Shown: positions 1 through 64,000 of the stretch, piece after piece
Layout of the letters: each line of letters opens with the position of its first letter
How positions within the stretch are numbered: position 1 is the stretch's first letter
Assembly (NCBI GenBank): GCA_963706595.1
Contig: OY970166.1
Location: 4,416,001 to 4,480,000, forward strand
Direction of reading: 5' to 3'
Source of the DNA: an uncultured cyanobacterium
Lineage (GTDB): Bacteria; Cyanobacteriota; Cyanobacteriia; Cyanobacteriales; Nostocaceae
Length of the DNA stretch: 64,000 nt
Translations under genes and position numbers: made by a program
The notes under the pieces: generated by a model
What the model saw: the letters and a program-made list of their open reading frames with translations, nothing else
Told to the model about the DNA's origin: nothing
Database searches by the model: none

Positions 1-728
1 TAGAAAAGGAACTGCGGTTTGAGGGGGTTTGGTTTCGCTATGGGGAGAAGACGGACTGGGTGCTGCGGGATTTTAACCTGAGTATGGCGGCGAAGACGAC
101 AGTGGGGTTTGTGGGCAGTACAGGCAGTGGTAAGAGTACAACAGCAGATTTGATTTTGGGGCTATTGCAACCCCAGAAAGGGTCTATTTGGGTGGATGGG
201 TTGCCTTTGGAGGGTGAGCGGTTGCGCCAATGGCAGCAGAGTATTGCCCATGTGCCGCAGCAGATTTTTCTAAGTGATGGGACGATGGCGGAGAATATTG
301 CTTTTGGTATTTCTCAGGAGCAGATTGATTTTGAGCAGGTACGAAAGGCGGCGAGGTTAGCTCAGATTGAGGAATTTATTGAAGGTTTGCCTGCCCAGTA
401 TGATACCTATGTAGGGGAGAGAGGGATTCGCCTGAGTGGGGGTCAGCGGCAACGGATTGGCATTGCGCGGGCGTTGTATCGCAATGCGTCGGTGATTGTG
501 TTTGATGAGGCGACGAGTGCGTTGGATAATGCCACGGAGCGAGAGGTGATGGCGGCGATTGAGGGGTTGAGTCGTCAGTTTACGATTATTTTGATTGCCC
601 ATCGGTTGAGTACGGTGGAGCAGTGTGATTTGGTTGTGGAGTTGAGTCAAGGGCAGGTGGTGTCTCAGGGAAGTTATCAGGAGTTAATAGAAAAATCTTC
701 GAGCTTTCAGCAGATGACAACAGGGTGA
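1..728 (+). CDS. ABC transporter ATP-binding/permease (exporter), 5'-truncated by the window edge
   Basis: Frame is open from base 3 (EKELRFEGVWFRY...). Walker A GSTGSGKS, signature LSGGQRQR, Walker B IVFDEATSALD, IAHRL motif. Confidence 0.9.
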   Translation, partial: EKELRFEGVWFRYGEKTDWVLRDFNLSMAAKTTVGFVGSTGSGKSTTADLILGLLQPQKGSIWVDGLPLEGERLRQWQQSIAHVPQQIFLSDGTMAENIAFGISQEQIDFEQVRKAARLAQIEEFIEGLPAQYDTYVGERGIRLSGGQRQRIGIARALYRNASVIVFDEATSALDNATEREVMAAIEGLSRQFTIILIAHRLSTVEQCDLVVELSQGQVVSQGSYQELIEKSSSFQQMTTG

Positions 729-898
729 ATACAAAATATTGTTCTCCAAAAAATTATATAGCGGATTATTTTTGAATGGAAACTCAAATTAAATTTGAAA
801 TATTGCCCCAATTTTCTGGATTCGATTATTTGATAGCCGTCATCAATAAACAAGATGGAACAACTCAAGAAAATTGAAAACCAAGTCGCTAATTTTTT

Positions 899-1852
899 GT
901 GAAAAAGGGTTTTATTGATAATTTTGCAAAGAATGAAGTGGTACTAATCAGAACAAAAATGTATTTATCCGATTCGGAGCGGCTTCTACGCCAAGGCGTA
1001 TCTCTGATTCCATACACGACCTGGAAAATAGGAGGTACTGCCCGATGGTTGGCAGAACCAACCCTTGATGAAACACCTGAGTTGCTCGCTTGGGCATACG
1101 CACAGGCAATTCCCGTCTACTTTCTCGGTCGCGGCTCAAATGTATTGATTGATGATGCTGGACTACCTGGGTTGGTGATATTAACTCGTAACTCTCTCAA
1201 TGAGTTGCGACGTGATGGAGACCAGATTATAGCCGGAAGTGGCGTATTTTTGCCTCACTTATCCCAATTCGCAGCACGCGAGGGCTTTTCAGGCTTCGAG
1301 TTTCTCGTTGGCATTCCTGGCACAGTAGGCGGCGCTGTAGCGATGAATGCTGGGTTGACGGTTTTTTGTCCCCGTGAGATGACAGCAATTGTTCAAGATT
1401 TTGATGTCTTAAATCTAGATGGCAGCATTGAAACACTAACTATGGAAGACGTTCATGCGGGTTATCGCCATACTGATTTGTTTGATGGAAAGCGCCTGAT
1501 TCTGCAAGCTCGTTTTCGCTTAGAAGAAGAGGGCAATCCAGAGGATATCAGGCGCAACACTTTTGCTCATCTTGCCGAACGTAAGCGTAAGCAACCACTA
1601 GATAAGCCTACTGTCGGAAGCACTTTTAAGTCACCTCCAGGGAGTAAGGGTGCCGGATGGTATATCGAACAAGCGGGTCTTAAAGGCTTTCAAATTGGTG
1701 ATGCGCGGGTAAGTCCCATGCACGCAAATTGGATTGAAAATTTGGGTGGTGCAACTGCGAGAGATATACGTCAATTAATTGCACACATTCAAAGCACTGT
1801 TAGAGACCAAATGGAAATTCATCTAGAACCTGAAGTTGTTTTTCTGAGCTAA
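899..1852 (+). CDS. murB: UDP-N-acetylenolpyruvylglucosamine reductase (MurB-like paralogue); start may be ATG 959
   Basis: TTWKIGG, LGRGSNVLIDD, GIPGTVGGAVAMNAG, KQPL...GSTFK, HANWIEN, LEPEV motifs. Confidence 0.85.
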   Translation: MKKGFIDNFAKNEVVLIRTKMYLSDSERLLRQGVSLIPYTTWKIGGTARWLAEPTLDETPELLAWAYAQAIPVYFLGRGSNVLIDDAGLPGLVILTRNSLNELRRDGDQIIAGSGVFLPHLSQFAAREGFSGFEFLVGIPGTVGGAVAMNAGLTVFCPREMTAIVQDFDVLNLDGSIETLTMEDVHAGYRHTDLFDGKRLILQARFRLEEEGNPEDIRRNTFAHLAERKRKQPLDKPTVGSTFKSPPGSKGAGWYIEQAGLKGFQIGDARVSPMHANWIENLGGATARDIRQLIAHIQSTVRDQMEIHLEPEVVFLS

Positions 1853-2509
1853 CTAAACTTATCTTAAACAGCTATGTCTACCTTATTCAGCGCTGCTACT
1901 AAGCAACCTTCTTTATCAATGAATGTATGCGGCTCTCAGGTTCGATCTGAAAAAGTTCCGGTGAGCAGGGCTAAAAATGCCGCTACGGACAATAATTATA
2001 TGATTCAATTTCTCAGTTGTTGTTTTCTTGAATATACATTAGATTCCTCTCAAGCCTTCTGTCAAGCCTAATTGAGATGCTCTTACCCTGCCCGTAATTA
2101 GGGTTTAAGAGATTTTTTATTTGGAGTGCTTTAAATCTTTAATTTTCTAGTTCTCACGAAGAGACACATTATTTTGAATGTTTATCTAATGTAGAAATAT
2201 TAAGGATATATCAAGAATTATCGAATAAGCCTGTTTCTTCTAAAAGCATGATTGCAATTTCAGTAGGAGTAAACAAATAGTAGCAAACTAAATAATTTTG
2301 ACTCTTCCGTACCTGTTATGCTAAATACACATCTAAATAAGGTTAAAACCCTTGTTGGAAAATAATAACAGGCTTTATTATTAACGTTTGAGTCTTGGCG
2401 CTTAAATGGAGGATATAACCGCCTGTAAGCCTTGATTTTCAATGGAAATTCTAGAGTTTAATTAAAATTAAAGCATAACACATACCGAAGAACCACAATT
2501 TTAATAACT

Positions 2510-3037
2510 ATGGATTCCTCAAACTATTCTATTCTACAATTAATATCTGACATTAAATCAGATATTAAGCTAAAATCATCTTCTTTTAAAGGCGCTATTT
2601 TCTATTTTTTATTCTCGCCACAAATAAAGGTCTTATTTTATTATCGTCTTTCGCACTGGCTATATAAAAATGGCTTTGGGGGGATGTCTTATATCGTGAG
2701 TTCTTGGCAGAGTAGATACGGCTGTTACATATCCCGAAAATGTGTTGTTGGGCAACGTGTTAGATTACTTCATCCTGTAGGTATTGTTATTGGTGATGGT
2801 GTTATTATTGAAGACGATGTATCTATTTGGCAGAATTGTACTTTAGGCAGTCATGGCAAACCAAGCATACCCAAAGCGTATCCATACGTTGAAAAAGGTG
2901 TGAAGATTTACGGTGGCTCTGTTTTGATAGGAGATATCAGAATTGGAAAAAACTCTATAATTGGAGCTAATAGCGTTATTTTATCAAATGTTCCTGAAAA
3001 TTCAGTGGCTGTTGGAGTTCCCTACAAGAGAATTTAA
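2510..3037 (+). CDS. Hexapeptide-repeat (CysE-like) O-acetyltransferase
   Basis: HPVGIVIG, left-handed beta-helix repeats, IGANSVIL, VAVGVP; polysaccharide cluster context. Confidence 0.8.
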   Translation: MDSSNYSILQLISDIKSDIKLKSSSFKGAIFYFLFSPQIKVLFYYRLSHWLYKNGFGGMSYIVSSWQSRYGCYISRKCVVGQRVRLLHPVGIVIGDGVIIEDDVSIWQNCTLGSHGKPSIPKAYPYVEKGVKIYGGSVLIGDIRIGKNSIIGANSVILSNVPENSVAVGVPYKRI

Positions 3038-3136
3038 AATCAGGTTTTTTAAAATCAAATTTCCTGAAAAAATGTGACTTTAACCAATATCTTTGCCTAA
3101 ATAACTTTCAAGCCAAAAGTTTATTTCATATTAAAA

Positions 3137-4414
3137 ATGATAGAAAACTTCAATAAGCTCATTATTCATCCTTCCCGCTTAGTAGGAGAAGTAAGGGTTA
3201 GCGGGGCAAAAAATTCGGCTCTTCGCCTCTTGGCTGCTTCTTTACTAACACCCTATCCTGTTCGTCTTAAGAACTACCCAAGCACATTGCTTGATGCTCG
3301 TCTCCATGTTGAGATGCTTGAAGCACTTGGTAAAAACTGTAGATTAATTAGTAAGAGTGAAATAGAAATCCTAGAGGTTAACTCTCCTCCACCAGAGCTA
3401 GTGTGGGAAAAACGATCAATTCGCAACACTTTGCTAATTTTAGGTGCTTTAGTCAGTCGTACAGGTAGAGGTAAGGTGCCATTACCTGGAGGCTGTAAGC
3501 TGGGCGATCGTAAGTATGATATTCATGTGATGGTGCTTGAATCCCTGGGCGCTCATGTCTGGGAAGAGGGAGACTATCTTTGTGCCGAAGTTCCTAGCCA
3601 TCAAAAGCTCAAGGGGGCAGAAATCTTTCTGCCTATTCGCTCAACTGGAGCCACTGAAAACAGTATTATCTGCGCTTGTTTAGCTGAAGGTACAACCCGT
3701 ATTTGGGGACCACATATTCGTCCAGAAATTCATGATCTGATTAAATTTCTTTGTTCCCTTGGAGCTAAAATAGAAGTCTGTGGACAAGAAAGTATTATTG
3801 TTCAAGGAGTCCATGAATTGGGCAGTACCACCCATGAAGTAATTGCCGACAATGTTGAAGCACTCACTTGGCTAATTGGTTCTGCTGTCACCAATGGAGA
3901 TGTAGAAATTCTAGATTTTCCGTTTGAACACTTAGAAGTTCCTCTCATTCACCTGCGAGAAAGTGGCGTTCGTTTTTATCGGTTAGAAAACCGCCTTATT
4001 GTTCGAGGTTCTAGCTGTTACCCCATTGATATCAGCACAGGCCCTTATCCGGGAATTAATTCTGATATGCAACCGCTTTTTGCTATTTTAGGAGCAATGG
4101 CTAAAGGCGAAAGCCGTATCATTGACCTCAGATTTCCTGGACGCTACGCTTATGCAGAGGAACTCGCTAAAATGGGAGTGACTTATGAGGTCAAGGATAA
4201 TCTTTTAGTGATTCAGGGAGGCCATAGACTTCAGGGAACTGAAGTAATAGCCCTTGACTTAAGAGCTGGTGCAGCCCTGATGATTGCAGGTTTCATAGCA
4301 GATACTCCAACCACTATTACCAATGCATGGCAAATTTTTAGAGGTTATGATCAGCTAAATAAAAAGTTATCTCAGCTTGGTGTTAGTGTCTTCAGTGAAA
4401 TGCAAGTATTTTAA
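3137..4414 (+). CDS. murA: UDP-sugar enolpyruvyl transferase (divergent MurA paralogue)
   Basis: VSGAKNSAL, LPGGCKLGDR (catalytic Cys loop), STGATEN, PYPG..SDMQ, DLRAGAAL, RGY motifs. Confidence 0.85.
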   Translation: MIENFNKLIIHPSRLVGEVRVSGAKNSALRLLAASLLTPYPVRLKNYPSTLLDARLHVEMLEALGKNCRLISKSEIEILEVNSPPPELVWEKRSIRNTLLILGALVSRTGRGKVPLPGGCKLGDRKYDIHVMVLESLGAHVWEEGDYLCAEVPSHQKLKGAEIFLPIRSTGATENSIICACLAEGTTRIWGPHIRPEIHDLIKFLCSLGAKIEVCGQESIIVQGVHELGSTTHEVIADNVEALTWLIGSAVTNGDVEILDFPFEHLEVPLIHLRESGVRFYRLENRLIVRGSSCYPIDISTGPYPGINSDMQPLFAILGAMAKGESRIIDLRFPGRYAYAEELAKMGVTYEVKDNLLVIQGGHRLQGTEVIALDLRAGAALMIAGFIADTPTTITNAWQIFRGYDQLNKKLSQLGVSVFSEMQVF

Positions 4415-4553
4415 AAACGAGTTTTTAGCAAGCAAGTATGAACTAAGTTAATGAAATTGAAAACTTTAATTGCTTCCAACCAGGGTTAAATTGGATTAGA
4501 AAACTTATCTAATTAGAGGGTGTTTGCGTATCTATTCTAGGTGAAATATAGAA

Positions 4554-5573
4554 GTGATTCATACTACTACTAAAGAAATTTTAGATAAACCACTTGTTTC
4601 TATTGTTTCGTGCTTTTACAATCGGGCAAATTATGTCAAGCGTTCTGTTGATAGTCTACTAAAGCAGACATATTCAAACATTGAGATTCTTCTAGTAGAC
4701 GATGGCTCAACAGACAACACGTTAGATGAACTGGTCTCTTATAAAGATCCACGAATTCGCCTGATAAGACATGAAAACAAGGGACTTGTACGTGCTTTAC
4801 GTGCTGCAATTGCATCATCTCAAGGGGAATTAATTGCAATTCATGGCTCCGGAGATATTTCTTTACCTCAGCGAATAGAGATGCAAGTTGGCTTGCTGAT
4901 AAAAAATTCTGATATTGGGGTTGTCGGCTGCTATATGCGCGATTTCAATATAGTGAAAAATAATTGGGACAACATATGCAGAACTATAGAAGAGGATCAG
5001 CTATCTCAATTAATTACAGAAAATCCCTTTTCTCACGGAGAAGTGATGTTTAGGCGAAGCTGTTATGAACAAGTGGGCGGCTATCGTGAATTTTTTGAGT
5101 TTTCCCAGGATCGGGATCTTTGGTTAAGAATGGCTCCAGTAACTCGTTTTGCTGTTGTTCCAGAAATCTTATATGAAAGGGACGCAGTTGAAGGTTCTGT
5201 AACTAAAGTTCCCTCAAAGGCTAGAAAGCAAGCTCATTTATCAGAATTTGCGATCGCTTGCGCTATTACCAGAAGGGATCAAGGATTTGATCCACTGGAT
5301 AGAGATGGTCCTGAAGCTTTTAAACGTCTAGCTAACACCAGTTCGAGATTACAAATTCGACTGAGATACTTAGTATCTCGCTACTTGGCAGATCACCAGT
5401 TTGATGCCGCTCAGGAATTAATGTCAGAAGTGGTTTCTCTAAATGCTTCGGCTTTTAATAGATTGACTCTGACAGCCATAACATTGGCTCAAAAAATTCC
5501 AGTTTTCCGCAAACCGCTGCAACTGATATTTCAATGGCGCTTAAGGCTCATTAGTTTCCAAAAAAGCAGTTGA
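4554..5573 (+). CDS. Glycosyltransferase family 2
   Basis: VSIV..YN, VDDGSTD, QDRDLWLR. Confidence 0.85.
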   Translation: MIHTTTKEILDKPLVSIVSCFYNRANYVKRSVDSLLKQTYSNIEILLVDDGSTDNTLDELVSYKDPRIRLIRHENKGLVRALRAAIASSQGELIAIHGSGDISLPQRIEMQVGLLIKNSDIGVVGCYMRDFNIVKNNWDNICRTIEEDQLSQLITENPFSHGEVMFRRSCYEQVGGYREFFEFSQDRDLWLRMAPVTRFAVVPEILYERDAVEGSVTKVPSKARKQAHLSEFAIACAITRRDQGFDPLDRDGPEAFKRLANTSSRLQIRLRYLVSRYLADHQFDAAQELMSEVVSLNASAFNRLTLTAITLAQKIPVFRKPLQLIFQWRLRLISFQKSS

Positions 5574-5675
5574 GAAGAGGTGCGATCGCATTAGCAAATA
5601 CTCAGCTAATCTTGCTTAAATCTGAGGAAGTACAATTAATTAAGTCCATTTTAAAACTAAGAGGAAATACAAAGA

Positions 5676-6593
5676 ATGGAGCCATTGGTTAGTGTAGTGA
5701 TGTCTGTTTTTAATGGCGAAAAGTATGTAACTGATGCTATTGATAGTGTTATTAATCAAACTTATAAAAACTGGGAATTAATTATTATTGATGATGGCTC
5801 AACAGACAGCACAGCATCTCTTATAAAAAACTATCAGGATCGGCGAATACAATATATCTTTCATAAAAATATGGGGCTAACTAAATCCTTAAATAAAGGT
5901 ATTAAACTGTCTAGAGGCGAGTATATAGCACGGATAGATTCAGATGATCGCGCTTTTCCAGAAAGGTTTGAGAAACAGGTAGAGTATTTTGTAAGAAATC
6001 CAGAAGTAGTATTAATAGGTTCATCATACTATAAATTCGATGCTTCTACTAGAATGTCTTCTATTTTCACTCCTCCTCTAGATGATTTGGGCTGTAGAAA
6101 ATTATTAAAACTTGGTCATAGTCTATTCCATCACAGCTCAGTAATGTTTAAGAAACAAGTTGCTGGTGAGATGGTTCTCTATGATGAAAACTATAGGGAA
6201 GCTCAAGATGTTAGACTCTGGATCACCTTGTTAGGTAAAGGGAAAGCGGCTGCATTGTCAGAAACTCTTTGCTGCATTCTTAGTTCCCATTCTGGGAGTA
6301 TATCATCTAATCGATCTCCATTAGAGAGTGCAAAGTTTCAGTGGCACTTTTCTAGAATTGCGCGTCATGAATTAGATGGGAATTTCTATGACTTGCTTCT
6401 AAGTTTTAAAAGTATTTTAAAAGGGCTATTACTTAACTCTTTGAAGGTTTTATTTGTATATACCAAATTTGTATATACTGCGCTATACTTGTATCTATTC
6501 TCTTTATACTGTGCCTCAAAAGGGAGGAAAGGCAACCAGGTAGATTCAATGATTGTTGAGATATGGCAGCGTAATTATTTGAAAAAAATTTAG
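5676..6593 (+). CDS. Glycosyltransferase family 2
   Basis: VSVVMSVFN, IDDGSTD, RIDSDD. Confidence 0.9.
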   Translation: MEPLVSVVMSVFNGEKYVTDAIDSVINQTYKNWELIIIDDGSTDSTASLIKNYQDRRIQYIFHKNMGLTKSLNKGIKLSRGEYIARIDSDDRAFPERFEKQVEYFVRNPEVVLIGSSYYKFDASTRMSSIFTPPLDDLGCRKLLKLGHSLFHHSSVMFKKQVAGEMVLYDENYREAQDVRLWITLLGKGKAAALSETLCCILSSHSGSISSNRSPLESAKFQWHFSRIARHELDGNFYDLLLSFKSILKGLLLNSLKVLFVYTKFVYTALYLYLFSLYCASKGRKGNQVDSMIVEIWQRNYLKKI

Positions 6594-6614
6594 CAAGAAT
6601 AGGCTAATGTTAAA

Positions 6615-7919
6615 ATGAATTTAAAGTTAAGCAAATTGGCTTCTGATTGGTTTTTAATCGTGTTACTGTTTCTTTACATTTATTCTCCAGATTTTTCATT
6701 TGTAGGATTTAATAACTCAGGAATAGTTCTATTTCCACTAGCTATTTTTGGTTATGCTTTCTTTCTGAAGCCCAGATATATAATATCTTTCCTTACAAGA
6801 AACAAGGTAATTGTCGTATTTCAATTTTTGATATTATTTTTAGTGTTGCTTAGTACTATACTGCAAGTTTTTCAAAACTCAGCTAATAATGTTTCACTTG
6901 CAAGCCAATATCCTATATCTCTGGTTAGATTTTATTTTGAGGTAATAGTTGCATCTGTTGCTCTACATTGTCTATTCGCTGTGAGAAAAAAAGAGCAAAT
7001 AAATGATCTAATTAATGCTTTTTTTTGGATAATTTCTATTCAATTTGCAATTACTTTGCTTTCACTAATTAGTCCCTCGCTCAGAGACTACATAAACTTC
7101 TCTATTCTCAATCCAAACTCAAAGCTTATACAAGCTGACTGGCTATATCAGAGACGCGGATATGGACTTGCGTCAGGGCATTTATTTTTTTATCCCTTAT
7201 TCAATGGATTTATTCTATCAATAGCACTATGGGGTTCTGTTTCCAGCTTTAAAAAGAAAATAAATTATTTGGTTTATGCCTTAATGGCACTATTTCCAAT
7301 TTTCCTTAATGCACGAGTGGGTCTTATTTCAATTCCATCGTTCATTGTTTCATTACTTTTAATTAAACCTTTTAACCTGCGCTATACGCTGGGATTGGCA
7401 CTAACTACTATTTCCACAGGAACTCTATCCATATTATTATTCTCTTTTTTAGTTCAGCTTGATATTTTTGGTTCAAGTACACTTAGATGGATTTACGAGG
7501 GTATTTTACAATACCAAGCATTCTTTTCTGGTCAATGGCAAGATGTAACAATACTCAATGCACTTTTGGATGGTCATGTTCACTTTCCAACGAATCTTTT
7601 AATTGGAGATGGGAAGTATTTATTTCAAAACGAATCTATTTCCTTTAACAGTGATATTGGCTATATTAACTACTTATATTTTGGAGGTTTATTGTATTCT
7701 ATATTACTTTACGCTCCTTTTGTTTGGATATTCTGGAAAGCCATACTTAAAACAGACAATATAGCTCTTCGAGGCATTCTTTTAAGTGGATTAATTATAA
7801 TTTTTATTGCTAATTTTAAGGGGATTATTTTTCAAAGTAATTCTTTAACGCGAGCTTGTTTCCTTATGATAATATTTATACTTTTTGAGAAATCTAAAAA
7901 TATCAAAATATTTCTCTAA
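6615..7919 (+). CDS. Polytopic membrane protein, Wzy-like polysaccharide polymerase
   Basis: About 10-12 hydrophobic segments, AT-rich, SDIGY..LYFGG motif, flanked by glycosyltransferases. Confidence 0.65.
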   Translation: MNLKLSKLASDWFLIVLLFLYIYSPDFSFVGFNNSGIVLFPLAIFGYAFFLKPRYIISFLTRNKVIVVFQFLILFLVLLSTILQVFQNSANNVSLASQYPISLVRFYFEVIVASVALHCLFAVRKKEQINDLINAFFWIISIQFAITLLSLISPSLRDYINFSILNPNSKLIQADWLYQRRGYGLASGHLFFYPLFNGFILSIALWGSVSSFKKKINYLVYALMALFPIFLNARVGLISIPSFIVSLLLIKPFNLRYTLGLALTTISTGTLSILLFSFLVQLDIFGSSTLRWIYEGILQYQAFFSGQWQDVTILNALLDGHVHFPTNLLIGDGKYLFQNESISFNSDIGYINYLYFGGLLYSILLYAPFVWIFWKAILKTDNIALRGILLSGLIIIFIANFKGIIFQSNSLTRACFLMIIFILFEKSKNIKIFL

Positions 7920-8006
7920 ATAGCCTTGCCTAAAATAAAATTTTCATGGTATGTTGATTTACACAACCAATTAAGCAAGCACAAAAATCTTCACAGAAAA
8001 AATTAA

Positions 8007-8777
8007 ATGCTTCCTACTTATGTTGATATTGTCACAATTGCGAGAAATTCAGATAGTGTAATATTGAAAACTTTAGAGAGTGTTAGTTCTCAGACATATG
8101 AATATATAAATCATATTATTGTTGATGGGGAATCAACAGATAAAACCTTACAAGTTATTCAAAATTTTTCTCATAAAAAAAAGATAGCTATTCACTCGCA
8201 AGCACCTTTGGGTATTTCCAATGCTTTTAACACAGGGTTAAGCAAATCATGCGGTGAGTTAGTTATTTTTTTGAATTCAGGGGATAGATTGGTTAGTAAC
8301 AATATTGTTCAGCAGATTCTTGATTCTTATCAAGCTAAAAATTGGCTATGGGCTGTTGGTGAAACAATATCAGTTAGCCGCAGAGGATATTTGAAAAGGC
8401 ACGTCAGACAGCATAGCAAGTGGGAACAGAAATTGTTTTGGTATCGGAACCCTGTATGTCATCAGTCTACTATTTTCTCTCACAAGCTTATAGAACAAGT
8501 AGGCTTATACAATGAACAGCTTTCTTTAGAAATGGATTATGATTTTAACATCAGATGCTCATTAGTGGCTGATCCATTCCTGTTATATTTGCCAATATCA
8601 TACTATGATACGTGCGGTGTATCCTCTAGACGAGTATTCCAAAGCTATTTCATGCAATCAGAGATACGTAAGAAATACTTTCCATTGAGCATAACTCGTA
8701 ACTTAATAATTGAAAGTGTAGGTTTTTTAAAAGCAATCCAGCGTCTTTTCATGATACCCATTAAGCTTTTTTTGTGA
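8007..8777 (+). CDS. Glycosyltransferase family 2 (WfgS/WcaE-like)
   Basis: IVDGESTD, FLNSGD, CHQS, MDYD motifs. Confidence 0.85.
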   Translation: MLPTYVDIVTIARNSDSVILKTLESVSSQTYEYINHIIVDGESTDKTLQVIQNFSHKKKIAIHSQAPLGISNAFNTGLSKSCGELVIFLNSGDRLVSNNIVQQILDSYQAKNWLWAVGETISVSRRGYLKRHVRQHSKWEQKLFWYRNPVCHQSTIFSHKLIEQVGLYNEQLSLEMDYDFNIRCSLVADPFLLYLPISYYDTCGVSSRRVFQSYFMQSEIRKKYFPLSITRNLIIESVGFLKAIQRLFMIPIKLFL

Positions 8778-8952
8778 TGGAGGTTTCTTTAAAACAAAAA
8801 TATTAAACATAAAAAAATAGAGTCAACCATTATCCAATCATCATTTGCATGAACTAGCTATTTGTGTAAAAATCATGTTTGTGAGAAAATGTCAATACCA
8901 AAAACAGATTTCGTGAGATGAATAAAAGTCTACGCAACTTATAACGTTATAC

Positions 8953-10017
8953 ATGATTCCTAATACGATCTCCCCTAAATTAACATTAGCAATACCAACT
9001 TATAACGAAGCAGCGAATATAGAGCAGGTAGTGAAAGGATTCCTTTCAACAAAATATACCAATTTAATAGAGGTATTCGTTGCTGATGGTGGTAGTACAG
9101 ATGGAACCCAAGATGTTGTTAGAAACTTAGCCTTGGAAGATTCTAGAGTTAAACTTTTACATAACCCCTTAAAAGTTCAATCAGCTGGACTAAATCTCAT
9201 ATTAGAGGAATCTAATGGCGATATTTTCCTGAGAGCGGATGCTCATTCAGACTATGCACCTGAGTATATTGAAAAGTGTGTCGAAGCATTATTATCGTCT
9301 CAAGCTCTCAATGTTGGTGGGGCGCAGCGTTTTGTTGGTAGAACAGCTTTTCAAGCCAGTGTAGCTTTAGCTTCTAAAAGTGTTTTGGGTAGTGGAGGAG
9401 CCAAATATAGGAACCCTGAGTATGATGGCTATGCTGATACAGTCTATATGGGATGTTTTTGGAGACAGACATTACTGGATATCGGCGGGTTTGATGTATC
9501 AAATCACCCTAATGAAGATGCTGAATTAAATCAAAAATTACTTAATATTAATCCAAAAGCAATTTATATAAGTTCTAAAATTCGCGTCTGGTACTATCCC
9601 AGAAAAACATGGAAATCTCTTTGGATTCAATATTTTAAATACGGTCATGGTCGCTACTTAACAACTACCAAACACTCAATTAAGTCCCAAGTGAGGGGTA
9701 TGACACCATTTCTTGTCTTATCCATATTAGTTATTTTTGTTTTGATTGGTTTGTTGTTTCCTCAACTACGGCTACCTATTGAAATATTAATTTTAGTCTG
9801 TGTGTTTTTACCCTTTCTAGAAAGCTGGCGAATAGCCCTAAAGTTTAGCAAAAACTTTGAAGAAGAAATTTGGCGGGGGGATAAAAATAAAATCCCCTCA
9901 TTCCTGAGTCGCTGGTTTGCTTGTGGAGTCGTTTTACTAACTATGCCAATCGCTCATTCTTGTGGTTATGGCTATCAGTTAGTCAGACATAGGGTTTTTA
10001 GAGTTAGTGGTTGCTAG
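8953..10017 (+). CDS. Glycosyltransferase family 2 (ExoA-like) with C-terminal TM helices
   Basis: IPTYNE, ADGGSTDGT, RADAH, NEDAELN, QYFKYG. Confidence 0.85.
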   Translation: MIPNTISPKLTLAIPTYNEAANIEQVVKGFLSTKYTNLIEVFVADGGSTDGTQDVVRNLALEDSRVKLLHNPLKVQSAGLNLILEESNGDIFLRADAHSDYAPEYIEKCVEALLSSQALNVGGAQRFVGRTAFQASVALASKSVLGSGGAKYRNPEYDGYADTVYMGCFWRQTLLDIGGFDVSNHPNEDAELNQKLLNINPKAIYISSKIRVWYYPRKTWKSLWIQYFKYGHGRYLTTTKHSIKSQVRGMTPFLVLSILVIFVLIGLLFPQLRLPIEILILVCVFLPFLESWRIALKFSKNFEEEIWRGDKNKIPSFLSRWFACGVVLLTMPIAHSCGYGYQLVRHRVFRVSGC

Positions 10018-10029
10018 AAAACAGCGACA

Positions 10030-10596
10030 TTACTCTAATTTGGGGTTAAAACGAGCGCCGGTTCTATCCGTGAAAATCCACAATATTGAGCGCCCACTAT
10101 CTCGCAAGACTCGCACGAGAGATTCTGAATCGTCCCCCGATGATGGTACAGAAACAGGTGTAACTACAATCCCCTGGCTGCCTAAAACAACAGTAGCTAT
10201 AACCATTGACCGCCGCATATGATAATCTGAAGTAATCAAGTAAATATGCTGTAAATTCCTATCTGCAAATTCTTGTACCAATGTTGTAAAATTTGTCACT
10301 GTATCAGTTGCTCTACCATCTAAATGCAACTTTTCATCGGGAACACCAGACTGCAAAAATATCCGCCGATTAGCATCTAAATTCCAAGCAAAATCAGAAA
10401 CCCAAATATCTAAATTTCTGTGAGATTGCCAAAACTCTGCCGCAAACTTCATCCGCGCGGAATCACCCCCCAAGACAAAAATAGCCTGTGGTACTGGTGC
10501 TTGATAGAAAGCGATCGCAATTCTCACCGGAATAATACTCACCACCACTAAGGCGATCGCTAAAACCCACCTGATTAATTTTAGTTTAGATTTCAT
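10030..10596 (-). CDS. YdcF/DUF218 family protein
   Basis: N-terminal TM, VLGG, ATDTVTNF, LITSDYHMRRS. Confidence 0.85.
   Translation of the reverse strand: MKSKLKLIRWVLAIALVVVSIIPVRIAIAFYQAPVPQAIFVLGGDSARMKFAAEFWQSHRNLDIWVSDFAWNLDANRRIFLQSGVPDEKLHLDGRATDTVTNFTTLVQEFADRNLQHIYLITSDYHMRRSMVIATVVLGSQGIVVTPVSVPSSGDDSESLVRVLRDSGRSILWIFTDRTGARFNPKLE
10511..10560. repeat. HIP1 octamers (GCGATCGC); representative pair of many in the window
   Basis: Copies at 10511 and 10553; others at e.g. 5250, 5582, 28453, 41253. Confidence 0.9.
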
Positions 10597-10640
10597 AGCA
10601 TATAAATTTTATATCATATTTTAACTCTTAATTTTTAACA

Positions 10641-12221
10641 ATGTACACAACAAATCAACCCGATCCAGTTCGCTTAGAAATCTTCAAAAACCTGTATCAA
10701 TTTATCGCAGAACAAATGGGGATTATTCTCCAGAACACAGCAGCATCGGTAAACATCAAAGAACGCCTCGATTTCTCCTGCGCTATTTTTGACACTTCGG
10801 GGTTATTAGTAGCCAACGCTCCCCATATTCCTGTACATTTAGGCTCAATGAGTGAAAGTGTCCGCAGCTTAATTAACGATAAAGGCGACACCATTCAACC
10901 CGGAAATGTTTACCTATCTAATAATCCCTACAACGGAGGAACTCACCTTCCCGATGTTACAGCTATTACCCCTGTTTTCCTCGAATATAATACTTCATCC
11001 CCTACTCCCCACTCACCATTCGCCACTCCCCTGTTTTACGTTGCTTCTCGTGGACACCAAGCCGATATCGGTGGAATTACACCCGGTTCCATGCCTCCCC
11101 ACAGCACCACAGTAGACGAAGAAGGCATTTTATTTGATAACTTCCTCTTAGTTAAACAAGGAAAATTCCAAGAAACTTCAGTAAGAGAAATCCTCGCAAA
11201 TCATCCCTATCCGGCGCGTAACCCTGACCAAAATATAGCTGATTTCAAAGCTCAAATTGCTGCCAATGAAAGAGGAGTGCAAGAACTCCGAAAAATGGTT
11301 GCTCAATACGGCATTGAAACAGTGCAGTCTTACATGAATTTTGTGCAAGACAATGCGGAAGAAGCAGTAAGACGAGCCATAAATCTGCTCAAAGATGGCT
11401 CTTTTAGTTATGCAATGGATAATGGGGCAGAAATTAAAGTTACAGTCACAATTGACAAAGAAAACCGCAGTGCAATAATTGATTTTACTGGCACATCTCC
11501 ACAAATAAATAGTAACTTTAATGCTCCCAAAGCTGTAACTCAAGCCGCAGTTTTATATGTCTTCCGCACTTTAGTTGATGATAATATTCCCCTCAATGCT
11601 GGGTGTCTTAAACCTCTAGAAATCATTATTCCCGTTGGCTGTATGCTTAACCCCACATATCCCGCCGCAGTGGTAGCCGGTAACGTGGAAACCTCCCAAA
11701 CCATTGTCGATGCTTTATATGGTGCATTGGGTGTCATGGCTGGTTCTCAGGGAACTATGAATAATTTTACCTTTGGAAATCAGCGTTATCAATATTATGA
11801 AACCATCTGCGGTGGTTCTGGCGCAGGAGCTTATTTTGATGGTACTGATGCAGTGCATACCCACATGACTAACTCCCGATTAACTGACCCCGAAGTTTTA
11901 GAAACCCGTTATCCTGTATTAGTAGAAAGCTTTAGTCTGCGTCCTGATAGCGGCGGTAAAGGTAAACATTCCGGTGGTGATGGTGTAATTCGCCGCATTC
12001 GGTTTTTAGAACCCATGACAGCCAATATTCTCTCTAGCCATCGCTTAGTTCCTCCCTTTGCATTAAATGGAGGGGAACCAGGAGAAGTAGGACGCAACTG
12101 GATAGAACGTCAAGACGGAACCCAGGAGAATTTAGACAGTACCGCCACCGTAGAAATGCAGCCAGGGGATGTTTTTGTGATTGAAACCCCTGGGGGAGGA
12201 GGGTTTGGATGTGTTGCTTAG
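10641..12221 (+). CDS. Hydantoinase B/5-oxoprolinase subunit
   Basis: NIKERLDFSCA, HIPVHLGSM, GGTHLPD, ETPGGGG. Confidence 0.9.
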   Translation: MYTTNQPDPVRLEIFKNLYQFIAEQMGIILQNTAASVNIKERLDFSCAIFDTSGLLVANAPHIPVHLGSMSESVRSLINDKGDTIQPGNVYLSNNPYNGGTHLPDVTAITPVFLEYNTSSPTPHSPFATPLFYVASRGHQADIGGITPGSMPPHSTTVDEEGILFDNFLLVKQGKFQETSVREILANHPYPARNPDQNIADFKAQIAANERGVQELRKMVAQYGIETVQSYMNFVQDNAEEAVRRAINLLKDGSFSYAMDNGAEIKVTVTIDKENRSAIIDFTGTSPQINSNFNAPKAVTQAAVLYVFRTLVDDNIPLNAGCLKPLEIIIPVGCMLNPTYPAAVVAGNVETSQTIVDALYGALGVMAGSQGTMNNFTFGNQRYQYYETICGGSGAGAYFDGTDAVHTHMTNSRLTDPEVLETRYPVLVESFSLRPDSGGKGKHSGGDGVIRRIRFLEPMTANILSSHRLVPPFALNGGEPGEVGRNWIERQDGTQENLDSTATVEMQPGDVFVIETPGGGGFGCVA

Positions 12222-12244
12222 ATATACTGATGACGAATTACGAA

Positions 12245-12835
12245 TTAATTAACCACTTGGCTTCCATGACTACGGGGATCATCTTGATTGTTGGCGGGTG
12301 TAACGGGAGCGCGAAATTGGGAAACTTGTCCGCTAGTTTTAGCATAGGGTAAGGAGGAACCAGCCACCAACGCGTCTAAGTTACTAGCCATGACTGTATG
12401 GGGTTGGTCGCCGATGGTTTGGGCGATGCTTTCCCCATCTTTAGCTAAAAATACAAAGTGAGGAATCCCATCTACTCGATATTTCAGCATTTCGGGTAGC
12501 CATTTGGTGTTGTCTACGTTCAACATCACAAAGTTTACTTTGTCCGCATACTGCTGTTCGAGTTCGGCGATATCAGGAGCCATTTTTTGGCAGACTGTAC
12601 ACCAGTTAGCGTAAAACTCGACTATTGAGGGTTTACCGTTGCTAATGGCTATTTCTAGGGGTGTGGATGTTTGATCTAAGTCGGCTAAAGAGGTGGAATT
12701 TGTTTCTGTTCTCAATCCTAAGACTAAAGCTACACTCAGAGCGATCGCCACTATAGCAATTAAGAAGTTTCTCACCCTCCTCCCAGTTGTGGTTTCAGGC
12801 TTAGGGGTAGAATTGATAGGGGTTTCTGTAGTCAT
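12245..12835 (-). CDS. txlA: Thiol:disulfide interchange protein TxlA-like
   Basis: TM anchor plus thioredoxin domain with WCTVC. Confidence 0.8.
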   Translation of the reverse strand: MTTETPINSTPKPETTTGRRVRNFLIAIVAIALSVALVLGLRTETNSTSLADLDQTSTPLEIAISNGKPSIVEFYANWCTVCQKMAPDIAELEQQYADKVNFVMLNVDNTKWLPEMLKYRVDGIPHFVFLAKDGESIAQTIGDQPHTVMASNLDALVAGSSLPYAKTSGQVSQFRAPVTPANNQDDPRSHGSQVVN

Positions 12836-12949
12836 AGGAAATTTATTAAAACTTATTAAGTATTGTCACTCTTTAGTTTAACGTTTTCTGCTTCTGCGGC
12901 TTTTGCAAGTCACACTAAGCTAGAACAGAAACTACTCTCTGCTAAAGCT

Positions 12950-13354
12950 GTGAAAAAACGAGTTACCCTGACTTTTCCCAAACGTGCGATTCAAATGCCG
13001 GTGACTTACCTACTGGCAAAGGAATTTAACGTGGCTGCAAATATTATCCGCGCCCAAGTTGCACCAAATCAAATTGGTAAACTGGTGGTAGAATTATCAG
13101 GAGATATTGATCGGTTAAATGAAGCTATTGAGTGGATGCGATCGCGTCATATCAATGTTTCCCATAACTTAGGTGAAATTGTCATTGATGAAGATGTCTG
13201 TGTCCACTGTGGTTTGTGTACTGGGGTTTGTCCGACAGAAGCCCTGACTTTGCACCCAGAAACATTCAAATTGACATTCACGCGATCGCGCTGTATTGTC
13301 TGTGAGCAATGTATTCCTACTTGTCCAGTACAAGCAATTTCCACGAATCTCTAA
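12950..13354 (+). CDS. NIL-domain / 2x[4Fe-4S] ferredoxin
   Basis: Likely GTG start at 12950 (MKKRVTLTF). NIL domain; CVHCGLCTGVCP and CIVCEQCIPTCP. Confidence 0.85.
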   Translation: MKKRVTLTFPKRAIQMPVTYLLAKEFNVAANIIRAQVAPNQIGKLVVELSGDIDRLNEAIEWMRSRHINVSHNLGEIVIDEDVCVHCGLCTGVCPTEALTLHPETFKLTFTRSRCIVCEQCIPTCPVQAISTNL

Positions 13355-13355
13355 T

Positions 13356-14126
13356 TTAGAAGAATAGTTTAAATCGTCCTAACTGAGTTTCAATAGCTCC
13401 AGTGATCATTTTATTCAGTTCTGTACTATCTTGAAATTGCAAAATTTGTTGTGTGGGCAAATCAAAGGGAAATTCACCCTCAAAGTCTGGGTGTTGCATC
13501 TGTGCTAACAAAATTTGTTCAGCCCGCTTACTTTGCATAGCATAGCCAATCTCCACACAGACATTGGGACTAGGAATTAATTGATTATTTTCTTTCCCAG
13601 AAATGCTCGCAATGGGTGTAGTATCAGCGATAAACAACAAACTCCTGCGGATTCTTCTCATAATAGCATGGCTGAGTCTGATGGGAGCATGACTAGGGCG
13701 GTAAGCTTCTACTAATGTTAAAGGCAGACGCGATCGCTTGTTCAAAGACTCTAAACTTTTTTGTAGTTCCTCTCTTAAGGCATCACTTGCTGGTACATAC
13801 TCAGTTTGGGAACATAAAAAAATCGTTGGTTCTAACTGAGCTAATAATGCTTGTTTGGTGAAATAAATTTCATGACTAATTAAGTCAATGTTAGCTACAC
13901 AATAGCCGCCACTACCTTCAATATAAAATTCAATATTTTCGCCTTCTAAATAACGCCCAAACCAAGTTGATTGTCTAACATGGTCAATATCTTCCAGAAA
14001 GTCCGCTCTTAATGCTGATTTCAGCAGACTTTTTTTACTGAGGCGAATGTCTGGCGGACGTTTTTCCAGTTCTGCAATCGGCTCATAATCTTGAATGTAC
14101 CAGGCTCTGAGCGCAATAATTGACAT
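13356..14126 (-). CDS. Conserved hypothetical protein with C-terminal TIR/NDT-like motif
   Basis: 256-aa ORF; FIADTTP...SPNVCVEIGYA. Confidence 0.6.
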   Translation of the reverse strand: MSIIALRAWYIQDYEPIAELEKRPPDIRLSKKSLLKSALRADFLEDIDHVRQSTWFGRYLEGENIEFYIEGSGGYCVANIDLISHEIYFTKQALLAQLEPTIFLCSQTEYVPASDALREELQKSLESLNKRSRLPLTLVEAYRPSHAPIRLSHAIMRRIRRSLLFIADTTPIASISGKENNQLIPSPNVCVEIGYAMQSKRAEQILLAQMQHPDFEGEFPFDLPTQQILQFQDSTELNKMITGAIETQLGRFKLFF

Positions 14127-14659
14127 AAGGCGCTATTTCAAATTTCTTTGACTATTTAACATCGTCATTAGCTTACACCCAAATGTAGCAATTTAAACAA
14201 CAACACCCAAACTTCTACTAGCTTTAATGATTTCCTCATTTTGTTTATTCTATCCAGGGATGTCATCAGTTACATCACCTTAAACAAGCAATGAAAACCA
14301 ATTACAGCGCCCCCTAATTTTCAATATTTGAGGAAATATTAGCGTTTGCGTTGGGTGTTGTTGGGTTCAGACGAGACAGACATGAGTTAAACAGCGTTTT
14401 TACCTCTTCTTCTATTACAGATTTAGCTGTTGCATCTGCCAGGAAAGCTTTGTAGCTTCAATTATCAGATTAGCACTTAACAGATGAGCCTGGAAATTTT
14501 TGCAACTAAACTTTACTTATTATCCTCACAAAAGTAAATATATGTCGAAGTTAACTCTCTAGTTAAATGCTTTATTGATTAATTTCTGTTAACCTGCTGT
14601 GTTGTGATCTTTTCTCCATGGCTAAATATTTGATCAAACAGCCCAAACATAGATGAAAA

Positions 14660-14782
14660 TATAGGGCTTCTATTTGATTTCTGAACATCAATACAACTCA
14701 AAATGGCTTTTTCCCACTCCCCACTCCCCACTCCCCACTCCCCACCTACGCAAGCTATCAAAAATTAAAGCGGATTACTATA
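14660..14782. mobile_element. MITE-like dispersed repeat containing an STRR (CCCCACT) array
   Basis: TATA-bounded. Reverse complement closely resembles 27325-27426 and 33477-33592. Internal CCCCACT tandem at 14712-14745. Confidence 0.6.
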
Positions 14783-14784
14783 GC

Positions 14785-17544
14785 TCAGAAACTATTTACC
14801 TTTTGAGCAGCATTCATCTGACGAAAACCTTTCAGAGGAATCTCAATCAAAAATTCTGTACCTTTCCTTATTTCTGAGATACACTCCATTGAGCCACCAT
14901 GTTTCTCCACCACAATCTGATAACTAATTGCTAGTCCTAGTCCTGTACCCTTACCAACTGACTTGGTGGTAAAAAACGGGTCAAAAATTCGCTTTTGGAC
15001 TTCTTTCTTCATGCCCATACCGTTATCAGCAAAGCGAATTAACAAATGGGATTGGTCTGTGGAAATTTGAGTAGAAATCCAAATTGTAGGTTGAGGAAGA
15101 GAATTTTGGATCTTCATCACGATTCTCGATTCTTCTAAGGCATCGATAGCATTGCTGAGAATATTCATAAATACCTGATTCATCTGACCAGCAAAACATT
15201 CTATGCGGGGCAAATCGCCATAATTTTTAATTATTTCCACACTAGTGAGATTGGCACTTGCTTTGATCCGATGTTGTAAAATTAATAAAGTATTGTCGAT
15301 ACCTTCATGGATATTAACAGGCTTGTTCTCCGCCTCATCCAACCGGGAAAAGTTGCGTAAGGATAAGACGATTGAACGGATTCGATCAGTCCCAATTTGC
15401 ATTGAGGAAATAGTTTTTGGTAAATCTTCTACCAAAAAGTCTAAATCAATCACTTCAATTAATGAGTGAATTTGATCATGGGGGTGGGGATAGTGCAATT
15501 TATAAAGGTCTAATAGTTCCAGTAGTTGTTGGATATAGTCATTGGCGTGGGATAGGTTGCCGTAGATAAAGTTAACTGGGTTGTTGATTTCGTGGGCTAC
15601 ACCTGCTACTAACTGCCCTAAACTAGACATTTTTTCAGTTTGAATCAATTGAGACTGGGTTTCTTGCAGTTCCAACAAAGCTTTTTCTAATTGTGCAGCT
15701 TTAGCCTTGGCTTTAATTTCGGCATTACAGCTTTTTTCGTAGAGTTCGGCTTGTTGAATGGCGATGGCGGCTTGATCTGCTAGCCGTTGCAATAAATCAA
15801 TTTCTGTATCCTGCCAGTTTCTGGGAGCATGACATTGATGGGCAATCAGTAACCCCCAGAGTTCCTGACTAATTTTGATCGGCACAACTAAGTTAGCTTG
15901 CACTTGGATATTTTGCAAAAATTCTCGATTGCAATCACTTAAGGACTCTGTGGAAACATTATTAATGGCTCTAGTTTTGCCCCGAAAGTATAAACGCGCC
16001 ATCTCATCAGGGAAGCATTCTAGCGGTGCGTTCATTCCTAACACCGACGGCCATTCGCCATTGATATCTTCTACTGTCACCTCTCCACCAAATTCTCCCA
16101 TTAGTTGATAAATTATTACTCGGTCTGCATTTAGCAGGGGTCGGACTTCCTGAACAATGGCTTGTAAAGTAGCTTTCAAATCCAAGCTACTGCGAATTTG
16201 CTCTGTAACTTGCTTGATTACCTTGGTAAGCCGTAATGATTTTTCTAGTTCAGCAGTTTGTTCTTTTACGCGAGATTCTAAGTTGGTATTCAGCGTCTGT
16301 ACCTGTTCGTACATTTGCTGCTGATGAATTGCCATAGAAAAGTGATAGGACAAAGCTTTTGCCAAGGAAATTTCTTCGGGTTTCCATTCGGGTGCTTCTC
16401 CCTTTCTTTCTTCTCGCCAAAGTTCAAAGGAAAGTCGAGGTAGTCTTTGGCGCTGATTGGAATCATGCCGTCCAGCCCACAAAATTTCGCTATCATATCC
16501 AGGGCGAAAAATGCTCATTACAGCCAGAAAATTTTGGCGGTCATAGAGAGGAATCACAAGGAGTCCGCGAATCTGAGTTGGTTGGAATGCAGTCGCCAAA
16601 ACTCGCAAACGTGGTTCTTTGTAGAGGTCAGTAATTGCCCCAATATGACTCGGTTCAAATTCTGAGATCCAGTTTTGCCAGACTGGGTGTTGTTCAATGG
16701 CGGTGTTTTCTAACTGATAGGGTAGTTGCGGCTGTTCGCCTGATGTGTATGTTTCACCAGTTTCAGCAATGTAGATTCTCCCGCCGATGCTACTGAATGC
16801 GGTGATCACTTCTTCTAGTGCATCTTGTAATTGGATTGTGGGGAGTTGATGCAGCAGTGTGGTGATTCTGTTAATTGTGGCTTCTCGCTTTTGCTGGGTC
16901 CGGGCTTCGGTGAGTAAGTTACTTTGAGCGATCGCAATCATCACCTGATCCGCAACTTGTTGTACTACTTTGAGTTCCCGCTTCAAAATCGTGCGCGGTT
17001 GGCTGTGATGCGAAACTAACAACCCCCACAATTGTCGCTTTGCTGGGGTCACGGCTGGGTCGTCATGTAATATTGGTACAACCAGTGAAGACTGTACGCC
17101 CATTGATTTTAAGTATTGAATATGACAGGGGTCTACCTGCCGATAGTGAATATGATCTGTTTGGATAGATTTGCCGCTTTCTTTTGACTTGAGTGGTGAT
17201 AGTCCGATTTTTCCCCCAGCGACATCGACTATGGAACGTTGCCGTGCTGTCACAAACATCTCTTTAGCTTCTGAGGGGATATCATCGGCTGGGAAGTGTA
17301 ACCCTAATAGCGATGGTAGACGCTGTTCATGAATAGATTCGGCGATCACTTCACCGCTACTATCCGCGTCAAATCGATACACCATTACTCGGTCTGTAGC
17401 CAAAAATAAGCGCACTTCGTCAACTGTAGCTGCTAATATCTCTTGCAGTTCAAGCGATCGCCTAATCTGGTTTGTGATCCGATGCAATAAATTTTCCTGG
17501 TTGAAAATTGGCTGCACATCGTTGGACTTTTCAGTAAATTCCAT
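14785..17544 (-). CDS. Knotless phytochrome/cyanobacteriochrome histidine kinase (GAF-PHY-GAF-HK; AphC-like)
   Basis: GAF1 HFPADDIP and VDPCH (bilin Cys); PRLSF tongue motif; GAF3 with ECF and SDC cysteines; HisKA AHEINNP; HATPase GKGTGLGL. Confidence 0.85.
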   Translation of the reverse strand: MEFTEKSNDVQPIFNQENLLHRITNQIRRSLELQEILAATVDEVRLFLATDRVMVYRFDADSSGEVIAESIHEQRLPSLLGLHFPADDIPSEAKEMFVTARQRSIVDVAGGKIGLSPLKSKESGKSIQTDHIHYRQVDPCHIQYLKSMGVQSSLVVPILHDDPAVTPAKRQLWGLLVSHHSQPRTILKRELKVVQQVADQVMIAIAQSNLLTEARTQQKREATINRITTLLHQLPTIQLQDALEEVITAFSSIGGRIYIAETGETYTSGEQPQLPYQLENTAIEQHPVWQNWISEFEPSHIGAITDLYKEPRLRVLATAFQPTQIRGLLVIPLYDRQNFLAVMSIFRPGYDSEILWAGRHDSNQRQRLPRLSFELWREERKGEAPEWKPEEISLAKALSYHFSMAIHQQQMYEQVQTLNTNLESRVKEQTAELEKSLRLTKVIKQVTEQIRSSLDLKATLQAIVQEVRPLLNADRVIIYQLMGEFGGEVTVEDINGEWPSVLGMNAPLECFPDEMARLYFRGKTRAINNVSTESLSDCNREFLQNIQVQANLVVPIKISQELWGLLIAHQCHAPRNWQDTEIDLLQRLADQAAIAIQQAELYEKSCNAEIKAKAKAAQLEKALLELQETQSQLIQTEKMSSLGQLVAGVAHEINNPVNFIYGNLSHANDYIQQLLELLDLYKLHYPHPHDQIHSLIEVIDLDFLVEDLPKTISSMQIGTDRIRSIVLSLRNFSRLDEAENKPVNIHEGIDNTLLILQHRIKASANLTSVEIIKNYGDLPRIECFAGQMNQVFMNILSNAIDALEESRIVMKIQNSLPQPTIWISTQISTDQSHLLIRFADNGMGMKKEVQKRIFDPFFTTKSVGKGTGLGLAISYQIVVEKHGGSMECISEIRKGTEFLIEIPLKGFRQMNAAQKVNSF

Positions 17545-17869
17545 TGCTGGTACATTTAAAATGATACATTGAATTGGAAAAAATCTTTGTCAATAATTGC
17601 CAGTAGCAGTCGTCATTTTTACGGCTCTAAAGTTAAGAAAAGGTTATTATTAATAACTTAATCTTATATCTTCGATATCAAAATGTATATAGTAAAATTA
17701 TGCAGTGGAAAAAATTTCAACAGATTATTGATAATCATTATCAAATTTCATGAAAGTTAACATTAGTAGATATTAGTTAAGTAATTTCACTTACGAACTT
17801 TCCTAAAAATTTTTAATCTGGGAGAATGTTGTCATTCCCCAGCCACAGCCAATATTTAATTACTTCTAA

Positions 17870-18382
17870 TTAATCTAACTTACTTTCTCTAGAAATTACC
17901 GTGAAAACTCGCGATTGGAGAATTTCTGCACGTACACCCATGAGAATTTTGCCAAGATGATTTTGACCAGTTTTTTCAGCCCCACAGCCCCAAAAATAAT
18001 CATTTGGCGAATTTTCCACCAGCGTCTCATTACCAGTGGCGATCAGAATTTCTTTAATCTCCAGATGAGTGAGAAACTTTTTGAATACAGCTTCTCGCAT
18101 AACTTTAGTTTTGACCATTTCCCAGTCTGGACGAAGTTGGCGAGTCCGGCAACGCCCCAAAGCCGCAGCTGCTTCTGGGGTTTCGGCGGACTGGATAACG
18201 GGTATAATTCCGGCATCGACACTACCGACAAACTTTTGCGCTTGATAATAATGTTCCACGGTTGGCCAATAAGTATCCTGAATTTGGATGCCGTGGCCAG
18301 AAAAGTTAGAAAAACAGCCATAAGGCTGCCAAACCTTGTAAAAGTATATAGTCATTTGAAAATTGCTCTTTATATATATCAA
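17870..18382 (-). CDS. NADAR (YbiA-like) N-glycosidase
   Basis: FSNFS, WPTVEHYYQAQKF, DYFWG, GQNHLGKILM. Confidence 0.9.
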   Translation of the reverse strand: MIYIKSNFQMTIYFYKVWQPYGCFSNFSGHGIQIQDTYWPTVEHYYQAQKFVGSVDAGIIPVIQSAETPEAAAALGRCRTRQLRPDWEMVKTKVMREAVFKKFLTHLEIKEILIATGNETLVENSPNDYFWGCGAEKTGQNHLGKILMGVRAEILQSRVFTVISRESKLD

Positions 18383-18503
18383 TCTCTATGATGCCTGTAG
18401 ATGCTAGCAAGAAGTTGTCAACTTTAGGCTGAAAGCTAGCACTTGTCTCCAGACAGAAGATATTACTGGAACAAAAATTATATTGTGGTAAAAAACTCTG
18501 TCT

Positions 18504-19010
18504 GTGAGGTTGACAATGGAGGTCAAGAGTGAAAATGTTGCTCGCCCTATGCCGTTGATTCTTGCCGGGATTTTCCTGGGAATGGGTTTAGGCGGCTTCC
18601 TGGATGGTATAGTGCTGCATCAAATTCTACAATGGCATCATATGTTAAGCAATATTCGTCCTTTAAAAACTGTCTCCAATATTGATTTGAACATGGTTTG
18701 GGACGGCTTGTTTCATGCCTTTGATTGGGTAATGACCGTGGTAGGAGTGGCGTTACTGTGGCGCGCTGGAGGTCGTGCAGATGTTCCTTGGTCAACAAAT
18801 ACCTTTGTGGGTTCTTTGCTGATAGGTGCAGGCTTATTCAATTTTGTGGAAGGACTAATTGACCACCAAATTTTGGGTATTCACCATCTGAAACCAGGTC
18901 CAAATCAGTTAGTGTGGGATTTGGGATTTCTCTTGTTTGGCTTGCTCATGGTTGTAGTCGGTGGAATCATGCTCAAAAATCACAATAAATATCTCCGACA
19001 AAGAATATAG
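18504..19010 (+). CDS. DUF2243 membrane protein
   Basis: GFLDGIVLHQILQWHHM, DGLFH, DHQILGIHH. Confidence 0.85.
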   Translation: MRLTMEVKSENVARPMPLILAGIFLGMGLGGFLDGIVLHQILQWHHMLSNIRPLKTVSNIDLNMVWDGLFHAFDWVMTVVGVALLWRAGGRADVPWSTNTFVGSLLIGAGLFNFVEGLIDHQILGIHHLKPGPNQLVWDLGFLLFGLLMVVVGGIMLKNHNKYLRQRI

Positions 19011-19209
19011 ATTCATAATTTTTGCCGAAAAGTAGCGATAATGGCGAAAGTATCCAAGAAAATTATTTTTTATGACCTGTTGCAGTTGATACACCACCCT
19101 ACACCTGATATCTAGTGCAAACGATGGTTACTGCCAGACGAGTTTATTTGTGATTGTTTTGAGGGATAGCGATCGCCTTGATCCTATCCTTTTTCTTTCG
19201 CCCACTATT

Positions 19210-19797
19210 TTATTCTTCATTTAATTCAACATTGACGCGGTGATAAATTTCACTTAAGGCAATTTGAAAGTCAAGAGCATCCATTACTAAAACTGCATTT
19301 TCTCCTTCATATTCTTTAAAAAGCCATTGCCCTTCTGTCTGTTTAACAAATTGCTCAACTGCAAAACTATACTGGTCAATCATAATATATTCTTCAAATC
19401 CAGCTAGAGAACGATAATATTTAAATTTATCTATTTTGTCATAATTTTTAGTGGAATTTGATAAGACCTCAACTATTAATAACGGGTTAGTAATAGTTGT
19501 TGTTCCCGTTCCTTGATATATAGGCTGACCTTTAACAACCATAATATCAGGATATGTATAGATCCGATACTGAGGTATCCATAATTTCACATCACCAATG
19601 TAGATTTCGTAATCTTGCTCTGCAATTGTTAAAGGAAATCTTTTATAAAAATTACCTGCAATTTTATTATGGTTAGTTGTTCCGCCTGTCATCGGGATAA
19701 TTTCTCCATTTCGATATTCATTTTTGTATTCAGCTTGCTCTTCTAAGTCCAAATATTCTGCGGGAGTGTAATAGCGATTTTCTGTTTTTAAAACCAT
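19210..19797 (-). CDS. Uma2 family (DUF820) PD-(D/E)xK endonuclease-like protein
   Basis: EYRNGEIIPMTGG, YPDIMVV, IVEVLS.STKNYD. Confidence 0.9.
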   Translation of the reverse strand: MVLKTENRYYTPAEYLDLEEQAEYKNEYRNGEIIPMTGGTTNHNKIAGNFYKRFPLTIAEQDYEIYIGDVKLWIPQYRIYTYPDIMVVKGQPIYQGTGTTTITNPLLIVEVLSNSTKNYDKIDKFKYYRSLAGFEEYIMIDQYSFAVEQFVKQTEGQWLFKEYEGENAVLVMDALDFQIALSEIYHRVNVELNEE

Positions 19798-19859
19798 ATT
19801 AATTTACCCATGTCATGTGTCAATTTGGTGCGTTAACAATAGCGTAACGCACCTGAAGA

Positions 19860-20732
19860 TTACTCAACAAATTTTGGTCTGGCTTTTCCGGTTGACTGTA
19901 ACTTTAATTCTAAAGCTGCCCAATCTGACTGCTCAATCAAGTTAGTTAATTCATCAAGTTTTTGGCGATATTGTTGTAATGAACTCAGCAAGGCTTGGCG
20001 GTTATACTGAGCCATCATTACCCCTAATTGGGGATTACCACCACCGACACGGCTGGTATCTCGAAAACCTGAACTCGCGAGATTTTGGGCTAATTGCAGC
20101 ACTTGCTCATCAGCTTCACCCATGCAAGTAGCAATTAAGGACGAGCTGACCATTACGGGTAAATGGGAAATTAAACTCACAGCGCGGTCATGTTCTTGTG
20201 GCTGGCAATAATAAAGATTCGCCCCAAGCGATCGCACAATTTCTTCTACTAGTGAAATCGCTGTCTTTGGTGTTGTATAATCTGGTGTAAGAACATAGGG
20301 TTTACCCAGAAACAAATGCCGTTGCGCCGCTTCTATGCCACTATCTGCTGTTCCCGCCATCGGATGACCACCAACGAAATTCTCCCACAAAGGAGCGATC
20401 GCCTGAACTATGGGTGCTTTGACTGAACCAACATCAGTGATTACAGTAGTTACAGGCAAATGATTAATTAACTGCTGTAATTGGGGAATAATAAGCGCAA
20501 TAGGTGTACAAATAAAAACAACCTCTGCGGCTGCTAACAGGCTCATGTCAACAGATGCTTCATCGACGCTACCTAAAGCGATCGCTCTAGAACAGGTAGA
20601 CGGACGGCGACTGACTCCTAAAACATGATGACCAAGCGATCGCAAATCATAACCCAAAGAGCCACCTATCAGTCCCAGTCCTAAAATACCAATTTTCATT
20701 TTTTTTGATTTTGACATACGTATTTTCTGCAT
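19860..20732 (-). CDS. tyrA: Prephenate/arogenate dehydrogenase
   Basis: GLGLIGGS, DVGSVK, GGHPMAG, HD...SHLP, GFRDTSR. Confidence 0.9.
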   Translation of the reverse strand: MQKIRMSKSKKMKIGILGLGLIGGSLGYDLRSLGHHVLGVSRRPSTCSRAIALGSVDEASVDMSLLAAAEVVFICTPIALIIPQLQQLINHLPVTTVITDVGSVKAPIVQAIAPLWENFVGGHPMAGTADSGIEAAQRHLFLGKPYVLTPDYTTPKTAISLVEEIVRSLGANLYYCQPQEHDRAVSLISHLPVMVSSSLIATCMGEADEQVLQLAQNLASSGFRDTSRVGGGNPQLGVMMAQYNRQALLSSLQQYRQKLDELTNLIEQSDWAALELKLQSTGKARPKFVE

Positions 20733-20774
20733 ACTTTACCAACTATTAAAGTTGGTATCTAAGGAATTACATTC

Positions 20775-22340
20775 ATGACTGTAGAGGAATTGCTAGAACA
20801 ATACGCAGCAGGAGTCATCAACTTTAGTGGTGTTGACCTTTGCGAAGCTAACCTATGTGGTGTAAAACTTAGTGGGATCAATCTCAGCGAAGCTGACTTG
20901 AGTATAGTTAATTTAAGTGGTGCAAACCTGAGCGGCGCTAACTTGACTAATGTTAAACTGAATGTAGCTCGGCTCAGTGGCGCAAATCTGGAAGGTGTGG
21001 TTCTCAATAATTCTAGTCTGAATGTCGCTAATTTAATTCGAGCCGATTTGAGTCACGCTCAACTGCGAGGAGCATCCCTGGTTCGGGCTGAGTTAATTCG
21101 TGCTGATCTCAGTCGTGCTGACTTGTTTGAGGCTAACTTGAACAGCGCCGATTTACGAGAAGCCACACTGCGCCAAGCTAATCTCCGTTACGCCAACTTA
21201 AGCGAAGCCAATTTAAAAGATAGTTCATTAGTGGGCGCTAACTTGGAAATGGCTAACCTCAACGCCACTAACCTCAGCCGTGCTGACCTCAGTGGTGCGA
21301 ATATGCGAGATGCTGAACTCAAACAAGCTGATCTCAGTCATGCTAACCTCAGTGGTGTAGATTTAAGTGGTACAAATCTCCGTTGGGCTGATTTAAGTGA
21401 GGCTAATCTTTGTTGGGCTAATTTAAGTGGAGCAAAATTGAGTGGGGCTAACTTAATTGGTGCAGACTTGAGTAATGCCAATTTAACCAATGCGAGTTTA
21501 GTTCATACTAATTTAACTCAGGCAACTTTAATTAACACAGAATGGCTGGGTGCAGATTTAACAAGTGCAACTTTAACAGGGGTAAAACTTTATTCTACTT
21601 CCCGTTTTGGGATTAGAACTGAAGGCATAACTTGCGAATGGATTGATCTGAGTCCCAAAGGCGATCGCTCCATCATACAAAGATTCGCCGGCTCAGATGC
21701 ACAAGACTTTTTCAATGAAACCGCACCCACTATCTGCATTATTATTGATGCACCTTTAAAACACGAAGCTAATTTTGCTCTGGCTGGTTCTTATTACCAA
21801 ATTGCTCAGAAATTTCGAGAACTGAAGCAACCTCCCAGTGTAGAAATTAGCAGTCGCCGTACTGTCTTGACTTTCCGCGTAGACAATGACCAAGCCTTAT
21901 TACCTACTGCTTGTCTGGCTATTCTGCCATTTCAAGATGCTATTCATACCCAAAAAAACATTTCCACTATTGCCGAAATGTTAGCCAAAGAAGATATGTT
22001 TCATTTAGGACTAAAAGCACCAGATAAAATCAAGGAATTAAGTTCGCTAATCCAGCAAGCTATTAGTCAGGGTCAGATCATTAAAGAAATGAGAAAATAT
22101 CTGGAATTAGCCGCAAAATCAAAGTTCTGCAAAACACCCACCCAGACAATATTGACCAATTCCAGTGCTAAAACTTTAATAGTATATGATCACCCTAATT
22201 TTGGTAAACGATTTGTTAATTCTGTTGATTCAGATGTGATATTTTCACCTAATATATCTAGCGTAGCTGCTACATTGACACCACCTGCTTTAAATATAAT
22301 TGTGGATTTTATCAACAGCTTTCGTTATATCAGTCAGTAG
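20775..22340 (+). CDS. Pentapeptide repeat protein
   Basis: Long A(N/D)LxX repeat tract over the first ~270 aa. Confidence 0.9.
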   Translation: MTVEELLEQYAAGVINFSGVDLCEANLCGVKLSGINLSEADLSIVNLSGANLSGANLTNVKLNVARLSGANLEGVVLNNSSLNVANLIRADLSHAQLRGASLVRAELIRADLSRADLFEANLNSADLREATLRQANLRYANLSEANLKDSSLVGANLEMANLNATNLSRADLSGANMRDAELKQADLSHANLSGVDLSGTNLRWADLSEANLCWANLSGAKLSGANLIGADLSNANLTNASLVHTNLTQATLINTEWLGADLTSATLTGVKLYSTSRFGIRTEGITCEWIDLSPKGDRSIIQRFAGSDAQDFFNETAPTICIIIDAPLKHEANFALAGSYYQIAQKFRELKQPPSVEISSRRTVLTFRVDNDQALLPTACLAILPFQDAIHTQKNISTIAEMLAKEDMFHLGLKAPDKIKELSSLIQQAISQGQIIKEMRKYLELAAKSKFCKTPTQTILTNSSAKTLIVYDHPNFGKRFVNSVDSDVIFSPNISSVAATLTPPALNIIVDFINSFRYISQ

Positions 22341-22388
22341 TAGAGATATGATTTTGCAGTGTATTGATCAAAATTATGGAGTCAGCAA

Positions 22389-22979
22389 ATGCGCGCGTTT
22401 AATAAAATGATGGGTCGGACTCGCTATGTCGTCTGTCGCTTGTTTTTACATTTAGCCGGGTCTGATGTCGCCCCAATTTTAGGAGTACTAAATAGTACAG
22501 CACGAGAGGCGATCGCGACTGACGGTGACTTGCAAGAATTAGGAGCAGGATTAGTCGAAATTTGCGAAACCCTATTGCGATACGATGAATCCTGGCTTTC
22601 TGCTTCCAATGAAGGGGAAGTATTCTGGGATGAAGGTGAGGCGGGAGATTACGTCAATGAATTATTTAACGACTCTGGCGAACGCTACGGTGCAGGATTT
22701 GATGTTAGTTCCGCATCTGGTTTAAATGAATCCTTTTCTATCCCTGTAACCCGCAACGTCATTGTCATGCTCACTGTAGCTTATGAAGGCGAAGTTGCCG
22801 ATTTAGAAGCTGACCTGTCCAACATCCCAGCCTTAAAAGATGCTTTAAAAGCTTTAATCAATTTACACTACAAAGAAAAACTGCGCGCCATTCAGGTCCA
22901 TTTCTCTCCAGCCCAATTAGGCGATGAACTGACCAATGATCAGCTGTTGCAATATTACCCAGAATTAATTCCTTTGTAA
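22389..22979 (+). CDS. DUF1517-like protein
   Basis: Pattern resembles cyanobacterial DUF1517 proteins (ends L..YPEL.PL). Confidence 0.65.
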   Translation: MRAFNKMMGRTRYVVCRLFLHLAGSDVAPILGVLNSTAREAIATDGDLQELGAGLVEICETLLRYDESWLSASNEGEVFWDEGEAGDYVNELFNDSGERYGAGFDVSSASGLNESFSIPVTRNVIVMLTVAYEGEVADLEADLSNIPALKDALKALINLHYKEKLRAIQVHFSPAQLGDELTNDQLLQYYPELIPL

Positions 22980-23048
22980 CTTCTTGGGTAGTATCTACAC
23001 TACCACTTCCATTGAAGCTTGTTAAGCTGAAAAATAGGAAATAGTAAA

Positions 23049-23942
23049 ATGCTCATGACAATATTACGAAAATTTACAGTTGTTTTTTTAGCGCTGACTT
23101 TGTGCTTAACAACTGTGGCCTGTGGCAGTTCTAACGAAACTGCCTCTCAAAATAGAAATGTTAGCCGCACCGCTACTCCTACCAAGTTGAGTGATGGTCA
23201 ATATCAGGTGCAGCAAGCTAGTTTTGACGATGGAACTGGAGAATACACACTGTTTTTACTTAACAGTACACCTCCAGCCTTTAAAACCGAAAATTTGCAA
23301 ATGGCACGGCTAACTGATGAAGAAATTAAGGAAGGAAAAAAGACTTCTTTGAAGGTGGAGAACGGACAACCCGCCTTGTTTATGACAGAAGACTTTAAAA
23401 TTGAATATGTCCACAACGTCACCGAAACACAAACCAATCCCCAAACGGGACAACAAGAAACAGTCGTAGTGCGAAGAGAAAGTAACTTTTGGGCCCCTTT
23501 TGCCGGGGCTGTAGCTGGTAACATCGCCGGTCAGGTGATCGGGAATGCCTTATTTAGACCCCAATACTATGTACCACCTGCCTATCAGCCTGGAGGAGTC
23601 CTAACTGGCTACGGCGGTTATGGAAGTACCTACAATCAAGCAGTTAGTAGCTATCGGACTCGCTACAATGCACCACCAGCCGTTGAACGCAATCGGACAA
23701 CCTTCCGCACAACCGGCAACATTAGAAGATCATCTCCTGCTACTTCCACTACACCCACTAGACCGAGTACCAATACAGGTAATCGCCCCACTGGTTCCGG
23801 TTTTGGTAGCAGTAACTTAAAACCTTCTAACAATTCCGGTTCCCCCAGACGTAAAACTGGCAGTGGTTTTGGTTCTGGTGGACGTTCTTCAGGCGCGCGC
23901 AGTTCGCGGAAGGCGTTAAAACATCAAACTAATAGACATTGA
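23049..23942 (+). CDS. Lipoprotein with G/S/R-rich tail
   Basis: Signal peptide with lipobox-like TVAC; low-complexity C-terminus. Confidence 0.7.
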   Translation: MLMTILRKFTVVFLALTLCLTTVACGSSNETASQNRNVSRTATPTKLSDGQYQVQQASFDDGTGEYTLFLLNSTPPAFKTENLQMARLTDEEIKEGKKTSLKVENGQPALFMTEDFKIEYVHNVTETQTNPQTGQQETVVVRRESNFWAPFAGAVAGNIAGQVIGNALFRPQYYVPPAYQPGGVLTGYGGYGSTYNQAVSSYRTRYNAPPAVERNRTTFRTTGNIRRSSPATSTTPTRPSTNTGNRPTGSGFGSSNLKPSNNSGSPRRKTGSGFGSGGRSSGARSSRKALKHQTNRH

Positions 23943-23947
23943 CCCTT

Positions 23948-23977
23948 TGTAGAGACATTGCATCCAACGTCTCTACA
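23948..23977. repeat. REP-like palindrome
   Basis: TGTAGAGAC-N12-GTCTCTACA. Confidence 0.6.
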
Positions 23978-24012
23978 TTTTGGATCACCAGATGTCTAAT
24001 GCAAAGCCTATA

Positions 24013-24117
24013 TATAGCCTTTCCTAATCATATCAGGTATATCATAGCCCCCTCCTCGCTTGCGGGGAGGGGGTTGGGGGTGGGGTTCAAGTACCTAGCA
24101 GACTAGGAAACGCTATA
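24013..24117. mobile_element. MITE-like element with 17-bp imperfect TIRs
   Basis: TATAGCCTTTCCTAATC ... GACTAGGAAACGCTATA (15/17 complementary). Internal GC-rich hairpin repeat also present at ~30184-30223. Confidence 0.6.
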
Positions 24118-24133
24118 CCGCCAAAAATCCGAA

Positions 24134-25198
24134 TTACGAATTAGTTACAGCAGCTACTGGTTGCGGCCAACGTCCCACCGCGTTACCAATTACGCCCAAT
24201 TCTTGCATTAAGTGATCAAAACGTTCTGGTGTCAGAGATTGCGGCCCATCAGATAAAGCCTTGGCAGGGTTGGGGTGAACCTCAATCATTAAAGAATCAG
24301 TTCCAGCTGCGATCGCAGCCATAGCCATTGACGGCACAAATTCAGACCAACCAGTGCCATGACTGGGGTCAATCATAATTGGCAAATGAGTTAGCTTTCG
24401 CAATACTGGCACTACTGATAAATCCAAAGTATTGCGAGTGTGTTGGCGGTCAAAAGTCCTAATTCCCCGCTCACATAAAATCACATTCGGATTTCCAGCC
24501 GCCAAAATATACTCAGCTGCCATCAACCAATCTTCAATAGTCGCTGCCATTCCCCGCTTTAAAAGAATTGGTTTGGGTTGCGCGCCCACTTTTTTGAGCA
24601 GAGAGAAGTTTTGCATATTTCTTGCCCCCACCTGGATCACATCCGCAATCTCAGCAATTATATCCAGTTCGGCAGTATCCATTACTTCTGTAATAATCCC
24701 CAAACCACTTGCTGACCGTGCCTTTGCCAATAATTCTAAAGCACTCTCGCCGTGACCTTGGAAGGCATAAGGTGAAGTTCGGGGCTTGTATGCGCCACCA
24801 CGTAAAAACTTAGCGCCTGCGGCTTTAACGCGCATCGCCGTTTCCACAATCATCTCTTCGTTTTCTACTGAACAAGGGCCAGCAACAACCACTAAAGGAT
24901 GGTGTTCGCCAAATACAACATCCCCATCGGGAGTATTAACTACAACCTCAGAAGCTTCCCCGTGTCTAAACTGACGGCTAGCCCGTTTGTATGGTAACTC
25001 TACCCGCAATACTTGCTCAATCCAAGGGCTGACTTCCTGAATTTGTAACGGATCTAATCTAGCTGTTTCACCTACTAGACCAATTACCACCTTGTGTTTA
25101 CCAATGATTTTTTCTGGTATTAGTCCCCAGCTAATTAATTCCTCACTAATGCGGTTAATTTCCATTTCTGGGCAACCGCTTTTCATGACTACAATCAT
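24134..25198 (-). CDS. aroF: DAHP synthase type I-beta with N-terminal regulatory domain
   Basis: AGPCSVE, GGAYKPRTSPY, GARNMQN, CERGIRTF, DPSH. Confidence 0.9.
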   Translation of the reverse strand: MIVVMKSGCPEMEINRISEELISWGLIPEKIIGKHKVVIGLVGETARLDPLQIQEVSPWIEQVLRVELPYKRASRQFRHGEASEVVVNTPDGDVVFGEHHPLVVVAGPCSVENEEMIVETAMRVKAAGAKFLRGGAYKPRTSPYAFQGHGESALELLAKARSASGLGIITEVMDTAELDIIAEIADVIQVGARNMQNFSLLKKVGAQPKPILLKRGMAATIEDWLMAAEYILAAGNPNVILCERGIRTFDRQHTRNTLDLSVVPVLRKLTHLPIMIDPSHGTGWSEFVPSMAMAAIAAGTDSLMIEVHPNPAKALSDGPQSLTPERFDHLMQELGVIGNAVGRWPQPVAAVTNS

Positions 25199-25482
25199 CT
25201 TAAATTCCCTGATTAGTTGACTTAAACCTCAAACAAGTAGGAGCCACTTGATCTTGTTGCTGTTATTTAATTTAAATTAAGTTTAAATATTTAGTGATCT
25301 AAAACGCAGATTTTGATGATGGCAAAACAGAGGGCGCTCAGTAGTTTTACGGCTAAGTATTAGGTTTAATCAAACATCATAAATTTTTGCTTTTTAATGT
25401 TGAAGTTAGTAAATTTCAACTTCAACATTAACTGGAAAATCCACCCAATACCGCAGTTAGCCTGGTATCTGAGCGCCAAGCA

Positions 25483-25953
25483 TCATACGTTTTTTTGCCG
25501 AGTTTCGCGCCAAACCTCAACCATTCGACCCCAATTGGTACTAAATTCACCCAAACCCAAAAGGCTTCCGGCTCTTTCTTCATCCCATGAGGCTGAGAGA
25601 ACACCATAAGTTATCCCCACAACTCCTATACCAAATAATCCCATATTCACCAATAACACGGCAATGGGAGGCAATTGGATCTCGGAGTAAATAGCTAGTA
25701 AATAGCTGACTACTAGGGTTGTAATCCCCAAAGCTGTCGGTATACCACAGAATCCAGCTACGCGCCTGATCATTCTTTGGCTGACAACTTGGGGAATTGC
25801 CCTCTCTTCCTGATTAAAAGGTGGCTGTTTAATAGACTTTTTTTCCGAGGTTTTTGGCTGTGCTTGTGGTTTGCTTACAGCTTTGGCAGGTTTTTGACGC
25901 TTTGTTTTTGGTTCAAAAGGTAAGCGATTGCGCTCAGATTCTTCAGCAGACAT
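25483..25953 (-). CDS. PAM68 photosystem II assembly factor
   Basis: AIPQVVSQRMIRR, two TM helices, SASWD. Confidence 0.85.
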   Translation of the reverse strand: MSAEESERNRLPFEPKTKRQKPAKAVSKPQAQPKTSEKKSIKQPPFNQEERAIPQVVSQRMIRRVAGFCGIPTALGITTLVVSYLLAIYSEIQLPPIAVLLVNMGLFGIGVVGITYGVLSASWDEERAGSLLGLGEFSTNWGRMVEVWRETRQKNV

Positions 25954-25965
25954 AAGCGATAGTTC

Positions 25966-26235
25966 CTATCCACGAATACCGAGACGAGCAATTAAACCTT
26001 GATATTTTTCCCGGCTATCTTGCTGAATATAGGAGAGAAGACGCTTGCGTTGACCAATCATCTTCAATAATCCTCGACGGGAAGAATGGTCTTTTTTATT
26101 TGCCTGGAGATGTAAACTCAGACGACTAATGCGGTCAGATAGCATAGCCACTTGAACTTCGGCAGATCCAGTATCGGTTTCGTGAACTTGATAGTTCGAC
26201 ATTATTTCTTGTTTGCGCTGTTGCGTCAGTGCCAT
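25966..26235 (-). CDS. rpsO: 30S ribosomal protein S15
   Basis: [22 protein letters not shown]. Confidence 0.97.
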
Positions 26236-26357
26236 AATCGATTCACTTTCTATTCAATTAATGTATGCAGCAGTCTCTTATGATATCACAGCCCTCAAAT
26301 TGCGGGTATTACTCGCCAATGAGTATTGTTGCTATCTACAAAAAGATGATGTAAAAG

Positions 26358-27215
26358 CTAGATATTAGTGGAAACAACTGGGGTGACAACATTTGCCACA
26401 GAGTTTTGATTCAATATAGGCTGGCGAGTGTTGAGGTCAAATTTATAACCATTTGGCAAAATATAAAGTTTTGCGCCAAAAATCGCCAACGGCTCATCCT
26501 TTAAGATTTCGCCCATATTGTTTGTAGCTTCTGATTCATCAATAATTGTCACCGAACCTTCCCCAATGACTTCAATTTGATGGTCAGTCACTACCATTGC
26601 GGTATTCTCATCAATACCAAATCCTAATCCGGCGGGTTCTTGGACTAAAGCTGAAAGTAAACGTCCTAAGCGTCCGCGCTGGGAAAAGTGCTGGTCAATG
26701 ACTACACCTGGGAGAAAACCAAGACCCGGCCCCATGGCCACAATTTCCATTCGCGGATGGGTTTGAGCATCGCCTTCCACAATCATTTGATCAGGCATGA
26801 TTGCGGCTCCGGCGCTGGTTCCCGCTACAACCATCCCTTCCGAAAAGCGTTGATGAATTGCGGCATCTATTTCAGTATCTTTGAGGATGCTGATGATCCG
26901 AGCCTGGTCTCCACCTGTAAAAAATATACCAGTTGCTTGAGCGATCGCTTCCAAACCTGTAGATGAAGACGCATCATCACGGGTTTCTGTGTCAATTATA
27001 CGAACTCCTTCAGCGCCTAAACGTTCAAACACCCGAATATAATTTTCTCCTACATCCCTCGGTAGTTCGGCCGCAGCTGTCATAATGACAATTTTGGCCT
27101 TGATCCCCCCAGCACGGCGCACAAACTCCCGCAAAACTTGGGAATCTCCATCTCTATCTTCAGCCCCGCCAATAATCACTAGTTGGCGTTTGGTTGTACT
27201 GTCCGTCATGATCAC
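26358..27215 (-). CDS. cphB2: Cyanophycinase (CphB2-type)
   Basis: IIGGAED, FTGGDQ, GTSAGA, DQHF..RGR; divergent from cphA2. Confidence 0.85.
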   Translation of the reverse strand: MIMTDSTTKRQLVIIGGAEDRDGDSQVLREFVRRAGGIKAKIVIMTAAAELPRDVGENYIRVFERLGAEGVRIIDTETRDDASSSTGLEAIAQATGIFFTGGDQARIISILKDTEIDAAIHQRFSEGMVVAGTSAGAAIMPDQMIVEGDAQTHPRMEIVAMGPGLGFLPGVVIDQHFSQRGRLGRLLSALVQEPAGLGFGIDENTAMVVTDHQIEVIGEGSVTIIDESEATNNMGEILKDEPLAIFGAKLYILPNGYKFDLNTRQPILNQNSVANVVTPVVSTNI

Positions 27216-27324
27216 TCCTGATCTAAATTAATTACTTAATTTCAATAAAGCATGACAATTAGACTCATAAAATCATCCGTTTGATAGATTACAACATCAC
27301 CACTAAGATTCAAGGCTAAATATA

Positions 27325-27426
27325 TATAGTAATCTGCTTTGATTTTTAAACCTATTTGCGTAGGTGGGTAGTAGGGAAAAGCCTTTTTATGTTGTCCTGA
27401 GATTTTTCGTAAATTAAATAGGAGTC
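27325..27426. mobile_element. MITE-like dispersed repeat (same family as 14660 and 33477)
   Basis: TATAGTAATCTGCTTTGATTTTT...GCGTAGGTGGG...AAATAGGAGTC. Confidence 0.55.
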
Positions 27427-27655
27427 AATTATTAAACCTCAACATCCAATAGCCTCTAGAGTTAACTCTAGAGGCGTTGTTTATGATATACATCCCAGTG
27501 GGCAATTCTAGATTAATTATGCTATGATCACCAGCAATTTTTAGTTAAACAGAAGTAAATTTTGTAGCCTTCCCACTTGCGAAATTTACAGTTTTTTTAG
27601 TCATTCAGGCGCATAAAAATTTGCTCTTTGAAGTCATAGCTTTAGTTGCCAAATT

Positions 27656-27892
27656 CTAAGAAACTTGGCTTCTATAAAGCAAGTTAATTAAAAAAAACCG
27701 CGCTGATTGCAGTGGGATATGCCTGGGCTTACCCTGGTAAACAATTTGATACTCATTCAGATCTGCTCCATCTCCATGACCAGAAATTAGCTTGCGGTGA
27801 AAAGCCTCATCAGCAAGTTCACGAACTTCATTTCTGAGAGCAGCTTGCGTACTGTTCATAGGTGCTGTCTCCTCGAAATCTATGTTAGACAT
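27656..27892 (-). CDS. Small hypothetical protein
   Basis: 78-aa ORF in an otherwise intergenic stretch. Confidence 0.55.
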   Translation of the reverse strand: MSNIDFEETAPMNSTQAALRNEVRELADEAFHRKLISGHGDGADLNEYQIVYQGKPRHIPLQSARFFLINLLYRSQVS

Positions 27893-28265
27893 CGACCAAA
27901 TTCAAATAAGCTTTATCAATCACCCTTGTAGGGATAATTAATTTATTGTTCTTTTTCACCAAATGTCTTCTCGGAGTGTATGAATTTTGAAAGTCCATTT
28001 CATCTTTCAAAAGTTATATCTTTGATAATTTATAGTATTTAATGACTGATATTTTTTACTTTATGAGTCACGGGGATTGAATTATGCTGTGGGATGGTTG
28101 AAAATGCGTAGAAATAACTGTATAATGGGCGAGTATAAATTTATCTAATCTGCAAAAACTAGATAATTGCGAAATAATCATCTAAACTCGACTACAATCC
28201 ATAAATCTAACTAATCAATAAATTAAATCACAAATTCAGGGTGTTTAGCTGAAGGCATATCATCA

Positions 28266-30176
28266 ATGATTCAACAGAAAAGCAACGGCTTAGTCCGCGT
28301 TAATGCTAGAAAAACTGATGTATTCGATATTTTTAACTTCAAGCATTACCTTGGTCCTAACCCATATCTAGATACAGGGGCGCTAGTATTCGACTTGGCG
28401 GTGATTTCCTCTAGACAGCCGCTACCCATTGCAGATTATATTTCTAGCATAGGCGATCGCTACCCACATCTACGCGAACAAACCTACGAAACCCACGCCC
28501 ATCTCTTTGCCAAAGTTGCCTCAGAAGTAGGTAAGCTAGACATGGGATTACACCTCAACCGTTGGAGCGTCAAACCTGATGCAGATTACGCCTGCATTAG
28601 CATTCAATCCTTGCATGAACGCACCACCAGAGCAGTAGTTTACCTTGTTTGGGATTGGTTTGAAGCCATCAACCAAAACAAAAAATTCTTCTTTGATGAC
28701 GAACTGCTAACCCTTCAGAAACGATTTCGCGAATCTGTCTACGGTGGTCCCACAGTTTACGCCCTATTACAAACAGCTTATGCAAAAGGCATTCCCAGCA
28801 CTTATCTGTGGTCAGAAGCACTCATGCAATATGGCTATGGCAAAAAACAAGTTCGTGGAATAGCTACAACCTTTGATTGCGATAGCCATATAGATTCAGA
28901 TTTCACCACCCGCAAAGATGAATGCAAGATATTCATGCATTCATTGGGTTTGCCAATACCAGAAGGTGACATTGTTCTTTCCGAAACAGAAGCCTTCCAG
29001 GTAGCAAAAGAAATTCGTTACCCAGTAGCAGTGAAACCTGTAGTTGGTCACAAAGGTATTGGCGTTACAGCTGGTGTACGAGATGCAAAAGAACTAGAAT
29101 CTGCTTACAATAGGGCATTATTAGCAATTCCCGAAGACCAGCCAACGCGGATAATTGTTGAAAAAAGCATTTCGGGAACCGACTTTCGCTTATTGTGTGT
29201 GAATGGTAAATTTGTCGCCGCCACGGAACGCCGTCCCGCATCAGTTAAAGGAGATGGTTACTCAACTATTGCAGAGTTAATCCGAGAAGAAAATCGCCAA
29301 CCAGCACGTTTAGATACACCCACCTCGGCCATGTCTAAAATTCAGTGTGATGAAGCGATGGAACTCTATCTAGACGAACAAGGTTATACCTTAGATAGTG
29401 TAATCAAAAAAGGACGTACTGTTTATCTTCGCAAAGTTGCCAATCTTTCCGCAGGAGGCGTGAGCATCGATGCTACATCCACAATTCATGATGATAATAT
29501 TATCCTAGCCCAAGACATTGCCCAACACTTTCGGCTAACTTGTTTGGGTATTGATGTCATTGCTGAAAACCTGTCAGAATCTTGGCAAACCAGTAGTCAC
29601 TTCGCCATTCTGGAAATCAACGCCGCACCGGGAATTTTGATGCATCTTAATCCTGCTGTTGGTGAAAGTGTTGATGTTCCTTCCCGGATATTAGAAACCT
29701 TTTTTGAATCTGGGCTAGATTCCAGGATACCAATTATCACCTTTAATAAAATTTCAGTTGAAGAATTGCAAGCAACAATTGACCATATTCTCTCACAACA
29801 TCCTGACTGGACAATAGGTGCTGTTTGCCATGATGCAGTCTTTGTAAATCGGGCGCAAAAAGCATTAAGCAACGATTACAATAGTAACGTCCAAACTTTG
29901 CTGCGTCATCCCAAACTTGATTTATTAATTACCGAATATGAAGAATCAACTTTAGAAGAAGAGGGGATGTTCTACCAGGGAAGTAACATAGTAGTTTTAA
30001 ATAATCCCACAGAAACAGAGATGATGTTAGCACGGGATATCTTTGATGATTCTACGGTGATAATTAAGAAAGAAAACGACATTTCTATCCGTCGTCAGGG
30101 CTTAATTGAAGACTACACATTAGGAGAAGATGAACCATTTACTAGGGTGTATTTAAAAGAAATTGGGACAATTTAA
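28266..30176 (+). CDS. cphA2: Cyanophycin synthetase 2 (beta-Asp-Arg polymerase)
   Basis: 636 aa; N domain GPNPY, ATP-grasp VKPVVGHKGIGV, EINAAPG, truncated Mur-like domain. Confidence 0.88.
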   Translation: MIQQKSNGLVRVNARKTDVFDIFNFKHYLGPNPYLDTGALVFDLAVISSRQPLPIADYISSIGDRYPHLREQTYETHAHLFAKVASEVGKLDMGLHLNRWSVKPDADYACISIQSLHERTTRAVVYLVWDWFEAINQNKKFFFDDELLTLQKRFRESVYGGPTVYALLQTAYAKGIPSTYLWSEALMQYGYGKKQVRGIATTFDCDSHIDSDFTTRKDECKIFMHSLGLPIPEGDIVLSETEAFQVAKEIRYPVAVKPVVGHKGIGVTAGVRDAKELESAYNRALLAIPEDQPTRIIVEKSISGTDFRLLCVNGKFVAATERRPASVKGDGYSTIAELIREENRQPARLDTPTSAMSKIQCDEAMELYLDEQGYTLDSVIKKGRTVYLRKVANLSAGGVSIDATSTIHDDNIILAQDIAQHFRLTCLGIDVIAENLSESWQTSSHFAILEINAAPGILMHLNPAVGESVDVPSRILETFFESGLDSRIPIITFNKISVEELQATIDHILSQHPDWTIGAVCHDAVFVNRAQKALSNDYNSNVQTLLRHPKLDLLITEYEESTLEEEGMFYQGSNIVVLNNPTETEMMLARDIFDDSTVIIKKENDISIRRQGLIEDYTLGEDEPFTRVYLKEIGTI

Positions 30177-30305
30177 GTCTTATCTCCCCTCCTCCCTTGC
30201 GGGGAGGGGTTGGGGGTGGGGTGCAATTATGGTGGGTGGTAATCATCACTAACTCACCGGACTCGATATCAGCCCCCATATCAGGACTAAAGTCCTGACT
30301 ACGAA

Positions 30306-31349
30306 CTAACTTAGTTTTTGGTAAGCAGCCAAAATACTTTTTTCGGTTTCATCCCAACTAATACATTTATCGGTGACAGAAACACCATACTTTAAATCTT
30401 CTCGCTTACCAGTCATCGGTTGACTACCTTCATACAAGTTTGATTCCAGCATCACGCCGACTATTGATGTATTACCATCAACAATTTGTTGAATGACATT
30501 TTCTAATACAGTCGGTTGTAGTTTATAATCTTTATTGGTATTTCCGTGGCTACAGTCGATCACAATTCTGGGTGATAAATTAGCCTCTTTTAATTTTTCT
30601 TCTACCAGTTGGACATTTGCCGCTTCAAAGTTAGGCTGACTACCACCCCGCAGGATAACATGACCATAGGGATTTCCCTTAGTTTCAAAGACACTGACTT
30701 GTCCCTTATGATTAATCCCCAGGAAATTATGAGAGCTTTTAGCTGATTGTAAAGCATTTAAAGCCACTTGAATATTACCATCAGTCCCATTTTTAAAACC
30801 TACCGGCATAGAAAGACCACTAGCCATTTCCCGATGAGTTTGTGATTCCGTAGTCCGTGCGCCAATGGCAGACCATGTAATCAACTCACTAATATATTGA
30901 GGTATAATTGGGTCTAGTGCTTCTGTACCAGCAGGTAAACCCAACTCTGCTATTTTTATCAATAGGCTACGTGCAGTTAATAAACCCTTTTCTACATGGA
31001 AAGAATCATCCATATCTGGATCATTAATCAATCCTTTCCATCCTACCGTGGTTCTGGGTTTTTCAAAGTACACCCTCATAATCAGCAGCAGTTTATCCTT
31101 GACTCGTTCAGACAGAAGTTTCAATCTCTGGGAATATTCCAGCGCTGCTTGTGTATCATGAATTGAGCAAGGACCAACTACAATAAACTTTCTGCTATCT
31201 TGAAAATCTAGGATATTCTTAATTTCCTGTCTATGTTGCAAAACAGTATTTTCAGCCCCTTGAGTTAAAGGCAATTTTGCTTTTACTTCATTGGGTGTTA
31301 ATAATACGTGAGAGTTCTTGATGTTAGTATTAAATAATTTATTGTGCAT
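30306..31349 (-). CDS. DAHP synthase type I-alpha (AroG/F/H-like)
   Basis: GPCSIHD, RVYFEKPRTTVGWKG, GARTTESQTHR, DCSHGN. Confidence 0.9.
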   Translation of the reverse strand: MHNKLFNTNIKNSHVLLTPNEVKAKLPLTQGAENTVLQHRQEIKNILDFQDSRKFIVVGPCSIHDTQAALEYSQRLKLLSERVKDKLLLIMRVYFEKPRTTVGWKGLINDPDMDDSFHVEKGLLTARSLLIKIAELGLPAGTEALDPIIPQYISELITWSAIGARTTESQTHREMASGLSMPVGFKNGTDGNIQVALNALQSAKSSHNFLGINHKGQVSVFETKGNPYGHVILRGGSQPNFEAANVQLVEEKLKEANLSPRIVIDCSHGNTNKDYKLQPTVLENVIQQIVDGNTSIVGVMLESNLYEGSQPMTGKREDLKYGVSVTDKCISWDETEKSILAAYQKLS

Positions 31350-31440
31350 AGAGCCGAATTAGTGATTTTTGCTATTCCACTGCGGAATGAAGTTAATATA
31401 TTATTTTAAATCAAAAGTACAACACGAACTTATAGATTTT

Positions 31441-31532
31441 AGGACTTACGCACGAATTACGGAATAACTAACCACACCAGATGCAGAGGACACAGAGAAA
31501 TAGGGGTTTGAGAGAGTTTTTGCGTAAGTCCT
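31441..31532. mobile_element. MITE-like element with perfect 12-bp TIRs
   Basis: AGGACTTACGCA ... TGCGTAAGTCCT. Confidence 0.65.
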
Positions 31533-31640
31533 GGATTTTTGAAATTTAAAAATCGACCTAGCTGCGGGTAGAGAATTGTTTTGTTTTCATAACTTTAAAA
31601 GGGGACAATACGCCCCCTTTTGTGTATTATACAGATTTGA

Positions 31641-33299
31641 TTACTGCCATACAAACACTTTGGCTTCGTATGGTCCTAAGTCAGTAATCATGCCATCATC
31701 ATCAGCATCAACATGATAATTGCCTGTCCATTCATGCCATGTACCACCACAGGGAAAATTAGGAATGTGATAGCTACTCAGGAAGTTTTCTGAAAAATTT
31801 GCGACAACAACGACACGAGAACCTTCTTCATTCCAGCGACTGTAAGCTAGTACCTTGGCTTCTAGGTTTTCGTGAATAAAATCAATATTTTCTGTGTAGA
31901 GGGCGTGACTATTTTTACGCAGATGAATCAACCCCTTGTAGTATTCAAATAAGTGATGATTTAAATGATTCCCTAGCAGTGACCATTCGATTTTGGATGA
32001 TTCAGGTTGTTTGGGTCTGTATTCACCAAACTCTTCTCCCATCCAAATTAAAGGTACACCAACAGATGTCATCAGAATAGCTGCTGCCAATTTAGCTCTG
32101 TTAAACCCTTCTTCCTCAAAAATCTGCCGATTAGCCAGTTCAAGCATAGTCCGTTCATGGTCGTGGTTAGTCAGATAATTAACCACATTGGTTGTACCCA
32201 TAAAGCCTTGACGTTTACCATCAATCACATCTTTGAGGCTTTCTAAATCAAAAGTATCGCCACAAATATGCACCGTAATTGTATGACGGAAACTGTCGTG
32301 CCAACAACCATCCATTGGTCCATCTATATTGGTAATACTGGTAGTTTCTGGGATGTGTTCGGCAATGTTATAAAAACTCCTAGTACCAGCAGTAGCTTTG
32401 GCTTCTTGAACAATCCAATGCATGAAATCATAGTTAGCAATTTGTCTGGCTGCATCATAGCGAATACCATCTATATGATATTCTCTAATCCAAAAACGAA
32501 TTGTATCACCAATAAACTTTCGGGCTGGGTAAGTGTCTAAAATTTCGTCGTAATGTTCGTAATTAAACTCAGGACCCCAGTTATTTTCAACGTCACGCGG
32601 AGAATGGTGATACCAATAATCATGATCAATTTGAGTTAATGGACTTGAAGCTTCTGAGTGGTTATATATGCCATCCATAATTACCCGAATGCTTCTACTA
32701 TGACATTGATCAATTAGCTGCTTTAACTCAACGGTAGAACCATAACTAGATTCGGTGGCAAAGAAATAACAAGGATTATAACCCCAGCTATAACTTCCTG
32801 GATATTCTTTGATGGGCATCAACTCAATAGCGTTGATTCCTAATTCACACAAATAATCTAACTTTTCAATGACGTGTTTATATTTTCCTCTGGCGTGTCG
32901 GTCATCTTCACCACCAGAAAAATCACCAACGTGCAATTCATAAATTACTAATTCATGGTCAGCAGGTAGAGGTTTATCATCATGTTTCCAAACGTAAGTA
33001 TCAACAATTCTTTCTCCATCTTTGATGCGGACAATACCGTGATCTTCGCCACTGGCTCCATTAATGTCAGTTGCGTAAGGATCTATCACATCAACCCACT
33101 GTTCTGGTTCAAAAAACCATGAATTTGACTGAACCCTGAATTTATATTCATAGATGCCATCTTCTAGTTCAACATTCGTCCGAAAATAGCCATCTTCGCC
33201 CCTGTCCATGGAGATTTCTTGCCAATTAGAAAAGGAGCCAATTAATGCGACTCCTTTGTTGTAAGGCGCAAATAAATTAAATTCAACGGGTGCTGCCAT
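31641..33299 (-). CDS. GH13 alpha-amylase family protein with N-terminal CBM48-like domain
   Basis: IYELHVGDF, WGYNP, DGIRYDA, AEH, NHD. Confidence 0.88.
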   Translation of the reverse strand: MAAPVEFNLFAPYNKGVALIGSFSNWQEISMDRGEDGYFRTNVELEDGIYEYKFRVQSNSWFFEPEQWVDVIDPYATDINGASGEDHGIVRIKDGERIVDTYVWKHDDKPLPADHELVIYELHVGDFSGGEDDRHARGKYKHVIEKLDYLCELGINAIELMPIKEYPGSYSWGYNPCYFFATESSYGSTVELKQLIDQCHSRSIRVIMDGIYNHSEASSPLTQIDHDYWYHHSPRDVENNWGPEFNYEHYDEILDTYPARKFIGDTIRFWIREYHIDGIRYDAARQIANYDFMHWIVQEAKATAGTRSFYNIAEHIPETTSITNIDGPMDGCWHDSFRHTITVHICGDTFDLESLKDVIDGKRQGFMGTTNVVNYLTNHDHERTMLELANRQIFEEEGFNRAKLAAAILMTSVGVPLIWMGEEFGEYRPKQPESSKIEWSLLGNHLNHHLFEYYKGLIHLRKNSHALYTENIDFIHENLEAKVLAYSRWNEEGSRVVVVANFSENFLSSYHIPNFPCGGTWHEWTGNYHVDADDDGMITDLGPYEAKVFVWQ

Positions 33300-33476
33300 A
33301 AGATGATTTTGATTAAAAAATGTAGATGTGAATATCTTCTAAATTATTAATCAATTTGCAAACCAGTCTTTAGAGATATTTATGTAACTGCTTCATCTAT
33401 CTGAAGTTAGATTCTCTTGTATCAAAATGGGTTGTTGATTGAGTATTAATTGCTGAGATTACTCATGATTAAATTA

Positions 33477-33592
33477 TATAGCAATTCGATTTAATTCCTA
33501 AAATAAGTTGTATAGGCAGGGAACAGAGAACAGCAAAGCAGGAATCCAGGACTACCGAGTTTTTTCACAAAAAATTAAATAGGAGTCCTATA
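33477..33592. mobile_element. MITE-like dispersed repeat
   Basis: TATAGCAATT...TTAAATAGGAGTCCTATA; related to the 14660 and 27325 copies. Confidence 0.5.
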
Positions 33593-33664
33593 GTATAATG
33601 CTCACTATTATTAGGTATAAATATTTATTTGAAAATCATTCATTTTTTATTTTTTCTGCTCAAT

Positions 33665-34042
33665 TTAGTCAATTTTGCCGTTAGTTTCTTGTAAATAACT
33701 TAATAACCAATTTGCGGCTGTGGCTCTACGAGTCTGTCGCGGTCCAAATTCACCAATTTTGTAACCTTTGAAACCCAACTTTTCTTTCGCTATTTGTTTA
33801 TTTTCTTGAGGAATAGAACGAGTTAATTTGACTGTAGCTGGGCGACTATCAATAAAGTCAGGTGGTTCTGGGTACTCATCTCGCCATGCTGATGCAACTT
33901 CGCTATTATCCCATTTGTCAGTTGAAGTGTTATGGCGATAGCCTAAGTAGTGCCAGACTAATTGATTGACTGTGGCATCATCAATTTGCTCATTAAAAAT
34001 TGCCCAGATTGTTTCTGTATTCAGTGGTGGTAAATTAGACAT
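33665..34042 (-). CDS. DUF1823 family protein
   Basis: LVWHYLGYR, RPATVKLTRSIP, TRRATAANWLL. Confidence 0.8.
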   Translation of the reverse strand: MSNLPPLNTETIWAIFNEQIDDATVNQLVWHYLGYRHNTSTDKWDNSEVASAWRDEYPEPPDFIDSRPATVKLTRSIPQENKQIAKEKLGFKGYKIGEFGPRQTRRATAANWLLSYLQETNGKID

Positions 34043-34250
34043 AAGCGATGAAAATTTTACAATTCACGTGTGACTAAATTCGATTCTGTCCAGCAGTTAG
34101 GCTGACTTTGATCAACTCCTACAGATCAGGATGATTTTATCTCTTTCTACACCTACTGAAAAAGTTATCCGCAAAAACGACAAGTGTTTGAGTGAAAAAT
34201 TCGGTTGTGCGTCCACAAAACAGGTAAACTTGAAATCGTAAAGCATTGAC

Positions 34251-34559
34251 TTGTCTATGCAGAATCCTACATCACTGCCCAAGATAGTCCGCGCCCATGT
34301 ATTGATTTCCGGTCGAGTACAAGGGGTAGGCTATCGCTATGCGACTGTCGATACAGCTAGCCAGTTGGGTTTAACCGGTTGGGTGCGGAATCTCCCTGAT
34401 AACAGTGTGGAGGCAGTTTTTGAAGGGGCGCGGGTGGTTGTGGAAGAGATGGTTCGCTGGTGTCACACTGGCCCCCCGGCTGCGGTGGTGAAAGATGTTG
34501 TGCTTGAGTATCAAAAACCTGAAGGTTTGCGGGGGTTTGAAGTTAGGCGCTTTGAGTAG
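34251..34559 (+). CDS. acyP: Acylphosphatase
   Basis: GRVQGVGYR, GWVRN. Confidence 0.92.
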   Translation: MSMQNPTSLPKIVRAHVLISGRVQGVGYRYATVDTASQLGLTGWVRNLPDNSVEAVFEGARVVVEEMVRWCHTGPPAAVVKDVVLEYQKPEGLRGFEVRRFE

Positions 34560-34572
34560 CCCTTTTCTAAAC

Positions 34573-34668
34573 ATTATGGTAGTTGAGGCTTTGCGAAACC
34601 CAACAAATGCTGTGGATGTTACTGGGAAAATGTTGGGTTTCACTGCGTTCTACCCAACCTACCATAAT
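34573..34668. repeat. REP/REPIN-like inverted-repeat element
   Basis: ATTATGGTAGTTG...GAAACCCAACA ... TGTTGGGTTTC...CAACCTACCATAAT inverted arms. Confidence 0.65.
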
Positions 34669-34689
34669 TTTTCTACAACATTAAGTAGG

Positions 34690-34845
34690 TTGGTTGAGTC
34701 GGACAAGTCTTCGGTTTTGCAACCTACCAAGCTATTCGACTCAGTTTTATATTCGGAGGTCGTCGCCTTCCTCGCTGGTTCAGGTCTGGACTCCCGATTG
34801 TACGCCCGATAAATTCCCATTTATCAGCTCTGACCTTTGGGAGTA
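34690..34845 (-). ncRNA. Putative structured DGR spacer (3' flank of the TR RNA)
   Basis: Hairpins 34808-34825 (GATAAAT/ATTTATC) and 34695-34743 (TGAGTCG/CGACTCA arms) directly downstream of the TR. Confidence 0.5.
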
Positions 34846-34973
34846 CTCACGCCACAGCCACAGCCACCACGCGAAAACCAACATTGTTGTTACGATTCGC
34901 GCGCGCGTTATGATTGCGATTGGCAGAACGGCAATTCCTAGCGTTGTTGATCCAACTACCGCCACGCAGCAGC
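34846..34973 (-). repeat. DGR template repeat (TR)
   Basis: 128-bp ungapped copy of 35163-35290. Reads LLRGGSWINNARNCRSANRNHNARANRNNNVGFRVVAVAVA* with 10 AAY codons; 13 of 14 mismatches are at TR adenines. Confidence 0.95.
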
Positions 34974-35026
34974 TAAAATCGACCTGCCCCATCCTCAAAT
35001 TTTCAACTGAATGAGAAATTTGATTA

Positions 35027-35055
35027 AATGTAGTGTATAATAGATTTGATATCAA
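35027..35055 (-). promoter_or_regulatory. Candidate sigma70-type promoter for the TR RNA
   Basis: TTGATA-N17-TACATT on the minus strand, ~55 bp upstream of the TR. The region is AT-rich, so a chance match is possible. Confidence 0.3.
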
Positions 35056-35081
35056 GACACCAGATTTGATAAAAAATTTTT

Positions 35082-35095
35082 CCGCCTGACGGCGG
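35082..35095 (-). promoter_or_regulatory. GC hairpin downstream of VR (candidate DGR target-recognition hairpin)
   Basis: CCGCC-GTCA-GGCGG, following a pyrimidine-rich TTGCCCT repeat tract 3' of the VR. Confidence 0.5.
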
Positions 35096-35162
35096 GGGAA
35101 AGAAGGGAAAAGAATAAGAAGTGCAGAGGGCAAAAGGGCAAGAGTGTAAAGGGCAAGGAATC

Positions 35163-35290
35163 CTCACGCCACAGCCACAGCCACCACGCGAAAACCAACA
35201 GTGTTGTCACGAGTCGCGCGCGCGAGAGGATCGCGATTGGCAGAACGGCAAGCACTAGCGAGGAGGATCCAACTACCGCCACGCAGCAGC
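35163..35290 (-). repeat. DGR variable repeat (VR) at the 3' end of the target gene
   Basis: Encodes LLRGGSWILLASACRSANRDPLARATRDNTVGFRVVAVAVA*; 10 residues differ from the TR translation. Confidence 0.95.
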
Positions 35291-38235
35291 CGATAATCAT
35301 TATCATTCCCATTTAGCCAAGCACTTCCGTCTGTGGGCGCTGCCTCGTAATTTTCGTTATATATATCTTGGCACCATTCCCATATATTACCATGCATATC
35401 GTACAAACCGAAAGAGTTTGGCAAAAAATTTCCGACATCTGTTGTTTGTCTACGACTTTCACCTTTTGGGGCTGAGGCGTAGGGAAAGTTACCGTCGTAG
35501 TTAACTAAATCTGTGGTTATGGTTTCACCAAAAGAGAAGGGTGTGGTTGTTCCCGCACGACAAGCATATTCCCATTCAGCCTCGCTGGGTAGCCTGTATT
35601 TGCGTCCTGTACTTTGACTCAATTTTTCACAAAATTCTACAGCATCATCCCAAGTCACTTGTTCTACAGGTCGTTTATCACCTTTGAAATTAGCAGGATT
35701 TGTCCCCATAATTGCTTGATACTGCGCCTGGGTAACTGGATATTTCCCCATGAAGAAGGCAGGAACATTAACCAGATGCTGGGGACTTTCACTATCGAAT
35801 CTTTCTGCTTCCTCTGGTGGTGAACCCATCAAAAAAGAACCGCCAGAAATCGCCACCATTTGCAGAGTTACGCCATTACCTACATTTTCTACAAACTGGT
35901 CTGCTGTGCGGTTGTCTCTGGCAACAATATTTCCCTGTGCATTGACTGCTACGATTTTAAATTCAAAAAAAGTCTGTAAAAAAAGAGAATCATAATTAGG
36001 TATATTATAATTCCGACTAGGATTTTGGGTAATTTGATGTGTTACCACTGATGTCAGTAAACCCACACCTCCCCAACTAAGCCAAGTTAAAAATTTCCTG
36101 CGGCTGATTATCGGGGAAATAGAATTATTCGATTTAACAAAACTCGGCTGGTGAATTGATGGCTGAGTCACTATTCCCAACTTTCGTAATTTTTTCTGTC
36201 TTTGGAGTGAGCGACTAAAATCATCTGATACTTTCATGGTAAGTACAGATTGTTTTGTCATAAAGCCGAGAAAAAGATAATCCCGTAATAGACTATCTTG
36301 AGAAGCTGGTTTAGATAATAAAGAACGGATGGAATTAGCTAATTTGGTTAAAAAACTAGGAGCTTGTGTTGCTATTTCTAACTGTAATTTGCTGAACGCG
36401 GAACCTAACCCCCTAGCCCCCTTCCCTACCAGGGAAGGGGGAACATTCAAAGCCTCTCCCCTTGTAGGGTAGAGTTTTGGAGAGGGGTTTTCCTGATCCT
36501 GTGGAAAGTCAGAACCTTGAACAGCCGTATTTAATAAATCTTCTAGCGCATTACGAATAATCTGCTGTTGTTCTGGGGTGAGTGTTGTCATCAGGTAAAC
36601 ACGCAACCAGTCTGGCATATAACCAGAACGCAGCCACGGTAAACGAGCCAAATCAGTCAAGGAACACACTTCTAATAGAGATTTTCCTGACTCTGTGGTG
36701 AGAACGTTACCCAGATAAATAGTAATATTCCAATGCAATTCCGGAAAAACCGCACAAGCACTCAACCAATAAAAACTATCCTGTCCAAGATATTTCTCCA
36801 GCGACTCCAGCATGAGATTAATCTGCTCAGATGGGGGAGGATTCCGTTCTATCCAGAGATAAGGTTGTGTCCGTAATGAATCTGGTAGAGGTATTGGCGT
36901 TTTTTCCGCCAGAAAATAAGTTGCTACACCCTGGCGTAGTCTTTGACTTAGCACCTGTAAGCCTTTAAGTGTTGCGGGTAAAATAATAAACTGTTGTGCA
37001 AGTTCTAATTCCTGATATCTCCAGTTTTCTACAGGAGTGGGTGTTAGAAATGCCCGGTTTTCCCAGTCTGTCAATTGATTTACCCAAGGTTCTAATTCAC
37101 CACTAATAGAGCTAAAAAAGTTATCTGTATCGGAGATAATAATTAGACAATGCTGACTGTATTTTGATGTAATTTCTCTGAGTCTAAGTGGGAAGCTTCC
37201 TGGCTGATGGGGAAAACACATTCTTGGGTCATCATCGAAGAAATAGATAGTAGTAAATACGCCTTCATCTTGTAAGCGCTCAATTATTTCTTCTACAAAT
37301 TTAGCTTGATGATCTCGATAGCTGGTGCGGTTAACCAGAAATAGATACTCAGGGAGAATTTGATAAGTACGATAAACTGGAGTTAGCCATCCGCCTCGGC
37401 TGAGAGTTGCATTAATAGTTTTATTGACATCAAGTTCATGAGATGGAATCTGAATTCTATATCTTAAACTCTGGGCAATTTGGCGCAAGACAATATGAGA
37501 AACTAATTTATCTTCACAGCCAGCAATAGAAATTTTGTTTAATTCGGGTTGTTTTGTTGTACTATAACGTTGCAAAAACAGATTAGCACGCCATTGCGAT
37601 CTCAAAATGAGAAATGCAACTGAGATAGTTAGATAAAGTAGTAAAATTTGCCAATTTAAAGGTAAAGTTTCCGGAGGATCTGTTTTTGTAATTTCTCCTC
37701 TGGGAGGCACTTGTGGAAGTGGTCCCGTTGCTGGTGGGGGTAATACTGGGGTTGTTGTTTCTCCTGTTGGTCGTGGTTGTCTGAAAGACCTCTTCTCTAT
37801 GGGGGATGGGAATAAGATAATATATACAAAACATAGAAGAAAAATAGTAATTAAAGTTAGCAGTCTGAGTTGCTGCATCCCATAGGAGACAGAGGGTATT
37901 TTTTCTGGTTCGACTGGATGTGGTAGAGTTTCTAGGGTTGCTTTTTCTGTTAAGAAATTAGTTCGGCTAGATAACTGAACCCATCTGTCAAAACGTTGTG
38001 GAAATTCTTCCTGCTCAATGGGTGAACTACACAAAATTGGCCCTAACAAATTTCTCAGATTCTCTGGACTATCCAATGTTGTACCCCGATCAATCAACAT
38101 CAAGATTAAATTTTGGGCTGCAATATACTGAGATATGCCAATTTTGTAACCTGCTGCTCTTAGTTCATCGATGAACTCGATCAAATCATCAGGATTTAGC
38201 CAGTTTAGATTGTTTTTGTCTGTTCCTGTATCCAC
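35164..38235 (-). CDS. Membrane vWA-like / FGE-sulfatase (CLec-fold) protein; DGR target
   Basis: N-terminal helical region, two TMs, ELDV..TI.AT...PEYLFLVNR (vWA-like, degenerate MIDAS), third TM, then FGE domain (FLMGS, RLPSEAEWEYACRAGT, FGLYDMHGNIWEW, RGGSW, GFRV). Confidence 0.85.
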   Translation of the reverse strand: MDTGTDKNNLNWLNPDDLIEFIDELRAAGYKIGISQYIAAQNLILMLIDRGTTLDSPENLRNLLGPILCSSPIEQEEFPQRFDRWVQLSSRTNFLTEKATLETLPHPVEPEKIPSVSYGMQQLRLLTLITIFLLCFVYIILFPSPIEKRSFRQPRPTGETTTPVLPPPATGPLPQVPPRGEITKTDPPETLPLNWQILLLYLTISVAFLILRSQWRANLFLQRYSTTKQPELNKISIAGCEDKLVSHIVLRQIAQSLRYRIQIPSHELDVNKTINATLSRGGWLTPVYRTYQILPEYLFLVNRTSYRDHQAKFVEEIIERLQDEGVFTTIYFFDDDPRMCFPHQPGSFPLRLREITSKYSQHCLIIISDTDNFFSSISGELEPWVNQLTDWENRAFLTPTPVENWRYQELELAQQFIILPATLKGLQVLSQRLRQGVATYFLAEKTPIPLPDSLRTQPYLWIERNPPPSEQINLMLESLEKYLGQDSFYWLSACAVFPELHWNITIYLGNVLTTESGKSLLEVCSLTDLARLPWLRSGYMPDWLRVYLMTTLTPEQQQIIRNALEDLLNTAVQGSDFPQDQENPSPKLYPTRGEALNVPPSLVGKGARGLGSAFSKLQLEIATQAPSFLTKLANSIRSLLSKPASQDSLLRDYLFLGFMTKQSVLTMKVSDDFSRSLQRQKKLRKLGIVTQPSIHQPSFVKSNNSISPIISRRKFLTWLSWGGVGLLTSVVTHQITQNPSRNYNIPNYDSLFLQTFFEFKIVAVNAQGNIVARDNRTADQFVENVGNGVTLQMVAISGGSFLMGSPPEEAERFDSESPQHLVNVPAFFMGKYPVTQAQYQAIMGTNPANFKGDKRPVEQVTWDDAVEFCEKLSQSTGRKYRLPSEAEWEYACRAGTTTPFSFGETITTDLVNYDGNFPYASAPKGESRRQTTDVGNFLPNSFGLYDMHGNIWEWCQDIYNENYEAAPTDGSAWLNGNDNDYRLLRGGSWILLASACRSANRDPLARATRDNTVGFRVVAVAVA
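36397..36510. repeat. GC-rich palindromic dispersed repeat inserted in frame in the DGR target gene
   Basis: CCCCCTTCCCT-ACC-AGGGAAGGGGG hairpin plus CCTCTCCCCTTGTAGGGTAGAG; translates as NPSPKLYPTRGEALNVPPSLVGKGARGLG. Confidence 0.6.
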
Positions 38236-39209
38236 TGTTCTACAATTTTTTTAGCTTTTTCTTGATCATCAGCAGTTTTAATTAAGCTACTCAAAGTACC
38301 AAAAACTACTTCGGGTTGCAGTAAAGGATTTTCTGATGGACTATGAAACTTTCGTAAAATTATTAGCCAACCCAATAATTCAGCCGTTGCGGGTTTTTTC
38401 CTCAAACCACTTTGGGGGGAACGTAACCTGTAAAATAAGTTAAGGGCTGCTTGCAAAAATGGACTACTACTACCAGCATTAATATTGAAACGATTAGCGA
38501 CAATCTCAGCCAGTCGCTCAATTTTGGGAAAAGGAACGTTGTAATAAATGCAACGCCTGAGAAAAGCATCAGGTAAATCTTTTTCAGAATTGCTGGTAAT
38601 AATTATAATTGGTTGTAATTCTGGTTCGGCGGCAATTTTTTCATTTCCTAACTCTGGAATCCGAAAATACATTAACTCCAATTCGTTGAGTAAATCATTG
38701 GCGAAATCACGAGGTGCTTTATCAATTTCATCAATTAAAACTACTGAACGTGTTTTTTGAGAATGTCGAGTTTCTAATGACAATAAATCTTTAACTTCAT
38801 CTGGATTTTTAGTGTGTAAAATTGCTGTTCCTAAAGCTTGAAAAGTGATGTAATCTAAAAATTTAGTTGAATCAACCCCACTTTGCACATCTTGGAATCG
38901 CTTTAAGGCATCATAAGTATAGAATAAGTCACGAGCAACGCTAGTGGACTTAGTTTCAAACTTTAACGGCTGTTCCAGTCCAAGTTCCCAAGCCAGACTG
39001 TAAGCTAGTTGAGTTTTACCGGTTCCTGGTTCGCCGGTCACAAGTAGGGGTTGTCCTAATAACAGGGCTACATTACACGCATCTTTCAAGCCTGAATCTG
39101 CAATATAATTCTTTGGCTGGAGTAATTGAGAACGGGGAGAAGTTGGCACTTTTACTGGTAAATCCAATTGTTTGCGAGTTCCATCACCTGAGTAAAAGGG
39201 GTAATTCAT
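38205..39209 (-). CDS. MoxR-family AAA+ ATPase
   Basis: Walker A GEPGTGKT, Walker B VVLIDEIDKA, FANDLL, ITSNSEKDLPDAFLRRC. Confidence 0.92.
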   Translation of the reverse strand: MNYPFYSGDGTRKQLDLPVKVPTSPRSQLLQPKNYIADSGLKDACNVALLLGQPLLVTGEPGTGKTQLAYSLAWELGLEQPLKFETKSTSVARDLFYTYDALKRFQDVQSGVDSTKFLDYITFQALGTAILHTKNPDEVKDLLSLETRHSQKTRSVVLIDEIDKAPRDFANDLLNELELMYFRIPELGNEKIAAEPELQPIIIITSNSEKDLPDAFLRRCIYYNVPFPKIERLAEIVANRFNINAGSSSPFLQAALNLFYRLRSPQSGLRKKPATAELLGWLIILRKFHSPSENPLLQPEVVFGTLSSLIKTADDQEKAKKIVEQWIQEQTKTI

Positions 39210-40319
39210 GCTGATTCATCCTGTAGGAGGGGTTTGACTAATTCAACTAATTTTTCAGCTAAATCATGCATGGGAATCGTATCAGAGTATGTTTGTTCTT
39301 CCCAAGATTCAAACATCTCTCCAACTCTTTGAATTAATGGTTCAATCATGGCTTCTCCCACTAGCTTTCTAGTATCTTCACTACGTACCCAATTTTCCAC
39401 TTCGCCCTGATTTATTCCTTCTAATTCTGGCAGAACGATTACAGAGAGAGGTTGAAAATGATTAAAATTTGAGTTAGCTAATTTTTCGAGATACTGGCGA
39501 ACTCTTTTATTTATCTGCTGACATCGATATTGTTTAGAAAAAACGCGTGAAAAACTGAATATCCACTTTATCCAGAGTTTTTTGGCAGATTTGTTGCGTT
39601 TGTTTTTATATTTAATCGATATGTAAATAATTAATTTTTGACTGATTACTGTTTCATGTAAATGATTACAAAATTCCAAGAGTTTATTCAAAATTTCAAA
39701 TTCTTGTTTTTGCAAATCTTCTGTAAGTAAAGTGGTATAAAGTATAATTGGTTCTGGATAATTGTTTAAATAATCGGTGATTTTTTCCAAAGAGTAGAAA
39801 CTATTTCCCAAAACACCCTTTGTTAGACTTTTATATAACTCATTTCGTAGTTGATGCAAATTTTTTAATTTTGAAGGACATTCCAGTTGATATGTTGTCT
39901 TACTAATTGATTGGTGTGAAAGTATCTCTAGCCATTTAGGGAGAGCAAAGGTTTGTATGCGTTCTAAAAAGTTGTGATGACATTGGGATTCATCTCCATG
40001 AACAATGCAAACTAAATGACCAGGAGAATCTTGCTTGAGAAATTTCAGAAATGTTTCACCTAGTTGTGATTCCTGTTCTTTCCGGTTGGTTAAATAGGGT
40101 AGGAGTGGTGGAAGTTCTTTTTTAAATGGAGTCGGGGGTTTTTGGAAACTGCTTGACCCACTTTGATGAAAGGTAACATTTTTGGACGTGTTGGAAATTT
40201 AGAGCCTGTCCATTATCCAATTGACCAATACTCTGCCCAAAATTTTGACCTACTTCCTGCTGAATTTCATTCTTTGACTGGGGTGGTTGAGGTTCTCCCT
40301 GGTTTGGTTCTTGAGTCAT
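39206..40319 (-). pseudogene. Inactive-STAND (iSTAND)-like protein with N-terminal Q/N/G motif, split by a +1 frameshift
   Basis: The 65-aa ORF (40122-40319) and 217-aa ORF (39206-39859) join into one 370-aa ORF if one A is removed from the A5 run at 40179-40183. The restored segment reads LLPYLTNRKEQE...LVCIVHGDESQCHHNFLERI. The stop overlaps the MoxR start (ATGA). Confidence 0.7.
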
Positions 40320-40362
40320 TTTTTCGCAAACTTATGGCATCACTTCGTATTAGACTAATTGA

Positions 40363-40809
40363 CTAAAGTGTGACATTTCCATCTACACTACCGATGCTAC
40401 CAATGTTTTTAGCTTGGCTATTCTGCATCTGTCCAATCATTTGTCCTTCAACTGTGCCGGCTGTTTGCTGAATTTGAACGCCACCTTTATCAACTCCATC
40501 GTTATCTTGAAGAATTTTGGCAATGATATCTGCAAGTCCTTGATCTTTTTTAAAGAGTGTTTCTAACTCTTCTTGAAGTGCGGCTTTCCAAACTTCACTA
40601 TCTGGTTTTTCTGCTAACTTTGTGGCGGCGATGTTGGCTGCTGCTTCTGCTTCGACTGGAGGATATAATTTTTTCCAAATTGCGGTGGCTTTATCCCAAG
40701 TGTCTTGACCAAGCTTGGTCGCTGCTGCACTTAATGCCGGCTCTCCAACTTTTTTTAACAGAAAGGGCAGACATGGAGCTAGAAAAGTTGTCAAAATTGC
40801 TACATCCAT
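40363..40809 (-). CDS. Bell-like helical-domain protein with C-terminal putative amyloid-signalling motif
   Basis: Hydrophobic N-terminal helix (FLAPCLPFLLK), G.D.W.KA.AIW.KL pattern, ~105-aa helical domain, then tail IQQTAGTVEGQMIGQMQNSQAKNIGSIGSVDGNVTL. Confidence 0.65.
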   Translation of the reverse strand: MDVAILTTFLAPCLPFLLKKVGEPALSAAATKLGQDTWDKATAIWKKLYPPVEAEAAANIAATKLAEKPDSEVWKAALQEELETLFKKDQGLADIIAKILQDNDGVDKGGVQIQQTAGTVEGQMIGQMQNSQAKNIGSIGSVDGNVTL

Positions 40810-41130
40810 TTATTTAAATTCTGATATTTTGCAAGTAACTTGATGTAACTCATAAATACCACAGCTTCTTATGGGAAAACAAGCCCAAATCCTGCATTTT
40901 AGGGATTGACGACTTGATGGGGATATTTAGCCTCTGGTAGAGTTTATAACTTTTTTGTAAATTATCTTGACATTTTGTAACAAAGTTGTTAAGATTGTTT
41001 ACATAAGTTAGCAAATACCTCAAGCACCTACGTAAATTACTATTAAAAAAGTTGCCTTGGAATTGAGTTAGAAATTCGCTTATTTGTATTGTTGTATCTA
41101 AATCGTCATTCTTACTTCTCCTAATCAGAG

Positions 41131-41157
41131 ACCTCAGTTGCCAAGCTGAGGTTTTTT
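41131..41157. terminator. Intrinsic terminator-like hairpin
   Basis: ACCTCAG-TTGCCAAG-CTGAGGT followed by a T-run on +, just past the 3' end of the 41170 gene. Confidence 0.5.
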
Positions 41158-41169
41158 GTTGGGGATAAA

Positions 41170-41964
41170 TTAGCTTTTTGGTTTTTGAAATATTTCGGCG
41201 AAAAACTGCTTGAGGGCTTGCCAGGAGCGTTTTTCTACTACTGGATTATATAGCGATCGCGGCGCACTATTAGCTTCTGGATTTGTAAAGCTATGCACTG
41301 CACCACCATAAGATATTAATTGCCAATCAACATTGGCTTCTCGCATTTCGGTAGCAAATGCTTGTACTTGTTCGTCTGGCACAATGGGGTCATCAGCACC
41401 ATGTAACACTAATACTTTGGCTTGGATGTTTTTGGCATCATTGGGGTTAGGGGTGTCAAGGTTGCCGTGAAAACTTGCTACTCCGGCAATATTTGCCCCA
41501 CTCCGGGCTAGTTCTAAGACTGTTCCACCGCCGAAGCAGTAACCAATGGCGGCTATGCGTTGAATATCGGTGAGTGGGTTTTGTCGTAAAACTTTTAAGC
41601 CGGCAAGAGTGCGATCGCGCAATAATTGTCTATCCTGACGATAAATTGAGGCTTGTTTTCCTGACTCTTCGGGGTTGTTTGGTCTAATGCCTTTACCGTA
41701 AATATCAGCAGCAAATGCTACATAACCAAGTTTAGCTAATTCCTCAGTGCGTTCTTTCACAAAGGACTGTAAACCGTTCCACTCATGCACGACTAAAACG
41801 CCAGGACGCTTACCTGGGATAGAATCGTCGAAAGCAAGATAACCTTCCAAAACGGTATCGCCGTGTTTATACTCAATAGTTCGCGTTTGAATTGCTGCAA
41901 GCACTGGTGTAGAAGATAACGACATCAGCACAGGGGCAACTAAAACCGGAATCAGTAATTTCAT
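41170..41964 (-). CDS. Dienelactone hydrolase family protein with signal peptide
   Basis: HEWNG, GYCFGG, HGADD, HSF. Confidence 0.9.
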   Translation of the reverse strand: MKLLIPVLVAPVLMSLSSTPVLAAIQTRTIEYKHGDTVLEGYLAFDDSIPGKRPGVLVVHEWNGLQSFVKERTEELAKLGYVAFAADIYGKGIRPNNPEESGKQASIYRQDRQLLRDRTLAGLKVLRQNPLTDIQRIAAIGYCFGGGTVLELARSGANIAGVASFHGNLDTPNPNDAKNIQAKVLVLHGADDPIVPDEQVQAFATEMREANVDWQLISYGGAVHSFTNPEANSAPRSLYNPVVEKRSWQALKQFFAEIFQKPKS

Positions 41965-42082
41965 GGCGTGATTAATTTAAACTTTCTGGATATTTTGCCA
42001 TTGTGACACGGCTAAATCACGCTGCGATCGCTACATTAGAAGATACAACAAGATATTATTTATAGGCGACTCACACAAAACC

Positions 42083-44191
42083 ATGAGTGCAAATCTCACT
42101 ATTTCGCAAAATCCCTTACTTCAAGGTTCTGGCTTACCTCCCTTCAGTGAGATTAAACCAGAGCAAATAATACCAGCTTTTACCGAACTATTGGCAGAAC
42201 TTGAGCAAAAGCTGACCACCTTAGAAGCTAATATTCAGCCTACTTGGAGTGGCTTAGTAGAACCACTCGAAAAGCTCACAGAACGGCTAAACTGGAGTTG
42301 GGGCATAGTGAGCCATTTAATGGGTGTGAAAAATAGCCCCGAACTGCGTGAAGCTTATGAAACCGTACAACCACAAGTAGTACAGTTTCTTAACAAACTC
42401 GGTCAAAGCCAGCCAGTTTATAATGCTTTGAAGCAACTCCGCGCCAGTGATAACTGGGAAAATTTAGAATCAGCCCAGCAAAGAATTGTCGAAGCTGGTA
42501 TCAGAGATGCCAAACTTTCCGGTGTTGGCTTACAAGGAGAAGCCAGGGAGCGTTTCAACGCCATTCAAATGGAATTAGCAGAACTTGGTACAAAGTTCTC
42601 AAACCATGTCCTAGATGCCACCAAAGCCTTTAGCTTAACCCTGACAACAAAAGCCGAAATTGACGGCTTACCCGATAGCTTAATTAGTCTAGCAGCACAA
42701 CTTGCCCGTGATGCGGGAGCAGAAAACGCCACCCCAGAAAATGGTCCTTGGCGCATTACCTTAGACTTTCCCAGCTACGGACCTTTCATGCAGCACAGCA
42801 CCCGCCGAGATTTGCGCGAACAGCTCTACAAAGCTTTCGTCACTCGTGCTTCATTCGGGGAGTTTAATAATCAGCCGTTAATTGAGCGCACTTTAGAATT
42901 ACGGCAAGAACTAGCAAGTTTACTCGGCTTTGAAAATTATGCCCAAATGAGCCTAGCCAGTAAAATGGCTCCTAATGTGGCAGCAGTGGAAGCATTATTA
43001 GAAGAACTACGTCAAGCCAGTTATGATGCGGCTGTCAAAGACTTAGAAGCACTCAAAGCCTTTGCAGCTAGCAAAAAAGCACCAGAAGCCGAAGACTTAC
43101 AACACTGGGATACCAGCTTTTGGGCAGAACGCCAACGGGAAGAAAAATTTGCCTTCACCGCCGAAGAATTACGTCCTTACTTTCCCTTACCTCAAGTTTT
43201 AGATGGTTTATTTGGACTGGTAAAACGGCTGTTTGGCATTACTGTTACCCCTGCTGATGGACAAGCCCCAGTCTGGAATGAGGATGTGCGTTATTTTCAA
43301 ATTGCTGATGAAACCGGTAATCCTCTAGCTTACTTCTACTTAGACCCCTACAGCCGTCCCGCAGAAAAACGCGGTGGTGCTTGGATGGATGTCTGTATTA
43401 ATCGCAGCAAAATCACTGATAATGGTGTAACAGAGATTCGTTTGCCTGTGGCTTATTTGGTATGTAACCAAAGTCCCCCGGTTGATGGTAAGCCAAGTTT
43501 GATGACTTTCTATGAAGTAGAAACGTTATTTCATGAATTTGGTCATGGCTTGCATCACATGATGACCAAAGTAGACTACACCGGAGCAGCAGGCATCAAC
43601 AATGTCGAATGGGATGCCGTAGAATTACCCAGTCAATTCATGGAAAACTGGTGCTATGAGCGACCAACTTTGTTTGGCATGGCGAAGCATTATCAAACTG
43701 GTGAACCCTTACCGGAGCATTATTACCAAAAACTCCTAGCTGCACGCAACTATATGAGTGGTAGTGTGATGTTGCGGCAAGTTCACTTTAGCAGTGTTGA
43801 TTTAGAATTACACTATCGTTATCGCCCTGGTAGTGGTGAAACCGCCGCAGATGTGCGTCATCGCCTAGCTAAAACTACTACGGTTTTACCGCCGCTACCA
43901 GAAGACGCTTTTTTATGCGCTTTTGGACACATTTTTGCTGGGGGTTATGCCGCAGGTTATTACAGCTACAAGTGGGCTGAAGTTCTTAGTGCTGATGCGT
44001 TTGCTGCTTTTGAAGAAGCTGGTTTAGAAGATGAACAAGCGATAAAAGCTACAGGTAAACGTTACCGGGAAACAGTCTTAGCTCTCGGTGGTAGTCAACA
44101 TCCCATGAATGTGTTTGCATCTTTCCGAGGTCGTGAACCTAGTACGGCTTCGTTACTCAAGCATACTGGTTTATTAGCGACTGTAAATTAA
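42083..44191 (+). CDS. prlC: Oligopeptidase A (M3 family)
   Basis: KRGGAWM, FHEFGHGLHH, VELPSQFMENW, GYAAGYYSYKWAE. Confidence 0.93.
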   Translation: MSANLTISQNPLLQGSGLPPFSEIKPEQIIPAFTELLAELEQKLTTLEANIQPTWSGLVEPLEKLTERLNWSWGIVSHLMGVKNSPELREAYETVQPQVVQFLNKLGQSQPVYNALKQLRASDNWENLESAQQRIVEAGIRDAKLSGVGLQGEARERFNAIQMELAELGTKFSNHVLDATKAFSLTLTTKAEIDGLPDSLISLAAQLARDAGAENATPENGPWRITLDFPSYGPFMQHSTRRDLREQLYKAFVTRASFGEFNNQPLIERTLELRQELASLLGFENYAQMSLASKMAPNVAAVEALLEELRQASYDAAVKDLEALKAFAASKKAPEAEDLQHWDTSFWAERQREEKFAFTAEELRPYFPLPQVLDGLFGLVKRLFGITVTPADGQAPVWNEDVRYFQIADETGNPLAYFYLDPYSRPAEKRGGAWMDVCINRSKITDNGVTEIRLPVAYLVCNQSPPVDGKPSLMTFYEVETLFHEFGHGLHHMMTKVDYTGAAGINNVEWDAVELPSQFMENWCYERPTLFGMAKHYQTGEPLPEHYYQKLLAARNYMSGSVMLRQVHFSSVDLELHYRYRPGSGETAADVRHRLAKTTTVLPPLPEDAFLCAFGHIFAGGYAAGYYSYKWAEVLSADAFAAFEEAGLEDEQAIKATGKRYRETVLALGGSQHPMNVFASFRGREPSTASLLKHTGLLATVN

Positions 44192-44202
44192 CGATTATCC
44201 AG

Positions 44203-44319
44203 TAGGGTGTGTTATGCCGTAGGCTAACGCACCTTAATTCGTTGATGCTGCTGTCTGATCAGAATTCAGTATTTTCCTAAATTAAAATGGTGCGTTGCGC
44301 TACGCGACAACACACCCTA
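44203..44319. repeat. REPIN-like inverted repeat pair
   Basis: TAGGGTGTGTT...AACGCACC / GGTGCGTT...AACACACCCTA; a related short palindrome lies at ~19827-19853. Confidence 0.6.
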
Positions 44320-44725
44320 AGTCTAGATTAAGTTTATATTTTTAATTAATTTGCTGATATTTACAAACATAAATAGAAAAGTCTCATTTTTATATAAAAT
44401 TCTTTGCAATACTTAACTTTTTTATAATTAAAATAAATCAACATAGATTAAAAATAATAACTAACATCATAATTTATGAAGTTTATTACGCTAAATTGAG
44501 AGTATGCTTAATCCTTGAAGCCTAGTTCCAAGTTTAAGTAACTTAGGGCAATATAACTCAACATTAATTAACTATTCATCACAGGTTTTAGTGCTAATAG
44601 CTAAATGATTAAAAGTTTGTTTGTGCCGATTTACTAACTAGGTTATTGAGTAAGGCGTTGAAACTTTCAACTAAGCCAAGTAACAAGACTAAACACCAAA
44701 GCAACTTTAAGGGCGAGAAGTAAAA

Positions 44726-45577
44726 ATGATTAAAAAAATTTTGCTAGCGGTTTCTGGCTTGGGCCATGCAGAAGAAATGCTCAAAACCTTAAAGGAGATG
44801 CCATCAATCCAATCCGCAAAGGTTACAGTTCTGCACGTTGTACCTCCCCAAAGTACGTCTGCGGCCATGACAGATAAATGGGAAGAAGGGGGCAAAATCT
44901 TGGCTAATGCGATTCAATTTCTGAATTTAGACCCCAGTCAGGTGTCTTCAATTTTGCGCCAAGGTGATCCCAAGGATGTAGTTTGCCAAGTAGCAGATGA
45001 CATGGATGCTGACTTAATTATTATGGGTTCACGCGGACTCAAGCGTTTGCAATCCATTTTATCTAACTCTGTGAGTCAGTATGTTTTCCAGCTTTCTTCT
45101 CGCCCCATGTTGCTGGTTAAGGATGATATTTATGTCAAGAGAATTAAGCGCGTGATGGTGGCGATGGATAACTCTGATTCTGCCAGAAAATGCTTAAGTT
45201 TGGCACTGTTCTTGTTACAAGGTGTTCAGGGTGGTCAGTTAATTTTGTCTAATGTGACTACAGATTTGCGTGGCAAAACATCTGAAGTTACGGATATTAA
45301 CCCCGAAAAAAATTCAGTTTTGGCAGAGGCGGTTGCTGACGCTCAAAAATATGGTGTGCAAACTCGTTGTGTCACCAGTAGCGGCAAACCAGGTGAAGAA
45401 ATTTGTCGTCTAGCAGAAGAGTTAAATACAGACTTATTGTTGATTGGATCTCCTGACCGTCGGCCATCGGTGGCTAAGAGTTTGGTGGATATAGACAGAC
45501 TCATCGGTGCTTCTTTGTCTGACTATGTTCGTGTTAATGCTACTTGTCCTGTGTTGTTGGCGCGGACTGTGGCTTAA
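44726..45577 (+). CDS. Tandem-domain universal stress protein
   Basis: Two USP domains; GDP...DLIIMGSRG...SVS. Confidence 0.9.
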   Translation: MIKKILLAVSGLGHAEEMLKTLKEMPSIQSAKVTVLHVVPPQSTSAAMTDKWEEGGKILANAIQFLNLDPSQVSSILRQGDPKDVVCQVADDMDADLIIMGSRGLKRLQSILSNSVSQYVFQLSSRPMLLVKDDIYVKRIKRVMVAMDNSDSARKCLSLALFLLQGVQGGQLILSNVTTDLRGKTSEVTDINPEKNSVLAEAVADAQKYGVQTRCVTSSGKPGEEICRLAEELNTDLLLIGSPDRRPSVAKSLVDIDRLIGASLSDYVRVNATCPVLLARTVA

Positions 45578-45657
45578 TATCACCCTAAATTTAGCGGTTG
45601 GTCAACAAAAAACCCCTGCACCAATGGTGTTGGGGTTCTTTATCTTATACACAAATG

Positions 45658-45774
45658 TCAAGAATCTTTTCCACCTTCACGGCTAGCAGTTTGGATGTAA
45701 AGAACTATTAAAAACACTGCGGGAACTAGAACGAACAGAATGCTCGCTACAAACCCTAGTTCATTCACTTGCAT
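45658..45774 (-). CDS. psbM: Photosystem II protein M (not in ORF track)
   Basis: Manual translation: [38 protein letters not shown]. Confidence 0.95.
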
Positions 45775-45871
45775 AGCAAGAAAGCCTCTCTTTAATTTCA
45801 GTTTCCAGTCAACAACTTTAGAATAGCATTATCGATGCCAGTGTTAGCTGAAATTTTTGACAAGTTAGGCG

Positions 45872-46168
45872 TTAGGGTTTTGTGACTACACTAACTGGTC
45901 CATTGACTAGGGTTTGACAGGCGAGACGGTAATTATCCGGCTTTTTTTTAAACTTTTGGTTCTCTACATTGGTGCGTGGGGAAAGGTTTTCCATTCCTTC
46001 GACTATTTCCACAATGCAAGTACCACATTGACCAGCGCCACCGCAATTGGTCATTTTGCCAATAAGTTTATATATATCAATGCCATTTTCCATAGCTTTG
46101 AGTCGAAGATTAGCCCCATCTGCTGCTATTACTTCTTTGTTTTCTTTGACAAATTTGATGTTACCCAT
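45872..46168 (-). CDS. 2Fe-2S ferredoxin
   Basis: [11 protein letters not shown]...RLACQ. Confidence 0.9.
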
Positions 46169-46361
46169 AGCTGATTGATACCTGTTTGACTGTAGGCGTG
46201 GCTGGAAAAGCTGAGTTTTACACAGTTTCTATAAACTATCCTACTTAATTTATGGTAGCTTATTACAAAATATTAAGAAATATCAAGTTTATCAAAGCAG
46301 AAATTGCCAAATAAATAGGACAGGTTAAGATACCTGTCCCAAAAATCGGTAATGGGTTAGC

Positions 46362-46499
46362 TTACCTGAATCCAACGGCTGCTTGCCATACAAAAGCCAA
46401 CAACAAGAAAAATACGGGAATAATTGGGAGAACATCTACCAAAGGATCGAAGATTTGGTAAGCTTCAGGCAATTTTGCTAATAACAATGCTGCTTCCAT
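46362..46499 (-). CDS. psbK: Photosystem II protein K (not in ORF track)
   Basis: Manual translation: [45 protein letters not shown]. Confidence 0.95.
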
Positions 46500-46625
46500 G
46501 TTTGTCTAAATCCACCTATCTAACACAGAGTTAATATTTGAGATGTATCTTAACATGGTTTGGGGATTGGGGATTGGGTATTTAATATTTTGGGATTGAA
46601 CAAATTCTGGGAGAGTCTCTATTCC

Positions 46626-47750
<1,125 letters not shown>

Positions 47751-48036
47751 CTAAATGTTTAAATACTGGCAATTGATTGATTGTGAATACTTGAGTAATC
47801 ACTACTAAGCCTGATTTCTCTCTCCCTTCTGTGTATTTGGTGGGGTAGAAAAAAAATTATTTAACCACAGAGGCACAGAGGAGCCACTGCGGTCTTGGGG
47901 GTTTCCCCCATGAGCAAGTGGCGTGACACAGAGTTAAGAGGAATGTTTTGACTACAATTTTTACCCATTTTGAAAGGGGTTGTATTCACGACCAACCTAT
48001 GACCGACTTTTTGAGTATATGCTTTATCAGTTCTAA

Positions 48037-48510
48037 TTAAAATGAGTCGGAACAGTCATCGTCAATTTCTGCATCCCATTTAGCGGCAAAGACTTGCTCC
48101 ATCATCGCTTCGATGGCGCTAACATTCAAGTTGCGCTCTTTTCGCTCTTGGGAGGGAGTCGAAAGCGGAATCAGCCGTAAACACATCCCTTCTTGCAATA
48201 AGTCAAAGTAGGTTTCTTGTTGCGGTGATTGTTTTAGTTCTAGATAATCAAAACTATGAACATTCAAGTATAGCGCCGAGTTAGCAACTAGGGTAGACCT
48301 TTGAGGATTGACAAAGACTTCCATGACATCTCCTTCACCCTCGCTCTGTATTTTGCCGAATTGGGTGTAGATGTAGCGGACTCGACCTAAATCAGACAGC
48401 AATCGCCGAATGTCGAGCTTATTCACAATTATTCCCGTGTTAACAATACACGGAGCTGGTATCCTGGTGTCGGGTAGATGGTGACTCATAGGAAAATAGG
48501 AGATAAGCAA
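48037..48510 (-). CDS. Conserved hypothetical protein (start may be MSHHLP)
   Basis: 157-aa ORF with ordinary composition. Confidence 0.6.
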   Translation of the reverse strand: MLISYFPMSHHLPDTRIPAPCIVNTGIIVNKLDIRRLLSDLGRVRYIYTQFGKIQSEGEGDVMEVFVNPQRSTLVANSALYLNVHSFDYLELKQSPQQETYFDLLQEGMCLRLIPLSTPSQERKERNLNVSAIEAMMEQVFAAKWDAEIDDDCSDSF

Positions 48511-48872
48511 AGGTGAGGTACAACACAGCTAAAAGGTAAATTTCACAGCCTGGTGTCCTCATATATTTAAAAAAATATCAACTTTGGAGGGCTATCCTCT
48601 AAATTAAGTCTAGGGTAAGTTATTAGTTGAAAAATGCAAAATCCAATTCTTGGTTGTACTAGTAGTCTGTCAAGTTTACTGACATTCAGTTGCAATCAGC
48701 ACTCGCAGAAGATATGACTGAGAACAGCATAACAAAGTTTTTTCCATGAGTCTCTAATCAAAGGCGATCTTATTTAAAGCTTTAAAATTCCGTACTACTG
48801 CTGCTGTCGGATTTGTGGACAACATCTGTCAGTCAGTGTATGTATATTAATTAACATCATTAATCAGCCGCA

Positions 48873-49628
48873 GTGGTGAAAAAATTAGTTTTAAATTTAT
48901 TTGCTAGTATAATATTTTATACATCTATTCCTCTGCCCTATATCAAGGGGCTAGACTTCCAAAAAGTGGCGTATTTTGCGCCGCTAGTGGGGCTGATGAT
49001 TGGCGGCATTTTAGGGCTATGTGATGGCGGAATGAATTATTTGGGGATACCAGTGTTAACTCGTAGCGCTTTGGTAGTGAGTATTTGGATTGCCATCACT
49101 GGAGGATTACACTTAGATGGGGTAATGGATACTGCTGATGGTTTGGCGGTGGGGAACCCTGAAAAACGCTTAGAGGTGATGGCGGATAGTGCTACAGGTG
49201 CTTTTGGTGCAATGGCGGCGATCGCCTTAATATTACTTAAAACTACAGCTTTAATCGAGATTGGTGATCACCGTTGGCTGGTGCTGATGGCGGCTTGTGG
49301 ATGGGGACGCTGGGGACAACAAGTAGCGATCGCCTGCTATCCTTATTTAAAACCCACTGGCAAAGGTGCATTCCACAAAGCCGCTATTCGTTCATATCAG
49401 GATTTATTACCAGGACTGTTTTTGCTTTTTAGTCTCAGTGGTTTTTCGGTAGTAATAGAGAAAGAATATCTGTTTTTAGCACTCAGCATGATCGGGACTG
49501 GAAGTGCGATCGCCACTTTGACCGGATTATGGTTTAATCACAAATTAGGCGGACACACAGGAGACACCTACGGCGCAGTAGTTGAATGGACAGAAGCCCT
49601 ATTCCTCTGTGTCCTCACCATATTTTAA
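48873..49628 (+). CDS. cobS: Adenosylcobinamide-GDP ribazoletransferase
   Basis: [26 protein letters not shown]. Confidence 0.92.
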
Positions 49629-49687
49629 TTACGAATTACGAATTACGAATTACGAATTACGAATTACGAATTACGAATTACGAATTA
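49627..49687. repeat. Heptamer tandem repeat (AATTACG x8 plus partial)
   Basis: Read directly; lies between convergent stop codons. Shorter copies near 12232 and 24130. Confidence 0.9.
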
Positions 49688-50164
49688 TTTCACTTCTTGC
49701 AATTTTGTCACCTTCAGTTTAAAGGGACCAACCCCAGTTTCGCCAAAAGACCGGACACGAACAATATAGTTTCCTGTTTCATAAATGCGGGTAAACAGTA
49801 AGGAATTGCTAGTACCATCAGGTCCATCATCATTTTCAGCTACTGTTGTTCCATTAGGTGCTAAGAGTGTGATGATGGGATCAAAACTCTCAGACGTTAA
49901 ATCAATCACTAACTTATCACCCTGATTTAGATTGACCATATAATCACGGCCAAAACCACCCTGACCTGTGGGAATGTCTTTGACTGAGAGTGTATCTGAC
50001 AGTTCCGTACTGGGAGTTAAAGGAATTGGACTATACAATTGATTTTGGGCAAATCCTACCCTTGTATTCATGCCAATTACCAACAAAGTGGCAGGAATAA
50101 TCATTAGTTGTCTGAAACCTACCACAAAAGTTTTACTGATCATTATTAAACAGTGTTCCCACAA
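49685..50164 (-). CDS. Pre-peptidase C-terminal (PPC) domain protein
   Basis: Signal-like N-terminus; FD...LL.P.G..VAENDDG, G.Y.VRV. Confidence 0.8.
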   Translation of the reverse strand: MWEHCLIMISKTFVVGFRQLMIIPATLLVIGMNTRVGFAQNQLYSPIPLTPSTELSDTLSVKDIPTGQGGFGRDYMVNLNQGDKLVIDLTSESFDPIITLLAPNGTTVAENDDGPDGTSNSLLFTRIYETGNYIVRVRSFGETGVGPFKLKVTKLQEVK

Positions 50165-50183
50165 AAACAGGGTTATTGGTTAA

Positions 50184-50900
50184 TTATCGGTTAATTATCG
50201 GTTTGTCAGCTGTAACTTGCTGAGAAACTTTTAAGGAAGTAGTCACAGCTACTAAACCTAAGACGGTAATACCATGCTGATTCAGAATTTTTACAGCAGA
50301 CCTAGTTGTAGCACCCGTAGTATAAATATCGTCAACTAATAACACTGGGACTTTGAGACGGCGACGGCGTAATTCTTCTCCAACAGCAAAAGCTTCAGCT
50401 AAGTTATTTTCTCGTTCAGATACTGATAAACCAAATTGTGCTTTCGTTTCTTGGACTCTTTTTAAACCATTTATCTGCAATTTTAAGCCCGTGGTTTGAC
50501 AAAAACTTTGAGCTATTAATGCAGCTTGGTTATAACCGCGAGTTTTTTGCTTCTGGGGATGGAGTGGTATGGGGACTACCAAAGGTTGTGGTTGGCATTT
50601 GGACACATTTGATAACAACCATGTTTCTCCTAGCCATTGACCCAAAGGGCGGGCAATTTGGGGTTGATTGTCATATTTCATCACAGCGATCGCGCGTTTG
50701 ACAATTCCCCCATATATTCCCCAGCCAAATACAGGTATTGGTTGTTGCCACAAAGCCGCAGGGTCTTTGTGCTGACAGCTTTGGAGTTGCTTAGTACAGT
50801 AAGGACAAAATTCACCCGATGTCGGTCTTTGACATAAAGGACAATGGGATTGCAAAAACAGGTTGAGAAAGTTGTGAAAACTGTGCTTCCAGGTTGGCAT
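50184..50900 (-). CDS. comF: ComF family protein
   Basis: CPLC..CPYC, RGYNQA, LLVDDIYTTGAT. Confidence 0.88.
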   Translation of the reverse strand: MPTWKHSFHNFLNLFLQSHCPLCQRPTSGEFCPYCTKQLQSCQHKDPAALWQQPIPVFGWGIYGGIVKRAIAVMKYDNQPQIARPLGQWLGETWLLSNVSKCQPQPLVVPIPLHPQKQKTRGYNQAALIAQSFCQTTGLKLQINGLKRVQETKAQFGLSVSERENNLAEAFAVGEELRRRRLKVPVLLVDDIYTTGATTRSAVKILNQHGITVLGLVAVTTSLKVSQQVTADKPIINR

Positions 50901-50905
50901 TTATA

Positions 50906-50972
50906 GGGGAGTGGGGAGTGGGGAGTGGGGAGTGGGGAGAAGAGGAACGGGTGCAGGGGGCAGGGGGCAGGG
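50906..50972. repeat. STRR arrays (GGGGAGT; CAGGGGG)
   Basis: Tandem heptamers read directly. Confidence 0.85.
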
Positions 50973-50983
50973 GAGAACAGCTT

Positions 50984-51472
50984 TTAATTATTGGGGAGTA
51001 ATTTCATATATACGCGATCGCAACGTGGTGTTTCTACTCCTGTTGCGGGTTGATAACCATTACTTTCATACAACTTGACTGCTTCTACTAAAGCACTGGC
51101 GGTTTCAATCCAAATTTCCTCAAAACCACGGTTCGCGATCGCCACTTCTAACTGTTGTAACAAATATTTCCCCAATCCCAAACCCCTCACACTTGACAAA
51201 AGATACATTTTGCGGATTTCTACAGCTTTTTTGCCACGTTTTATGGGGTAGTATGCCCCCGTACCAACTAGCTGATTTTGGTGTTCGATTACCCAAAACT
51301 CACCACCAGCTTCTAAGTAAAATTCCTCAACTTGCAGCACATCTTTGTCTGCGCCCTGGGGTTCCCAACCCAGACCATATTCTGATAATACATAACTGAT
51401 GACAGAAGCGGCTCTAGTGCGATCGCCTATCTCCCAATTACGAATCAAAAAATCTTGATAATAGTTTTTCAT
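50984..51472 (-). CDS. GNAT family acetyltransferase
   Basis: EIRKMYL...RGLGLG, A.KLYE..GY. Confidence 0.88.
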   Translation of the reverse strand: MKNYYQDFLIRNWEIGDRTRAASVISYVLSEYGLGWEPQGADKDVLQVEEFYLEAGGEFWVIEHQNQLVGTGAYYPIKRGKKAVEIRKMYLLSSVRGLGLGKYLLQQLEVAIANRGFEEIWIETASALVEAVKLYESNGYQPATGVETPRCDRVYMKLLPNN

Positions 51473-51913
51473 TACTATTTAGGGGGTCAGGTTTGCACAG
51501 AAAATTTTTCTGGATCTATATTCCAATGTACTCAGTCAATAGCTTCTATGGAAGAGTTAATCTCAGACGTTACTGACTAAGAATATTAGCCTCAGCATTC
51601 TGGGTTAAGAGAAAGCTGTCCACGCCTCACTTGTCCAGCACTTTTTCCAGCTAGCTGACTTGATAGTGGCAAGCTATCCGACTAAACTAAAAGAAGACTT
51701 CGGAGTATTTGTACTCAATGGAAATTTAACCAGATGTAAGAAACTCTTGACCCACAATATTAGCAAAGGTAAATTTGGTAGGCTTAATTCTGATCTCCAA
51801 ACCACAGAAATAACCCTGATCGTTAAATAACCCTTTGAAATAGGCATATTAACCAGATAGCATTGCCATAAATCTAAACATACTCATTAGGATTACAAGG
51901 TCAGTAAGCATCA

Positions 51914-54505
51914 ATGTCGCAGTTTTATTTTGATACAAACAATAACGGTCATAAATCTTTTGAATTACCAGGCGCTAAACCGCACTACAACCCCGACCGT
52001 CCTGGACAAGTAGAGCATATTTTCCTGGATTTGTGTTTGGATATTCCTCGCCAAAGTTATCACGGTACTTGCAGCATACGTCTGTTACCGATCCGGAATG
52101 GCATTGACCGTTTGACGTTGGATGCTGTCAATCTGAAAATCCAGTCTGTACAGGTAGACGAAATAGCGCAGGATTTTGACTATAACGGCGAACAGCTAAC
52201 TATTCAACTTTCCCAACCAACACAGATTGCTAAACATTTGTTGATTGCGATCGCCTACTCAGTAGAAAAACCCCAACGCGGTATATACTTCATTCAACCA
52301 GACAAACATTACCCCAACAAACCCACCCAAGTTTGGACACAAGGCGAAGACGAAGACTCTCGTTTCTGGTTTCCCTGCTTCGACTATCCCGGACAACTTT
52401 CCACTTCCGAAATTCGGGTGCGCGTTCCCAAAGATTTAATTGCTATTTCCAACGGCGAACTCATCGACACCCAAAAAGATGGAGATGAAAAAATCTACCA
52501 TTGGTCACAACAGCAGATTCATCCTACCTACTTAATGACCTTAGCCGTCGGTGACTTTGCCGAAATTCGGGACGAATGGCAAGGTAAACCCGTCACCTAT
52601 TATGTAGAAAAGGGTAGAAAAGACGATGCTAAACGCAGCATGGGCAAAACTCCCCGCATGATGGAGTTTTTAAGCGAAAAGTATGGTTATGCTTATGCTT
52701 TTCCTAAATATGCCCAAGTTTGTGTAGATGACTTCATCTTTGGCGGGATGGAAAATACTTCCACAACCCTACTCACAGATAGATGTTTAATCGATGAACG
52801 CGCCGCCTTAGATAACCGTGGTACAGAAAGTTTAGTTGTTCACGAATTAGCGCACCAATGGTTTGGTGACTTACTGGTAATTAAACATTGGTCTCATGCT
52901 TGGATTAAGGAAGGGATGGCTTCCTACTCTGAAGTCATGTGGACAGAACATGAATATGGCGACCAAGAAGCCGCATATTATCGATTATTAGAAGCCAGAA
53001 GTTACTTAAGCGAAGATAGTCACCGCTACCGCCGCCCAATGGTAACTCATGTTTACCGAGAAGCCATCGAACTTTATGACCGCCATATCTACGAAAAAGG
53101 ATCTTGTGTTTATCACATGATTCGGGCGGAATTAGGAGAAGAATTATTTTGGCCAGCAATTCACACCTTTGTTCAAGATCATGCCCATAAAACTGTCGAA
53201 ACAGTAGACTTACTCCGCGCCATTGAAAAGGCGACTGGGCGTAATTTGGCATACCTCTTTGATCAATACGTTTATCGTGGTGGTCATCCTGATTTTAAAG
53301 TAGCTTACTCTTGGGATGGAGATGCTAATTTAGCCAAAGTCACAGTCACTCAAACCCAAGCCGACAAAAATGATAGTAAAGATTTGTTTGACCTGAAAAT
53401 CCCCATTGGTTTTGGTTACACTCAACCAAGTAAAACTGCACAACTTAACACTTTCACTGTGCGGGTAAATCAACGGGAACAAAGCTTTTACTTCCCCTTA
53501 GCAGAAAAACCGCAATTTGTCAGCTTTGATGTGGGAAATCATTTCCTCAAAACGGTGACTTTGGAGTATTCAATCCCAGAGTTGAAAGCCCAGTTAGAAT
53601 TTGACCCTAACCCCATTTCTCGGATCTATGCAGCCGAAGCTTTAGCCAAAAAAGGTGGATTAGAAGCTACCAATGCTTTGTCAGATGCACTCAAACATGA
53701 TTCATTTTGGGGTGTGCAGGTCGAAGTCGCGAAACAACTAGCCGAAATTAAGTTAGATCAAGCCTTTGATGGGTTAGTTCCCGGATTACAAGACCAAAAT
53801 GCTTTTGTGCGGCGTGCGGTGGTAGAAGCATTGGCGACCATCAAAACCTATGACAGTTACAAAGCCGTGAAAAAGTTGGTTAAACATGGCGATCCTAGTT
53901 ACTACGTGGAAGCAGCCGCAAGTCGGGCTGTGGGGTCAATCGCAGCTGTGAATTTGGCAGATAAACCCAAAGAAGAAAAGGTAATTAAACTGCTGCAATC
54001 CGTTTTAGAATCAAGGGCGGGCTGGAATGAAGTTGTGCGGAGTGGTGCAATTGGCGGTTTAGCTGAACTGAAAACTTCAGAAGCTGCTTTAAATCTGCTG
54101 CTAGAATACACAAAACTTGGTATCCCGCAACCGTTGCGTTTAGCCACAATTCGGGCTTTAGGCAAGATTTCTGTGGGTCAAAGTCCGATGAATTTAGAAC
54201 GGATTTTAGAAAAGTTAGCAGAACTAGCCAAAGAAACCTTCTTTTTAACCCAAGTGGCTGTAGTCATGGCTTTGGGACAAATGGAAACTCGCAAAGCTAT
54301 GGGGATTTTGCAATCGCTAGCCGACCAAACAGCCGACGGGCGTGTGCGTCGCTATGCTGAAGAGGAAATTTCCAAGGTGCAAAAAAATGTGGGGACAGAC
54401 AACGCATTGCGCCAAATGCGGGAGGAACTAGACCAACTCAAGCAACAAAACCAAGAACTGAAAAGTCGCTTGGAAGGTTTGGAAGCAAAATCTAATAGTC
54501 ATTAG
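51914..54505 (+). CDS. pepN: M1 family aminopeptidase with HEAT repeats
   Basis: GGMEN, HELAHQW...E; C-terminal HEAT repeats and coiled coil. Confidence 0.9.
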   Translation: MSQFYFDTNNNGHKSFELPGAKPHYNPDRPGQVEHIFLDLCLDIPRQSYHGTCSIRLLPIRNGIDRLTLDAVNLKIQSVQVDEIAQDFDYNGEQLTIQLSQPTQIAKHLLIAIAYSVEKPQRGIYFIQPDKHYPNKPTQVWTQGEDEDSRFWFPCFDYPGQLSTSEIRVRVPKDLIAISNGELIDTQKDGDEKIYHWSQQQIHPTYLMTLAVGDFAEIRDEWQGKPVTYYVEKGRKDDAKRSMGKTPRMMEFLSEKYGYAYAFPKYAQVCVDDFIFGGMENTSTTLLTDRCLIDERAALDNRGTESLVVHELAHQWFGDLLVIKHWSHAWIKEGMASYSEVMWTEHEYGDQEAAYYRLLEARSYLSEDSHRYRRPMVTHVYREAIELYDRHIYEKGSCVYHMIRAELGEELFWPAIHTFVQDHAHKTVETVDLLRAIEKATGRNLAYLFDQYVYRGGHPDFKVAYSWDGDANLAKVTVTQTQADKNDSKDLFDLKIPIGFGYTQPSKTAQLNTFTVRVNQREQSFYFPLAEKPQFVSFDVGNHFLKTVTLEYSIPELKAQLEFDPNPISRIYAAEALAKKGGLEATNALSDALKHDSFWGVQVEVAKQLAEIKLDQAFDGLVPGLQDQNAFVRRAVVEALATIKTYDSYKAVKKLVKHGDPSYYVEAAASRAVGSIAAVNLADKPKEEKVIKLLQSVLESRAGWNEVVRSGAIGGLAELKTSEAALNLLLEYTKLGIPQPLRLATIRALGKISVGQSPMNLERILEKLAELAKETFFLTQVAVVMALGQMETRKAMGILQSLADQTADGRVRRYAEEEISKVQKNVGTDNALRQMREELDQLKQQNQELKSRLEGLEAKSNSH

Positions 54506-54543
54506 TCATTGGTCATTGGTCATTGGTTATTGGTTATTGGTCA
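54498..54543. repeat. STRR heptamer array (GTCATTG/GTTATTG)
   Basis: Read directly; further CCCTACT/CCCCACT units to ~54712. Confidence 0.8.
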
Positions 54544-54924
54544 TGAGATGGGGTAGTGATGATGAGGAAAACTTCTTCCCTACTCCCTACTCCCCAGAAG
54601 AAGCAGGGGGTACTGGTGCAGGGTGCAAGGGGGAGTTAGAAATAGAAATTACTTTAAACTTGTTTACTTAACAACCGTTCCTCTTCTCCCCCACTCCCTA
54701 CTCCCCACTCCCTAATTTGTACTTTTATAAAGTATAATTAAGGAAAAGATAAAAACATCTGGAAAGTAATCTAGCCTCAAACGGCCAAGAAGACTACCAG
54801 GAAACAATTTAAATTCCTAGTTTTTGATACAAAAGTACACAAAATCCCGACATACAATTAATTTGTACGTGGGGACATAAAAAACGCAAGTATATAATTC
54901 CCAGTTGAAGAGGTATGTAAAGGC

Positions 54925-56649
54925 GTGGGTCAGAATCAGCCCGGTCAGCTAAGACGCTACAATTCAGACGCGATCGCTCGTCACTATCGTTACCGTCCCT
55001 GGCTTGCTTGGGGACGAATGTTACAAGTTATCTGGTCTTTTGCTGTATTTATTTTGAGTCTCAAGTGGGACGACTGGCAAGATAAAGTTGAGCAAAACAA
55101 AGGGAAACGCGCTACACAATTACGAGAACTACTCACTAGACTTGGCCCGACATTTATTAAAGTAGGTCAAGCCCTATCCACTCGGCCAGATTTGGTACGT
55201 AAAGATTTCCTAGAGGAACTGATTAAACTGCAAGATCAGTTACCACCATTTGATAATGCGATCGCTTATCAAATTATCGAAACCGAATTAGACAGATCCA
55301 TCTCTGACATTTACAGCGAATTGTCACCTAGCCCAGTGGCTGCTGCTAGTTTAGGGCAAGTATATCGTGGTCGTCTACTAACTGGCGAAGAAGTAGCTGT
55401 AAAAGTGCAGCGTCCCAACTTACGCCCAGTCATCACACTCGACCTTTATCTGATGCGCTGGATAGCTGGCTGGTTAGCACCATGGCTACCCCTGAATCTC
55501 GGTCACGATCTCAGTTTAATTGTGGACGAATTCGGCATCAAGTTATTTGAAGAAATTGATTACATCAATGAAGGTCGTAACGCCGAAAAATTTGCCAGCA
55601 ATTTCCGCAACGATCCGCGAGTTAAAATTCCGGATATTTACTGGAGTTATACCAACACTCATGTTTTAACTCTGGAATGGATTAATGGCTTCAAACTCAC
55701 CGATACTGACAGAATCAAAGCCGCAGGTTTAGACCCAGAGGAAATTATTCAAATTGCGGTAACATCCGGACTGCAACAGCTATTGGAACACGGCTTTTTC
55801 CATGCTGACCCCCACCCAGGAAATTTGTTTGCTATGCCTGATGGACGCATGGCTTACATTGATTTCGGCATGATGGATCAGCTAGAGGAAAACACTAAAG
55901 AAACTGTAGTAGATGCGCTAGTACATCTGGTAAACAAAGACTACGCCGATTTAGCCGCAGATTTTGTCGCATTAGGTTTTCTCACACCAAACACGAATAT
56001 TTGCCCCATTATCCCAGCCTTAGAATCAGTATTGGGAAATGCCATTGGCAAAAATGTCAATGAATTTAACTTCAGAACCATAACTGACGAGTTCTCGGAA
56101 CTGATGTATGAATATCCGTTTCGAGTTCCGGCCAAGTTCGCCTTGATTATTCGTTCTCTGGTGACTCAAGAAGGTATTGCCCTCAGTCTCAATCCAAACT
56201 TCAAAATTGTAGAAGTGGGTTATCCCTACATAGCACGACGCTTACTAACTGGCGAATCTCCTGAATTAAGGCGGCGACTATTGAACGTCTTATTTAAAGA
56301 TGGTAAATTCCAGTGGGAACGCTTAGAGAATTTAATCGAAATTGCTCGTACTGATAGCAACTTTGATGTCTTGCCGACAGCGCAAATGGGATTACAATAT
56401 CTCATGTCTGAAGAAGGCAAATTTCTCCGCCGAGAGTTCGTATTAGCACTCACCGAAGATGACCGTCTTCATACAGAAGAAGTTCAACGCCTATGGGATT
56501 TGGTGAAAGAAGACATTAAACCAAATCGGTTGTTAGACGTAGCCATTGGTATGTTGACAGAGTTATCAAGAGAAAGCGTAGCGGCTATCATTCCCCAATC
56601 TGGTTTCTTCGCTGCTTTTAGTGCTGTGCAACCAAACAGTAAAAAATAA
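54925..56649 (+). CDS. ABC1/UbiB (AarF) atypical kinase
   Basis: LGPTFIKVGQ, AAASLGQVY, VAVKVQRP, HADPHPGN, DFG. Confidence 0.92.
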   Translation: MGQNQPGQLRRYNSDAIARHYRYRPWLAWGRMLQVIWSFAVFILSLKWDDWQDKVEQNKGKRATQLRELLTRLGPTFIKVGQALSTRPDLVRKDFLEELIKLQDQLPPFDNAIAYQIIETELDRSISDIYSELSPSPVAAASLGQVYRGRLLTGEEVAVKVQRPNLRPVITLDLYLMRWIAGWLAPWLPLNLGHDLSLIVDEFGIKLFEEIDYINEGRNAEKFASNFRNDPRVKIPDIYWSYTNTHVLTLEWINGFKLTDTDRIKAAGLDPEEIIQIAVTSGLQQLLEHGFFHADPHPGNLFAMPDGRMAYIDFGMMDQLEENTKETVVDALVHLVNKDYADLAADFVALGFLTPNTNICPIIPALESVLGNAIGKNVNEFNFRTITDEFSELMYEYPFRVPAKFALIIRSLVTQEGIALSLNPNFKIVEVGYPYIARRLLTGESPELRRRLLNVLFKDGKFQWERLENLIEIARTDSNFDVLPTAQMGLQYLMSEEGKFLRREFVLALTEDDRLHTEEVQRLWDLVKEDIKPNRLLDVAIGMLTELSRESVAAIIPQSGFFAAFSAVQPNSKK

Positions 56650-56700
56650 ACAGACTAAAATTTTTACTGCATAACTTTTTAATATCAATTTGGAGTTTTC

Positions 56701-57069
56701 ATGTACTATTTCCCGGAACAACCACCTTATTTTCTGTTAATTATTGGTTTTTTAATTGCATTGACTTCTGGTCTAGCCTTATCTGGCACACTCAAAGTAA
56801 TAGTGCAGCAATGGCCAGAAGATAATGCCAAAAGTTCTAAATCTGCTTCCTCATTAAAACAGTTATTTGTGCCATTTCTGGGAATTACTGTCGGTGTTTC
56901 TGTATTCCTCTCATCAGGTTTAGAGATATTTGGTTTTCCGTCCCCCTTGGCTTTAGGAATTGGTTTACCAGTCAGTTTTCTGACTTGTTTACTGGTCTGG
57001 CTGCAATTGGGAAGTCTGCTCACTTTTGCCCAACGCGAAGGAATGCAAGCTCTAGATTTAGATTCTTGA
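56701..57069 (+). CDS. Small membrane protein
   Basis: Three hydrophobic segments. Confidence 0.65.
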   Translation: MYYFPEQPPYFLLIIGFLIALTSGLALSGTLKVIVQQWPEDNAKSSKSASSLKQLFVPFLGITVGVSVFLSSGLEIFGFPSPLALGIGLPVSFLTCLLVWLQLGSLLTFAQREGMQALDLDS

Positions 57070-57102
57070 TCTGATAACTATTCATAATTACAATTTATTG
57101 TG

Positions 57103-57143
57103 AAGTGCTGAATATATTCCACGTTTTTATTCAGCACTTTTTT
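57103..57143. terminator. Terminator-like hairpin between convergent genes
   Basis: AAGTGCTGAATA ... TATTCAGCACTT followed by a T-run. Confidence 0.6.
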
Positions 57144-57158
57144 TGTTAATAATTAACT

Positions 57159-57932
57159 TTAGTTATAGTAAAATTCAGCATTTTTTAAAGCCATGACTCT
57201 AGCTAAATTTAAACGGTAGTGATAGCCAATTCTGCGTTGCCATTTTTCCCATAAAGTCTTCTGCTTATTGCTATAGGAAGCATCCGTGTGATGCATAACA
57301 TCTTTAATTTCTTGCCAGCCATCTTGGTAAATAGTCCACCCCACCTTAGTAGCAGCTATTCCCATTGCATTACCTGCACCAGCATGAATTCCTCTTAATT
57401 CTAAATACCTGCCAATCATTGCCCAAGTTTTTAAGTAATCGATTTCCCTACCATTGTCTCTAGCAATAACAAATAAAGATTCTCCCACATAAGTCACAGT
57501 TTCTAAATCTATGTTGAAATGTGAAGCCACTTTTTGAAGAGATGGTAATCTTTCAGGAGTATACTGGGTGACGTGTTCTACCAAGTTTTCATAGTGTCCG
57601 ACTGTGATTCCTGGTTTCCACTGTATATTCTCTGGTAAAGGAGCTAATATTCTTGTATCTGCATCAATATGAACTGCCGCCGGAAATTTTGACAACGCTA
57701 TTTCCATGAGAATGCTTTTATCATGATAACAATGCAGAATCCCCTTTTGGCGATGTTTAAAAGCTAAAACATTAGAATTGTCTTGAAAACAACTTGGTTC
57801 GTCTGTTAATACTAACAATTTAGTCCCAGGAGCATATTTCTCTAAATCACTAGCCAATTGTTGAGCTAGCAGACGATATTTATTTCTTAAGGCTAAGGTA
57901 CAAAAGCAGAAATCTTTTTGTTCGTGATTCAT
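57159..57932 (-). CDS. Hypothetical protein, possibly GT-A-fold
   Basis: FCTLAL, VLTD, HIDAD (DxD). Confidence 0.55.
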   Translation of the reverse strand: MNHEQKDFCFCTLALRNKYRLLAQQLASDLEKYAPGTKLLVLTDEPSCFQDNSNVLAFKHRQKGILHCYHDKSILMEIALSKFPAAVHIDADTRILAPLPENIQWKPGITVGHYENLVEHVTQYTPERLPSLQKVASHFNIDLETVTYVGESLFVIARDNGREIDYLKTWAMIGRYLELRGIHAGAGNAMGIAATKVGWTIYQDGWQEIKDVMHHTDASYSNKQKTLWEKWQRRIGYHYRLNLARVMALKNAEFYYN

Positions 57933-58409
57933 AAACTGCTTACTAGCTAGTATTTTATGGTAATTTTAGTATAGAATTAAGGATCAACAAGAGAATTTAA
58001 AAGCTATTATACAGTAAAAATTAGAGGATGAATGCACCAGTCTCATTGATTACTAGCCCTGGCGACTAAAAGTGGAGGCTACACAAACTAAACCCGCACT
58101 TCGGCAAGTGTTACAGTCAGCTTGTGGAACTGCTCAGTGACCACCTTTGGGGGTTAAAAACCTTGATTTTTCATTAGTCCAGGTCAGTGCTGTGCTTTTG
58201 TAGTGGTGTATCGCGAAAGGGAAAGGTACGCTAACGCGGAGCGTGCCGGAGGCTCTATTATTATATTCACCCAAATAACTTTAAAACAACATCCTTTTTA
58301 GAGATATTGTCTCTGTCTGCTGTCTGAGTTATGAGATACTAGAGTTCTGATATAAATTAACTTATTAGCTCAATAATTCGAGCGTTGGGAACGTGGGAGG
58401 GGTCAGAGA

Positions 58410-59642
58410 GTGGCTGATGATAAAAGTGGAGTAATGCCAGAACAGATTGATTACCAAGATTTTTCCTGGCCTTTCTGGTTTACATTGCCACTCTACCCTT
58501 ATGGCAAACGGCGGACAATCCGTAAAGAAGTAGTTAAAGACACAATCTGGACTTTTGACCAAATGCAGGGGATTTTCTACGTTGTTGTGCCAATTCGCAT
58601 GACCGTAGTTAAGCTGGATGAAGGTGGTCTTTTTGTATACGCTCCCGTTGCACCTACCCCTGAATGTATCCGATTTGTGAAAGAGTTGGTGGCAGAACAC
58701 GGTGATGTTAAATATATTATTTTGCCAACCGTCTCCGGGCTAGAACACAAAGTCTTTGTTGGTCCCTTTGCCAGATATTTTCCCAGCGCACAGGTGTTTG
58801 TGGCCCCTCATCAATGGAGTTTTCCCTTAAATCTTCCCCTCAGTTGGCTGGGATTACCTGCTAAATATACGCAGGTATTACCGGAAGATAGTAGTAAAAC
58901 ACCATTCGCTGACCAGTTTGACTATGCGATTCTCGGTCCGATTGAGTTGGGTCCGGGAAGGTTTGCAGAAGTGGCATTTTTCCACAAGCGATCGCATACT
59001 TTATTAGTAACAGATTCAGTAATATCTGTATCAGCCGATCCGCCAGCGATCGTACAATTAGATCCATATCCCTTGCTATTTCATGCCAAAGACAAGGCAT
59101 CTGATCTGATTGCAGATACTCACGCAAATCGCCGTAAAGGATGGCAACGGGTTTCGTTATTTGCTTTGTATTTTCGTCCCAGTGTTTTAGAAGTGGTCGG
59201 ATTGGGTAAAGTATTACGCGATGCGATTAAAGCACCCAATCGCTCACAAAAAGCCTATTTTGGCTTATTTCCCTTTAAATGGCCATCAGATTGGCAGCGC
59301 TCATTTGATATACTCAGAGGTGAGGGTCGTTTGTTTGTCGCACCCATTTTGCAAACGCTGATTCTCAACCGCGCGCCAAGAGAAACCATTGACTGGGCCC
59401 AGAAGGTGGCGAGTTGGAATTTTGAGTGGATTATTCCTTGTCACTTCGATGCACCGCTTCCAGCAAAACCGGAGCAGTTTCGTCAAGCATTCTCCTTTCT
59501 AGAAAAGCATCCGGCTACCAGTGCAAGTTTGTTAAGTAGTAATAGTTATCCCTTACCAGAGGAGGATTTTCAACTACTTAGAGATATTGATCAAGGTTTA
59601 ATAAAAACTGGCATTGTGCCACCAGCAAAGGAGAAAGTGTAG
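58410..59642 (+). CDS. DUF4336 (metallo-beta-lactamase-like) protein
   Basis: RMTVVKL, GLEHK, TLLVTD, IIPCH. Confidence 0.82.
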   Translation: MADDKSGVMPEQIDYQDFSWPFWFTLPLYPYGKRRTIRKEVVKDTIWTFDQMQGIFYVVVPIRMTVVKLDEGGLFVYAPVAPTPECIRFVKELVAEHGDVKYIILPTVSGLEHKVFVGPFARYFPSAQVFVAPHQWSFPLNLPLSWLGLPAKYTQVLPEDSSKTPFADQFDYAILGPIELGPGRFAEVAFFHKRSHTLLVTDSVISVSADPPAIVQLDPYPLLFHAKDKASDLIADTHANRRKGWQRVSLFALYFRPSVLEVVGLGKVLRDAIKAPNRSQKAYFGLFPFKWPSDWQRSFDILRGEGRLFVAPILQTLILNRAPRETIDWAQKVASWNFEWIIPCHFDAPLPAKPEQFRQAFSFLEKHPATSASLLSSNSYPLPEEDFQLLRDIDQGLIKTGIVPPAKEKV

Positions 59643-59889
59643 GCTAAAATCTGAACGATGGGCGACAGGGGGCTGTGAATCCCAGCCATTAAAAGTAGTG
59701 ATTGCTGCTGAACATTTGAGCATAATTAAGCTAAAAATTGAATATATAGCTTTGAGAAGGTCGCCTCAATAGAAAGTTTCAAAACCCTCAAAAACCCCAA
59801 AAAAGCGATTGTACACAGATAAATCAGTACCCCAGCAGATTCAGAAACGCGATCACCGAATTATCTTTTAAGCAAAACGTAGTTTTATT

Positions 59890-60402
59890 ATGCCCAGTTC
59901 CAAAATATTCACTACATCTTTTGACTTTCAAGAAGTTTACCCTTGTCCCGTCTGTCGCGTCGGTAAAATTTCTCGGATGCCAATGATGGAAACTATGGCT
60001 TGTGATTTCTGCCATGAAATTTTTACCGTTAACCTAGAACAACAACAAATCAAGATGCCTTCTCGGCAACCTCCCCTGATTTGGCGCTGGAATGGCTTTA
60101 ATTGGACAGAAGCCCAGTTGGAGGGCTTTGAATTGGGTTGGGGTTATGGGCTAGCCGCTATTGCTTTTGTGGTGCTGCCCACAAGCTTAATTGGTCTAGT
60201 CGCTTACTACTTTCCGGCAATAGCTCATGATCCGATTACTTGGATACCATATATTTGGACAATATTAACTTTCTTGTTACATTTATCGATTATTCTGTGG
60301 ATTTTAGTGGAGATTTATCAAATTCCTGTTGTCGCTTATTTCAGAGCCATGAATCGGTGGCGCAATGGCATGATGGCGAGATATCGACGCTCTCCTGACT
60401 AG
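59890..60402 (+). CDS. Hypothetical zinc-ribbon membrane protein
   Basis: CPVC...CDFC plus two TM segments. Confidence 0.6.
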   Translation: MPSSKIFTTSFDFQEVYPCPVCRVGKISRMPMMETMACDFCHEIFTVNLEQQQIKMPSRQPPLIWRWNGFNWTEAQLEGFELGWGYGLAAIAFVVLPTSLIGLVAYYFPAIAHDPITWIPYIWTILTFLLHLSIILWILVEIYQIPVVAYFRAMNRWRNGMMARYRRSPD

Positions 60403-60477
60403 AAGTCAGGAGATTCACTACTAGGCTTTACACCCAGACTTAGCTTAAGGTTTCGTTGCTCTGGGCTTGGAAAACAC

Positions 60478-61083
60478 TTAACGACACTGGCGATATTTAA
60501 TATGATAGACTAAACCACGGTGAGCGAGGTCAAAGGAGTCAACAGTCGCCATTCCCTTACCACGGGCGCTCATTGCCGCATTCACACGCATATTTGCACT
60601 GTCGCCACAGCGTGACCAAATATCACCTACAGTTGCTAATTGATCTCGAACGTTGTAGTCACTTTCGCCTTTAAATGTCCTAGAAAAAACAGGTCCCCTC
60701 TGACCAGCAAAGAAGTATTCTGCTCTTAGCCTCCCAGTTGTGTTGGGAGCAACATAGCCCCGATAATCAGCATCATAAAGGGAGATTTGAAAGCCTTGGG
60801 GTACTTTAATCGGAATGCTCAAGTTACAACTTCTGCGACTTTTTGCTACATCATTTCCCAGAGCGATAAACTGATCAAATAGAATACTTAGCTCTTGTCC
60901 ATCGGGACTGACGCTCACACTAGCCGAACCAGCAGGACAACCGTTACCACCATATTCTGCACCGACAATTTCAACTTTGTTGTTAGCAAGGGCGGGACCG
61001 ACAGAAGCCGTCATCAGTGTAGCCGCAGCCAGAAAAGCTTTGGCAAAGTTGACAGATGTGTTTTTGAAGCTTTGATGATTCAT
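60478..61083 (-). CDS. DUF4360 secreted protein
   Basis: Signal peptide; YGGNGCPAGS, ILFDQF, RRSCNL, DYRG, WSRCG. Confidence 0.8.
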   Translation of the reverse strand: MNHQSFKNTSVNFAKAFLAAATLMTASVGPALANNKVEIVGAEYGGNGCPAGSASVSVSPDGQELSILFDQFIALGNDVAKSRRSCNLSIPIKVPQGFQISLYDADYRGYVAPNTTGRLRAEYFFAGQRGPVFSRTFKGESDYNVRDQLATVGDIWSRCGDSANMRVNAAMSARGKGMATVDSFDLAHRGLVYHIKYRQCR

Positions 61084-61616
61084 GAGTTACCTGCCTTGAT
61101 TATTATCGATGGTGTTAGCTCCAAATTGGATGCAGCGAATTTCGGAAATTTGAATGATTAAATTTATCCCACGAAGCCAGCGGTGTTGGTAGGTTAAGAT
61201 CCCAAGCCACCGAGAACAATTGCTTCTAGCCAAACAATCAGAATTAAATGCCACGATTTTGTCAGTATTTGTTTTGCATAAAAATCTTTTATTGTCAATA
61301 TCTAGATCAAGTGAGAAAATGGGTATAGGGCTGATTACAAATAACTACATCGATACAAAACTACACGTTTAACCAGGCGATCGCAGTAAAGTTTCGGTGT
61401 ATACAAAGAAGGTAGAGTATTTTAAAATTTGCCCACAAAAAGGTTATTTATGAACTGAGTTAGCTAAGACACCCTTGTATAATATTTAAATATCAGTATT
61501 GAATTTAGAGCCGATAGGGAGAAGCTCTGGTTGAATTGATTTATACCTGTGGACAAAAACCCGCCGACGGGCTGTCAAAACAGGAATTAAAACCGATTCC
61601 AGTCTTATGAGTAGAT

Positions 61617-62330
61617 TTGAGTAGGTTTTATCTAGCGGCTGCATCACTCATACTTAATTTGATTGTTGACAAAAATATCATAATGAGCGAGATGGAGCAG
61701 TATTATAGAGTTTTAGAAATAGAACCTGGAGCAACACTTGAGGAAGTCAATCAAGCTTATAAAGACTTGGTTTTTATTTGGCATCCTGATCGCATTCCTC
61801 AAGAAAATCACCGCTTACAGAAGAAAGCCCAAGACAAGCTCAAAGCCATTAATGAAGCTCGTGATAAATTGCGCTCTTTACATGGTAAGCAGAAAAACAT
61901 TTATCATTCTCCAGCATCTCAAGCAAAAACACCACCTGAAAGTACCTACAAACCACCTAAGACTAACCCTGATTTAAGTGGAAAAGATTTTAGTGGCTCG
62001 AACTTAAGCAACAAAGATTTATCTGGCAGAAATTTGAGTTACGCTGATTTGAGTGGGGCTGATTTGAGTGATACTTTTATGCACAAAGTTATTCTCCGAG
62101 GGGCAAATTTATCCTCGGCAAATTTGTTTCGAGCTAACTTACTTTTAGCCGATATGAGAGAAGCTAACTTGCGCTCTACTAACTTGATTGGTGCGGATTT
62201 GAGTGGAGCCGACTTGCGCGGAGCCGACTTAACAGGAGCGCGGATTCGTTCAGGCGATCGCCTACTGGTAAAATTGATTGGTGCTAACTTAGCTGGGGCA
62301 ATTATGCCTGATGGTGTTATCCATAGTTAA
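61617..62330 (+). CDS. DnaJ-domain plus pentapeptide repeat protein (start probably ~61683)
   Basis: YY.VLE...WHPD...INEA J-domain; ANL repeats. Confidence 0.88.
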   Translation: MSRFYLAAASLILNLIVDKNIIMSEMEQYYRVLEIEPGATLEEVNQAYKDLVFIWHPDRIPQENHRLQKKAQDKLKAINEARDKLRSLHGKQKNIYHSPASQAKTPPESTYKPPKTNPDLSGKDFSGSNLSNKDLSGRNLSYADLSGADLSDTFMHKVILRGANLSSANLFRANLLLADMREANLRSTNLIGADLSGADLRGADLTGARIRSGDRLLVKLIGANLAGAIMPDGVIHS

Positions 62331-62400
62331 CATCAGTACATAAAGAAGGTATTGTTAACGTAAAGATGCCGACTATAAACTCGAAAAATCAGCTTTATTT

Positions 62401-63225
62401 ATGAATATTGCCATTATTGGTTGTGGTTACGTTGGCTGTGCAGTTGCTCAATTGTGGCAGCAAAAGATGACCTTTATGGTTACAGCTACCACAACTACCC
62501 CTGAGCGTGTCTCGACTTTACAAAGTGTAGCCCAAAAAGTTGTAGTCACCCAAGGAAATGACCGAGAAAAACTAAAATCTGTCTTGCAAAATCAAGATAT
62601 TGTGTTGTTGAGTATCGGCGCAAAAGGGTCAAATTTATATGAAGATACTTATCTGAATACTGCGAAAACTCTAGTTGAAATTTTCCAAGATACTCCTAGT
62701 GTTAAGCAAGTAATATATACTGGAAGTTATTCAGTTTATGGCGACCATAATGGTGCTGTGGTAGATGAAGAAACCCTAGCGACACCAAGCCATGATCATG
62801 GAAAAATTCTCAAAGCAACTGAAGATATATTGCTAGGAGCATCTAGTGAAAAGCTCCGTGTTTGTATCTTAAGATTGGGGGGTATTTATGGACCGAACAG
62901 GGAACTGATCAAAATATTTAGTAGAGTTCCTGGTACAACTCGTCCCGGTAATGGTGAAGATGTCGCTAATTGGATTCACTTGGATGATATTGTTGGGGCG
63001 ATAGAATTTGCGCGTCTAAATCATTTGCAAGGTATTTATAATCTGGTAGATGATGCTGGTTTAACCAGTGGAGAGTTACTTGATAAATTAATGGAAACAC
63101 ACAATTTACCCCAAGTAAAATGGGATCACACTGCCAAAACTAACCGTCCATATAATGCGAAAGTATCCAATCAAAAAATCAAAGCTGCTGGCTATAAATT
63201 AATTCGTCCAAAGATGATTTTTTAA
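62401..63225 (+). CDS. NAD-dependent epimerase/dehydratase (SDR)
   Basis: GCGYVG, LRLGGIYGP, IHLDD. Confidence 0.88.
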   Translation: MNIAIIGCGYVGCAVAQLWQQKMTFMVTATTTTPERVSTLQSVAQKVVVTQGNDREKLKSVLQNQDIVLLSIGAKGSNLYEDTYLNTAKTLVEIFQDTPSVKQVIYTGSYSVYGDHNGAVVDEETLATPSHDHGKILKATEDILLGASSEKLRVCILRLGGIYGPNRELIKIFSRVPGTTRPGNGEDVANWIHLDDIVGAIEFARLNHLQGIYNLVDDAGLTSGELLDKLMETHNLPQVKWDHTAKTNRPYNAKVSNQKIKAAGYKLIRPKMIF

Positions 63226-63244
63226 TAGCTTTTAACTAATTCCT

Positions 63245-64000
63245 ATGGTAAATACAGTGAATATCACAATATCTCCTACCCAATTTTACACTTGGCAAAA
63301 TTATCGTTGTGCCTACGAATTATATCAACCAGCTAATTCCAGCAGTGAGGGTTTACCTTTACTTCTAATTCATCCGATTGGTGTGGGGTTATCACGGCAA
63401 TTTTGGCAAAGATTTCGTAAGCAATGGTCGAGAAAAGGTTATAAAAATCTTATTTACAATCCTGACTTACTCGGATGTGGTGAAAGTGATATGCCTCGTG
63501 TGGCTTATACTCCTAAAGATTGGGCAGAACAACTAGATTACTTTTTGCAAACAGTAGTAAAACAACCTGTGATAATTGTAGTTCAAGGTGCTTTATTAGC
63601 AGTTGCTATTGAGTTAGTTCAAAAACAATCAAACTTAATTGCTGGAATGATTTTAGCTGGTCCTCCAGCTTGGCCAGTGATTACTAAAAATTCATCAGCA
63701 TTACAGCAAAAAATAGCTTGGAATATTTTTAATTCGCCTGTTGGGAATGCTTTTTATCGCTATGCGCGGACAGAAAAGTTTTTGCGTTCTTTCTCAATTC
63801 GGAAACTTTTTGCTTCTGAAAATGCTGTGGATAAAGAATGGTTAGATATGTTAGTTGCGGGGGCGGAAAATCCTGAAAGTCGCCATGCAGTATTTTCGTT
63901 TTTGGCGGGATTTTGGCGACAGGATTATAGTAGTTATCTTGCTTGTATCAATCAGCCGACATTGGTAGTTTTGGGAGAAACTGCATTGAGTATTAGCAAA
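63245..64000 (+). CDS. Alpha/beta hydrolase fold protein, 3'-truncated (not in ORF track)
   Basis: ATG 63245: MVNTVNITISPTQFYTWQNYRCAY...LLLIHPIGVG...NPDLLGCGESD; frame runs off the window end. Confidence 0.8.
   Translation, partial: MVNTVNITISPTQFYTWQNYRCAYELYQPANSSSEGLPLLLIHPIGVGLSRQFWQRFRKQWSRKGYKNLIYNPDLLGCGESDMPRVAYTPKDWAEQLDYFLQTVVKQPVIIVVQGALLAVAIELVQKQSNLIAGMILAGPPAWPVITKNSSALQQKIAWNIFNSPVGNAFYRYARTEKFLRSFSIRKLFASENAVDKEWLDMLVAGAENPESRHAVFSFLAGFWRQDYSSYLACINQPTLVVLGETALSISK

Follow-up and report, generated by a model that had tools for sequence, protein, structure and literature searches.

An accessory MurA/MurB gene pair in a strain-specific cyanobacterial polysaccharide island: a candidate module for lactyl ether sugars

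In a window of 64,000 nucleotides from the genome of an uncultured cyanobacterium, we found a second pair of MurA-like and MurB-like genes, located inside a strain-specific polysaccharide island. On the sequence evidence, we consider it somewhat probable (about 55%) that positions 899–5573 form a transferable four-gene module, which would make a carboxyethyl (lactyl) ether sugar and install it in exopolysaccharide (EPS). Lactyl (1-carboxyethyl) ether sugars confer charge on polysaccharides and are found in cyanobacterial EPS, a cosmetic EPS from Vibrio, gut Bacteroidota LOS and enterobacterial O-antigens; the glycans that contain them are of commercial and immunological interest. Our search of the open literature found no biochemical characterisation of the module, and enzymes for lactyl ether sugars other than MurNAc were neither named nor characterised there.

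In order to delimit the island, blastn and tblastn comparisons with two genomes of the same genus were employed, both of which lack it. The island measures 18,690 bp; its left end lies 8,054 bp before the window begins (G000:C1:4407947), and its right-hand 10.6 kb occupies window positions 1–10636. It splits the gene pair for hydantoinase A (HydA) and hydantoinase B (HydB): same-genus homology ends just past the HydA stop (L006:11946) and restarts at window positions 10637–10641, and the gap between HydA and HydB is 64 bp in the same-genus genome G381. The island is horizontally acquired. Its overall GC content (0.392) is near that of the flanks (0.41), so that composition alone is no proof of foreign origin. 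The part upstream of the window encodes GalE, a polyprenyl glycosylphosphotransferase, a Wzc-like protein and the N-terminus of an ABC half-transporter. Scores were 390.1 on TIGR03025 for the priming phosphotransferase (cut-off 295.55) and 179.9 on TIGR01007 for the tyrosine autokinase domain of the Wzc-like protein (cut-off 108.05). The island thus holds several features of a Wzy-dependent locus, namely a priming phosphotransferase, a PCP/Wzc protein and four GT2 genes; it has no Polysacc_synt (Wzx) or Poly_export (Wza) gene, with the ABC half-transporter instead.

Within the window, the first feature is the C-terminal (ATPase) part of this half-transporter (1–728, plus strand), which profile matches mark as a candidate flippase or exporter. 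The whole protein of 605 aa is of the MsbA/PglK/HepA type, and its best matches, to the HepA family at 303.3 bits and to PglK at 263.8 bits, fall well short of the equivalog cut-offs; relatives with 67–84% identity stand beside the pair in eight of the nine other cyanobacterial loci. The gene for the MurB-like flavin reductase, with FAD_binding_4 and MurB_C domains, follows at 899–1852 (plus strand). Next comes an AT-rich stretch of 657 bp (1853–2509, 33% GC) without a credible ORF; blastn and tblastx found nothing like it in the nine other cyanobacterial loci, where, unlike in the window, MurB abuts MurA. The remaining members of the module, all on the plus strand, are a hexapeptide-repeat acetyltransferase identified by Pfam and NCBIfam as CysE/EpsC/WcaB-like (2510–3037), the MurA-like enolpyruvyl transferase with a full-length EPSP_synthase domain (3137–4414), and the GT2 glycosyltransferase GT2a (4554–5573), a candidate lactyl-sugar transferase by its profile match and its co-conservation with the pair. 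Further downstream, Pfam and NCBIfam matches identify GT2b (5676–6593), GT2c (8007–8777) and GT2d (8953–10017), again on the plus strand. Between GT2b and GT2c lies a polytopic membrane protein of 434 aa with 9–10 hydrophobic segments (6615–7919, plus strand), a candidate Wzy polymerase that has no Pfam or NCBIfam match even at E = 1 and gave weak tblastn matches (23–26% identity) at the corresponding place in two Cyclobacterium loci. A DUF218 protein known from its profile match (10030–10596, minus strand) is the final gene within the island limits, and the hydantoinase/oxoprolinase B gene (10641–12221, plus strand), recognised by profile match and same-genus comparison, forms the right flank outside the module. 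No cell-wall or division gene was found from 20 kb upstream of the window to window position 17544. These assignments agree with an earlier note on this DNA, which had placed the pair in a polysaccharide cluster, among an ABC exporter, an acetyltransferase, GT2s and Wzy, with no cell-wall or division genes nearby.

Both enzymes are paralogues, since the genome carries a separate housekeeping murA at 1.24 Mb (554.7–556 bits on TIGR01072) and a housekeeping murC-murB at 5.38 Mb; the possibility, raised in the note, that the window genes are the only copies thus falls away. Identity to the housekeeping protein is 37% for the MurA-like and 39% for the MurB-like protein. The MurA-like protein matches PF00275 with 225.9 bits over profile positions 4–417 of 417, that is, over the full two-domain EPSP-synthase/MurA architecture. 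It passes the broader subfamily model NF006873 (377.1 vs 297) and scores 361.1 bits on the murA equivalog TIGR01072, under the cut-off of 392.7, which is an imperfect divider because a Flammeovirga paralogue reaches 393.7. PDB sequences matching it at E <= 1e-40 number 32 (best 4.4e-74), and all are named UDP-N-acetylglucosamine 1-carboxyvinyl (enolpyruvyl) transferase. We rejected a reading of the pair as chance ORFs, as the MurA-like protein matches all 162 alignment columns in which 80 relatives show 95% or higher conservation.

A phylogeny had been proposed as a check, and our analysis revealed a discrete clade of 81 accessory proteins (MurA-p; SH-aLRT 99), with seven housekeeping MurAs standing apart (98). 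The clade spans at least nine phyla. Pairwise identity inside it is 54–98% (median 63%), whereas its members share 28–39% with housekeeping MurAs, and housekeeping MurAs of different phyla share 31–36% with each other. Among plasmid records, the identities fall from 58.8% directly to 37.2%. The window protein falls within the clade and carries its signature (WGPHIRPE, YPGINSDMQ, DLRFPGRY). One-genome-per-species contigs of 185,579 prokaryote species gave 293 matching stretches, and at least 2,407 protein clusters matched at E <= 1e-120. All nine cyanobacterial loci are top-ranked among the best 80 loci, the closest relatives of the window pair being those of Anabaenopsis (87% and 80–82% identity); a sample of 400 other cyanobacterial genomes, among them two from the genus of the window organism, yielded no copy of the paralogue. 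A housekeeping murA is also present in 9 of 10 other carrier genomes tested; the tenth, a Methanosarcina MAG, has the pair and no housekeeping murA, with the caveat of MAG binning. MurA-p genes are uniformly annotated as a peptidoglycan enzyme, with cell-division GO terms, and this naming inflates the apparent murA copy number.

The MurB-like protein matches PF01565 (65.1 bits) and PF02873 (113.2 bits) and exceeds the MurB equivalog cut-offs of NF010480 (303.8 vs 259) and TIGR00179 (223.1 vs 144.5); an alternative ATG at 959 would give a protein of 297 aa. The active-site triad of MurB, which we take to be Arg, Ser and Glu, corresponds to Arg190, Ser241 and Glu312, which align with the YR, GS-FK and E-EV motifs of Listeria MurB (3TX1) and of 4PYT. 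All 69 partner MurBs counted have equivalents of these three residues; the count excludes L031, a long-branch row that had been extracted wrongly. The partner MurBs form three clades with housekeeping sequences in between, and the partner label needs four changes on the tree.

Linkage of the pair extends across the clade. A same-strand MurB gene accompanies MurA-p in 71 of the 80 best loci, within 3.5 kb in 70 of these; in the window, the MurB-like gene ends 1.3 kb upstream. MurB is absent nearby from six of the best 80 loci that have full 10-kb flanks. In all 11 annotated loci, the pair is surrounded by flippase, polymerase, glycosyltransferase or sugar-nucleotide genes. Acetyltransferase, MurA-like, MurB-like and GT2 genes recur as a four-gene module. 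Relatives of the acetyltransferase (at least 35% identity) occur in 37 of the 80 best loci, and in 28 of these they lie no more than 300 bp from the MurA-like gene; relatives of GT2a (at least 35% identity, at least 240 aa) occur in 20, all within 4 kb of MurA-p. On a plasmid of the alphaproteobacterium Qingshengfaniella, the four genes stand alone; the GT2 there is 38% identical to GT2a over 271 aa, and the acetyltransferase 36% identical to that of the window.

Examination of the active site revealed that the MurA-like protein departs from canonical motifs and retains the catalytic Cys loop and Asp, both as earlier described: IRNTLLILG, GINSDMQ (with Asp310) and DLRFPGR appear in alignments to the genome's own MurA and that of P. 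aeruginosa, and Cys120 lies in the loop LPGGCKLG. For E. coli MurA, we take Lys22, Cys115, Arg120, Asp305, Arg331, Asp369, Arg371 and Arg397 to be the catalytic and PEP-binding residues. The window protein has Lys25, Cys120, Arg125, Asp310, Arg336, Asp374, Arg376 and Arg402 at these places, conserved across the clade, and the cysteine that is the fosfomycin target is kept in all MurA-p members. Asn26, Arg96, Asp128, Ser169 and Gly171 are also retained. As judged from these residues, the machinery of the pair for enolpyruvyl transfer and reduction is intact. E. coli numbering was mapped via the P. aeruginosa MurA alignment and Table 1 of PMC13750019, which also lists the 11 UDP-GlcNAc contacts of 1UAE. 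Seven of these contacts are identical (Asn23, Arg91, Arg120, Asp123, Ser162, Gly164, Asp305) and four altered (Leu124 to Ile, Lys160 to Ile, Val163 to Thr, Val327 to Arg). The Arg replacing Val327 is invariant across the clade; the housekeeping MurA of this genome lacks Lys160 as well. Beyond these contacts, the clade has 14 more positions at which a fixed residue departs from the housekeeping consensus, including Glu188 to Arg and Glu329 to Pro. The side chains that touch GlcNAc are Asn23, Arg91 and Asp305 (PMC13750019, Table 1); they are retained, so UDP-GlcNAc is fully viable as a substrate, and the altered contact positions may touch the nucleotide, not the sugar.

We propose that the MurA-like enzyme would use PEP to attach an enolpyruvyl group to one of the hydroxyls of a nucleotide sugar, presumably UDP-linked because of the residues kept, and that reduction of this enol ether by the MurB-like flavoenzyme would yield the 1-carboxyethyl (lactyl) ether. 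GT2a would then transfer the lactyl sugar to a lipid-linked repeat unit, and the hexapeptide acetyltransferase may O-acetylate it. The remainder of the 18.7-kb island, with GalE, the priming phosphotransferase, the three other GT2s and the Wzy-like, Wzc-like and ABC half-transporter proteins, would build and export an acidic exopolysaccharide. Probably, the sugar, the position or the stereochemistry of the reaction is not that of the housekeeping enzymes. As acceptor, we tentatively place a GlcNAc-type sugar (MurNAc or an isomer) foremost; a neutral hexose is conceivable, a uronic acid rather unlikely, and any other acceptor, a different nucleotide included, quite unlikely.

The same chemistry on the housekeeping substrate has to be weighed against this proposal. 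The pair might provide a dedicated supply of UDP-MurNAc (the 3-O-(R)-lactyl ether of GlcNAc), from which GT2a would put MurNAc into the exopolysaccharide; we regard this as possible but on balance doubtful. It would accord with Asn26, Arg96 and Asp310, the counterparts of the sugar-contacting Asn23, Arg91 and Asp305, with the UDP-contacting Arg125, Asp128, Ser169 and Gly171, and with the equivalog-level scores of the MurB-like protein. The cyanobacterial loci and the Qingshengfaniella plasmid module hold no extra sugar-nucleotide genes, and the substrate would therefore have to be a common metabolite. MurNAc is moreover described outside peptidoglycan, in the LOS core of Psychrobacter arcticus (PMC4515632), and two Psychrobacter species carry the module. 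However, a glycosyltransferase could tap the housekeeping UDP-MurNAc pool, so that a supply role fails to explain the deep separate clade, and it leaves unexplained the 14 fixed differences, the new ligand-contact Arg, and the far higher conservation of the clade across phyla than that of housekeeping MurA.

A change of nucleotide carrier is very unlikely in our estimate. Here the acceptor might be, for example, GDP-mannose, giving 4-O-(1-carboxyethyl)mannose (Man4Lac). The clade-specific changes Pro121 to Lys, Val122 to Tyr, Val163 to Thr and Val327 to Arg would fit, as these positions presumably lie at or next to the part of the site that lines the uridine and diphosphate. So would the occurrence of Man4Lac, according to PMC12679510 (with Garozzo, 1995, as a further reference), in a cyanobacterium (EPS of Cyanospira capsulata) and a member of the Bacteroidota (LOS of Odoribacter splanchnicus), along with the placement of the closest relatives in Anabaenopsis. 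The retained UDP-site residues speak against it, and Odoribacter was absent among the named matches of a Bacteroidales-seeded search in which most matches are nameless. Still less credible, and in our view scarcely tenable, is a role of the pair in supplying peptidoglycan precursors as a back-up or under particular conditions, as with MurAA/MurAB of Firmicutes, with its place in the island due to chance. Membership in the MurA and MurB families with every catalytic residue kept is what such a role would predict; the pair is nevertheless missing from the 400 other cyanobacterial genomes sampled, polysaccharide genes surround it in every annotated locus, a GT2 and an acetyltransferase accompany it on the plasmid, the Methanosarcina MAG has it without a housekeeping murA (subject to the binning caveat), and mur, fts and other wall genes are absent nearby.

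We return to the proposed lactyl-sugar module. The clade, together with a MurB, its own GT2 and often the acetyltransferase, could tentatively be a spreading cassette behind scattered non-muramic lactyl ether sugars, of which 4-O-lactyl-mannose, glucolactilic acid and nosturonic acid may be examples; the clade-fixed Arg residues at Val327 and Glu188 may alter the acceptor site so that it takes a sugar or nucleotide different from UDP-GlcNAc. If so, one conserved enzyme would lie behind the lactyl sugars of cyanobacterial EPS, Bacteroidota LOS and marine Proteobacteria. Our results do not support the particular connection with nosturonic acid and Nostoc that the earlier note suggested: no Nostoc record is among the best 80 loci, where all nine cyanobacterial loci rank at the top, the paralogue is missing from the 400-genome sample, and no sugar dehydrogenase gene was found in the island or in the nine other cyanobacterial loci, the genome's one UDP-glucose dehydrogenase being encoded outside the island. 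A discrete, highly conserved MurA clade with a fixed set of partners offers a candidate open to direct testing, and a genomic marker from which lactylated glycans might be predicted.

Among known systems, the Firmicutes MurAA and MurAB (MurZ) likewise provide two MurA genes per genome; both serve peptidoglycan, and neither is known to sit together with a MurB of its own among polysaccharide genes. Housekeeping MurA (EC 2.5.1.7) and MurB (EC 1.3.1.98) share with the window pair their folds and domain architecture, all catalytic and PEP-binding residues, most UDP-contact residues, and the two-step logic of enolpyruvyl transfer followed by flavin-dependent reduction to a lactyl ether. Unlike them, the window pair lies in a polysaccharide island and not beside murC, and its MurA-like member falls in a separate clade under the TIGR01072 cut-off. 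NikO of nikkomycin biosynthesis is, as described in PMC6801904, a MurA-like enolpyruvyl transferase acting on UMP, and thus a MurA-family enzyme with another acceptor in a non-wall pathway that keeps the fosfomycin-target cysteine; it differs in that no MurB step follows and the product is an antibiotic rather than a glycan. NikO is absent among the 32 matched PDB sequences. Ketal pyruvyltransferases (PF04230; CsaB, WcaK and Pvg1p type) also bring a PEP-derived three-carbon acid onto polysaccharide sugars, with their genes in polysaccharide clusters, but they have an unrelated fold and, by the same review (PMC6801904), form a cyclic pyruvate ketal instead of an ether and need no reductase. In the Trueperaceae locus L042, a PF04230 ketal pyruvyltransferase lies 4 kb from the pair. 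Shigella boydii 17 is said, in work by Senchenkova from 2006, to have two 'glucolactilic acid' genes, and the O-antigen loci of E. coli O69 and O146 reportedly contain lactyl-ether sugar genes (Knirel, 2017). A blastn search of low sensitivity with a gammaproteobacterial member found nothing in 20,395 E. coli records. In some Campylobacter pgl operons, a 'pyruvyl transferase' is explicitly likened to MurA in a preprint (PMC13232197). These O-antigen and N-glycan loci resemble the window in that a carboxyethyl ether sugar, proposed here for the island, is encoded within a glycan locus.

Profile searches of the whole source genome, a single contig of 5.57 Mb, located two housekeeping genes: murA at 1239029-1240279 (556 bits), and murB at 5383971-5384834 (301 bits), immediately after murC (437 bits). 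Therefore the MurA-like gene (window 3137-4414, forward strand) and the MurB-like gene (899-1852, forward) are not the only copies, and the claim of the earlier note that they are paralogues is upheld. MurA-like shares 37% identity (155/419) with the housekeeping MurA, and MurB-like 39% (119/308) with the housekeeping MurB. The MurA-like protein is full-length and of the MurA type (PF00275, 225.9 bits); its score of 361.1 fell under the cut-off of the murA equivalog model TIGR01072 (392.7), and its score of 377.1 exceeded that of the subfamily model NF006873 (297). MurB-like contains FAD_binding_4 and MurB_C domains and passed both NF010480 (303.8 against 259) and TIGR00179 (223.1 against 144.5). 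All motifs quoted in the earlier note were recovered in our alignments, and its observation is confirmed.

Both genes lie in a polysaccharide island of 18,690 bp (contig C1 of the source genome, 4407947-4426636) between hydantoinase A and hydantoinase B. The 20 kb that precede the window (L006) contain, in order, hydantoinase A, GalE (469 bits against a cut-off of 262), a polyprenyl glycosylphosphotransferase (TIGR03025, 390 against 296), a Wzc-like protein of the chain-length/tyrosine-kinase type, and the start of an ABC half-transporter gene. The window begins within this gene (L006:18911-20000 plus window 1-728), which encodes 605 aa of the MsbA/PglK/HepA type. Between the pair is a hexapeptide-repeat acetyltransferase gene (2510-3037, forward), whose top match was EpsC/CysE-like at 126.6 bits, under the cut-off of 150. 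Downstream of MurA-like are four GT2 genes at 4554-5573 (forward; hereafter GT2a), 5676-6593, 8007-8777 and 8953-10017, a gene for a Wzy-like protein of 434 aa with 9-10 hydrophobic segments (6615-7919), which gave no family match even at E = 1, and a DUF218 gene on the reverse strand (10030-10596). Hydantoinase B starts at 10641. Outside the island, window 12245-14126 and 14785-17544 (reverse strand) carry a 919-aa phytochrome-like GAF/PHY histidine kinase, a thioredoxin-like protein and a NIL-domain 4Fe-4S ferredoxin, and the same flank also holds a 256-aa ORF with no family match.

The site of the island differs among related genomes. Hydantoinases A and B are 64 bp apart in one genome of the same genus (G381) and separated by 1.6 kb of unrelated cargo in another (G323; L107:16765-18347, ORFs of 166 and 246 aa). 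Nucleotide homology to these two genomes ends just past the hydantoinase A stop (L006:11946) and restarts at window 10637-10641. The spacer is thus a variable spot, holding 64 bp, 1.6 kb or the 18.7-kb island in three genomes of one genus. The MurA-like protein had no match at E <= 1e-100 in 400 other sampled cyanobacterial genomes, including 0/45 in the same family and 0/2 in the same genus. Low GC was dropped as evidence of transfer: the island mean (0.392) is close to that of the flanks (0.41), and the genes form a mosaic (ABC 0.515, MurB-like 0.457, MurA-like 0.426, Wzy-like 0.307), so that composition alone is not useful evidence. The ABC gene is richer in GC (51.5%) than the genome as a whole (about 41%), and eight of the nine other cyanobacterial loci keep it next to the pair, at 67-84% identity. 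As no Wzx-type flippase was found within the island, this half-transporter may serve as the flippase of a lactyl-sugar repeat unit.

The MurA-like protein belongs to a well-defined clade. In a collection of 5.8 billion proteins its best 120 relatives were 62-93% identical to it, and every named one was called UDP-N-acetylglucosamine 1-carboxyvinyltransferase. Among contigs of one genome per species, 293 stretches encoded a relative; the best 80 of these were 58-87% identical and came from Cyanobacteriota (9), Bacteroidota, Verrucomicrobiota, Kiritimatiellota, Pseudomonadota, Spirochaetota, Deinococcota, Thermodesulfobacteriota, Bdellovibrionota and one Methanosarcina MAG. In a tree of 89 rows (AroA root, quick search, SH-aLRT support and no bootstrap), 81 paralogues formed a single clade (SH-aLRT 99) and seven housekeeping MurAs of the same genomes a separate one (98). 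Pairwise identity is 54-98% (median 63%) inside the paralogue clade and 28-39% between it and the housekeeping MurAs, which are only 31-36% identical to each other across phyla. Among plasmid records, identities drop from 58.8% to 37.2% with no value between, and the window's MurA-like agrees with the clade at 162 of 162 conserved columns. That the clade is better conserved over nine phyla than the essential MurA suggests that it spread horizontally in recent times and is tightly constrained. In Alkalispirochaeta alkalica (G005 C19:14959-16248 and 16879-17913) two housekeeping-type murA matches (490 and 416 bits) stand in tandem. For the second, the profile match starts at position 79; the part they have in common is identical in the tree, and they may stem from tandem duplication or from a repeated stretch in the assembly.

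The pairing itself is widely kept. A same-strand homologue of MurB, aligned over 200 aa or more, was present in 71 of the 80 loci, or 72 counting any match, at 3.5 kb or less in 70/80 and 300 bp or less in 26/80. Three of the nine loci lacking it (L035, L043, L070) end at a contig edge. In the six others (L013, L016, L029, L036, L046, L084) the MurA-like gene has no MurB inside full 10-kb flanks; there the housekeeping MurB may be borrowed, or an unreduced enolpyruvyl ether may be left on the sugar. An acetyltransferase of at least 35% identity occurs in 37/80 loci, in 28 of them within 300 bp, and a transferase resembling GT2a (identity of 35% or more, aligned over 240 aa or more) in 20/80, each within 4 kb. 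We annotated 109 ORFs in 11 loci, drawn from 136 ORFs in 12 loci with L075 and the shortest ORFs left out, and in 11/11 the pair is surrounded by Wzx-type flippases, Wzy_C, GT1/GT2/GT4, sulfotransferases, a pyruvyl transferase or sugar-nucleotide enzymes. On a Qingshengfaniella plasmid the hexapeptide transferase, MurA-like, murB and GT2 genes stand alone, flanked by proline-catabolism and sugar-acid genes; its GT2 is 38% identical to GT2a over 271 aa and its acetyltransferase 36% identical to that of the window. Just upstream of the module of Winogradskyella pelagia, two '23S rRNA-intervening sequence protein' genes (PF05635; L017:4275-4631 and 8294-8677) sit among sugar-nucleotide genes.

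The other cyanobacterial loci run ABC, acetyltransferase where there is one, MurB, MurA and GT2a, with the acetyltransferase upstream of MurB. The window differs in having the acetyltransferase and a 657-bp AT-rich gap (1853-2509, 33% GC) between MurB-like and MurA-like. The gap, between the MurB-like and acetyltransferase genes, holds no credible ORF and showed no similarity to the 9 other cyanobacterial loci. As MurB abuts MurA in all nine, the window's module is rearranged. Just 3' of the MurA-like gene of Anabaenopsis elenkinii (G001 C1:2852482-2852837) are two MurB-like fragments (profile positions 1-96 and 95-120), which look like the remnant of a second MurB copy; the intact partner MurB lies upstream of that gene. 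On the MurB tree, partner MurBs form three well-supported clades, of 10, 21 and 38 members, that are separated by housekeeping sequences, and the partner label needs 4 changes. The cyanobacterial partners and one from Trueperaceae adjoin the cyanobacterial housekeeping MurB (support 91). This distribution suggests that the MurA-like enzyme is the specificity-defining part of the pair and that the reductase may have been exchanged on one or more occasions.

E. coli numbering was mapped onto the MurA-like protein via the P. aeruginosa MurA alignment and the contact lists of Table 1 in PMC13750019. Lys22, Asn23, Arg91, Cys115, Arg120, Asp123, Ser162, Gly164, Asp305, Arg331, Asp369, Arg371 and Arg397 are all kept (MurA-like residues 25, 26, 96, 120, 125, 128, 169, 171, 310, 336, 374, 376 and 402, respectively). 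Among the UDP-GlcNAc contacts listed there for 1UAE, 7/11 are identical and 4/11 changed (Leu124 to Ile, Lys160 to Ile, Val163 to Thr and Val327 to Arg). MurB-like keeps Arg190, Ser241 and Glu312, as do 69/69 partner MurBs examined. With the catalytic and most contact residues retained, both enzymes seem to be functional, and a UDP-sugar is the probable acceptor, judging from the alignments. At fourteen positions the 81 paralogues share a residue (fixed in at least 95%) that departs from the consensus of six housekeeping MurAs. These include Ala92 to Asn, Val163 to Thr, Glu325 to Asp, Glu329 to Pro, the block Ala-Ala-x-Glu188 to Pro-His-x-Arg, and Phe302-Pro303 to Ile-Asn adjoining the catalytic Asp; the net change is two conserved glutamates lost and two arginines gained. 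Glu188 and Glu329 were considered as ligand contacts and set aside as a weak hint, as the cited part of PMC13750019 has them only in one docked, MD-refined S. aureus model and not in the crystal-structure contact lists of its Table 1.

We put the probability that the pair catalyzes a reaction unlike the housekeeping one at about 0.55. The pair could also yield plain UDP-MurNAc for the exopolysaccharide. Seven UDP-GlcNAc contacts are retained, and MurNAc is described in the LOS of Psychrobacter arcticus in the relevant section of PMC4515632; set beside the four changed contacts and the clade-fixed positions, this product seems to us possible but rather unlikely. A cell-wall role, as the retained catalytic residues and the family name would have it, receives very little of our belief. 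Housekeeping murA was above cut-off in 9 of 10 other carrier genomes, and two murB copies were found in 5/5 checked for murB. The tenth, a Methanosarcina barkeri MAG, has the paralogue alone, without a housekeeping murA, which, MAG binning permitting, counts against a murein role. Its contig (L078, 6224-14043) encodes a sugar dehydrogenase, an epimerase, MurA-like, MurB and a Wzx-type flippase; this reflects either transfer of the module to an archaeon or mis-binning of the contig.

As for which sugar the pair would modify, a dehydrogenase lies within 10 kb in 27/80 loci and an SDR epimerase in 41/80, the latter 300 bp or less upstream in 27 (counted from the table). These neighbors are of mixed kinds, with TviB/TviC-like enzymes in Psychrobacter, Ugd-like ones in Flammeovirga and a verrucomicrobial MAG, Fcl in Winogradskyella, and GalE-like ones besides. 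The set was not found in the 9 other cyanobacterial loci, the window's island or the plasmid module, so the acceptor should be a common metabolite. A uronic-acid substrate read from adjacent dehydrogenases was rejected, as they offer no defining partner. The source genome encodes a single nucleotide-sugar dehydrogenase, a UDP-glucose-type enzyme far from the island; thus UDP-GlcA is available in the host and UDP-HexNAcA probably not. From the earlier interpretation, the paralogous pair in a polysaccharide cluster survives, and the link to nosturonic acid (3-O-lactyl-glucuronic acid) and Nostoc finds no support in the distribution: no Nostoc occurs among the cyanobacterial matches, which top the best 80 of 293. 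Nosturonic acid is reported from Vibrio alginolyticus EPS and Nostoc commune (PMC5983295), and 4-O-lactyl-mannose from Odoribacter splanchnicus LOS and, in the same paper, Cyanospira capsulata EPS (PMC12679510); the portions of these two papers and of PMC4515632 that treat lactyl sugars name no genes for them. The name Odoribacter did not appear among the best 120 matches to a Bacteroidales member; as most of these are nameless, the result says nothing on a link to that 4-O-lactyl-mannose producer. The Psychrobacter member, compared by blastn in its 'distant' mode with all complete E. coli genomes, had no match; at about 60% protein identity such a search lacks the sensitivity to show absence.

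Collectively, our results are most likely explained by a transferable module in which the MurA-like and MurB-like enzymes would make a carboxyethyl-ether sugar, GT2a would transfer it and the acetyltransferase would acetylate it, the modified sugar being destined for the island's exopolysaccharide. Such a module is widespread, at present mis-annotated and readily testable. In the open full-text literature we found no paper that connects lactyl sugars with MurA/MurB paralogues of polysaccharide clusters, or that characterizes such a pair. Genes for glucolactilic acid were reportedly described in Shigella by Senchenkova in 2006 and in E. coli by Knirel in 2017, which may bear on novelty. In typing of Vibrio parahaemolyticus, 'murB' is given as a capsule gene specific to K31 (PMC8443796). 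The part of a 2026 preprint that concerns Campylobacter places a sugar of 234 Da, proposed as glucolactilic acid, in species whose pgl operons include a 'pyruvyl transferase' gene, and likens this gene to MurA (PMC13232197).

Follow-up and report, generated by a model that had tools for sequence, protein, structure and literature searches.

The window is a 64,000 nt stretch from the genome of an uncultured Nostocaceae cyanobacterium, and it contains a 134 nt direct repeat with copies at 34840-34973 and 35157-35290. The right-hand copy forms the 3′ terminus of a target gene of CLec type, the position of a DGR's VR; the left-hand copy is the corresponding TR. The two differ at 14 positions, 13 of which are TR adenines. 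Across a 124 nt core, 13/25 template adenines are altered versus 1/99 other sites (Fisher p = 5e-10), and the distance from the start of the TR to the start of the VR is 317 nt. The features of the locus are as follows.

34251..34559, plus strand: acyP, the left border of a variable block by comparison with congeners
34573..34670, no strand assigned: dispersed REP-like repeat, outside the cassette, identified by its genomic copies
34686..34845, minus strand: 3′ spacer of the DGR RNA, with 34 of 37 consensus pairs kept
34846..34973, minus strand: TR, non-coding, with ten Asn codons when read in the target's frame
34974..35020, minus strand: 5′ leader of the predicted template RNA, resembling the RT-stop/leader region of complete elements
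35027..35055, minus strand: candidate sigma-70 promoter of the template RNA, TTGATA-N17-TACATT, in a region conserved across the cassette family
35082..35095, minus strand: GC-rich 5 bp hairpin followed by an A/T run, terminator-like, also present in related cassettes
35163..35290, minus strand: VR, comprising the last codons of the target and its stop, by comparison with the TR
35164..38235, minus strand: target gene, 1023 aa, with an FGE-sulfatase/CLec domain at residues 792-1018 (PF03781) and an N-terminal part without Pfam match
38205..39209, minus strand: AAA ATPase directly upstream of the target (Pfam AAA/AAA_5)

By analogy with the Bordetella system, the hairpin at 35082..35095 is possibly the DNA hairpin used in target recognition, and the ATPase is probably MoxR-like by its family. 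On the minus strand between 38205 and 40809, the target is preceded by the ATPase, by a reading frame of about 330 codons that matches no family, and by a 148 aa ORF. Together with the cassette, these genes make up a block bounded by acyP and a hydrolase gene, and the block is missing from most congeners.

An earlier note, made from the sequence alone, described the locus as a DGR cassette without RT or avd, and most of its anatomy is borne out. The gap of ~190 nt between VR and TR holds no avd, and tblastn searches of the 64 kb window with Avd and with a full DGR RT return no match. The TR retains intact AAY codons. Beyond the spacer lies the REP-like element, a dispersed repeat whose two core motifs occur 51 and 71 times in the genome, followed by the convergent acyP gene. 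The assembly is a single 5.57 Mb contig free of N, and there is therefore no gap at ~34.67 kb, where a break had been considered. In contrast, the expectation of an RT between the TR and acyP does not hold. The nearest complete elements are ordered target-avd-RT-TR-spacer, so the missing genes belong between the VR and the TR.

The proposed promoter and the proposed structured 3′ flank each stand in part. The region of the TTGATA-N17-TACATT site aligns across the cassette family, and its 17 nt spacing is also kept in the genome's second RT-less cassette; taken alone, however, the site is weak, because three such sites are found versus 0.9 expected, and its start site is a prediction at the level of sequence. 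For the flank, an alignment of 40 spacers from complete and RT-less loci supports five helices, with compensatory changes at 24 of 37 pairs. None of 500 shuffles scores as high and all slid controls are lower, though the aligned rows were chosen by a sequence motif and are mutually related. The window's spacer breaks three of the 37 pairs, two of which are common to its subfamily and one of which is private. By comparison, folding the single sequence is no better than shuffles (z = -0.92), and was set aside as evidence of structure; an Rfam search of window positions 33000-37000 likewise gave no match at E <= 1. The leader (34981-34993) is predicted to pair with the spacer (34774-34786) at -17.1 kcal/mol, which 1 of 300 shuffles equals, and this prediction is weaker in some relatives. 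Moreover, in close Nostoc-type cassettes, conservation is higher in the TR and spacer than in the CLec coding DNA next to them. Together, the alignments indicate that the template RNA has been kept in working shape across the family. In RNA libraries of relatives, contigs span the promoter and TR and stop short of the spacer; they give no strand, level or start. The promoter-TR contig has a far higher depth figure than the others, but contig depth cannot rank genes. A search of sequencing runs found no reads of this strain: no run holds more than 14% of the window's words, a share too small to be a habitat signal.

A recent deletion of an RT at this locus, one of the two origins previously suggested, finds no support in the neighbourhood of acyP. 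Within about 1.5 kb of that gene, none of 10 congeners has an RT; nine lack the cassette altogether and the tenth (genome G008) carries a 65 nt TR remnant. Further, the RT-less promoter-leader junction is common to 12 of 151 genomes drawn evenly from the taxonomic family, representing 8 genera, and it also occurs in named Nostoc, Anabaena and Heteroscytonema loci. The sequence comparisons thus point to an RT-less arrangement that is old and conserved by descent, not a recent local accident. A scan for the spacer over all GTDB genomes yields at least 119 loci, of which 39 are too short to class (5 of these have the junction motif). The longer loci number at least 80: at least 30 have a full RT, at least 20 are RT-less cassettes (one doubtful, five with short flanks), at least 12 are collapsed VR-spacer fusions, at least 3 are TR-in-gene fusions, at least 8 have a partial RT or avd, and at least 7 are unclassified.

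In a tree of 60 spacers, the cassette family groups with two target-avd-RT-TR elements (support 97/95), and the family's leader resembles the RT-stop region of complete elements. The family likely arose once, by loss of avd and RT from between the VR and TR of such an element. Descent of the satellite promoter from a former avd promoter was considered and dropped; no avd leader among the compared loci matches it, and the proposed origin accordingly draws on the spacer tree and the leader likeness. RT-less cassettes with other junctions and other spacer relatives are also present (L098, L103/L110/L129, L124, L136, L137 and L067), suggesting several independent origins. Complete elements in the order target-TR-spacer-avd-RT were seen as well (L073 in G012, L114, L122 and L147), with leaders that lack the satellite junction.

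Members of the family occur on different target genes and at different sites. For example, the window's TR is 98% identical to the TRs of G002 and G004, which sit at another site. At L058:4009-5284, a copy of the promoter and TR, lacking the spacer, sits in a remote target locus; in the window's own genome (G000), that target locus has a VR alone. This offers a glimpse of cassette movement by DNA recombination. In other loci (L013, L014, L019, L060 and 12-15 among the matches listed), the cassette has collapsed, so that the CLec gene runs into the spacer or ends in the TR, as expected of recombination between VR and TR; among the matches listed, no DGR RT was found in 13 genomes with collapsed cassettes. 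At L218, AAY codons are gone from the 5′ half of the TR, which is there identical to the VR, a case of VR-to-TR conversion.

These loci could be plain relics, diversified only while they had their own avd and RT, with the likeness of TR and VR persisting through slow decay and gene conversion. Most carriers have no detected RT, collapsed forms are common (at least 12 of at least 80 loci), and non-adenine mismatches are more numerous in satellites that lack an intact RT than in RT-adjacent pairs (median 2 versus 0, p = 0.0004, with the best VR chosen for the latter). A locus of similar description, all3226, is read as a remnant in the available text of PMC7517822. Against this, a relic origin requires many independent deletions that all produced one junction, and it has to account for the adenine-specific differences between closely related cassettes.

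Those differences are extensive. Among orthologous cassettes whose TRs are 0-3 nt apart, the VRs differ at 12-20 of 25 adenine sites and at 0-6 other sites; in G001 and G006, the counts are 17/25 and 2/93. The clearest case is genome G002, where a duplicated tract of 1,277 nt runs from CLec through VR and promoter to TR, its two copies showing 23 mismatches and 1 gap. The two duplicate VRs differ at 21 of 25 TR adenines and at 0 of 99 other sites. G002 has only two RTs, both intact and both in complete elements elsewhere with different TRs; its assembly is one contig, with a 60-N gap just upstream of one duplicate copy. Both VR forms also appear on separate contigs of run X8, which may be the same strain as G002, and run X6 contains yet another VR, in which 17 of the 19 listed differences fall at TR adenines, next to a promoter-TR contig that is identical. 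A duplicate rewritten at adenines, in a genome whose RTs lie elsewhere with other templates, points to rewriting in trans. Differences specific to adenines are beyond the reach of ordinary conversion, which would erase and not renew them. Slow decay cannot yield 21 adenine-site differences in a duplicated RT-less tract whose copies otherwise differ by 2 mismatches and 1 gap. For these reasons, we consider the plain relic quite improbable, and the comparisons argue that, across the family, VRs have been rewritten from their private TRs after the RT was lost.

In the window, the VR follows a private codon of its TR (CAT for AGG), agreeing with it at 4/4 sites diagnostic versus G002, and the neighbouring adenines are mutated. 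It is therefore likely that the window copy, too, was rewritten once it had diverged from the G002 type; less probably, a short conversion and a subsequent point change gave the same pattern. Gene conversion from VR to TR does occur (G195), and shared non-adenine sites alone are thus no proof of retrohoming. Across 21 cassettes of the family, the majority of VRs fit their own TR best; 14 have 0-4 non-adenine mismatches to it, and the divergent cassettes G000B (the second cassette of the window's genome), G020, G195 and G058 show 13-28 differences to the next best TR. Six of the 21 VRs fit another TR better, as signs of decay or TR replacement.

A search of the whole genome with a profile built from 40 spacers gives exactly two matches, both in RT-less cassettes. 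The second cassette (cassette B; L037, 3652091-3654621, at 3.65 Mb) has a caspase-CLec target and its own TR, with mismatches at 14/28 adenine sites and 4/93 other sites. The two spacers are 96% identical over 154 nt, and the TRs are 80% identical. The check for an RT elsewhere, which the earlier note had called for, is answered with a qualification: there is one DGR RT, 173 kb away, with an intact avd, but the RT gene is truncated. It is the only DGR-type gene among five RVT_1 matches (4,623,926-4,624,840), and it lies behind the genome's sole avd (4,624,841-4,625,197) and a TIR/SEFIR-CLec target, the whole locus (L036) covering 4623926-4626962. The open frame encodes 304 aa, versus 352-353 aa in relatives, and homology ends near residue 293. 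The RVT_1 domain and YVDD motif are retained. About 59 C-terminal residues are gone; they align with Bordetella bRT from about residue 275 on and would, by RT anatomy, make up most of the thumb. The DNA past the break matches sequence 3′ of the spacer at the same locus in G006, and therefore the end of the RT gene was lost in the same deletion as its TR and spacer. No RT-adjacent TR remains in the genome. The avd and the first 293 RT codons carry no other lesion. In G005 and G006, the same RT locus is also broken, at other positions. With two RT-less templates, a single Avd and a truncated RT, the genome thus has two private templates and no full-length DGR RT.

The genome's other RTs (two identical of 557 aa, one of 748 aa and one of ~1190 aa) show at most 27% identity to the DGR RT or no match to it. 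They were set aside as helpers because adenine mutagenesis is a property of DGR RTs, according to the available text of PMC7826257. Among further CLec genes, those with VR-like ends at 1871069, 645963, 4509276 and 4510417 form two VR families whose TR is gone from the genome, a remote VR of the window-TR type at 3,872,471 has decayed to 7 mismatches and 3 gaps versus the window's TR, and a further CLec gene near 820,300 appears broken.

The cassette could still be active. Its helper would then be either the truncated RT, working with the intact Avd, or an intact RT encoded on a replicon that the assembly lacks. The assembly is 94% complete and contains no plasmid, so that a plasmid with an intact RT could be missing; clade RTs are found on 6 plasmids of the PLSDB collection, and helpers can therefore move (the spacer pattern has 0 matches in viral contigs). 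The intact avd, the retained RVT_1 domain and YVDD motif, and the single non-adenine mismatch in 99, which adjoins mutated adenines, also favour present activity. Yet the lost C-terminal residues are conserved with bRT, cassette B has accumulated 4/93 non-adenine mismatches, the remote VR at 3,872,471 has drifted from the window's TR, the window's spacer carries a private broken pair, and two other VR families of the genome have lost their TRs. Activity at present is accordingly unlikely, and the cassette is likely dormant here because the genome's only DGR RT gene is truncated.

The distribution of RTs among carriers fits cassettes that outlive their helper for a while. Among the matches listed, 18 other genomes have RT-less cassettes; a DGR RT was not found in 15, was broken in 2 and was intact in 1, and many of these genomes are drafts that may be incomplete. 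In the evenly drawn sample, intact RTs are not enriched (4/12 carriers versus 37/139 other family genomes, p = 0.74), with intact helpers in G002, G013, G100 and G189. Any trace of an RT is more frequent in carriers (9/12 versus 45/139, p = 0.009; kin are not independent), as are broken-only RTs (5/12 versus 8/139, p = 0.001; kin are not independent, and contig ends may account for some of the breaks). Of the 18 rows with no detected RT, five have zero non-adenine mismatches, two of the five being the same cassette, and such pairs need a very recent loss, missing contigs or a recent transfer. In the mismatch comparison, L058, L110 and L220 were left out since they gave no pair there, and L214 duplicates L126. 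Two further expectations were examined and found wanting: pairs are not cleaner where the RT is intact (0, 1, 1 and 15 non-adenine mismatches; p = 0.34, n = 4), and non-adenine changes do not cluster significantly just 5′ of adenines (7/294 versus 14/1510, p = 0.065).

The same distribution bears on the idea that the pairs are frozen snapshots, in which rewriting in trans took place only in donor lineages with an intact RT and the cassette arrived here already diversified, by transfer or by CLec recombination, and never worked in this lineage. The spread of cassettes over different target genes and sites is consistent with it, as are the near identity of the window's TR to those of G002 and G004 at another site, the near-perfect pairs in genomes without detected RT, and the acyP block, absent in 9 of 10 congeners and reduced to a remnant in the tenth. 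However, a helper was present in this genome up to the deletion, which spared avd and the RT's first 293 codons any other lesion, carriers are enriched for broken-only RTs (with the caveat on kinship above), and the remnant at acyP in G008 suggests some residence there. An import that never worked in this lineage is therefore, like present activity, a reading to which we give little credence.

Overall, the cassette is best explained as a non-autonomous DGR with its own template. In the past, the RT-Avd of a complete element elsewhere in the genome likely rewrote it in trans, and at present it is likely dormant, a reading to which we assign a probability of roughly 0.66. The question of whether it is a satellite or a relic then has two answers. 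The junction shared across genera, the conserved RNA and the adenine rewriting in G002 indicate a satellite by design, but this genome has no working helper, its RT being C-terminally truncated, and the copy is probably a relic at present. Both of the alternatives posed earlier are thus half right. As a mechanism, the private promoter would produce an RNA of ~330 nt comprising leader, TR and spacer, and the leader-spacer duplex and stem-loops would be bound by a non-cognate RT-Avd of the clade, made elsewhere. The RNA would prime in cis from its spacer, as in Bordetella, and adenine-mutagenised cDNA would replace the VR, varying the ligand-binding tip of a CLec sensor. The CLec protein is likely the sensor in an ATPase-linked conflict system, a function proposed in the available part of PMC10907252. 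The family would spread between CLec genes by DNA recombination, and each cassette would be served episodically, whenever a complete element is in the cell, with helpers coming and going. Afterwards, the cassette would decay or collapse by recombination between VR and TR.

A broader proposal, offered tentatively and with somewhat less than even confidence, is that Nostocales harbour a widespread family of satellite DGRs comparable to SINEs. These would be template-RNA genes with their own promoter that attach to CLec sensor genes through recombination and can be read by whichever RT-Avd of the clade is present, whatever its template; they would lie dormant in genomes without RT and be reactivated when a mobile complete DGR arrives. 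If so, immune sensors would be hypermutated in episodes set off by horizontal transfer, and surveys anchored on the RT would miss a large share of template genes. Indeed, the DGR surveys PMC7517822, PMC3521204 and PMC4891356, as far as their available text describes, start from the RT gene, so that private-template cassettes without enzymes drop out or get called remnants. Should a single RT-Avd be able to read several unrelated templates by way of a shared spacer fold, specificity would reside in the match of TR and VR, not in RT-RNA pairing. This would explain how several sensor families are diversified with few cyanobacterial enzymes, and it would provide natural minimal template-RNA genes for targeted-mutagenesis tools. 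The value lies mainly in the cassette family and in the G002 duplicate as a test case, and less in the window copy, whose helper is broken.

In relation to known systems, the cassette works like a DGR, yet it is not a complete one, having neither RT nor avd, and it is not a remote VR-only target, as it has its own TR and spacer. A literature search found no treatment of RT-less cassettes with private templates as a family (supplements and most subscription papers were outside its scope), and the available text of PMC3610870 describes two RT-bearing elements with no mention of an RT-less template. The closest description is that of all3226 in Nostoc sp. PCC 7120 by Vallota-Eastman et al. (2020, PMC7517822), where the homology of TR and VR next to a CLec gene that has no RT nearby is called a 'remnant' in one sentence. 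The likeness to the window cassette is by description, and the account, in its available part, differs from the present one in that it analyses no family, RNA structure or trans activity.

Action at a distance has precedents. In Thiohalocapsa PB-PSB1, the degenerate DGR loci 4 and 5 lack a local RT, and their VRs, diversified in nature, are read as evidence of trans activity in the available text of PMC10907252. Those VRs match the TR of the complete locus, so that template and enzyme are both borrowed; unlike PB-PSB1, the window's template is private, and only the RT-Avd would be borrowed. Trichodesmium erythraeum, as portrayed in the accessible portion of PMC4143802, has 12 remote targets of one TR, whose RNA has its own start site and is still expressed although the RT is pseudogenised in the sequenced strain. 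These remote targets share the action at a distance, but, unlike the window cassette, they have no template gene of their own.

The DGR RNP of Bordetella phage BPP-1 (bioRxiv 10.1101/2023.10.23.563531; PDB 8UB7), as presented in the text available, shares with the window's prediction a leader-spacer duplex and a stem-loop just after the TR. Both are described there as conserved in cyanobacterial DGRs, and the window's predicted duplex resembles the cPRT Stop duplex of that account. All parts of BPP-1 lie in one locus, unlike those of the window, and the window's spacer helices are mapped to its named elements by analogy only. Further, the ATPase, the ORFs and the cassette between acyP and the hydrolase gene resemble the ternary conflict systems outlined in the available part of PMC10907252.

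The nearest relatives are the cyanobacterial CLec/FGE-sulfatase DGRs with avd-RT-TR order (architecture B2, Wu et al. 2018, PMC5758913; clade 5E, Dore et al. 2024, PMC10907252). As far as the available text of these sources extends, they share with the window cassette the target domain, the adenine signature, the spacer sequence and structure, and an ATPase upstream. In PMC5758913, avd, TR and brt are reported, in the portion available, to be supplied together from a plasmid. By comparison with these DGRs, the window cassette has no avd or RT, has its own candidate promoter directly after the target, and carries a TR to which no RT-adjacent TR corresponds, either in this genome or in G002.

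Follow-up and report, generated by a model that had tools for sequence, protein, structure and literature searches.

An RT-less DGR cassette in a Nostocaceae genome, likely served episodically in trans and probably dormant in its present copy

The TR/VR pair in a Nostocaceae genome is a confirmed, real DGR footprint, and the element that carries it is not a complete DGR. We found it in a stretch of 64,000 nucleotides from an uncultured cyanobacterium (assembly GCA_963706595.1, contig OY970166.1, positions 4,416,001 to 4,480,000), which is called the window here. By sequence comparison the cassette is a member of a conserved RT-less lineage, and the reading that we consider likely is a non-autonomous DGR cassette to which a complete DGR episodically supplies RT-Avd in trans, the window copy being probably dormant.

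The template repeat (TR, 34846..34973) and the variable repeat (VR, 35163..35290), both on the minus strand, align without gaps over 128 bp with 14 mismatches, as an earlier sequence-only reading had reported and pairwise re-alignment confirmed. On the coding (-) strand, 13 of the 14 mismatches fall on TR adenines, which make up 25 of the 128 TR bases (hypergeometric p=3.1e-10), so the claimed bias to TR adenines was borne out; 13/25 (52%) of the TR adenines are changed in the VR, and the single non-A mismatch is G>T (AGG>AGT, R>S). The codon changes given in that reading (AAC>CTC three times, AAT>GCT, AAT>GAT, CAT>CCT, AAT>ACT twice and AAC>GAC, with AGG>AGT) match exactly, and its details of ten altered amino acids and an untouched RGGSW, CRSA and GFRV scaffold are all correct. 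The TR has 24 adenines over 14 variable codons, which gives about 1e14 possible peptides. A separate repeat search also recovered the pair (family D3, 134 nt, 88%). Just 3' of the stop codon the VR copy reads TGAGGATTCC and the TR copy reads TGAGTACTCC. The view that the copies part here as IMH and IMH* holds, and the pattern of VR-side GGA(C/T) versus TR-side G(T/C)(A/G)C recurs in relatives; the IMH (35157..35166, minus strand) consists of the VR stop codon and the next bases. DGR origin and TR/VR assignment stand as first read, but a complete element does not, and what remains is a cassette of a conserved lineage without RT and avd, probably dormant here. Elsewhere in the window, coding sequence at 20848-21486 and 61969-62232 contains 15-nt periodic repeats, presumably as in pentapeptide-repeat genes, and 7-nt short tandem repeats at 49627-49682, 14706-14744 and 54572-54727 are of a kind that we take to be typical of heterocystous cyanobacteria.

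The VR is the 3' end of the ORF of a 1023-aa target gene (35164..38235, minus strand). Its product has an N-terminal part with two hydrophobic segments and ends in an FGE-sulfatase/CLec domain at aa 792-1018 (PF03781, E 2.6e-56), for which a single-sequence AlphaFold model was unusable (pLDDT 35). No vWA domain was matched by Pfam in the target protein at E 10, and the atlas matches were unnamed; gene order and the membrane segments suggest a vWA-type component in the N-terminal part. Upstream of the target gene, on the same strand, lie a gene for a 334-aa MoxR-type AAA+ ATPase (38205..39209; AAA/AAA_5 above the cut-off, with the MoxR label taken from context), which is 83% identical to its orthologue in a complete DGR locus of genome G023, and an iSTAND gene (39206..40319; PF19995, E 9.9e-18 on a 330-codon open frame), which is split by a frameshift at an A run near 40180 (window 40172-40193), real or a sequencing error. 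Another FGE gene (G000:C1:1870953) has a frameshift in its VR region, and since the single-contig genome is 94% complete, indel errors are possible for both. A 148-aa ORF at the island head (40363..40809, minus strand) matched no family above the cut-off. The arrangement is like that of the iSTAND-MoxR-vWA ternary systems (Kaur et al. 2020, PMC7159879), which combine iSTAND and MoxR with a large third protein that is membrane-anchored and has FGS at its end, the commonest effector of that iSTAND subsystem (22%) in the text available to us; the window differs in that vWA is undetected by Pfam, the iSTAND gene is frameshifted and the system is diversified by a private RT-less cassette.

The whole island of about 6.35 kb (34570..40920) lies between an acylphosphatase gene and a 264-aa ORF. 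It is absent from the orthologous site in four of the five sister genomes searched, and in the fifth the site is split over contigs. In G023 the orthologous island is a complete element of target, avd, RT and TR. The 3' end of the window locus is 90-99% like compact cassettes that sit on other targets in sisters versus 64-81% like the G023 orthologue, which suggests that a module was attached to this target; independent deletion in place from the orthologous complete DGR was rejected on these values. The same iSTAND-MoxR island occurs at L189 (G010:C31) without a TR, and its target shares the first 739 residues while the C-terminal domain is a different one, which suggests that the sensor end is swappable.

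In the 3' direction from the VR stop, the order is IMH, pyrimidine tract, 5-bp GC hairpin, promoter-like site, hairpin, G-rich leader, TR, IMH* and 3' spacer, and the VR-to-TR distance is 190 bp. The pyrimidine tract and GC hairpin (35082..35158, minus strand; hairpin 35082-35095 with a 5-bp stem and 4-nt loop) form a candidate target-recognition hairpin and/or terminator. A scan found one such hairpin at this single site versus 1.4 by chance, and relatives have a hairpin in the same position. The window hairpin misfits the phage GRNA consensus: its loop is non-GRNA and it stands about 70 nt from the VR, whereas the phage DGR hairpins described in PMC3240598 have 7-10 bp stems and GRNA loops at 4-34 bp. 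The predicted sigma70-type promoter of the TR RNA (35027..35055, minus strand) has two hexamers with a 17-nt spacer and 9/12 matches; the promoter scan by itself is weak (3 found versus 1.0 expected), and both hexamers are identical in 12 of the 21 cassettes of the lineage. When the promoter segment was aligned to the pre-avd and pre-TR regions of 23 complete DGRs, the scores were at or near shuffle maxima, so a deletion junction was not traced for it.

From this promoter an RNA of about 330 nt is predicted, comprising leader, TR and 3' spacer, all on the minus strand. The 5' leader (34974..35021) contains a hairpin at 34997-35021 and a G-rich segment (34983-34991) base-paired to the 3' spacer. 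IMH* at the TR end (34840..34849) pairs with 34788-34795 as a predicted template:primer duplex. The 3' spacer (Sp, 34690..34845, about 155 nt) has helices that covary across complete and RT-less elements. The covariation alignment comprised 22 TR regions, 11 complete and 11 RT-less or RT-deleted; 97.7% of its cells pair and double changes occur in 23 of the 44 pairs, with 0/500 shuffles as high and 2-9 pairs in slid controls, for a structure derived from the same 22 rows. The window copy breaks 3 of the 44 pairs, and one of these breaks is private and lies in Sp. The order of the helices in the TR flanks equals that of BPP-1 (10.1101/2023.10.23.563531, as far as its available text goes): Avd-binding stem, template:primer duplex, stop duplex with stem-loop and A-run, and RT-binding stem. 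By this analogy the flanks would fold into the stop duplex, the template:primer duplex and protein-binding stems for RT-Avd, with the structure taken from covariation and the binding from BPP-1. An Rfam scan of window positions 33000-37000 gave no match at E 1. RNA contigs from two studies cover the spacer and TR of a sister cassette, and such contigs cannot show strand, start or level. In two RNA runs (X3 and X4) the contig depth over spacer and TR exceeded that over the gene, a depth that cannot rank genes and may sum two identical copies, and that is therefore given no weight here; X3 had no coverage of the VR, and X4 gave a target-gene contig with 2 differences.

No RT or avd was found in the window between or beside the repeats. 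A genome-wide search gave 5 RT matches, only one of which has the DGR motif (LGNLTSQ, YVDD); the other four are 24-26% identical to the DGR RT, three with QGxxxSP and one with neither motif. The sole DGR-type RT is located 174 kb from the cassette, behind the only avd of the genome (PF22296, intact). The best PDB match of the family RT is the BPP-1 DGR (PDB 8UB7, E 6e-46). The RT has 304 aa versus 352 in 8/8 aligned relatives; it diverges after residue 294, so that the last ~58 residues are missing, and the missing segment aligns with residues 275-328 of BPP-1 bRT. Up to residue 294 the frame is free of stops, and the catalytic motifs are preserved. No TR was found at this avd-RT locus, and the genome holds only two TR-like copies, both in RT-less cassettes. 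Since the only DGR RT of the genome is truncated, the window cassette is probably dormant here. No sequencing runs of the window strain were found, the best run holding 0.20 of the words, and with neither an intact DGR RT in the genome nor reads of the strain, present activity is unsupported.

Several other loci of the same genome were observed. The avd-RT locus belongs to a region (G000:C1:4623926-4626962) with a TIR-like/FGE target, intact avd, RT cut after residue 294 and no TR; the orthologous RT is broken at other points in G006 (128 aa) and G005 (103 aa). The second RT-less cassette (G000:C1:3652091-3654621) lies behind a 128-aa gene and a caspase-like/FGE gene, which is the ancestral position of the lineage. 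It is 81% identical to the cassette in the window, with 14 A and 4 non-A mismatches and private changes in its TR. Other FGE genes were considered as remote targets of the window TR and rejected, with 6 of 7 differing at 44-49 non-A positions (gaps included). A kinase-FGE gene (C1:3872355) differs from the window TR at 12 non-A positions and looks like a lapsed target. Two FGE/CLec paralogues (G000:C1:4508646-4510545 and 645826-648858) have VR-like ends and IMH-like tails with no matching TR in the genome.

Scanning GTDB genomes for a 3'-spacer pattern gave at least 119 loci, of which the 80 with full flanks were classified and 39 left out. These 80 comprise 25 complete, 19 compact RT-less, 13 collapsed, 7 with partial RT and 16 other loci, at least 2 of the last being further compact cassettes missed by the search expression. 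The spacer of the window is common to 13 of the 19 compact RT-less loci of this sample. Outside the genus, 15 of 15 cassettes examined lie behind the same adaptor and caspase-CLec genes. In a spacer tree of 55 rows, whose bootstrap is not fully settled, all 19 rows of the window-spacer type fall into one clade (100/99) with two complete DGRs, and six other compact cassettes are placed elsewhere. Matches to the promoter and leader were obtained in 17 of 201 family genomes and 9 of 65 genera, scoring only 4 candidates per genome; most lie behind a caspase-CLec gene, and 2 of the 17 are partial. Because several genomes appear in more than one of these samples under other handles, the counts cannot be summed. 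Other forms were also seen. In the collapsed cassettes (for example L013, L015, L019, L055 and L056) the target gene runs directly into the IMH* and 3' spacer of the TR, as expected from VR-TR recombination, which would lock the current variant. One locus (L060, G013:C38:16474-16792) is a solo TR RNA gene that has the 5' leader of the lineage but no target next to it, and its genome also has a complete DGR. In one complete DGR (L058, G002:C1:3866967-3867373) an insertion of about 320 bp splits the TR.

The VRs of this lineage carry signs of rewriting from their own TRs. The window TR and the TR of G002 differ in one codon, AGG in G002 and CAT in the window, and the window VR has CCT there, that is, the TR-private bases plus one A change. 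At non-A positions the window VR departs from its own TR once and from any of 20 other TRs at least 3 times. Among 21 cassettes, the own TR is the best match for the VR in 11 and tied in 3; in the other 7 the VR fits the TR of another cassette better, a sign of decay. In G213, where no RT was found, the VR differs from its own TR by 11 A and 0 non-A changes; in G242 it differs by 13 A and 1 non-A from its own TR and by 20 non-A from the window TR, and both TRs are 82% identical to that of the window. Two VRs of G002 agree with the compact TR at every non-A site but differ from the TR of the intact complete DGR at 34 other positions. The cassette of G099, a genome with two full-length RT matches, is clean (14 A, 1 non-A). 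Polymorphism at TR adenines, which the sequence-only reading had proposed as a check, was seen in the cassette of a sister species rather than in the window strain (L048, TR 97.7% identical): metagenome contigs from two studies carry an orthologous VR that differs from the G002 VR at 14 sites each in total, 14/14 and 14/14 at TR adenines. The same contigs extend over 350 and 117 bp of the gene upstream of the VR with no other difference, and the spacer and TR contigs are unchanged except for one 1-nt gap.

These signs bear on the view that the cassette is a dead remnant, in which a complete DGR lost avd and RT by deletion, the mismatches in the VR are older than that event and the locus has been inert since. 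Several observations favour it: the truncation of the only DGR-type RT here, the private stem-breaking change in Sp, the 13 collapsed loci with VR joined to the 3' flank of the TR, and the published reading of one such locus (PMC7517822, in its available text). Broken DGRs are also common, with 17 of 68 RT-positive family genomes having only a partial or interrupted RT. Further results weigh against constant service in trans: carriers of the cassette are not enriched for an intact RT, which is present in 4 of 17 carriers versus 47 of 184 other family genomes (Fisher p=1.0), and the remaining carriers have a broken RT only (7/17) or no match (6/17, including the near-complete G020). Broken-only DGR RTs are enriched in carriers (7/17 versus 10/184, Fisher p=1e-4, with genomes that are not independent). 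In the locus scan, a full-length RT is present in the genomes of 5 of 19 compact loci and of only 1 of 13 of the window lineage, many of these genomes being drafts or bins that may lack plasmids. Non-A mismatches have a median of 3 in compact (n=19) versus 0.5 in complete elements (n=24; p=0.02), and G191 has an intact RT yet a decayed cassette. Against a dead remnant, the RT-less junction and promoter recur across several genera, yet the VRs follow TR changes that arose after the split; the TR adenines and RNA helices are kept, and wild populations show A-only polymorphism. We regard this explanation as improbable overall: it is largely refuted for the lineage and would be fair for the window copy today if no RT returns. 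The RT counts and the decay suit episodic service and frequent dormancy more than constant service, with some room left for rivals.

Equally improbable in our judgement is that the VR was a remote target of a complete DGR with the same TR, since lost, and that the TR next to it is a passive copy, matched to it through recombination or gene conversion. There is good precedent for remote targets (PMC5758913, PMC4143802, PMC10907252, as far as their available text goes), two complete DGRs fall within the Sp clade of the lineage, and recombination could carry diversified VR alleles over from RT-positive strains. That the repeats recombine with each other is evident from the collapsed loci and from L142, whose TR contains VR-like bases, so that sequence can flow between repeats by other routes. 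But this explanation needs one lost match for each diverged TR (the window, the second G000 cassette, G001, G020, G213, G242 and L142), in G002 the TR of neither complete DGR matches the two VRs, and a passive copy is not expected to retain promoter boxes, covarying helices and adenines.

That the cassette is active now, through the 304-aa RT and the intact avd or through one of the four other RTs, is very improbable, since, despite the intact avd (PF22296), the stop-free residues 1-294 with their catalytic motifs and the single non-A mismatch of the window pair, the RT lacks its C-terminal region past the FLGF motif, by its position probably the thumb, which in bRT touches the template:primer duplex and has Sp RNA in a ring around it (10.1101/2023.10.23.563531, available text), and the four other RTs are only 24-26% identical, none with the DGR motif and three with QGxxxSP.

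In the likely reading of a cassette served in trans, RT-Avd encoded elsewhere would copy the TR with errors at adenines, and the cDNA would replace the VR at the IMH. The footprint in the sequence shows that ten residues at the tip of the CLec domain have been rewritten, and in an iSTAND-MoxR conflict system this domain may act as the variable sensor. The helper of the lineage was most likely the avd-RT locus at G000:C1:4623926-4625197; as this locus is now without its TR and the C-terminus of its RT, the VR seen today would be frozen in the state that earlier rounds left. In the available text of the sources, avd, TR and brt supplied in trans work experimentally in BPP-1 (PMC5758913), and loss of the RT in an isolate with TR and VR intact has a precedent in Trichodesmium (PMC4143802).

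DGRs on CLec conflict proteins of cyanobacteria are known from the available text of PMC7517822 and PMC10907252. The cyanobacterial DGRs of clade 5 (Roux et al. 2021, PMC8144416; Vallota-Eastman et al. 2020, PMC7517822) and clade 5E (PMC10907252) are like the window locus in their FGE/CLec target, C-terminal VR, AAY-rich TR and TR-RNA flanks, whereas the window has no avd or RT in the locus and its TR lies 190 bp past the VR with its own promoter-like site. The BPP-1 DGR (mtd-VR, avd, TR, Sp, brt) shares the adenine-specific changes, IMH/IMH* and RNA element order, and the 52% of changed adenines in the window equals the in vitro rate of bRT, which changes 51.6% of adenines per pass and errs at G at 1.6% (10.1101/2020.04.29.068544, available text); unlike BPP-1, the window element is cellular and RT-less. 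Off-locus action of an RT, as proposed here, is described for loci of Trichodesmium (PMC4143802), Treponema (PMC4891356) and Thiohalocapsa (DGR 4/5, PMC10907252), and a nanoarchaeal DGR missing its RT has been reported (PMC4372165), in the parts of these papers that were available. Remote targets use the TR of the master element and have no TR of their own, with a VR matching the TR of a complete DGR elsewhere, whereas the window cassette has its own adjacent TR; where genomes were checked (G002), many non-A sites of the compact TR show no relation to the TRs of the complete elements. One published case is all3226 of Nostoc sp. PCC 7120, a Nostocales genome as in the window, described in one sentence of the available text of PMC7517822 as "remnant TR-VR homology" with no nearby RT. 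In the window lineage, its conservation, the concerted change of TR and VR and the polymorphism seen in the wild speak against a mere remnant. A conserved functional RT-less DGR lineage was not described in the available text of PMC3610870, PMC6596454, PMC3521204, PMC8144416, PMC4891356, PMC3240598 and PMC8867640, with subscription papers and supplements (for example the PMC7517822 tables) outside the scope of this search.

For the window alone the result is modest, a probably dormant copy. For the Nostocales, we tentatively suggest the possibility of an old, inherited lineage of non-autonomous template cassettes, each with promoter, TR RNA and IMH, which would be a portable hypermutation module that was copied onto new CLec sensors (caspase, kinase, iSTAND-MoxR) and runs only in the presence of a mobile complete DGR. 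If so, the gain and breakage of RTs together with VR-TR collapse would be an on/off and lock-in cycle for the diversification of bacterial immune sensors, and a large share of DGR templates would be missed by RT-anchored surveys. The searches in PMC8144416 accept a repeat within 1 kb of an RT, according to its available text, and such searches would miss the window cassette; since the RNA-anchored sample of 80 loci has 19 compact versus 25 complete elements, the diversified repertoire of cyanobacteria is likely undercounted. Should a single RT-Avd be able to use a number of unrelated TR RNAs in trans, every target could evolve a template of its own. This natural system makes it testable how DGR activity switches off once a useful variant exists, and how far RT-Avd tolerates foreign RNA scaffolds, which bears on multiplexed DGR engineering.

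Follow-up and report, generated by a model that had tools for sequence, protein, structure and literature searches.

In Bell/BASS-NLR pairs, a motif at the end of a small helical protein is matched by a motif that opens the adjacent, collinear receptor gene. A sequence-only reading of two neighbouring genes in a 64,000-nucleotide stretch of cyanobacterial DNA (the window, analysed here as a whole) proposed a candidate pair of this type, the partner being the iSTAND (inactive STAND) protein of a MoxR system. The locus thus raises the question whether the shared motif is real and kept in related genomes, and whether it points to amyloid signalling in a setting other than the usual NLR receptors.

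The shared Q/N/G-rich motif

On the minus strand, on which all parts of the locus described below are located, a 148-aa ORF (40809..40363) is followed, 43 nt downstream, by a second ORF starting at 40319. The 148-aa protein consists of a helical bundle (residues 1-103) and a flexible tail (residues 104-148), which carries the effector-side motif at residues 112-148 (QIQQTAGTVEGQMIGQMQNSQAKNIGSIGSVDGNVTL, 40366..40476). On the receptor side the motif is located in the N-terminus of the next gene, which reads EIQQEVGQNFGQSIGQLDNGQALNFQHVQ and, past a frameshift, NVTF (40167..40268). In the best ungapped segment, starting at residue 112 of the 148-aa protein (QIQQTAGTVEGQMIGQMQNSQAKN) and at residue 18 of the next ORF (EIQQEVGQNFGQSIGQLDNGQALN), 13 of 24 positions were identical and the BLOSUM62 score was 60; this segment contains the 13 identities in 23 positions noticed originally. 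When the 48-aa tail of the 148-aa protein and the 46-aa head of the next ORF were shuffled with their composition preserved (n = 1000), scores of 24.5 ± 4.5 were obtained with a maximum of 46, and none of the 1000 shuffles reached 60 (z 7.8).

The effector-side motif is conserved in the alignment of the 148-aa protein family (A1): Q123, G126 and M128 are invariant, and Q115, T116, G122, I125, Q127 and I139 are present in at least 90% of the sequences. In the receptor-side alignment (A2, 15 sequences) N17, Q21, G28, Q29, G32 and G37 are invariant. The core of the motif is G-Q-(M/V)-I-G-Q-M. The composition of the effector-side motif (G 19.2, Q 14.8, V 11.2, N 10.8 and I 9.8%) corresponds to what characterizes BASS motifs, i.e. 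about 25 amino acids with Q, N, G, V and I overrepresented and few K, P and L. Two details of the original description have to be revised. The IGQ cores were thought to be RHIM-like, whereas the signature shared by RHIM, PP and BASS3, as stated in the accessible text of Dyrka et al. (10.1101/2020.01.06.895854), is G-phi-Q-phi-G and the motif found here is G-Q-phi-I-G-Q-M; the tail of the 148-aa protein matched no Pfam family, RHIM included, at E values up to 10. The NVT said to be shared by the two proteins is present if the break in the second gene is read through and absent if it is not. It may belong to an iSTAND linker and not to the motif, since iSTAND homologues with quite different N-terminal domains (P0039, P0040 and P0047) also retain a VQN(V/I)xF stretch. 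A complex prediction with residues 100-148 of the A1 protein and residues 1-46 of the A2 protein gave a score of 0.00 and no verdict, and counts neither way.

The Bell-like protein and the iSTAND-MoxR operon

The AF2 model of the 148-aa protein (gene at 40363..40809) has pLDDT values of 84-92 over most of residues 1-100 and below 50 for residues 104-148. Helices were predicted at residues 3-10, 14-17, 23-33, 35-54, 56-67, 72-88 and 90-101, which agrees with the alpha-helical globular domain of about 100 amino acids typical of Bell proteins; in the models of Dyrka et al. (10.1101/2020.01.06.895854, accessible text) the Bell domain is a five-helix bundle. The hydrophobic N-terminal helix, beginning with MDVAILTTFLAPCLPFLL, has a mean hydropathy of 1.7-1.8 over residues 1-19 (17-residue windows) and an aspartate in position 2. 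Besides the protein of the window, 33 homologues were found, and 26 of the 34 family members start with MD and one with ME, so that D or E occupies position 2 in 27. A hydrophobic N-terminal helix with an acidic residue at position 2 or 3, as in Bell proteins, is thus present. A profile search with the helical family yielded 1667 representative clusters at E ≤ 0.001. Among the best 150 matches, 109 were not longer than 175 amino acids, and the N-terminal fusions found among the profile relatives were NACHT-TPR, NB-ARC-TPR, nSTAND1 and NACHT-FGS proteins; Bell domains, too, are found mostly in short proteins that end with a motif, and less often at the N-terminus of NLRs. The tails of the 109 short relatives included RHIM-like IQIG/IQVG sequences in three clear cases and SGER-type sequences in seven, and these IQIG/IQVG and SGER..A..GG tails resemble published BASS training sets.

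Pfam and NCBIfam contain no Bell profile, and the likeness was judged by features and relatives. The 148-aa protein belongs to no family in Pfam, NCBIfam or PADLOC, its model had no Foldseek match in the PDB at E ≤ 0.001, and a profile search against PDB sequences gave nothing below E 0.49. In a VIA-wide fold search the best Z score was 5.0, with no Babybell or HeLo/MLKL entry listed, and the ESM Atlas returned only unnamed cyanobacterial clusters. HetE-N, the Pfam family assigned to 14% of one of these clusters, was considered and rejected: 2 of the 34 family members touch the model, the best with E 0.096. In the features listed above the helical domain resembles the Bell domain as published, and we call it Bell-like.

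The second gene (39206..40319, encoding about 370 amino acids if read through its single interruption) matches the iSTAND family PF19995 (E 1e-17, 65.4 bits, cut-off 24) and is the sole iSTAND match in the genome. Its stop overlaps by 4 nt the start of a gene for a 334-aa MoxR-type AAA+ ATPase (38205..39209; Pfam AAA and AAA_5), which also matches the NCBIfam MadB-family AAA ATPase with an E value of 1.5e-21, a score under the curated cut-off. The same MoxR gene follows the iSTAND gene in 7 of the 7 loci scanned. The partner had thus been correctly recognized as the iSTAND of a MoxR system, and the window contains both an iSTAND protein and the adjacent MoxR-type ATPase expected in iSTAND ternary systems.

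The next gene (35164..38235, alignment A3) encodes a 1023-aa membrane protein. The first part of the protein comprises an N-terminal helical domain, hydrophobic segments and a conserved alpha/beta domain, and the rest a further hydrophobic segment and a C-terminal domain of the FGE-sulfatase/C-type-lectin fold (FGS; Pfam FGE-sulfatase, 2.6e-56, residues 792-1018). The alpha/beta domain was checked by Pfam searches with sub-segments, a PDB profile search, modelling and fold searches. No vWA match was found in Pfam with the protein or its sub-segments, and the model (mean pLDDT 59) resembled the MDN1 MIDAS domain (Z 9.4), the NorD vWA domain (Z 9.1), TIR (Z 10.1) and, equally, receiver domains; these folds are tied, and the domain is possibly a degenerate vWA. 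The 3' end of the FGS domain contains the variable region (VR, 35164..35290) of a diversity-generating retroelement (DGR), which matches over 127 nt, with 14 mismatches, a template region (TR, 34847..34973) located about 190 nt downstream of the gene. By reading of the alignment, 13 of the 14 mismatches are on TR adenines. An RT-family match (a 304-aa open frame) lies next to an FGS paralogue at a distance of about 173 kb. Judged from the VR and TR sequences, the FGE-sulfatase domain of the membrane protein is a DGR target. Related operons keep the same order of genes: the Bell-like gene comes first, iSTAND and MoxR follow, and the fourth gene encodes a large protein whose C-terminal domain varies (FGS, CHASE2 or WD40). 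The neighbourhood of the gene pair in the window consists of housekeeping genes, with no defence island.

The iSTAND gene needs a frameshift repair, as had been noticed originally. Intact homologues (359-372 aa, 62-70% identical) read straight through the position of the break, where the window has GTCCAAAAATGTT and locus L001 has GTCCAAAATATT: a single extra A makes a run of A5 on the coding strand (plus-strand T run 40179..40183) in place of A4. The gene is split into a 65-aa ORF (40319..40122) and a 325-codon open frame (40183..39206). The frame before the break ends with ...ALNFQHVQ, and the other frame continues after it with NVTFHQSGSSS.... This insertion means that the local copy is either inactivated or mis-assembled at the homopolymer. 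As the receptor gene is frameshifted, the local system may be dead. We consider it quite possible, although slightly disfavoured, that the locus is a decaying remnant, with a receptor pseudogene and an orphan Bell-like gene, whatever the mechanism in intact relatives. The split affects the only iSTAND gene of the genome, and no start codon is found in the downstream frame before 39859, so that no full iSTAND lacking the tag can be produced. Against decay, the lesion is single and lies in a homopolymer, and the other 325 codons form an open frame that aligns over 98-100% of its length with the intact homologues, as would be expected if the mutation is very recent or the assembly is in error. 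Programmed frameshifting was also considered and rejected: the run consists of five A's only, and the homologues encode the protein in one frame.

Pairing and co-variation across cyanobacteria

Pairing was evaluated in related cyanobacterial loci in which a short Bell-like gene is followed by an ORF that could be read. In all 21 such loci the downstream gene begins with the same motif, so that, with the window included, the motif is present on the effector C-terminus and the adjacent receptor N-terminus in 22 of 22 pairs. The best ungapped segments were 23-36 aa long with 9-21 identities. Homologous pairs lacking matching motifs, named beforehand as an observation that would speak against the proposal, were not found among the 21. 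The partner bodies were iSTAND in 8 loci, nSTAND1-pentapeptide in 9, CHAT in 3 and of unknown type in one; the domain scan of partners identified iSTAND in 8 of the 8 loci scanned, nSTAND1 plus pentapeptide in 8 scanned loci and CHAT in 2. Other Bell-like genes are partnered with NACHT (L015) or NB-ARC (L032) proteins. The body of the partner varies, and the motif is constant. Seen from the iSTAND side, the motif was present at residues ~10-50 in 9 of the 17 intact homologues whose sequences were inspected, and other iSTAND homologues carry TIR, CHAT, trypsin or further modules in the same N-terminal position.

Testing co-variation of the two motifs across genomes, as had been suggested, gave different results in the two larger classes. 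In the iSTAND class the sum of cognate scores was 684, compared with 568.7 ± 25.7 for permuted pairs, and none of 20000 permutations reached this value. In a fixed register of 27 columns, the sum of cognate identities for six iSTAND lineages was 87, a value reached, out of 720 pairings, by the true one only. Some lineage-specific sequences occur on both sides of one locus alone: GNMSGG in L006, MYGG in L003 and GGN.NNI in L008. No cognate excess was detected in the nSTAND1 class (646 versus 637.6 ± 10.4; reached by 4340 of 20000 permutations), and co-variation is thus seen in the iSTAND class only. The proposed arrangement, with the motif at the effector C-terminus and the receptor N-terminus, recurs in all 21 loci and co-varies across genomes of the iSTAND class. 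Gene conversion was rejected as the source of the matching motifs: of 125 identical motif residues, 62 are encoded by the same codon on both sides, and 42-52 of 81 nucleotides agree, which places the likeness at the protein level.

Proposed prion-like signalling and its alternatives

We regard the locus as probably a Bell/BASS-type two-gene signalling pair, working by HET-S/NWD2 logic, that is coupled to a ternary conflict system of the iSTAND-MoxR type. Conservation and co-variation of the pairing in many cyanobacteria suggest prion-like signalling with receptors other than the usual NLRs. Points that weigh against this reading are the lack of cognate excess in the nSTAND1 class, the structure searches that yielded no specific relative of the helical domain, the frameshift in the receptor gene of the window, the tie between folds for the alpha/beta domain of the membrane protein, and the housekeeping genes in the surroundings. 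In the following scheme we infer the amyloid fold, the templating, the attack on the membrane, the nature of the trigger and the sequence of steps. The 148-aa protein would be a latent membrane-targeting executioner, whose Bell-like bundle hides the hydrophobic N-terminal helix and whose flexible tail, with about 37 residues and a high content of Q, N, G, V and I, has its counterpart in the iSTAND N-terminus. A threat might be sensed by the membrane protein, through its DGR-diversified FGS/lectin domain, or by the iSTAND itself. The MoxR ATPase would then remodel the complex and the iSTAND subunits would cluster, allowing their N-terminal motifs to co-fold into a beta-arch or amyloid nucleus. 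This nucleus would template the tail of the Bell-like protein; release of the N-terminal helix would damage the membrane and lead to death of the infected filament cell. Whether the whole operon constitutes a prion-like death switch, in which an AAA+ MoxR chaperone acts on an NTPase-dead STAND scaffold in place of a nucleotide-dependent NLR and a DGR-hypermutated periplasmic lectin provides the input, is a more speculative matter, and we find this extended version rather doubtful, if by no means far-fetched.

Other explanations of the shared motif were weighed against this scheme. A chance or low-complexity resemblance of two Q/N/G-rich segments can practically be dismissed: both segments are compositionally biased, but composition-preserving shuffles never attained the observed score, and the pairing recurs in every pairable locus and co-varies. 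It is quite improbable that the two motifs are alike because both are recognized by a third factor such as the MoxR ATPase, a protease or a modifying enzyme. The strong conservation of the core across classes and the lack of cognate excess in the nSTAND1 class would fit a common binder, but the motif also accompanies partners without a nearby MoxR gene (nSTAND1, CHAT, NACHT and NB-ARC), and lineage-specific matched substitutions within single genomes would not be expected.

A non-amyloid homotypic adaptor, in effect a miniature effector-associated domain (EAD) that recruits the small protein by stoichiometric beta-strand pairing and does not polymerize by templating, is a serious candidate, although an unlikely one. 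It would conform to the EAD principle as presented in the available text of PMC7159879 and PMC8195603, where one copy is located at the N-terminus of the core protein and another on the adjacent effector, adjacent copies being the closest. The TIR, CHAT, trypsin and other modules that take the same position in other iSTAND homologues point in this direction, and so does the weak overlap of the partner's motif region with Pfam EAD10 in L026 and L030 (E 1e-5). In favour of amyloid signalling, the motif composition, the length of 25-37 aa and the disorder of the monomer are as reported for BASS motifs (accessible text), and RHIM-like tails occur within the same helical family.

The closest known systems are the Bell/BASS-NLR pairs of Dyrka et al. 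(10.1101/2020.01.06.895854), whose accessible text reports that BASS motifs form prions and fibrils and describes a screen restricted to NACHT and NB-ARC neighbours. Common features are a short helical protein (~120-150 aa) with a hydrophobic N-terminal helix and an acidic position 2, a Q-, N-, G-, V- and I-rich motif of ~25-37 aa at its C-terminus, a matching motif at the start of the adjacent collinear gene and a filamentous cyanobacterium as host; moreover, relatives of the window's helical family pair with NACHT, NB-ARC and nSTAND1 proteins. The receptor is different: in the window it is an NTPase-dead iSTAND in a MoxR operon and not an NB-ARC or NACHT protein of the NLR type with TPR or WD repeats. 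The core string GQ.IGQM was not found among the PMC8086366 BASS training sequences searched, and one cyanobacterial relative (…IQQSVTGDRNQVIGTMGGNAKAIGS) is an outlier within cluster C01 of the available part of that set. A non-NLR receptor has a precedent in Agp, which, according to the accessible text of Ibarlosa et al. 2024 (10.1101/2024.11.07.622273), activates a Bell-related effector via BASS11 in phage defence. Like the window pair, the Bab/Agp system combines a receptor carrying an N-terminal motif with a small Bell-related effector next door. Abortive infection was demonstrated for Bab/Agp. The window pair differs in having a different motif, in being cyanobacterial and in having a receptor that is part of a four-gene iSTAND-MoxR system.

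The iSTAND-MoxR-vWA ternary systems of Kaur et al. 2020 (PMC7159879, available text) share with the window, in this gene order, the iSTAND, the MoxR ATPase and the large transmembrane protein with a variable C-terminal domain, of which FGS is the commonest (~22% of iSTAND systems). According to PMC7159879 and PMC8195603, the iSTAND N-terminus docks an adaptor whose second copy is located on the adjacent effector, as in the window. The adaptor found here differs in being a short disordered Q/N/G-rich motif and not a folded EAD, TIR or peptidase domain, and the recruited effector differs in being a Bell-like helical protein. In the accessible text of the Kaur et al. iSTAND-MoxR papers the word amyloid occurs only in a reference title. 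With HET-S/NWD2 and RHIM signalling the likeness is one of logic: a receptor N-terminal motif templates the C-terminal motif of an effector whose N-terminus provides a membrane-targeting helix. The search for a sequence relationship found none, G-phi-Q-phi-G is absent, and the parallel is an analogy only.

Bell/BASS-NLR amyloid signalling and the MoxR ternary systems with their EAD logic have separate literatures, which are joined by the window locus and its eight intact relatives; a full-text literature search, including the available part of a 2026 review (PMC13506858), found no publication linking amyloid signalling to iSTAND/MoxR systems. At this locus the N-terminal slot of iSTAND, where a TIR, a protease or a folded adaptor domain is usual, is taken by a BASS-like motif, and the neighbouring Bell-like effector carries its match. 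If the motif templates, bacterial amyloid signalling would not require an active STAND NTPase; a chaperone ATPase could act as its gate, possibly with a hypermutating receptor upstream. If the MoxR/DGR reading is true as well, a programmable 'antigen receptor' would be connected, via a chaperone, to an amyloid fuse and an executioner acting on the membrane, and the 'effector-associated' adaptors of bacterial conflict systems would include short amyloid motifs as a general class with interchangeable members. The Bell-like/iSTAND/MoxR operon is a compact, testable system, and intact operons exist in cultured strains, e.g. Anabaena subtropica FACHB-260 (L011).

The four-gene operon and its matched motifs

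Four genes are arranged head to tail on the minus strand of the window. The first (40809..40363) encodes the 148-aa protein, and 43 nt downstream of it begins an iSTAND gene that is split into a 65-codon fragment starting at 40319 and, in a different frame, a 325-codon open stretch ending at 39206. The second fragment matches the Pfam iSTAND family (PF19995, E 1e-17), and its stop is overlapped by 4 nt by the gene of a 334-aa MoxR-type AAA ATPase (39209..38205; Pfam AAA/AAA_5), which supports the proposal, made from the sequence alone, that the partner is the iSTAND component of a MoxR system. The large last gene (38235..35164) encodes 1023 aa with an FGE-sulfatase (FGS) domain at residues 792-1018. 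Pfam, NCBIfam and PADLOC gave no family match for the 148-aa protein or the 65-aa ORF, and Pfam detected no vWA domain in the 1023-aa protein. In a model of the latter, vWA, TIR (Z 10.1) and receiver folds all matched the alpha/beta domain alike, the vWA matches including NorD of the NorQ/NorD MoxR pair (Z 9.1). Residues ~575-615 of the same protein (about 36390-36510) form a ~40-aa stretch (…YPTRGEALNVPPSLVGKGARGLGS…) that is matched at 43-85% identity by more than 20 further places in the genome, and has the appearance of a short dispersed repeat that entered the coding region in frame.

The C-terminal 48 residues of the 148-aa protein were aligned with the N-terminal 46 of the next ORF. In the best ungapped alignment (QIQQTAGTVEGQMIGQMQNSQAKN with EIQQEVGQNFGQSIGQLDNGQALN) 13 of 24 residues are identical and the BLOSUM62 score is 60, in agreement with the identity count of the sequence-only reading. 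Composition-preserving shuffles of both segments scored 24.5 ± 4.5 (maximum 46), and since none of 1000 attained 60, the match goes beyond an effect of composition.

The iSTAND stretch had 20 matching proteins besides the window's own fragment, and 17 sequences were read. In nine of them (P0035-37, P0042-45, P0048 and P0049; 361-372 aa) the motif stands at the start and is followed by an uninterrupted iSTAND domain; their start consensus is ...N(E/Q)I(Q/E)QE(V/I)G.N.GQ.IG(Q/K)(L/I)(D/N)NGQA(L/V)NFQN(V/A)Q..., with NV replacing NI in the last three. In the nucleotide sequence, GTCCAAAAATGTT in the window stands against GTCCAAAATATT in the homologous locus L001, a difference of one additional A in the window's run at 40179-40183. 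The rest of the iSTAND frame is uninterrupted and can be aligned with the closest intact homologues over 98-100% of its length (62-70% identity). It has no start codon before 39859, therefore the conserved N-terminal third of iSTAND would be lost through the break, and a genome-wide search found no iSTAND match other than this gene. The extra A may reflect either a genuine mutation of recent date or an assembly error in the homopolymer. Four other iSTAND homologues (P0040, P0041, P0046 and P0047) carry a different G/N-rich N-terminal motif (…NAQFGGGLINAESVNAGRIGGDIYNI…) at the same position, once behind a TIR domain, and the Q/N/G-rich head of P0052 is of yet another kind; these heads could represent additional motif families on iSTAND, of adaptor or amyloid-like type.

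Recurrence and co-variation of the motif pair

The 148-aa protein had 33 homologues at E<=0.01 in a word-indexed collection. Their tails are strongly conserved (consensus QIQQTV..N.GQVIGQMQNS.AKNIGSIGSVQGDV.L). Scanning species-representative genomes with the homologue alignment yielded 38 loci (L001-L038), and every named host was cyanobacterial. The 21 loci counted were those in which a readable ORF follows the short gene in the same direction, at a gap of -1 to 171 nt. In all 21 a matching motif lies within the first ~20-60 residues of the downstream ORF, the best ungapped segments being 23-36 aa long with 9-21 identities (weakest: L022, 9/36). The layout read from the window, with the motif C-terminal on the effector and N-terminal on the receptor, thus recurs in every countable locus. 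Not counted were loci in which the contig ends at, just after or inside the small gene (L007, L033, L034, L036, L037), those without a following ORF (L005, L021), those with a gene inserted within the pair (L027, L038; in L038 the small gene is also broken), those with CHAT fused to the helical domain and motif (L015, L019, L026, L028, L029; broken in L030 and L035), and L032, which was left unscored though the motif of its NB-ARC partner visibly matches. The gene inserted in L027 and L038 encodes ~182 aa (…FQHQHPDYRLEL…GFESDEIAA…) and lies between the small gene and the motif-bearing receptor gene; the matching motif is still visible farther downstream. The CHAT fusions are single proteins of ~375 aa that combine the Bell-like domain, the motif and a caspase-like CHAT domain, and downstream of them lies a NACHT protein bearing the motif, in L015, or a 402-aa protein that matches EAD10 weakly, in L026 and L030.

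By Pfam, the downstream partner was an iSTAND protein in 8/8 loci of one set (L001-4, 6, 8, 9, 11) and an nSTAND1 protein with pentapeptide repeats in eight others (L010, 16, 18, 20, 22, 23, 25, 31). CHAT was found in L012 and L013, NACHT in L015 (second gene), NB-ARC in L032, and a weak EAD10 overlap in L026 and L030. The motif and the small helical protein thus move together while the receptor body is exchanged. In the iSTAND loci the next gene encodes a 333-337-aa AAA/AAA_5 protein (7/7 scanned), followed by a 950-1430-aa protein whose C-terminus is FGE-sulfatase in L011, as in the window, CHASE2 in L003 and WD40 in L006, L008 and L009. Nothing was detected in L002, and L004 is truncated by the contig end. 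This gene architecture is the same as that described for iSTAND ternary systems, for which FGS is reported as the most frequent C-terminal domain (PMC7159879).

Co-variation was scored as the best ungapped match against random re-pairing. In the iSTAND class (n=9, including the window) the cognate score sum was 684, compared with 568.7 ± 25.7 after re-pairing, and 0 of 20000 re-pairings attained it. In a fixed register of 27 columns, the cognate identity sum for six lineages (window, L003, L004, L006, L008, L009) was 87, a value attained by the true pairing only among all 720. The signal comes from residues common to both sides of one pair and present in neither consensus. In L003, for example, this residue is Y19, both motifs reading MYGG; in L006 it is N17, within a GNMSGG shared by the two motifs, and L008 contributes N22 and N24. 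Among the four Nostoc/Anabaena-type pairs, similarity is too high for discrimination (cognate ranks 1-6). Since shared ancestry inflates the permutation counts, the claim rests on several independent lineage-specific matches. In contrast, the nSTAND1 class had no cognate excess (646 compared with 637.6 ± 10.4; attained by 4340 of 20000 re-pairings), and co-variation was thus seen in the iSTAND class and not in the nSTAND1 class. Recent gene conversion would also make the two motifs of a pair alike. Only 62 of 125 identical residues use the same codon, however, and nucleotide identity is 42-52 of 81 nt, which speaks against recent conversion and argues for selection on the peptides.

Affiliation of the small protein and of its motif

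Dyrka et al. (10.1101/2020.01.06.895854) describe Bell as a helical domain of ~100 aa whose N-terminal helix is hydrophobic and which carries an acidic residue at position 2-3. According to them it occurs in filamentous Cyanobacteria and Actinobacteria, mainly in 120-140-aa proteins with a C-terminal motif and more rarely as the N-terminus of NLR-type proteins. The 148-aa protein fits every feature listed there. In its AF2 model, built from a 34-row alignment (mean pLDDT 71), residues 3-101 are helical and the tail (104-148) is unstructured. Of 34 family members 27 start with MD or ME, and hydrophobicity is strong over the first 17-19 residues. When 1.84 billion representatives were searched with the profile, 1667 clusters were obtained at E<=0.001 (753 at 1e-10). 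Proteins of <=175 aa account for 109 of the best 150, and many match in the helical part only and have other tails. In this set three short relatives (P0110, P0119, P0165) have clear IQIG/IQVG cores, the RHIM-like signature of BASS3, and seven have SGER(A/S)(V/I) tails resembling sequences of cluster C09 in the training files of PMC8086366, which, judging by file labels, would be BASS9. Longer relatives are fusions with NACHT-TPR (P0078), NB-ARC-TPR (P0194), nSTAND1 (P0197, P0136), NACHT-FGS (P0185), TIR or CHAT. In P0152 (1298 aa) the Bell-like domain is C-terminal (1079-1197) on an NB-ARC-TPR protein, opposite to the usual N-terminal placement. As fold searches with the 148-aa protein were uninformative and the support, good as it is, is indirect, we call the protein Bell-like.

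The IGQ cores had been described as RHIM-like, a membership that could not be upheld: the core in the window's family is G-Q-phi-I-G-Q-M, whereas that of RHIM/PP/BASS3 is G-phi-Q-phi-G (10.1101/2020.01.06.895854), and the Pfam RHIM model did not match the motif. IGQM, GQMSGG and GQMTGG were absent from those supplementary files of PMC8086366 that were searched. The same files contain the tail of A0A2W4ZHR4_9CYAN (…IQQSVTGDRNQVIGTMGGNAKAIGS), clearly of the same type and an outlier within cluster C01. These comparisons suggest a BASS-type family that was barely sampled by the published screen, which was restricted to NACHT/NB-ARC. A lead only is offered by an archaeal NLR-side peptide, Methanothrix AEB69175 residues 5-29, which has a similar GQ.VIGQ core and is reported to give aggregate-type FTIR spectra and to bind Congo red (PMC8086366).

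Proposed signalling route and putative local diversification

Two adjacent proteins, the Bell-like helical protein and the third component (iSTAND) of a MoxR system, bear matching disordered tags that co-evolve and are rich in Q, N, G, V and I. In the published BASS11 pair, the non-NLR receptor Agp activates the Bell-related Bab via BASS11 in phage infection, and Bab relocalises to the cell periphery with membrane alterations (10.1101/2024.11.07.622273). At the present locus, sensing would lead to iSTAND assembly driven by MoxR, the clustered N-terminal motifs might nucleate a beta-arch fold that templates the tail of the Bell-like protein, and the freed N-terminal helix of the latter could then damage the membrane. 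Bell/BASS pairs, non-NLR BASS receptors and iSTAND ternary systems have each been published separately. Their combination was not found in the literature searched, and cases could be contained in the bioRxiv supplementary tables of BASS pairs and BASS11 associations. Searches for iSTAND/MoxR with amyloid returned only Kaur 2021, where, in the portion available, the word stands within a reference title; those for amyloid signaling with MoxR, vWA and Bell returned nothing relevant. The accessible part of a 2026 review (PMC13506858) still describes BASS on NLRs only, and that of Ibarlosa et al. (10.1101/2024.11.07.622273) mentions neither iSTAND nor MoxR. The pair is of relevance to bacterial immunity and, if the motif is amyloid as we infer, to functional amyloids; the interest is tempered by that inference and by the broken receptor gene of this genome.

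Two proposals differ in the sensor. In that of Kaur et al. (PMC7159879, PMC8195603) iSTAND senses the invader and MoxR sets the threshold, whereas in that of Doré et al. (PMC10907252) the sensor is a lectin-fold protein diversified by a diversity-generating retroelement (DGR), and the signal is relayed through MoxR to the third component's N-terminal module.

The FGS gene ends in 127 nt (35164-35290, minus strand) that match a copy about 190 nt downstream of that gene (34847-34973, minus strand) with 14 mismatches, 13 of which read as lying on adenines of the copy. Mismatches at template adenines are the hallmark of a DGR template/variable pair. Because the FGS gene ends in such a variable region with a template copy nearby, the lectin-sensor model gains some local support. 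The 64-kb window contains no reverse transcriptase gene; a 304-aa frame with a match to this family lies about 173 kb off (genome 4,623,989-4,624,630), beside an FGS paralogue. About 25 kb past the window end (genome 4,505,270-4,510,536) a second MoxR-like gene (32% identical) and two FGS paralogues close to it probably form another MoxR-FGS system, one that lacks iSTAND.
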